In this document: piece by piece, positions 1-33,575 of the stretch
Position numbering within the stretch: position 1 is the stretch's first letter
Layout: every line of letters begins with the position of its first letter
Source of the DNA: Folioceros fuciformis
Taxonomy: Eukaryota
Reading direction: 5' to 3'
NCBI GenBank assembly: GCA_049999805.1
Contig: JBNGIO010004408.1
Coordinates: 1-33,575, forward strand
DNA length: 33,575 nucleotides
Notes under the pieces: generated by a model
Database searches by the model: none
Told to the model about the DNA's origin: nothing
What the model saw: only the letters and a program-made list of their open reading frames with translations
Program-made: the position numbers and the translations under genes

Positions 1-34
1 AAATATCCAGTTACACAGTCGTGTGATCATCCAG

Positions 35-2288
35 GTCCTCGTTCTCGAAGCCTGTCTGCAAGGCTACAGTGGCAGAGGAGTGTGCTAGCATGAACTTTGG
101 AGAGGGTAGATGCCTCGGACACGCTCACGAAGGTTTTTCTATGAGCCCAGCGTCTGTTCGCGCATCGTAGTAAGTTTCAAATTTGGATCATTCCCGTTTA
201 AATTGAAGCCATCGAACCCTGAATCTGCTTGTAAGAGTGTGGATTTTGTTCCTGTAGGACATCAATTCGAGGTAAACATTTTTCAGTGTAACGTTCCCAG
301 CAGTGTATTTGAAGCTGAGCCCCACTGGACNNNNNNNNNNNNNNNNNNNNNNNNNNNNNNNNNNNNNNNNNNNNNNNNNNNNNNNNNNNNNNNNNNNNNN
401 NNNNNNNNNNNNNNNNNNNNNNNNNNNNNNCCACTGGACGCTACTAGCTAGATTCCATCACTGTGACAAGAAGCTGAGTTCTGCGTCTGTGGAGAGGGCA
501 CCGGCTATCCCTCGTGCGGAGTCTTGTGGTTTTGTAGAGGGGCGAGCATCTTTTGTCATCCGATTGTTGCAAGTTCATACAACTCTGCAGTGTTGAGTTC
601 ACGCACATGATACTCCACGTCTGTCGGAGGATTCGGTTTGCAGTCTTGTGGAACTGGAATGGACAAAATTGGATGCAGCCTTTTTTTGCAACCACAGTGA
701 TCATGTAGGCTGAAAAATATGAAGTAGGAAAGCTCCACTGTGATTGCAAGTACGATTGCACGCGCAGTCTAACTCGTTAGAAGGTAATTACTTGAAGCTG
801 CCTCAAACAGTGTTCAGTTCAGGCCATGGAGTTTGCGAACATGAGTTCTATAAGGCAAGGCAGTTGTCCTCAGACTTCTTCGGATGTGCACGGGAAACTA
901 ATGTCACCTTTTACCTCTTTGCTCGTCTGCGTAGATTGGGGTCTTCAAGCTTATAGGGATCGTGTGTCTTCGCAGTGTGCTGATGGATTGTCTGGAATAG
1001 AATGTAGTCTTCCTTCAACTACAGGCTGGCCCAGCTGGCTGCCGTATAAAACGTGGAGTTCATCTTTTCAAACACAGCAGTCCAAAGGACGTTGTAGTAA
1101 GACTGGAAGTTGAGGAGGTCCGACCTCTTATCGACGTTTATGACTTGCCAGCGGAGTTTAATGCTCATACGTTGCAGGTAATTACTCTCTTTTGGTTTCA
1201 GCCTTTCACTTTTTCTTTCGGAGAACGCCATGGTCATGAAGCAGTACTAATTCCCCCGCTCTGGTGCTGTTGCAGGGACGCCGGTTTGACTCTGAATGTG
1301 TGTCTGTCACCTCTATGGATCCATGTATGAAACTGTGTGGACAAGTGAGCTATATGGGTGCTGAGTTCTGTCCCTGATCAAGTTGCGTTTCTGGCTGCAC
1401 TTTTATCAGCCTAGAAAAGTGTTTTGAGATGTATGGCTTGGGGGCTTTTCCTGTCCTTTCAGTTTCAGCAGCAGCGCAGAATACTTGTTGTATTTACACT
1501 CTTGAAATTTCAGGTTTGGACGAGCGGATTGCTGTCTTGATTTGGCATGTACGTTCACCTGGTGTGGCCAGTAATCTGATGGAGATGGTGGTTGGTAAAC
1601 AAATTTGTGGTTATCGATAGGTACTTCGGCTGGCGTGGCTACTTCTCGGGTGACCACAATTTTGCTTGAAGAAATGCTTGGGCAGTCCTCTTGATACCCA
1701 CTGTCAAGCGTTTATGTGATGGTTGTGGCAACCCTTGTAGTTTTTCTCATGGGATGAAGAAGCCTGCTCTGCCCCAAAGCACATGTGGAACAGTGTGATG
1801 CTGGTGTACTAGGGCAGTACCATGAAGAACTAAAATTTTTCAACAACACAATACTGGGCAGACAACTGGGATTCCAATCCTTCATCTTGGAGGGGGAATC
1901 CCCTTGCTACGACCCTTAAAAGGATCTTGTGCTTCCTGCCATAACAAAGCTGTGGGCCAGGTATCACACGCATGCCTGGTGCCACAATATGATGTTATCT
2001 AGATCTTCGTCATCATCGTCCTGGGTTACAACGCAGCCACTAGAGGGCGGGAACAGTCTGTTCTATTTCAGTGGCAACTTCGGTCTACAAAATGCAACTT
2101 CGGAATAAATGCATTTGTGGACGGCGCGAAGGCCGGTATGCGTAAGCTGTTCCACTTCTCGTTGCAGAATCTCAGTAACCAAGTCCAGCTACAGCTGAGC
2201 AATTGAAACTAATCGTCTAGCGTGTGATGGCAGGTATGGCATGAGCATCCGGCAGAAGCTGGCTGAGCAGTTTGCCTCAGAACCGAAC
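35..2288 (+). pseudogene. Degraded exostosin-family (GT47) glycosyltransferase pseudogene with N-terminal EGF-like repeats (At3g57630-like)
   Basis: Hand translation gives collinear family motifs across shifting frames: CLQGYSGRGVC*HEL (~53-97), HCDKK..CVCGEGTGYP..AESCGF (~459-533), CDCKYDC (739-759), SGHGVCEHEF (~818-847), QCADGLSGIECSLPSTTGWPSWL (~973-1041), RPLIDVYDLPAEFN (~1121-1162), GRRFDSECV..TVWTSELYG (~1276-1358), FFSWDEEACSAPKHMWNSVMLVY*G..YWADNWD..WRGN.CYDP*KDLVLPA (1741-1940), LFYFSGNFG (~2058-2084), YGMSIRQKLAEQFASEPN (2235-2288). There are many in-frame stops and frameshifts. GT-AG introns are still visible (e.g. 1961-2036). The C-terminal part is missing. Confidence 0.88.
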
Positions 2289-2479
2289 CTTGCATTCACC
2301 TCGAAGCCCCTCGTGATGGGAAATGGGAGTTACGTGAACTTGATCAGAGAAGATGAGTCTGTGCAATTGTTAAGTAGACATGGTGAGAAGACGGTGGTTG
2401 TTGGCACAGGCAAGCCATGGGCTAAAGCGAGGCAAGGGCAAAACTCTTAAAGCGCATAGCAGGGTGTGTAGCAGTGATT

Positions 2480-3500
2480 GACCTAGAGCGACCCGGTCAT
2501 CAGGGTGTAGGCACAGGGACCACTGTCTTGAGCGCAAGAGAACGAGGTGGAGCCGGAGCGGTCAAATTGAAGAGATGAGGGAACTTTCCGGGGACGATGC
2601 GTATGCGAATTTGAACACCACAGGTGGTGTGGTGTGGTGGTACCTCGTTGAGGAGCAGTGTCACACTTTTCTTCCCCCGTTCAGATTGCTGAGTCTGTGG
2701 TGGGCCGGTTGTGTGTAACAGGTTCTCCACTACAATCTGCACCATGACGAGTGGCGCGCTGTAGATATGAGAAAAGCAGTTTGGCGTGCCAGACCGTTGC
2801 AGAAGGAGGCATTGATGAGAAGCACGCTTGAGGTGCCACATTTTTCCCGTCCCTGTTCACTTGGGGCACTAGGTAGTGTTACTGCTGGTTGGAGAGCGGT
2901 GTTACCAAGGCCGGTGGTAATGGTAATGGCCTGGCATGTAGATAGCAAGCAGGGGGTCCCCGTTTTTTAAGTGAAAGTCATGGAAGTGTGAAAAGTGCAC
3001 CAATCCCAAACGGGGAGGATGGAACTGTGCCTAGAATCACGCTGGTGCTCCTGTCTCCCTCCCCCCGATGAGAAGGGAGTGTGACGGTGTTCCAGCTTCA
3101 CCCAAAGATCTCATGTGTCGCCTTATCTCAAGCTTGTGGGGAGCGGATTGCGGAAGGGGGACAGTGCTGTGCTGTGTGTACTGGACTGGGTAATGGGACG
3201 GTGGGAAGCGCCAGTAAGAGGCGGGAAGCAGGGGATGATAGCCCCGTTGTGGCGGAACGGGATTGGAGAGTGAAGCCGGGCCCCGTCCAGCAGTCGTTGG
3301 TGCACTGTAGCAGTCAAGGCTGGTGCCACGACTGAGACGGACCTGGGTGGTGGCAGCAGATGGAATCAAATCCCGTTTCCCTTCCCGTTTGGTCGCCATC
3401 AAGGTACATGCTTCCAGGGCGGGGTGTGGACGGTAGATATATTTGGCGACTCCAGGCGGGTGCCGAGTGCGCTTCTCTGCCTGAAATGGCTCCCAACTGT
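2480..3500 (+). mobile_element. Possible highly degenerate non-LTR (L1-like) retrotransposon ORF2 C-terminal remnant
   Basis: Weak motif echoes in the expected order: TVLSARERGGAG (~2522-2557; cf. PKxxGGLG), LHPKIS...GERI...CCAVC (~3096-3179; cf. zf-RVT), YIWRL (~3438-3452; cf. WxIWxxRN). No RT core, poly-A tail or TSD was found. Confidence 0.28.
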
Positions 3501-3954
3501 AGAAGCCAGGACCCCACCCACATGTCGCTCATAACTCCCGTTGCAAATTAAACTGGCACTGTAGAGGGGGCGATCAGGAAGCCACCTTGCGGGGGCCTAC
3601 CTTGGGTGTACAGTTTGGGCACACGCCTTGTCCGGGGCCCTCGTTCTGACACCCCTTTTCAACCACCATGTGGCCCGTTCCGTTGGACTGTTGGGAACTT
3701 GGGGGGGGGAATAGCCTGTGCTGTGTGCAGCACACCCCACAGGTAGTATTCCATGGATGTGCGCCAGGAAGGGTGGAAACTAGGGCGGGCGTGGCAGGCA
3801 CGGGATTGGAATAGGTATTTGTGGGGGACGGCAAGGGATTGCAATGCAGATGTAAGATGCAGCGGGTCGCCCAAAGACGTTGGAATTCGACAAGAATCCC
3901 GATTCCGCTCGGCGGCTTTATTCTTGGGCGGCCAGCAGCGGGCGGTCCCGGGAA

Positions 3955-3994
3955 CAAGAGCAAGAGCAAGAGCAGGAGCAGGAGCACAGGAGCA
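3955..3994. repeat. Hexamer microsatellite (CAAGAG/CAGGAG)n
   Basis: caagagcaagagcaagagcaggagcaggagcacaggagca read directly. Confidence 0.85.
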
Positions 3995-5530
3995 GGGCAT
4001 GTATCTAAGCGAGTATGTATCTAGTTGCGAGTATGTGGTGCAGATGGCCAATGGGCATGTCGAGAGGAGTGTGGCCGGTCAGGGATGCGGACCCACAACC
4101 CATCCGGCTTCTTGTCAAGCCATGGATGGCTCTGGAGCTTCTGGCCCTGGGATTGTGAGCTTGAGGGATTCGCAGCGCCTTCCGACCGCTGCAGTGCAAG
4201 CGGGGCCAGCCACGGTGCCCCCAGCATACCCACACGTGAAGGCCACCCGTCGGTAGGCCCCATTCCTCTGCACCCTTGGTATCTCTGATCCTCTTTCCCC
4301 CGCAAGTGCTGCATATCTCCACGCTCTGCCCATGGCCTCATCACCTCACCGCTGTTTAAAACTCCTTCTTCTGCACGCACCTACACACCTCCCTTCACAT
4401 TGAGCTTGCAAGCTCTTGGAATGTCTCTAAATCATTTTCTATGAAGTTAACCTTGAATTGTACTGTTTTGTATGAACCTTCCTTTTTTTTTTTTCACTCC
4501 TTTCTCTTTCAATGTAGATAAAAGTTCTCATTTTTTTTTTTTTCTCCACATCTAATCTCGTTTCCATTAGCTAGGAAGTGAAGCGGACACATTATTGAAA
4601 AAACAAGATGTTCAAGAAAATGGTTGGAAGCCTACATGCATGAGACACATGAGATCTTCCAAAAGCGAGCACATGATCCAAAACGAGCTGGCTTCTTTTT
4701 TTGTGGGCATTGGTGATTAATAGGTTTGGCATCTACGATGGAATGTGAATGTTATCCCTTATTATCCGCCACAAAGGACATAGGCAACCATGCATGTATT
4801 GAGGAGGATACAACATACATTGAAGAGAGTATCACATACAAGGTTGTAAGTGAGAGGCATGCCGAGACAAAGAGATTTTTTCCTTGCCTTGTACCTTTTT
4901 TTGGTTTGGTTTGATATTAAAAGAGGGAATGTGGGGGGTGATCCATGACGTGTGGGAGTGGGACAAACTTGTTAACTACCTTGAACTACCCACATCTTGC
5001 TGCCCTTGAGGCTTTGTGGAATGTGCAATATAATACTTGTAAATTACTATCTAGCTAGATTCTATTTTACAGTATAAAAATAATTTTTATACTCAATTTT
5101 TAAAAAGAAGAAAAAAAAAGCCAAGTTGTTGTGGAAGGCCAAATTGTGTTGGTGTGCACTAATCGCACCGGGTTCGAGCATCCTCTCATGTTACCGTAGC
5201 CATAGGCAACACGATGGTGGGCAGTCTAGGAACGTCGTCCGGCGATTCCTTCAACACCAAGACACAGCAAGCGTTAGAGAAACGGAGCATGCTCGTGATC
5301 ATTCATACCACAACACGGGACGTACTGACCACCCGTATACACATATCATACAGACACAAAAGAAGAGCGTACAGCCAACGCCCCAAGGACGAGTAACTGC
5401 ACCCTCGACCAGCAGGAGCCACTTCCAGCAAGCAGCAAAGAGGGAAAGGAGGGAAAAAGGAAGAGCAATGCAGCAGGATTCCAAACACATATCTCATTCC
5501 CGTACAAGGCTCTCCAGGGAGAGCAGGTCC

Positions 5531-5613
5531 CGTCTTCGTCTTCGTCTTCGTCTTCGTCTTCGTCTTCGTCTCCGTCGCCGTCTCCGTCTCCGTCTCCGTC
5601 TCCGTCTCCGTCT
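5531..5613. repeat. Hexamer microsatellite (CGTCTT)n-(CGTCTC)n running into an assembly gap
   Basis: About 14 tandem hexamers directly before the N-run at 5614-5713. Confidence 0.95.
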
Positions 5614-6774
5614 NNNNNNNNNNNNNNNNNNNNNNNNNNNNNNNNNNNNNNNNNNNNNNNNNNNNNNNNNNNNNNNNNNNNNNNNNNNNNNNNNNNNNNN
5701 NNNNNNNNNNNNNTCCCCGTCCAGTCCTCCCTCAGTTGCAGTAGCAGCCCACCGGCCAACTCAGGCCAATTGTGTGCGACGAGGAGCGAGGGATTTCTGG
5801 GTTGCTGCGGTTTGCATTTGCGAAGGACCCATGTGCACGACATAAGTTACATGTGTTGTAATCATCGAGGTAATGGGCGGAAGGCTCACCTCCCGTCACT
5901 GCATCTGTTGACTGGTCAATCGGAGCATGATGAAGAAGGCCGAAGGCCCCAAGAAGGCCAGGAACCCATCGTGCTCGGGGAGGACGCGTTGCTTACAAGC
6001 GGCGGTTGTAGAGACTCGAGACGACAAAACACATACCAAGTCATGGCTGCTTTGGTCACCGCGTTGTCTCATTTTGACGGTCCATGTGAACCTGCGCCAG
6101 TGCAGACAAGACAAATTAGCCCGCCTCCAGCGAGCTTATGGAGATAAACTCCAATGGACATGAGGCTCCTGGCATTTTTCGGGAGGCAGTCCCCCCAGGC
6201 GCCTGCTTGTCTGCCACCCTGCTGCCGCAAGCTGTAAGTGCCTCCCTTCAAGCACGGCGCCTGTCGCCACCAGATTCTCCTTGACCGCATTAGACCGGGC
6301 ACAAGCCACATTTGTGCCGTGGTTACTGTTTTCAGGGACCCATTCAGTGCTGGCATTTGATTAGCAGCGGCCATAAAGGAGGAGTAATGCGACGCCTCCG
6401 ATGGAGGCGTACCAAGTGCCCCCTATTTAGTGTGGACGCCGTGGCACACACTCTGTCTCACTTACGGTACAGGAGGAGGAATGGGTTTCATTATGGGGTT
6501 AGATCTTGCTTAGCGCGGAGCCACGGCGCTTCCCTACCCCTCAATCATCACCGGCGCTGGATGTAATGGAGGCTGGCAGCAAAGACTCATCTAACTTTAG
6601 TGCCTATTAATCAGTGATTTCAGCAGGAAAAGAATGACAGCCTGAAAGCCTGTGAATGCCCTGTCTGCCTGCTGCGAGCGTCTCTGACATGCCCACTTGG
6701 AACATCGTCGCATTATACAGTGCAGAATGTGTGGATACCACGTAGCCTCCTTCCTTGTCACTGCCACCCGCCCC

Positions 6775-6838
6775 GTGGCGCTGGCAGTGGCAGTGGCAGT
6801 GGCGCTGGCCGTGGCAGTGGCGCTGGCCGTGGCCGTGG
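6775..6838. repeat. Degenerate hexamer repeat (GTGGCA/GTGGCC/CTGGCC)n
   Basis: gtggcgctggcagtggcagtggcagtggcgctggccgtggcagtggcgctggccgtggccgtgg. Confidence 0.85.
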
Positions 6839-7752
6839 GCTGGCGACGGAACCAGAAACAGAACCGGCCCCGCATGCCGGCACTGCAACGCATTCATGTG
6901 CTAGACGCCAAAACCTGCCCCCGGGTACACACTTGTGCTCCAGCTTCAGTACTTGCGGGGCCATTTAATATACTATATACTGACTTGTCATCAACTGGGG
7001 GGGCCGAGACCGGGGCACGGGCCGCGGCTGCTGCTCCTCCGCCTCCGCCTCCGCCATCACCATCCCACCAACAGGGTGGAGTGTCCTGCTGGCGACCGGG
7101 TCCAGCGTTGCAGGACGGGCGCGCGGTCCCTGCATAAACCCATGGCGAGTTGGAGAGAGGAGGGTGCCCGTCCAGCCCGGTCTGGGCCGGCACATACACG
7201 GGCCTAATCCTAGCTAGGCCCTACTACTCCTCCACCATCATGCACTTGCATGCATTCATTCTCTTGGAGCTAAAGAAAGGTTGCTTGCCTCGCAAGGGGC
7301 TCCATCCGATGGAATTAGCCTGCACTCCAGCTCACGTTGGGCTCATCAAAGCGATGTAGAGTAGAACGGAAGGCTGTGCTGCGCTGCATGTCGTGCCTAG
7401 TGACCTCATCTCCATAAACGCAAACCGGGCTCCAAGTTAATACTGGGACCACAACCCATCAATGCACACAAGAAAGTAGTCACCAGTCGTGACGGTATCA
7501 TGGCCTTCTCCATTCGCGTCTCTCTCACTGCTGCTAAGCAATGACGAAGAGGGAGCTCAATCACACAAGGCGGAGGAGTTCATCAAGAAGGAGATGTACA
7601 GTACATAAATCAAAGTGGCCCGGCGTGCCTGCTGCCTGCACCCTGCTTAAATTCCCATCATGCTTCCACATGCATGCCATGCGATATGAACATGGCGGTG
7701 GCGTCGGCGGCGAATAGTGCACCTCATCTGTCTGACCCTGCAATGATCCAAA

Positions 7753-7789
7753 GATCCACTGATCCACTGATCCACTGATCCACTGATCC
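7753..7789. repeat. Octamer tandem repeat (GATCCACT)n
   Basis: 4.5 perfect copies, preceded by a degenerate copy (gatccaaa). Confidence 0.9.
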
Positions 7790-8209
7790 CGGTCATCGGA
7801 CGCGAGAAATGGAAGCCCCTGGACCTGGACATGGACCTGGAGGTGGCGGTGCACTCAGGGTCACAATTCCCCTCCGGTAGCTTCCGATTTGGCGAAATCC
7901 CGGGGAGAATAACAGCCCGGAAATATTTTTAGAGCGTAGCCCTGATCGGGCCGCGAGCAACAGAAACGCATCCAGCAGATGCCGATGCTTCCCCCGGAGC
8001 CGACCACGCCTCGATTCTCGGCCCCCCAAGTCGGTCATCCTGTCCTGTCCTACTTCACTTTGTCTTGCGTGCACGGCCCCCGAGATCCCACACATGACCA
8101 ACCAGGGCATGGCGATGCGCATGCTCTTATCCTCATGTACCAAACACATACATAACCCCCACCTGATTATGGGATCCTTCACTTCTCCTCCACCCACACA
8201 CCCGTGTAC

Positions 8210-9142
8210 TTAGTGTTGAATGCGGTTGAATGCCGGTAAGAGTCCCCGCAAGCAGGCAGACAGTCTGGTAGCAGAGAATCGTAAGGACCCCAGCGAGGCC
8301 AGATCTGCAATCGACTGCTGGCCAGAAAAGGCCATGGAATGCGCGCGCTTCACTTTGATACTGCCTGCAATCGTACCTTTCGTCTCATTGCGGTGAAGGT
8401 GTGAGTGAAACCCCCAAGGACAGCTTTCCAACTCAGCCAGCCCATGCCGTGATGTCGACGGATGCCCTCATTCCTTGACCCCTGGCTCCACTTGTTGACT
8501 GCCTCTGCCTCTGCCTCTGCCTCTGCCTCTGCCTCTGCCTCTGCCTCTGCCTCTGCCTCTGCCTCTGCTTCTGCCTCTCTCAAATAAGACCAGGACTGGT
8601 GCTGTTGCTGGTGCTGGTGCTGGTGCTGGTGCCTGGCCGAGGTTTGCACCAACTTGCCGCTACCTGCGCATCTGTGAGCCTTGTGAGAGAGAAGACAAGC
8701 AAATCTCCACGCAACCAGAGCGTCACCTTTCATACCCAAAAAGGCCATGCATCCATGTCCATATGATCCACATACATATGTACTCACATATGTCCACTTT
8801 GCACACATGCTGTACAGGAGGAAGGTACAGCCGGGCCCATAGGATGTAACCAGACAAGACATCGTCATGGACTGGAGATCCAAAAGGAAACGGCAAGACC
8901 GCGGAGCGAGAGCAAGAAAGAGGAGGTGCGGCACGTCTGTCTGTCTGTCACGCACACCTTGTTCCAAGATAACAGCCGTCGATGTCGTCCCGGATGCCGA
9001 AGGACTGTAAACGACGGCGAGTACTGGAGAGCGAAGCAGGACAAGTGGAGGCGCAGGCGCAGGAGGCTGCTTGCCTCAATACATACATACCTCCTAGAAT
9101 TTGCTTACTGGCATACGCAATAGCCTCCCAGGTAGTGCGCAT
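8210..9142 (-). CDS. Candidate small spliced gene of unknown function (117 aa; alternative-frame isoform 149 aa)
   Basis: Predicted exons are 9142-9091, 9004-8958 (or 9023-8958), 8871-8788, 8679-8664 and 8364-8210. All introns are GT-AG (donors GTATGT, GTGTGC, GTGAGT, GTAGCG), three of four are 67-108 nt, and the phases join to 354 nt: MRTTWEAIAYASKQILGVLRHPGRHRRLLSWNKSMTMSCLVTSYGPGCTFLLYSMCAKWTYAHRCAGSIKVKRAHSMAFSGQQSIADLASLGSLRFSATRLSACLRGLLPAFNRIQH*. Simple repeats fall only in the predicted introns and leader. No family recognised; it could be a lncRNA. Confidence 0.5.
8499..8578. repeat. Hexamer microsatellite (GCCTCT)n, about 13 copies
   Basis: Read directly. It lies in predicted intron 4 of the candidate gene and is followed by (GCTGGT)n at ~8596-8635. 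Confidence 0.95.
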
Positions 9143-9146
9143 GAAT

Positions 9147-9230
9147 TCACGCGCCAGCAATCCAGAGCCGGTGGCAGGCAAGTTGGCGGACCGAGATGGA
9201 GAGGAGCGCAGGCAAACCGACAGGCACCAT
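9147..9230 (-). promoter_or_regulatory. Candidate upstream ORF (27 aa, MVPVGLPALLSISVRQLACHRLWIAGA*)
   Basis: ATG at 9230 and TGA at 9149-9147. Only 4 nt (ATTC) separate it from the downstream ATG at 9142. Confidence 0.4.
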
Positions 9231-11737
9231 AAATAGGGAGACCGGGGCCCCGCCGGCGGTGGCGAACGGGGCTGTCCTCAACACACGTCCGCCAAAAAGG
9301 AGAGGGGCTCGCCGGGCGCGCCCCGGTGAATCGCGGCCTCGCTCGCTCCCTCCCTCGTGCAGAGATAAGCGATGATTAGGCGCACAGCCATGCAGGCAGC
9401 AGGAGTCCAGGAGATAGAGCCGGAGCCGGAGCCGGAGCAGGAGGCGGAGCAGCAGGTGCAGCAGGGGAGATGCAGGGAACTGTGACACGCCTGGGAGTCG
9501 GGGGCTCTGATCAGGTTATGTGCGTGAGCATGGACGGACATTTTGGAGCGGTGTAGGCAGGCTTTGTGTGCGCGAGCACCGCCACTGCCACTGTCACTCT
9601 GCCACTCTCTGTCCGGCCTCGCACAAGTGAGAATGATCCTCTTTTCTTTTCTTTCCTCCCGTTCTCTTGCCTTGCGCACAGCACACACATTCCGCACTCC
9701 GCGCTTTTCCAACGCACCTCCAATCCATCCCCTCGCACTCACGCATACCCGCCCTCACGCATACAGTATGCATATCCCGCATGTGTGAAGGACGGAAGCC
9801 CGCGCTTAGCCGTCCCTCCTGCTGATATCAGCACGGGAGTCGGTCGCTGTTGCTCTTTCTTTGTTGAACAGGTCATTCATTCACTCATTCATTCACTCAT
9901 TCCTCCCTCCCTCCCTCGGCATCTCCATCCATCCTCCATCCAATTCCTTCCGCATACCACACTACATTTGCACACCATTCCCAGCAGCCAGCCAGCCAGC
10001 CAGCCAGCCATTGGAGCAAGCTTGGTTGACAGATAACTCCCCTCGCCTCCTCATTGCTCGCACCAGCCTGCTGCATCTCGTCGGTGGCCCGGCCCCAGCG
10101 ACGGAGACGGTAACGCCATGAGTCACCTGTCCCGCAACTGTAATTCCCTCCTGCACCCTGACGTGCTCTCAATCATGCATGCATGGGGTAATCACCTGCA
10201 TCCTCTGCTGCAACACGATCGTTCCTTGCACACCATAACATAAGGCGAGGCGTGCGAGATTAAATCCCCTCACATCACCAGCCCAGGGATCCGGAGCTCC
10301 ACCTTCAAGCCGCGGCAATGCCAATGCCGCCACACAACCGAAAGCCTGCCGCTCCTGGCGCTGTACGACCACGGCGCGTGAGAGACGGTACGGTCGTCCC
10401 ATTCCCTGCCCCTCCACTTTTGCCCTTCGCGCGTGCCCGCTGCGGATGACGCCCGGGAAGATAACTACCCGACTTCCGCCCCGGCTTACATACACGCCGG
10501 GCTGGGTCGGGTCGGGTGGGATCTGGGATCTGCGACCCGGGCCCAGACCGGGACCGGGACCGGGACACGACAAGTCCCACTACATGTATGTACATACACT
10601 CAGGGTCGTGGACGTGCATCCACGTTCCAGGCGTCCGTCCAAAAAGGCTTTCAATCCCCCGACGTGCCCACGTCGGGTGGGTTAAACTCCGCTACTTTAG
10701 CGGGCCGCCAAAATAGCCGGTGACTGCCTCCAATCTGACAGGCCACAGCCCGGTCTCGTCGTCTGGCTGTCATGACCGCCAGACACCTCCACCTTTTCCA
10801 CGCTACCTGCCAAGCTGCCGGTGCCCTACGAAGCCTAACCGCAGTTAAGGCGTAGTCCAGCGCTGTCAACTCCCGTCCCTTCCCTTCCCTCCCTTCCCGT
10901 CCCGTCCCGTCCCGTCCCGTGAGGTGGCTCCCACTTACGTCTCGGGCTCCGAACCTTCTGGACCCCCGGGCCTGTTGTTGGCGGCATGCGCACACCGAGA
11001 CGGACGCCAACGGAACGGCCCCCGAGAAACCCACCACTGCTTTTTTGTCGTCTCTTGTTCACACGAGTTAACTGAACTCCTTCCTACCTTTCTTTGCAGC
11101 TACCACTTCTTCTGTCTAGCATATTTAGCTCTGGCTAGATTTGTGGAGCTTGTGTCCAAGCTACGTCTATTGGGTTTGTAACTATTGAATTATTATTTTT
11201 TTCCGAATATTATTTATAGAAAGGAGGAGTGATATGGTCTAGCTAGGAAAGATAATAAAGAAAGAAGTAAAGAAATAAATAAAAATTGAACGTGTCCAAT
11301 AGCTAAGCTAACTCATGTGCACATGTTTCGAGATGAAGTTGATTCTTTTGAAGCAGGCAATATCCCAAGGGGGTGGAGTCCTTGTCTCGATATATGTGTT
11401 TGTGTGACGTGTAGATTATAGTGAAGATAGAGGAAGAGAGAAAAGATAGAGGAAGAGAGAAAAGGGCAGGGGAAGAGAAGGAGAAGAGAAGGGAAGGGAA
11501 TGGGTAAGGTAAGGTAAGGTAAGCTGGGCCAGCAATATTTGGAATGGCTAGAGTTATACGGCAGAAACCAAGGGGTGTAGAGGAAGAGGCGGTACAAAAG
11601 AAGAATAAACAAGGAAAGGAAAAAGGGTAGTGGGTACGGGGAAATTAAATAAGAGGGCGGCCGAGGCCGTGACGACTGAGGCGACGCGACGCCAGGCAGG
11701 GCGGGGCCCGTTCTGTGTGACCCCGTTCCGTCCCGTG

Positions 11738-11808
11738 GGGCCGGGACGGGCCGGGCCTGGCTGGGACGGGCTGGGACGGGGCCGGGGCCGGGGCCGGGGC
11801 CGGCCGGG
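11738..11808. repeat. GC-rich pentamer/hexamer repeat tract (GGGCC/GGGAC/GGGGCC)n in the intergenic region between divergent transcripts
   Basis: gggccgggacgggccgggcctggctgggacgggctgggacggggccggggccggggccggggccggccggg. Similar tracts occur at 10540-10567 and 10872-10920. Confidence 0.8.
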
Positions 11809-13309
11809 TAGGGGGAGTAAAGTGCGTGCAAGGAAATGGATTGCGTACCGTGTACAGAAGAAGATTAAAGGATGGATACGCATTAAACCGAGGGCGTAAC
11901 CGTGCACCGGCAATGAATGCCCGTTCCGTCATGCGCCTTACCGGGGTTACGGGGTGGGAGGCAGGTTACGTCTCTCTCTCTTCGTCTCATGCCTCGGCTC
12001 ATGGGGGTGACAGTCGAGAGACTGTGAGGTGAGGCGTGGAGAGGTGTCTTAGTTTTGCGTGAAAGAAGGCGCCCGCCCTGGGTTCCGGTTGGGTTGGGCT
12101 GGGCTGTGCTGGGCTGGCCTGCTGCTGCCCGCTTGCTTCCCTTTGCTCTCTCTTCTTCTCTTTGTCTTCTCTGCTCGCTCTGCTTCGCTCTGCTTCGCTC
12201 TGCTTCGCTCTGCGCTGCGCCCTGGGAGAGAGGCCGGCCTGCGACTGCGAGGCCAGGCTTCTTTCTCTTTGCCTGATGCGCGCACTGGCAGTATAGCGGT
12301 GGCAGTGGCAGTGGCGGCACACCCATTGCTCATCCCGCGATCTCGCCATCCTCGGGACGTGGCGCTTGGACGGATAGGAAGCGCCCAAGGCTAGAGGGCT
12401 TTGGCGCTCGCTGGCGCCTCCACTGTGACTCTGCCACTGTCCCGGCCCCCGCCTCCGCCTCCGCCTCCGCCTCCGTCCCTCTTGCTCTGCCTGCTTGCTT
12501 CTCTCTATTGTGCGGAATTCCGTTTAAGAGCTTCCTCTGGCAGGCCTGCCTTCGCTCCGCCCCGCAACTGCTTCGTCTTCTCCGCCTTCTACCGCTTCTC
12601 TTTCTCCTCCTCCTCCTCCGCTTCTGCTCCGCTGCCCGCACCTCCTTGCGGGGAAAGGATAGGATAGGAAAGGGCTGGGCTTTTCTTTCTCGTCCCCTGC
12701 TCTCTCAGATTCGGGTCTTAAGTCGGCTTGCTTGCGTTGCTGGCTTCTCTTGGTGCTGCAATTGTGCTTTTCTTGGGAGGGCGGGGTGGTGGTGTGTGCC
12801 GGAGCCTGATCCGTGCTAGGTGCCTTGTTCCATCTCCCTGTTACGCCACAGGTGGGGAGGTGGCGTTTGGTCGGGTCGGGTCTGGTCTGGTCTTGTGTGG
12901 TAGGGGAGCTCGCTCTTGGGGCTCTGGGTCGTTTCTGGCCCTCGGTGCGCAATTTGGCGCGTTGAGGTGAGTGCTTTTCTCTTCTCCGACTCCGGTCTTG
13001 GTGTAGAGTGGAGTGACGGGGGCCTGGATGCCGGCCGCTTCCAAAATTCTTGGAGGTGGATGTTGCATGTGGCGGTTTGGGAACCCGATCTGCGGCCACT
13101 TGTCAGCGCAATTGGGGCCTTGGAGGAGGAGTGTTGGTGCGTGCTGCTGATGCGGCTGTGTTTGAGTGTACCTTGGTTTGAGGATTGAGGTGGCGGGTAT
13201 CTTTGACGCCGGATAGAGGATAATGCAGTGACGGTCGAGGGGGTGGAAGGATAGGAGTTGCCATCTCGAGTAATTGCACGTCAGGTTTGAGAGGCTTGGG
13301 GCTGCTTGC

Positions 13310-14409
13310 ATGGGGAGAACGGGACCCGTAGCAGCAGGAGCGTACTCCATCCTTGATCAGGATCCGGGCGTGAGTACCATTGCTAAGACCATCGGCCGTC
13401 GTTGGTTCATGGACAAGACTGACGCAGACAAGTCGGCAAGCGCAACCGCTGCGTCCGACGTTGGAGCGTTTCATGGAAGAGAATCATCTCAGACGATGAA
13501 GCCATCTAGGACCGCCGTGCCGCAATGGCCGCCTCAGCTCGTTGATGCCGTGCAGAATCATTTGGCGCTGCTCTTTTCCCAGAATGCAGGCGGTTCGGAG
13601 AGCAGCAGCCTGTCGAGTGAAGAGGACAGCATCACCTCGAGCGAGTGCTCGGTGGAGAGTGCCACGGATATGCTCCGCCTACAGGAGCAGATGGGTGAAT
13701 CGGAGCTCTCCGGTTGCAGCTCCAGCTGCTTGTCTGAGTCCGGAGACGATGTGCGTGAGGAGATTGGGGATGAGTGCAGACCGGATGATGAGGCAAGCAA
13801 GGGTATGGATGTCCAGCCGCTCAAAGCGAACAGAGAAAGATCGGACGGATTCCTCGCCACTCGTGATCTGAACGCGGCATTATCTGCTGCCATTCTAGAA
13901 GGGATTCGGGCTAGGGATTACACCTCCCTGAAGGTCGACCGTCATAAAAGGAAAGGCAGCCCTGTTACTCCTTATCATGGATGGATGGAGCGAATGACGT
14001 ACTGGCGGAGCCGTTCCGACGACGAATGGATTGGCGCAGGACCTCAGATTGAACTGGATTCGCGGCCCTTGCCTTGTGGCTGGGAACAAATTTTGAACCT
14101 CAAGGTAAGAAGTCTATTGCCCAGTGTACAGCCCTCGGATGAATTGTGCTTCGGTCTTTCCGTTCAGAGCTCTAGCATGTTGTAGGATTTGTACTTGTGA
14201 GCGTATGCATGAAAGAATCTCATGTTGTCTTGTCTTGGACCCTAATTTTGCAGACGGGAAAGATCTTTTATGAGAATGAGGAGACATGTGAGCGCACTAG
14301 TGCAGACCCTCGCAAGCGCATGCGGATGGATGACCGTCTCCGCGGACCAGCTTGTGAGCGTCAACAGGAGGACTCAATTTCCGACACAACGGTTGAGGGT
14401 AGTTCTTAG
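13310..14409 (+). CDS. WW-domain protein, CURLY FLAG LEAF 1 (CFL1)-like, ~316 aa
   Basis: Exons 13310-14104 and 14254-14409; intron AAG|GTAAGA...TTTTGCAG|ACG, phase 0. The spliced junction reads IELDSRPLPCGWEQILNLK|TGKIFYENEETCERTSADPR, matching the plant CFL1-type WW motif (LPxxWEqxLdLktGxiyyxn...xdPr). The N-terminal region is Ser/Glu-rich. A probable 5'UTR intron lies at 12967-13284 (GAG|GTGAGT...GTCAG). The start codon and the last exon are less certain. Confidence 0.8.
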
Positions 14410-15282
14410 ATAGTCTAGCTCCAATTTATCGCGAGAGTGTAGGGCTTTGGAACGCGGACGGATTGTTGTTATCTTCATCTTTTGTTCTTGCCCTATCACC
14501 CTTCTGTGGCCTCGTTGGAGGCAGAAACTCCATCAATTTCTGTAAACAACTCTCAATACCCTTCCTTACATTCAGCAAGTCGTCTGCTCTATTGGTTAAA
14601 TAGTTCTAGACTCGGAAAGTTACAAAGCACGCTCGCGCTCTGCTCGCGGAAGTTGAGCTTGCTGTGCCTATGCGCAAATAGAACCGTATATCATAATCAA
14701 AACTTCGTGCATATCAATTTTTTTGCAGGGAAGCAATCGACGATACGAAGAAAAACTCATATTACAAGGACGGCTGGAGAATCACCTCCCTTCCCACAAT
14801 TGACCACACCTCTTCGACAAAATACTTCGCTACCACTACAAGGATAAAACGTTCCACAACTGCATGTTAACCATGCTCCTCGCTTATCTCGAGCGAAGTG
14901 GAGACTGACTAAGTCTGGCAAAAGACTTGGCTGAGCTCCCTAAATTTACACGCTACTTGAAGACAGGATGCAACCACTAAGCTCGGAGAAAGTACGATCA
15001 TACCACTGTCCACTACTGGGTGAGACATCATAAATAGCAGCAAACACTCAAATTGATGTCCTGACGTCATGCAGATAGCAGTCGATCGGAATTAGCTTTA
15101 CTCTTTGGACAGCTCAATCGGACTTCGGTCACAACGGAATGATGCCACACTGCTCACATTCAGGAAACAGAAAACAGTGACTGGCGCCAGGAGATGGGCA
15201 CCTTCAACTTGCTGGCTGCAAGTTCCGAACACCAGACAATTTGGTTTCTCCAGTATGAAGAATTGAGAGTCATGATGTATTC

Positions 15283-18174
<2,892 letters not shown>

Positions 18175-19920
18175 GTCTCCTGCCGCCCTATTCTGGCGCT
18201 GCCAGCAGATCCAATACCCAAGCACCCGGATCGGCCACAAATGTGGCGGGGGATCTACAGAACCCTAGCCTGCTGCTCCCGGTGCGATCTGCAGTCCGTG
18301 GCCGGCAATGCGCCAGGCGATGGCGCAGCTGGATCCGTCAAAGAAGGGTTTGAAGGAACCAGCCTGTGGTAGTGCAGCACGCTGTATGATCGTAGCTGCT
18401 GAAGTTCCCAGGCCTGGCGTCGGCCAGTCCGGCGTGGCTCGCCTGCCTGGGCTGCCTGCCCTGGGAGAGGGTGTTGAAGTTGAAAGGAAAGAGCTGATCG
18501 GTAGGCCGGACCAGACCAAGTAAGGCTTGTGTAGCCGTCCACTTTTTCCCCTACTAGGACAAACGACCCGACCAAATCCCTCCCTCTTTCCCCGTTCCAG
18601 CTAACTACGCATTTAGCTTACCTTACTCGTATCACGTTCAATTAACGTCAATTCAAAACCATGCCTACACTAATATGTGGTCAGTACAATGATTATATTA
18701 TATTTTTAAAATTTTTAGTTATTTTTTTATTATTGGAAAAGAGATAAAAAATTCCATCTATTCCAAAAATTGAAGGAACAATTCAAAAGGCCAAAGACCA
18801 AGGGGGTACTTAGTCCATCAAACATTATTCTCAAAAGCTCCTAAAATATTATGATGTTGAATAATAAAAAGTCTACTATCATTTATTCAGAGATTTCGTT
18901 ATCTCTTGATAGCTAGATTTAGGATATGTGTAAATAAAAACAATGAGCAACATTTAATTGTGCATGGAGAAGGGCTCATTCTATGATATAATTGAGCAAG
19001 TAGTAGCTCATTTAGGATGTATGAAAGTCGTAGCTTATTTTAGGGCATGTATAACTAGCTATATGACTCACTTAACATGTATTAGCAATCATGTTGATAT
19101 ACAAGTATTCAAAATTTAATAATTAATAATAAATATACATATAGAAATAAGATTCTTTTCACTAGTTTGAAGTAACCATTAGACCTAGTGCATGCTATAC
19201 TACATGTAGTTATTTTATTACAAATATTTTTATTTAAATAATATTTTTTTATTACTTTTAACACAGAAATATTTAGGATTTCAGATGCTTGTAACCACAT
19301 AAGTTAGTTGAATAGCCCAAGGTAACAAACCAATTATTATAAAAAAAATATTATAAAGGATAACATCAACATTTATTCAAGACCCATAGTCGTAGATTAA
19401 TTATTGACCCATTTGCATTTAGTTTCATCCTAAGGGTCCATTTAGAACTCAGTAGTCTTTTTTTGTTCTTTAGTGAGATAGTTAGTGTCCAAGTTTTATT
19501 AGCGTTTAGTTTTTTTAGTTTTTCATGCCTGTGTGTTACTTCACGACGTCCTAGATCCTGTCGATCACCATAAACACTAATTGAATCTAGTTTAATAGCT
19601 TTAGAATGTCAGGTCCCACTGACATTCTGAAGATGAGAAGACTCCCACAAGCCTCACCCAGAGGAGAGGGTGCGTAGGACAGTAAGGTGGGCTTGACGCA
19701 TCTGCTGAGGGCAATTGAACCCTAGAAAATTGGAAAGCCTGATGGTGGGCTAGATAAAACCAGGGCTTTAGATCCAAGCTACTGCGATAGTCGTACCACA
19801 ACAAAACAAACCAAGGAAGGAAGGCTGCACCAGGCCAATGAATTACGAATGTCCCAATACTTTTCAGGGGAGGGCCATCTCTTCACATCACTCACTCGTG
19901 GAGTTCGACAATCTTTCAGT

Positions 19921-20031
19921 TCATCAACGTGTCGTTCTATCAAGCTTGCTCCATCAATGTGTCGTTCTATCGAGCTCCATCAATGTGTCGTTCTGTCGAG
20001 CTCATCAATGGGTCATTTTATCGAGTTGCTC
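19921..20031. repeat. ~25-30 bp tandem repeat (4 copies) overlapping the PGM stop codon and 3'UTR
   Basis: Unit approximately gctc(c)atcaatgtgtcgttctatcga. The rightmost copy is the coding end (minus strand CTCGATAAAATGACCCATTGATGAG). Confidence 0.9.
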
Positions 20032-21752
20032 CCTGTAGGCAGCTAAGTCCTGCAAGACAGCAAAGAAAAAACAGCAAGACAGTCGATTTCAGCAACCCCT
20101 GCACCTCGTGGGAGGCCCGCTTTACAGACAAAAAGATGAGGCGTGAACAAAGATGAGCTTACGTGAGTCAGAGCGTACACCCCAGTTGCATCAGGACCTA
20201 TGGGACTTCCCCGCCTCAAGTAATTACCGTGTCTAAAAATATAAAGCATCGGAATTCCAGTTGACAGCTCCAAATCGATAACCTACGATCAAATGAGTAC
20301 ACTTGTGAACTTTGAGATTCAGCACAATTAGCCTTCACACGACCCCGTAGCTCAAGTAACAAGTCCCGTCAGCCAAAGTTGTGGTTCGTAGAACACTGGG
20401 ACCTACCTCCTGCGAGGTGAGTTTATCCAAGTACATGATTATAGATCTCAGCGAGTTCCCATGAGCGGCTATCAGTATGTTCTTCCCCTCCTTAAGCTCA
20501 GGTTCAATCTGCAGAGAGAGTGGACAAACAAAGCATCAGACACACAGCACTGCACTTCTTGCTTGAAGAGGAGGTGGAGAGAAGGGCAATTCAACTTGAA
20601 GAAGTGAGAAGGTAGACGACCTCTGCTTTGAAGTATGCAACAGCACGTGCAGCGCATAACTCCAAGCTTTCACCATTTGGAGGAGGGATGTCATAGCTGC
20701 GACGCCACTCCTGGACCTTGTCTCGTCCATACTTGTCTGCAGTCTCCTTCTTGTTCAGGCCCTGCAGCTCGCCATACCTGCGTCCCCTCCACACAGGTTG
20801 AATTCAAGACACAGCGAAAGAAGTGCCCTGTCTTGAACCAGATCATGAAGCCCTCCTTGAGCCTACACTTACATGCGCTCATTAAGCTCCCAGGCTGTTA
20901 CAACAGGGATAGATTGTTGCTCAGTTTCGGCACTGTGAATCTTGCTCCAAGATTTTTCCCTTTCACTTCCCGTGTGCAAAATGACAGGCACCTACATGAA
21001 ATGAAGCACGAGTCAAAAACCCCCTGCTTCCATAAAGCATCTTGCAAAGACTACTAGTAGGCACAGACCAAGACAAACACACAGTCTTCAAATGCAGCAT
21101 GAGAAAATTCACCTTCTTCCTGCGATGCTGCGTCATGGCCAGCATCGCTGTCATCTGAGCCCGAATCAAGGCCGATGTGAAAATGACATCAACAGGGATG
21201 TCACAAATCCTCTTCCCAGCCTCGATAGCCTCTTCCACTCCCTGTTTGGAGAGAGGAACATCCACACAACCAGTAAAGAGGTTCTTCTGATTCCAGAGGG
21301 ACTCTCCATGCCTGATGAGTATGAGCGCGGCGTCAGCTGCACAAATTAGACAACACCCATGCGCGGTGAGCCTCCCGAACCAGCAAACGCCGCCCGGAGA
21401 CTAAACCTACAAGAAAAACACAAATTTATACTGCCTTACTCGGCGTGGCGCCAGTCGCCGAGCTGCCATGTGCAGAGCTAGTCGCCGCGTCCGTGGACGG
21501 AACCCCGTTTGGTGCAGTCGACACACAGGAGATAGCAATCCTCCTTACTCTACCAGCAGAATTGACCTTCTTAAGGTGCGCCTTGAAAACGGCGCTCCCA
21601 CACACGCCTCCACGCCGCACGCCCGAAAAAGACGCCCTAGAGGAGGCGGAGGCGTAGTCCGTGCTCGTCCTGCTCCCTCCTCCAGCATGCGCAATGATCT
21701 CAGACGACGACAAGGAAACATATTGCGCGGGGCAGAACGCCTTAGCAGCCAT
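20005..21752 (-). CDS. gpmA: 2,3-bisphosphoglycerate-dependent phosphoglycerate mutase (histidine phosphatase family), probably plastid-targeted, 359 aa
   Basis: 7 exons: 21752-21440, 21336-21113, 20991-20873, 20777-20621, 20508-20407, 20282-20163, 20049-20005; total 1080 nt in frame. Motifs [46 protein letters not shown] and LSTGIP. The Ser/Ala/Arg-rich N-terminus resembles a transit peptide. Confidence 0.96.
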
Positions 21753-23210
21753 GACGACGCGCCTGCAAGCGCATCACAATCGCACTCCTCGAGCTAAGCT
21801 TACAACCACCTCACAGTCTCCTCATCCACCAAATCCCGCCATTCCCCCACCTCCTCCCTTCCAATTCAAGCACAACACACGCGAATCCACCAACCCAGCA
21901 GCTTGCTTTCGCACATGCAGAAATCCCCGGCCTCAGCGCGCTCACCAAATCTCACCTTCCAAATCCCGGAGCCTCCCAACGACGCACAGACCAGGCAACA
22001 AATCCAATTCACAGCCAAAACGAGCCGCAAAACAGCTCCGATCCGCCTGGCCTGGCCCGGCCTGGCCTCGTGCCACAGTTCACTTCCCTTCCCTGCCCTT
22101 CCCTTCCTCGCCACCCCGGCGCTGCTGCCGGCAGAAAGAGGCGCGCAGAAGCGGGGGGAATGGCAGGTTCTGATACACTAGAGCGCAAGTTGCAAGCAGC
22201 TCATATGATACAAAGGCGCGACAGGCCACAGTATGATATATGGCCCGCCTCGGTCGAGTGTCGGGTGCCGGGTATAGCAACTGGTGAAAAGCTGTATGCC
22301 TGGCTTGCATCGACCCTTTACGGAAAATCTCAGGGAGCCGGGGGACCGGCAGCGTATCGACCGAGGGCGGGTGAACAAACCGGCTGGCTCTCACGTGACG
22401 GTTCAGCGGGTGACCGGGAAACTTCCAAGTGGCCCAGGTTGTCGTGTCTGCATGTGGACTCGCCCGGCGCAAACCGGAACCTGTTTAAGCAGCAAAGCAT
22501 ATTCGAGGCCCTGATGAGGCCTGACGGGAGGCTCTCTTCAGGGCCAGGGGGGGCCGCAAACGGAATCGTATTGGGGGGGAACCCGGGCCTTGATGCGGGC
22601 GGCCCGTGTGGGGCCGCCACAAAGGGGCTGGCTGGTTGGCTGGCTGGCTGGCTGGCTGGCTTCTTGGTCGGACTGCCCGACCCGACCCGACCCGGCCCGA
22701 CCCAACGTCCCGTCCCCATCGCCCCGCCCGTTACGTCGTACCCGGTCTCCTTCCCCGTCGGTGAATCCCCCGGGTCTCGGCCACCGCTCGTGGATTGCAT
22801 GATTGGCCGCCGCGAACCGGTCTTCCCTGCTCTCTACTTCGTACCCACCTTCATGTCGTACTGCCCGTTAGCCTCCTCGCAGTTGCCTCCGTCCGTTAAA
22901 TATGCATCAATTGAATATTTGTATTATTATTCTATTTAACTAACTATTCATTATCGTCATATAATTTATTTTGGATAAGATAACTCTTATAAGAGGAATA
23001 TTATATCAGTTAATAATATGCCAAACCAATAGATGCGACATCATGTACAAGTGAAGGACAAAATAAAGATGTGTGTGCTATGATTGCTTAGAAGATTCTT
23101 TTATAGATGAACCATTTTTCAGAATTTCGTAAAAGGGTTTTCATTGCTCTAACGCTGCTTTTCGGCATAGGGCTTCCATTGCTCTAGCATTGTTTAATGA
23201 ATGATTTTTT

Positions 23211-23263
23211 GGGTTTAGGGTTTAGGATTTAGGGTTTTAATCCTAGGTTTTAGCTAGGGTTTT
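23211..23263. repeat. Short interstitial plant telomere-like repeat (TTTAGGG)n
   Basis: gggtttagggtttaggatttagggttttaatcctaggttttagctagggtttt. Confidence 0.7.
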
Positions 23264-24491
23264 ACCAATATTGGCTAATGAACCATTTTTTTTGGCAGAG
23301 GGTTTTTTTGCTCTAGCATTGGCTAATACCAATAATTCATAATACTTTTTATTCTATTAAGTTATAAATAATAATATAAAATATTTACGCTGTATTGTAC
23401 GGCTCAAGCTAAGAGCAGCGGCAAGAGGTGGTGTTGTGGCAATTCCGGATTCTATGCCAGTCCGTGCAGAATCGATCTACGTACTCTGCTACGAAGGCAA
23501 CATGAGCACGAAACAGACTTGCGATTGGCCAACAAGGCATGCAGGGTTGCGAATGGCCTGGTGTTTCCGTCTGACGATGTTTCGGTGTTCGGTCACAAAG
23601 TGTGTGGAGCCCGCGTGCGGTAGAAGCTCCAGTAGATTGCCAAGCATTCACGAACGAGTCCGCCCCGGGTACTTTGCTCGGTCGGGCGGGTACACTCTCG
23701 GTGAGGTCGTTGGAAAGCAAAAGGGGAAGTGTGGCAACCTAGGTTAATCACGATCTACCAATCAAATACTTAGTAAGGACAAGAAAGACAAAAGGTTCGC
23801 ATGTTAAAAGACTGTCCGAGTCTTCGGTGTGTGTGGACCCCGAAGCACCCAAGACTGGCTGGCGCATTATGGCTGGAGGCATTAATAGCGACGCTAAGGG
23901 ACGCCCTTATGCCCTCGAGTGATGAGCCAACCTCGCAGATAGTACTTGGAAAATGGCAAACCAACCTTAAGCACTTGAACAATGGGAGATTAGGTTAGCG
24001 GACCCAGGAAGGCTAGCCAGGGACTGGTGGATACATTTCCGGGGACGGTCGAAACTGAGAAAACCGTACTTTTCAAACGCAACTCACGCGCTGTCTGCAT
24101 GCAGAGATATGGCCGTGATATGGTGCTCATAGCATAACATATCATAACATAGCAAATGCTCAAGCCGTGAGCCCCCTTTCGTATCCTCCAGGCCTGCGAG
24201 ACTCACACCATCCCAGCAACTTCCGAATGGAATTGGAGGCAGAAGGAACGATTTCTTGTATGGAGTAGCCAGCTTGTCGACATTATTGTTCGAACCGGAG
24301 GGGCCCTTGGAAACGGGAAGTCGTGGGGACGGACGCCCTACTCGTTTCGCCTGTTGTCCCACCAAAATCTGATCATCAAAGTAGGTCCACAGGAAACAGC
24401 AACTTATGGAAATTGAAAAGGAGGCAAATCCGGCTAGCGATCTGCATTGCTTGTCGTTATTCAAGACATACCGTTGCATCCGTGGTGAAAA

Positions 24492-25052
24492 TCAGTTGAC
24501 ATCTGAGGCTTTGAGGCCCAAGGACAAGACCTCAACGTAGAGCGCCACATTGCTAACCATTGTTAAAAATGAGGAAGCAGCTCCGGCACTGAAAAATCCC
24601 CCCGCCAACTCCTTACAATGGCCATTTCCAGGGTAGAATGATCTATTCGTCTGCACAGCGTTCATAACAGAGGCAACAAGCAAAACAAACTCGGAGAAAG
24701 TAAAGGAAAGCCACACCAAGGCCAAGAAAAGATAGGGGAGCTCCCTACTGAGCTTATCATGTGAAGCGCCTGGGTGGGGAAACCCATAGAAAAAGGATTT
24801 CGTCGCAGTTATGACCGCAAGGTGGCCGAAAAGGAGGCAAATCATCGCTCCAACCCCGAAGCCCGACGCATTAGTGCTGGTGTATTTGCAATACATAATA
24901 TGTGCGTCCGGCCGATAGTGAGTCGTATCTTCCCTCAACACAGGCTTGCTTCGGTTCACTTCGCCAGCTATCGCAAGTCCAAATGCGATCAAGTCCACCA
25001 CAGCTACAAGCAGGATAACCATCCATGCATATGGCGGTATTCGCACTGCCAT
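24492..25052 (-). CDS. DUF1218-family membrane protein (MWL/Fb34-like), copy 1, 186 aa, intronless CDS
   Basis: N-terminal hydrophobic helix ending in DLIAFGLAIAGEVNRSK, then YCKY..ASGFG.GA, further TM segments, and C-terminal CKELAGGFFSAGA, the typical DUF1218 pattern. Confidence 0.88.
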   Translation of the reverse strand: MAVRIPPYAWMVILLVAVVDLIAFGLAIAGEVNRSKPVLREDTTHYRPDAHIMYCKYTSTNASGFGVGAMICLLFGHLAVITATKSFFYGFPHPGASHDKLSRELPYLFLALVWLSFTFSEFVLLVASVMNAVQTNRSFYPGNGHCKELAGGFFSAGAASSFLTMVSNVALYVEVLSLGLKASDVN

Positions 25053-26180
25053 CGGTCAAGGCAGGCCCTGCTGAATTTCAGCTGCCTGCAGAGATCACTG
25101 TCCAGCAACACCGAAACTTAGATTCAAATTCCCGTCCGGAAGCAGAGGCTCCAGCTCCAACCGCGACTTGCTTCTCACGGAACAACCGTGACACACTGCA
25201 GTGCTTCCAGGACTACCGCTCCTCCGTCTGCTCTCAGCTTTGATTCCCTGAAAACGTTGCACAGATCCACACGCAGAACCTCAGATTGAATCCACGCCAC
25301 AGACGGGGTAACCAGCTACAATCGTGCAGTTACCGAGGCGGATAAGGTGGGAAAGCCGAAGCAAGAGCGCAGATCTCACACCGATACGAGCGGAATTTGC
25401 TTGTTGCATGTTGGATGAGGCACAGCCATGAATGTTCTCTTAACGGTGGGATCGGCTGCAGCAACTTTTAGCCTATTCTAGATTGGCAGTCCATTCTCGA
25501 TGTTGGTCTCTGGAGGGATTTGTAATTAGCTAATTTTTTAAGAAATTGATACTTCGAGTCTACACCCTGGAAACGACTATTACCTTCGAACTTTCATTTC
25601 AACGCTTCGGGCCGTAATGAGTGGACGGGTGTCATGGAAAGCCAAAGTGGAACGTGGCTACATATTAACGCTATGGTTATCAAGAACTTTTTTTACACAA
25701 ACTTTTAAAACACAACAAAGAAGAAGTTCACATGTTAAAACACTTTGTCCCCGTCGTCATGGTTTCCTAACAGGAAGCATGCGAAACAAGCTTAATGGTC
25801 TTCCGAATCAATAGGAGCGCCCTCATGCTCTCCGGCCGGGATGAAGCAGCCTCAGAAACTATCAGGTACTTGGAAATGGTAAACCAGCCTTTGGTATCCC
25901 TTTCGTATCCTGCAGGACCTGCGCCTGCGAGACGCGAACCGCATCCCAGCGAGTTCCAAACTGAATTGAAGGCACGACAAAGCATCTCACGTCTAGGGCG
26001 ACCAGCTGCACATCCACCCGAACCAGCTTGTGGACATAAGTCTTGGAACTCGAGGACCCCTGGAGAACGGGAAGTCGGACGGCCTGCTTATTTTGCCTGT
26101 TATCCCACCAAATTATGATCACCAAAGTACTTACACACCAAACGATATCAAAGGAGGTGAATCCAGCCAAGGATCCGCAC

Positions 26181-26777
26181 TTATTGTGGGTAGGCATCAC
26201 CGTTGCCATGTTCGATCGTAGGTTGAAGCCAAGGCTGGAGGATCCATAAGATTAAAGTGTAGTACGTTACACTGTACAACATCGTCAAGAATGAGGCAAT
26301 AGCTCCGGCAGTGAAAACTCCTTTCCTCAACGCGCTACAAACCACAGTTCCGACTTCGAATGATCCTTCCGTGTGCACAGCGTTCAAGCTTGAGGCTACA
26401 AGCAACAATGCCTCGGAAAGAAGAAAAGAAAACCACACGATGATGAGCGAACACCAGCCGACTGCTTGAGAGAGCTCGCCAAAAAAACTGTTGGAGTAGG
26501 GACCCCCACAGCAAAAGCATTTCGTCGCTTCTATGACCGCAAGATGGCCTAAGAGAAGAGAAATCATCGCTGCAATTCCGTATCCCGTCGCCTTATTTGT
26601 GTTGTATTTGCAATAGGTAAAATGTTCATCCGGCGAATAGTGAGTCTCATCTTCCGACAAAGTAGGCTTGCTTCTGTTCACTTCGCCCGCTATCGCCAGT
26701 CCAAATGCAATCATGTCCGCCACAACCACGAGCAGTAAGACCGTCCAATATCCATACCGCGATATTCGCACTGCCAT
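26181..26777 (-). CDS. DUF1218-family membrane protein, copy 2, 198 aa, intronless CDS
   Basis: ATG at 26777 (MAVRISRYG..., aligning with the copy 1 start). Motifs DMIAFGLAIAGEVNRSK, YCKY, TKCFCCG and CSALRKGVFTAGA. Confidence 0.9.
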   Translation of the reverse strand: MAVRISRYGYWTVLLLVVVADMIAFGLAIAGEVNRSKPTLSEDETHYSPDEHFTYCKYNTNKATGYGIAAMISLLLGHLAVIEATKCFCCGGPYSNSFFGELSQAVGWCSLIIVWFSFLLSEALLLVASSLNAVHTEGSFEVGTVVCSALRKGVFTAGAIASFLTMLYSVTYYTLILWILQPWLQPTIEHGNGDAYPQ

Positions 26778-27575
26778 TGGTGAAGGCCTGCTGCAGTTCC
26801 GCTGCCTGCAGGGAGCACTGTGCAGCAACTCCGAAACTTAGATTCAAATGGCCATACGTCCAGAAAAGGAGGCCCCAGATGCCAGCCGCGACTTGCTTCT
26901 CACTGAACAACTGTGGTGGACTGCAGTGCTGTCAGGACTACTACCGCTCCTAAATCCGCTCTCAATCTTTGATCCCGTGAGAACATTGCACACTCCGATC
27001 CACACGAAGAACGTCAAGTTGAATCCACGCCAGAGACAGAGTAACCAGCTGCAATCCCGCTAGCAATCACCGAGGCGGATAGGGCAAAAAGAATAGCCAA
27101 TGCGAGAGTGCAGATCTGAGCATGAGCAACTTCTCACGCCGAGACGAGCGGATCGATGCTTCTTGCATGTCGGGTGAGGGATAACGATTTGAAACGATGC
27201 CTGGACTCCAAACGGTGGAATCGGATGCAGCAACTTCTAGCGAATCCTAGATGGGTACCCCATTCTCGATGCCAGCCTCTTCCGGGATTTGCAATTAGGT
27301 TTTGAAGAAAGTGACCGATCAAGAGTATGCCCTGGAAAACATCCAAAGTTCCTTGACGGAAATGGAAATCCATCCTACATTGGCTTTGATTAAATTCTTG
27401 TTCTTCTTCTTGGTTCCTAAGTAAATATTTTCACTAAAAAAAAGTCTCTTAATAAATAAAGAAAACCTTTAGACTATCTTAAAAAATATGTAAATACCCA
27501 ACGAAGTAGACAAGCAAGCCTCTATCATCTTTTGTTTTTAGATACAAGTTAACATCATGTGGACCAACCAGGTTT

Positions 27576-27667
27576 TTTGAGCAAAGCAGATTTTGTGTCC
27601 TAAGGCTAGAATGAAATCGGGTTTGAGCGAAGCAGATTTTGTGTCCTAAGACTAGAACGAAATCGGG
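27576..27667. repeat. 46-bp direct tandem duplication
   Basis: tttgagcaaagcagattttgtgtcctaaggctagaatgaaatcggg followed by tttgagcgaagcagattttgtgtcctaagactagaacgaaatcggg. Confidence 0.9.
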
Positions 27668-28326
27668 CAAGTGGCGATATAGAGTACGCAGCCTACCTAC
27701 AAGTGTGGTACCCTCCTCCACCTAGTATGTTAAGTGCTTCACATTTCATGGGTGAGGATCGCAGTGCTGAATAATGAGTAGACCAGTGTCATGGGACGCC
27801 AAAACGGAATGTGGTTGCACTCTAACATTCAAGTCATCAGACACTTTTTATATAAAACAAAGAAAATGATCACATATTAGAACACACAATCCCCATTGTC
27901 ATAATTTGCCTACTAAGAAGCATGCAAAACAAGCTTAATGGCCTTTGGAACCAATAGGAGCACCATCAAGCTCTCTAAGATGAACTAGCCTCAAGGACTA
28001 TAAGCTACGAGGAAAATGACAAACCAACATTTGGTGTCTATTTCGTATCTCGCGAGATGTGCGAGACTCAAAATGCGTCCCAGCGGGTTCCAAATTGAAT
28101 TGGAGGCACGAAAAAGCATTTCATGTCTAGAGCAACTAGCTGCACATCCACGTGAACTACTTGTGGACATCATATTTGGAACTTGAGGACCCCTTGAGAT
28201 TGGGAAGCTGAATGAACAGCCTCCTTATTTTGCCTATTATCCCATCACATCGTGGTCACCATAGTACTTGGACACCAAACAATTGCAAAGAAGGTGAATC
28301 TAGCCAAGGATCCGCACTTTTTGTGA

Positions 28327-28667
28327 TTAGGCATGACCGTTGCAACCTTCCATCCTTAGGTTAGATGTATTACGTTGAAGCCAAGAATGAAGGATCTCTA
28401 AGACGAAATTGAAGTACCCTACACTGAACAACATTGTCAAGAATGAGGCTAAAGCTCCAGCACTGAAAATTCCTTTCTTCAACTCCTTACATTGCACAGT
28501 TCCAACCTCCGAGTTGAATGATCCTTTAGTCTGCACAATGTTTCTGTTTTAGTCGACAAGCAAAAATACCTCGGAAATAGGAAAACCATATAATGATAAG
28601 CCAACATGAGACAACCACTTCATATATCGTGCCATTTATATCGTTGTTGTAGGGATCCCTACAAAAT
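28327..28667 (-). pseudogene. DUF1218-family copy 3, 5'-truncated pseudogene
   Basis: CKELKKGIFSAGALASFLTM is retained. There is an in-frame TAA at 28551-28549 and a ~5-nt deletion near 28580 relative to copy 2. Homology stops at ~28667, about 100 bp before a copia LTR-like sequence. The 3' flank (27840-28326) aligns with 25690-26180. Confidence 0.88.
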
Positions 28668-28765
28668 TTTACGGACCATGGCAGAAGATGATTGATGCAA
28701 GATTAGATTGGATTAGCGATTCTTCATGTGGTACAAAATATTTTTAGTACAGGGCTCTGCCCGAA

Positions 28766-30480
28766 TGTTATGTGAGTAGTCACAGCTTGTTTGTAACGAT
28801 TCACTACATATCACTTCAGGTCCTAAAGCCTAGAAAATTATTCAAGTGAGCCCTAAGGGCTAGTGTGCTATTCATTTTAACACTCCCACTTAGCATCTTA
28901 TCCTTAGGCTATATATATATTTAAAACTTTGCTAAGTACTAAGGCTGATTTATGAGACTCTTCTTAGTCCCATATTCTTCATGTGTTCTTGATGCTTGAC
29001 GAAGCTAAGTGCTTTCATAAGCACATCCGCCGTCATTTGTTCTGTTGGACAATAGAGTATTATAAAGTTGCCTTCGTCGACTACTTGTCTTATAAAATCA
29101 AATTGTACTTCCACATGATTTATGCACACATGAAACTTTGGATTATATGTGAGTGCGATAGCACTTTGATTGTCACAATAGAGAAACCAAAGGATACTCT
29201 GGGTCTTTCCTAACTCCAAAAGTTGGAGAAAATGCCAAAGTTCATCCTTGCAAGCATGAGTTAAGGAGCAATATTATGCCTCGGTTAAGCTGAGTGTGAC
29301 TACTTGCAACCACTTACTACTCCAATGTGTGGCTATACCTCCAAGTACGTTTACAAAGCTGCTTGTTCTTTTTCTATTGTCAATATTGCCGGCCCAATTA
29401 GCATCACTAAAGCCTTCAAGATGTAGGGGCTCTCTTTGCTTAATATGCGATTAGTAAAGCAATCCTAGGTTCGAGGTTCCTCTTAGGTATTTAAAACTTT
29501 TCTTAACCACTTTCTAGTGAGCTTGAGTTGGAGCTGATAGGAATTGTGACAGGGTTCCCACTGAAGAGCATAGGTTTGGTCTAGTGCACACCACGAGGTA
29601 CATAAAACTACCTATGCCTGAAGAATAAGAAGAAGAAGTAGTGCTATGCCTGAAGAATAAGAAGGAGAAGTAGTGTATGAGGTGTTATATAGATGAACAT
29701 GAAGCTAACATCTAGCTTGAAATACCATTTCATAGCGCTTTGCTTAAGTCCATATAAGGACTTTAATAATAAGCAGGCATTATGTTTTATCTTATCCTTA
29801 ACATGTGTTCCTTCGGGAATAGATGGTGTGGTCAAGGTCTCCATATAGAAAAGTTGTCTTGACAGCAAGCTACATAAGCTCATAGTCATGGTGAGATGCT
29901 AAGACTAAGAGGATCTTGAGAGAGGTTATCTTACGAAAGTTTCATCGTAGTCAAAATTATATTTTTGAGAAAATCCCTTTGCTACTAGTCTAGCCTTGTA
30001 TCTTTCTATGCTACTGTCAACGTTTGACTTCATTTTAAAAGTCCACTTCGAACCTACTAGTTTTCTATCCTCAGGTAAAGTGGTTAAGGTCCAAGTCTTA
30101 TTAGCTTGTAGGGATTCTAGTTCTGACCTGATTGCTTGTTTCCAATAGTCCTTTTGTGGGTAGGTGATGGTCTCTTGGTAGCTAAGCAGGGATAAATTGG
30201 TCAATAGCTTTAGGGTTTATGGTTTAGCTTGTTCTTGAGAATGTATATATCCTTAAATCAGGTGAAGTCATCGATCAGTAATATGAAGTAGGTGTATATC
30301 ATAGTGTAAAGGCCTACATATATCATAGCGTAATAATTGAAGTCGCTTTGTTACTCTTGTGTTGGATGCCTTAAGAAAGGATGAGCAATGGGTTTTGCCA
30401 AGTGAATAAGCTTCACAAGTGCCAAATTCCTCTATGTTATTGAGGGTAATACCATGGACTGCTTGTGTTTTGATCATTTT
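28766..30480 (-). mobile_element. Degenerate, internally deleted Ty1/copia LTR retrotransposon
   Basis: GAG-pre-integrase/integrase start CEAYSLGKTH..F...LQLLRYDIC (30477-30268). RT: WKQAI.SELESLQANKTWTL..LP..RKLVGSKW.FK.K...RYKARLVAKGFSQ...DYDETF (30204-29926) and LLKSLYGLKQSA..WY (~29770-29720). RNase H: YCDNQSAIAL..NPKFH...H......FIR...YCPTEQM.AD.LMKAL (29219-28950). PPT TAAGTGGGAG at 28892-28883, then a candidate 117-bp 3' LTR at 28882-28766 bounded by tgtta...taaca. Many stops and frameshifts. Confidence 0.93.
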
Positions 30481-30588
30481 CTTTATTTTTTGGATAAGTT
30501 GTAAATGAGGTGTTATATAGTTTTCTTTTGGCCTCCTCAGTTAGCATTGCGCTAATTACTTTGTTAAGTCCTTGTAGGGATTGCTCTA

Positions 30589-31017
30589 ATGGAATAAATA
30601 ATCAATTAGGACACTATTCATTAGGTGCCCGTAAATCTTAGAATTAGGGATAATTTACTTCTAGGGTTTGAGACAGTTATTTATGCGGTTACACAAATAG
30701 TTAGTTGTTATATTTGTTACGACAACCTTGTAACGAATTTGTAACCGCTTGTGCTATAAGAGCACTTGCTCTGATACAATGATAAGAATCACAAATTGCT
30801 CTCTTGCACACAAGAACTTACATTATGGTGCTAAAGCAAGTGCTCTTATAACATAAACGATTACAAAGTCGTTACAAGGTTGTTATAACAAATATAATAA
30901 CTAACTACTTGCGTAACCGCATAAATAATTGTCTCAAACCCTAGAAGTAAATTATCCCTAATTCTAGGATTTACGGGCACCCTAATGAGTAGTGCCCTAA
31001 TTGATTATTTATTCCAT
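30589..31017. repeat. Long inverted repeat: ~182-bp arms (30589-30770, 30835-31017) with ~64-bp spacer, made of LTR-like units
   Basis: Left arm atggaataaataatcaattaggacact...ataagagcacttgct is the reverse complement, with scattered mismatches, of right arm agcaagtgctcttata...agtgccctaattgattatttattccat. The right arm abuts a minus-strand PPT-like TGAGTGGGAG|TG (31029-31018). Confidence 0.93.
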
Positions 31018-31248
31018 CACTCCCACTCACTACAAAATAAAGGGACGATAAATTTTAGGATAATATTGTAGCCTAAAACTATTTTATAATGAGCATATAT
31101 TATCCCCTCCTCCTCCTTTTTTTAGTTATATATATATATTAATACCTAAAAGAGATTGGATTTTCCTTTAGCTCCTTAGCTTTCTAGTTCAGGAAATCCT
31201 TAAGCAGACTTAACTTATTTTCCTAGCTTAATCTCATCCCAGTTCATA

Positions 31249-31443
31249 GTGAGTGGGAAGTGATAAAATATATACCTAATAGGACACTATATCTAGAATT
31301 AAATATTAATTAATTCTAGGGCATTAAGTAGTTCCTTTTATTTAGGTAGTTAGTTATTATAACTACTTTCTGGTTGTAACCATAAGGTAATTATAATCAT
31401 AAGATGTTATAATAACTACCTTTTTCGCATGCAGGAAATATCA
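31249..31443 (+). mobile_element. Possible diverged LTR preceded by a polypurine tract
   Basis: gtgagtgggaag|TGataaaatatatacctaataggacactat resembles the start of the inverted-repeat arms; candidate end ...atatCA at 31443. Confidence 0.4.
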
Positions 31444-33575
31444 TGGCTACACTAACCTAAGATTCGGGCAAGGTGGAGAAGAAAAGGGTTGCAAAGAGGT
31501 CTTTGTGATAGCAAAGTCATTAGGCATAAATTTTGTCATTCAGCTCGTAAAATATCTTGTAAAATATCCCTCGTAAAATATTTTGAATCCAAGCATAATG
31601 TAGAAGATTGTTATTACTTCGTTTAGAAACCTTTGCTCTCTATGGCTTCTTTGGAACTCTAGTTGAGTGGTAATTCCATGAGCACTTGCTTGAAGGCAGC
31701 GCGACCTTGTAAGTTTGACATTGTGCTAGTGCTTGATTATTTCAAGTGAATGTTTGGTGTAATGTTAGGTAGGCACCTTGGGCTTGCTCTGGTATTATCT
31801 AGTTGTATAAAGAAACAGGTTCTCGAGAACATGTTGGGCTGCAAGGTCTCTAGATTTATATCGTGAATATAAGTATTATTTATTAAAAGCAAATAGTTTA
31901 GAATTTGCAAAAGTTAAAAGCAAGCAAATCTAGATCGAATGGTTTGCATTGTTCTTTTAGGTAGTCTGAAATGCTAGCCTAATCTAGAGTTTTTAATTAG
32001 AAAATATATTTTCTAAAAGAACAAAAAATAAATCAACTGAATTGAACCATAAGAACCATATTTCAAGTTCCCCATGCAAAGTTCCGATGGAGTGGAGTGT
32101 ACGTGTACCCACCCGCTGAAGGCAATTACAGGAAAAGCAAGTTTGTATATAAAACCTTCTTTATCACTTTGCAAGCCTTTCTAGCCTCTCACCCACCAGA
32201 ATTCATGCGTTGTTGAGCAGCTTAAGGCGCAACTAGGTCTGTTCGGATCGTGAGACTGAGGCGCCCCATAGGGAGGGTGAAATTATTAGAATTGCATCTG
32301 TGAGGGGGAATTGCAGATTGGAGCCTAGCGCAATGGTTTGGCTCGATTCTTTTGCCCTCTGCAGGAGGGCTGAGACGCGGCCTCTCTAATAGGCGTGGGG
32401 CCCTACAACGCCTCCCTTTTCCACCCTACTCCTTAAAGTTCTTAGCCTTGGTGGTTACACATAATTTTCAGCAGGTTTTCAGCCTTGAGTGATCAACCCA
32501 GGTTCATTTGGGACGAGGATCACGGTGATTACCCCAATTTAGCTAGCCTACGGGTTCTTGAGGCAGTTGCACCCGTCTCTCACACACAATTCAAGTGATG
32601 GGAGCCTAGACTCTAGTGTGCAGGGCTCGATTCACGAACGCTCGCAATATGCAATTGCATTGTCGCCCAAGCAAGGAGGCGTGTCGCGGCACCGGAACGG
32701 TGCCCCAATGCCAAACCGTTGCACTTCATTTGGCACCACCGATATGAACTCGGTTTTTACGGGCACTGGTTCGGAACTGGTTTCCCTCCGCACCCTTTCA
32801 CAGCCAGTCTTCACCTCTGGCCTTCCTCTCTTTAGGGCCTCTGTTTTTTCCAAATAACTTAAGTTGTTGGTGGTTGCAAAATCAAGCTCATGGGCAATAT
32901 TTACCAAAGCTCTAGATCACATCAAAAGAGTAGGTTGCTATTTTCGACAAACTTTTTTTGGTGGCCGAAGATGGTTACGACAAGTTATGTTCGCTGAAGA
33001 CTAAACCTCTAGTAAATCTATTTGAATAAGAATTTGGTTAGTGTGCGTCAACGCCGTTTCTTTTGAGTAGGTCGAAGTCTACAAGACCAAGATTGGGTTG
33101 AGGAGCAACACCGGTTTTGCAAGTAGGTCCAAGCCTGCAAGATCAAAGTCCTGGTACTTGCAAATTGCTTTTGCTACCTTTGAAGATACATTTTTCTCTA
33201 ACGAGTGATCTAGTCGAAATATCATAATATTTTGACTGCTCGCTCTTACGTGAAAGCTCTTAAGGATAGATGCTCAACCACCACCAACACCAACAATCTT
33301 CAACATGATGAACGTCAGCTCTGACTTCAAGGAGAAGGATCACTTTGACGGCAAAAAATTCGAAGTATGGTCTCGTCGAATGAAGACTACTTAGAATACT
33401 CAGGATCTGCTCTCGATTGTCGAAGGTACCTGTGAAATTTACTAATGTGTAGAAAGAGCGGAAGCATGAATTAGAAAAGATTAAGAAGTACATAGCTTAG
33501 GGGTCCTTTTATAGAGGACTCGGGCACCCCTTCGTAGGGGTGCGACTGTTCGCTTAACGAGCCAGGGTTAGCCTA

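What the first reader, a model, noticed from the sequence alone, without database searches (positions are those of the whole stretch)
8210..9142. Cryptic five-exon small gene hidden in microsatellite-rich 'intergenic' DNA
Seen: four GT-AG introns on the minus strand, most with pyrimidine-rich acceptors and sizes like those of the neighbouring genes, join five short exons (52, 47, 84, 16, 155 nt) into an ATG-to-stop ORF of 117 aa. The ORF track shows it only as fragments. The exons are complex sequence while the introns and leader carry the simple repeats, a pattern expected if the exons are constrained. I recognise no protein family. Inference: an unannotated conserved micro-protein gene or a structured spliced lncRNA. 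Caveat: I chose exon boundaries by eye, and the 16-nt microexon is the weakest part.
Basis: partly seen in the sequence, partly recalled or inferred. Interest (0 to 1): 0.75.

Follow-up and report, generated by a model that had tools for sequence, protein, structure and literature searches.

The report
Faint non-coding RNA, not microprotein gene
The proposed hidden five-exon protein gene is probably not real as drawn; the stretch, from a hornwort, is instead weakly transcribed non-coding DNA with a few real-looking short introns and unusually well-conserved blocks, most likely control elements for the neighbouring gene.

Summary
The five exons do join through GT-AG introns into a 117-codon ORF, but this is weak evidence.

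RNA contigs from four runs splice a control intron in 4 of 4 runs but list none of the four proposed joints. Contigs read straight through the intron-1 donor (2 runs) and the intron-4 acceptor (3 runs). Intron 4 has weak sites and 13% T. Introns 1-3 look real, with acceptor 8672 better than 8680, and one contig from a relative breaks exactly at donor 8957.

Conservation runs opposite to the prediction: 16.9% substitutions over exons 1-2, exon 3 unaligned, but 2.7-6.4% in 7868-8484, mostly outside the ORF. No protein relative, RNA family or RNA structure was found.

The window is from a hornwort. Best reading: a low-abundance, partly spliced long non-coding RNA, probably minus-strand, running across a cluster of conserved non-coding elements upstream of a CFL1-like WW-motif gene.

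The parts
9091..9142 (-).
   Evidence: X1 record 4 (9013-9176) and X7 record 20 (8958-9282) read through its donor
9005..9090 (-). Candidate intron 1 (86 nt): strong signals, but retained in both contigs that reach it
   Evidence: 15.4 bits
8958..9004 (-). Exon 2 (47 nt); its 3' edge is the edge of the X7 joint
   Evidence: table 5 (joint 8674/8958)
8872..8957 (-). Candidate intron 2 (86 nt); donor 8957 is the best supported splice site
   Evidence: 13.1 bits; joint edge exactly at the GT; 20 of 5281 minus-strand positions are donors this good
   Evidence: length budget of 60-141 letters between the pieces
8672..8787 (-).
   Evidence: 12.8 bits; acceptor 6.3 against 1.9; X7 piece ends at 8674, X2 and X3 likewise by depth arithmetic
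8365..8663 (-).
   Evidence: 5.6 bits, 13% T; acceptor read through by X1, X2 and X3 contigs with 120 or more letters on the intron side; TRF 8499-8578, 8596-8632
7868..8484 (.).
   Evidence: 2.7% (X3 core), 5.8% (X7), 6.4% (X2, X3) substitutions, with net length changes of +1, +10, +44 and +31, none a multiple of 3; single copy in the genome
7272..8486 (.). Longest unspliced low-depth RNA contig of the same or a near-identical organism (X1, 0 differences); further pieces 5800-6009, 6295-7257, 9013-9176, 9182-9524, 9497-9654
   Evidence: table 8
10153..10501 (.). Further conserved non-coding blocks (10153-10376, 10328-10501); others at 9501-9593, 7347-7501, 6255-6371
   Evidence: 4.9, 4.0, 6.5, 5.8 and 7.7% substitutions
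11385..14409 (+). Neighbouring gene: leader from 11385 or earlier, CDS 13310-14104 plus 14254-14409 (316 aa), WW-like motif across the intron; CFL1-like by recall; served as the splicing control
   Evidence: intron spliced in 4 of 4 runs; motif; no Pfam hit on exon 1 and no homolog found, so the name is not confirmed by a search

Best explanation
The 117-aa ORF is a product of free choice among splice sites. What is really there is about 5 kb of non-coding DNA (5800-10500) upstream of the CFL1-like gene, studded with conserved blocks and weakly transcribed. SHOWN: low-depth RNA contigs over the region in three organisms; blocks better conserved than the neighbouring gene; read-through of the intron-1 donor and the intron-4 acceptor. 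INFERRED: the RNA runs on the minus strand, away from the gene; it is inefficiently spliced at two or three short introns near its 5' end (donor 8957, acceptor 8672) and has a long last exon. MOST LIKELY MECHANISM (inferred): the blocks are cis-regulatory DNA (transcription-factor binding clusters) for the CFL1-like gene whose transcript starts about 3 kb away, and the RNA is the divergent, enhancer-type or lincRNA by-product of polymerase II activity over them. Selection then acts on the DNA, not on a peptide or an RNA fold.
For: Control intron spliced in 4 of 4 runs; 0 of 4 proposed joints among 10 listed; read-through by X1, X2, X3 and X7 contigs. Substitutions 2.7-6.4% in 7868-8484 and 4.0-7.7% in five other blocks, all five outside or at the edge of the stretch used to find the runs, against 12.8-13.2% in 12923-14102 of the neighbouring gene (5/184 against 156/1180, Fisher p 4e-6; against its exon-2 piece 17/196, p 0.015) and 16.9% over exons 1-2. 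Length changes in the blocks are mostly not multiples of 3. X7 record 20 is too short to be colinear: 60-141 letters are left for 283 nt, and both edges fall on predicted splice sites. Codon score of the 117-aa ORF is matched by 14% of random non-coding stretches. No RNA structure. Published background: plant CNSs lie mostly upstream of genes, are enriched near developmental regulators and overlap eRNA-producing enhancers (10.1101/2025.09.17.676453, passages); plant lincRNAs are lowly expressed (PMC9673970, passages).
Against: Only assembled contigs at depth 2-12 were seen. They cannot show strand, starts, ends or rare spliced forms, so a fully spliced mRNA in another tissue (sporophyte, sex organs) is not excluded. 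The X7 joint is one contig with 'between: not known' and could be a genomic deletion in that relative. The piece 8958-9282 coincides with a 109-codon stop-free frame (8948-9277) and changes length by -3 with few gaps, which a coding exon would also do. The codon test is weak: the real neighbouring gene scores only -0.04. Runs X2, X3 and X7 were found by words shared with 7600-9700, which biases the best block upward. The regulatory link to the neighbouring gene is untested. Two of the outlying blocks are less conserved (10.8-15.8%).
Confidence: 0.55

Rival explanations
1. The RNA itself is the functional unit: a spliced lncRNA conserved across hornworts whose long last exon (7868-8484 core) binds proteins or RNAs, or whose transcription tunes the neighbouring gene.
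For: Conserved blocks lie inside transcribed sequence in three organisms; splice edges appear conserved (8958, 8674).
Against: No fold beyond chance, no Rfam family, no miRNA-like hairpin (best MFEI -0.77); contigs are short and of low depth.
Confidence: 0.15
2. A hornwort-specific small protein is made, but from another isoform: 63-64 aa from ATG 9142 (introns 1-3 spliced at 8672, or intron 1 kept), or 168-170 aa ending at 8350 with His-Gln and Glu-Ala repeats (intron 4 kept).
For: These ORFs exist; the 168-aa form fits one reading of the X7 contig; 8958-9282 changes by -3 nt with few gaps; introns 1-3 score like real introns.
Against: The unspliced 64-aa frame had one hit among 1.84 billion representatives, a 27% match to a tandem-repeat protein. 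No usable Atlas hit for the 172-aa frame. These databases seem to lack close relatives, so the blanks speak only against deep conservation.
Confidence: 0.12
3. No defined transcription unit: conserved regulatory DNA with scattered read-through or contaminating DNA; the intron-like signals are chance and the X7 joint is a deletion.
For: Depth 2-12, fragmented contigs; three-intron chain reached by 13 of 300 shuffles before correction for selection; joint seen in 1 of 4 runs.
Against: Both edges of the joint sit on predicted sites: 20 of 5281 minus-strand positions are donors this good and about 44 of 5281 lie this near an acceptor this good. Introns 1-3 are T-rich and A-poor like the controls.
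Confidence: 0.15
4. The reader's exact five-exon gene encoding a conserved 117-aa micro-protein.
For: The ORF is open and all introns are GT-AG; donor 8957 matches the joint edge; exon 5 lies in the conserved block.
Against: Intron 4 is not intron-like and its acceptor is read through in 3 of 4 runs; intron 1 is retained in 2 of 2 contigs that reach it; acceptor 8680 is weak; conservation ignores the exon borders; such ORFs arise in 72 of 100 shuffles. Exon 5 has no Pfam hit, no Atlas lead above 0.75 and no paralog.
Confidence: 0.03

Closest known systems
Clusters of conserved non-coding sequences (CNS) upstream of plant developmental regulators, some producing enhancer RNAs
   Same: Collinear blocks of high identity with variable spacing upstream of a putative developmental regulator; low-level transcription (10.1101/2025.09.17.676453, passages; PMC12359857, abstract only).
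   Different: Open chromatin, factor binding and enhancer activity are untested here; the passages seen do not cover hornworts (0 occurrences of 'hornwort'); part of the RNA seems spliced.
Plant long intergenic non-coding RNAs
   Same: Low abundance, no credible ORF, only patches conserved (PMC9673970, passages).
   Different: Most are single-exon and species-specific according to that paper; this one has two or three candidate introns and is alignable in two other organisms.
Bryophyte pri-miRNA genes
   Same: Kilobase-long, sometimes intron-containing non-coding transcripts (PMC9291395, passages).
   Different: No precursor-like hairpin and no Rfam miRNA match.
Multi-exon small-ORF (micro-protein) genes
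   Same: ATG-to-stop ORF near 100 aa can be drawn through GT-AG introns.
   Different: No junction support for the chain, no exon-specific conservation, no homolog.
CURLY FLAG LEAF1 (CFL1), for the neighbouring gene only
   Same: Plant protein with a WW-like motif; CFL1 is a WW protein that regulates cuticle development through HD-Zip IV HDG1 (PMC3645734, passages).
   Different: The assignment is recalled from the motif; the homolog search found nothing and the motif is split by the intron, so Pfam could not test it.

Membership tests
   but chance gives this in 72 of 100 shuffles
   0 of 4 among 10 listed joints; intron-1 donor and intron-4 acceptor read through; contigs only, rare forms may be lost
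   the read tables list no differences inside the exons; no genome of a relative is held
   -0.07; four controls 0.09-0.15, the WW gene -0.04; 14% of null stretches score as high
   no such data on hand
lincRNA | Transcribed, over 200 nt, intergenic | tested here: met
   contigs of 963 and 1215 nt in X1, 974 in X2, 599 in X3, 644 in X7, in runs that splice the control intron; RNA status of the runs is the tool's guess
lincRNA | No translated conserved ORF | tested here: inconclusive
   no homolog or family, but close relatives seem absent from the protein collections
lincRNA | Defined strand, start and end | not testable with these tools
   contigs only; the minus strand is inferred from splice signals
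CNS cluster / transcribed enhancer | Non-coding blocks conserved beyond neighbouring sequence | tested here: met
   selection bias noted; neutral rate and divergence time not known
CNS cluster / transcribed enhancer | Open chromatin, factor binding, effect on a target gene | not testable with these tools
   needs ATAC-seq, reporter or deletion
pri-miRNA | Stable precursor hairpin with a miRNA/miRNA* duplex | tested here: not met
   best MFEI -0.74 to -0.77 in 100-300 nt windows; no Rfam match at gathering score; 4 chance-level matches at E up to 10
Structured ncRNA (snoRNA, snRNA, tRNA and the like) | Family match or fold beyond chance | tested here: not met
   (best z -1.75 of 16 folds)

The most novel reading that the evidence does not exclude
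A hornwort-wide, partly spliced lncRNA transcribed away from the CFL1-like gene, whose unstructured last exon is better conserved (up to 97%) than the gene beside it, works as an RNA or through its transcription to control that gene; or one of its isoforms yields an orphan 64-170 aa protein under control of intron retention. My two literature searches on hornwort lncRNAs and conserved non-coding elements (listings and abstracts only) showed no such case.
Probability: 0.2. Interest if true: 0.6.

Novelty: new member of a known kind. Interest (0 to 1): 0.25.

Why it matters
As a micro-protein gene it does not hold up, and the case shows how easily hand-picked splice chains make 100-aa ORFs in GC-rich plant DNA. 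What remains is modest but real: a 5-kb transcribed, strongly conserved non-coding region next to a probable regulator of cuticle or epidermis in a hornwort. It gives concrete candidate elements (7868-8484 first) for testing how old land-plant cis-regulation works in a little-studied lineage.

Tried and rejected
No RNA holder listed: all 14 runs are 'RNA?' guesses; 4 of 14 were laid. Parts without cover, not used as evidence: X1 has no contig over 8487-9012 or 9916-11385, and X2 and X3 none over 8675-9033. Microsatellites were masked at 8493-8642, and the tool cut its tables (40 pieces, 388 differences, 137 gaps and 21 loose ends not shown; 5 X7 joints dropped). My first reading, that X7 record 20 is colinear and unspliced, was wrong and was corrected by depth arithmetic. 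Rfam, ARAGORN, hairpin scans, inverted repeats and nine short recalled miRNA or tasiRNA cores: nothing in the finding; two partial cores lie at 11116 and 11983. Pfam on 16 frames: only neighbours hit; two sub-threshold matches on frames near the finding (E 0.025, 0.055). Own-genome searches: self only, plus two weak matches at E 0.3-0.4. Metagenome scan with a 20-mer of the conserved core: 2 hits, both chance, with no similarity beyond 26 nt. An ATG-led frame at 8038 in the conserved block is rejected: all three relatives' contigs change the A of its ATG and put a stop in it through the change at 7911 (table 3, read by hand). The bacterial promoter scan is not applicable. One control donor was mis-indexed and corrected; the WW frame was wrong and corrected. 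Earlier findings: 3 look-ups, nothing. No supplements were read.

Full report
OBSERVATION. The five exons are at the stated coordinates and join to an open 117-codon frame through four GT-AG introns of 86, 86, 108 and 299 nt. The window is the whole of contig C4408 of an 87-Mb genome and the stretch is single-copy by DNA search. The best named match to an exon of the neighbouring phosphoglycerate mutase is from the hornwort Nothoceros aenigmaticus (96%; Selaginella 92%, liverworts 89-91%), so I read the window as hornwort; the species is not determined.

IS THE ORF MORE THAN CHANCE? Across 48 isoform combinations the same ATG yields ORFs from under 45 to 206 aa. The codon score is matched by 14% of random non-coding stretches, though this test is weak. 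Single frames gave no family or real homolog; the joined protein was not searched.

ARE THE SPLICE SITES REAL? Partly. With a matrix from 17 control introns in the window, intron 1 scores 15.4, intron 2 13.1 and intron 3 12.8 bits when it ends at 8672 (controls 2.4-26.5, leave-one-out). Introns 1-3 are 29-34% T, controls 36%, intron 4 13%. The three-intron chain is the best of 32 local windows and is reached by 13 of 300 shuffles: suggestive, not decisive.

RNA EVIDENCE. I laid contigs of 4 of 14 listed runs on 5800-14600: X1 (identical to the window, possibly its own source organism) and three runs from three other studies of two related organisms. The intron of the neighbouring gene is spliced in 4 of 4. 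None of the four proposed joints is among the 10 joints listed. X1 (9013-9176) and X7 (8958-9282) read through the intron-1 donor. X1 (7272-8486), X2 (7876-8484) and X3 (8060-8484) read through the intron-4 acceptor.

One joint bears on the model: X7 record 20 jumps between 8958 and 8674. Its first edge is the intron-2 donor exactly; its second takes in the CAG acceptor at 8674-8672. Depth arithmetic shows that this 644-nt record also holds about 39 + 66 letters down to about 8380, which leaves 60-141 letters for the 283 nt of 8675-8957, depending on the assumed microsatellite length. It therefore cannot be colinear with the window. The budget fits splicing of introns 2 and 3 around a diverged exon 3; exon skipping or a genomic deletion are alternatives. 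X2 and X3 records hold the same 32-letter piece by the same arithmetic; that piece has only 11 letters on the exon side of donor 8663, so it is weak evidence for read-through there. All of this is contigs at depth 2-12: presence is shown, absence, strand and level are not.

CONSERVATION. They are 2.7% in 7868-8051, 5.8% in 7868-8195 and 6.4% in 7876-8484 and 8060-8484. The neighbouring gene shows 12.8-13.2% (12923-14102, leader plus CDS) and 8.7-11.6% (exon 2). Further blocks at 6255-6371, 7347-7501, 9501-9593, 10153-10376 and 10328-10501 show 4.0-7.7%; three others (5828-5946, 5993-6131, 6501-6671) show 10.8-15.8%. The best block takes in exon 5 but runs 340 nt past its stop and 120 nt into intron 4, with net length changes that are not multiples of three. 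Caveats: the runs were found through words shared with 7600-9700, only pieces at least 80% alike are laid, and the age of the split from the relatives is unknown. Against my reading, 8958-9282 matches a 109-codon open frame and changes length by -3.

STRUCTURE AND FAMILIES. No Rfam or tRNA match, no miRNA-like hairpin, and no fold beyond shuffles in the conserved blocks.

INTERPRETATION. The region is the roughly 5-kb upstream flank of a plus-strand gene with a 1.9-kb leader and a WW-like motif, which I recall as CFL1-like; CFL1 regulates cuticle development (PMC3645734, passages). The simplest account is a cluster of conserved cis-regulatory elements crossed by a faint, inefficiently spliced, probably divergent non-coding transcript. 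This fits published patterns for plant CNSs and lincRNAs (10.1101/2025.09.17.676453 and PMC9673970, passages; PMC12359857, abstract). The link to the neighbour, the strand and the enhancer role are inferred. Passages of two hornwort genome papers (PMC7027989, PMC8075897) gave background only.

VERDICT. Exact 117-aa gene 0.03; another translated isoform 0.12; functional lncRNA 0.15; no defined transcript 0.15; regulatory CNS cluster with by-product lncRNA 0.55. Interest 0.25.

Noticed in passing
window 11385-13309 (+): The WW-motif gene has a leader of at least 1.9 kb, unspliced in X1 over 12114-14102, with 16 upstream ATGs; three overlapping uORFs of 33-39 codons (11913-11931 starts) lie in a block that aligns in a relative (11820-12074). 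Possible translational control.
   Followed up: partly
window 24492-28663 (-): Tandem DUF1218 genes: two intact copies (24492-25055, 26181-26837; Pfam), a third partial match at 28321-28663, and ORF fragments of similar look between them.
   Followed up: partly
window 15280-18174 (-): PP2A-type catalytic subunit gene (name recalled; Metallophos hit), 313 aa through 11 introns; used as splice control.
   Followed up: yes
window 20040-21750 (-): 2,3-bisphosphoglycerate-dependent phosphoglycerate mutase gene, followed by a 26-nt tandem repeat at 19922-20025.
   Followed up: partly
window 28950-30540 and 19366-19608 (-): Broken ORF pieces that look like copia-type retrotransposon remnants (by recall); 19366-19608 resembles 29926-30216.
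   Followed up: no
window 1-4400: Fragmented ORFs with no Pfam hit in the three frames tested; possibly a decayed mobile element (impression only).
   Followed up: no
window 8376 (-): A good donor (7.5 bits) lies about where X7 record 20 ends by depth arithmetic (near 8380); possibly a further splice branch.
   Followed up: no
window 5614-5714 and 331-430: Two 100-nt assembly gaps (N); the first sits inside a hexamer microsatellite at the far end of the transcribed region.
   Followed up: no
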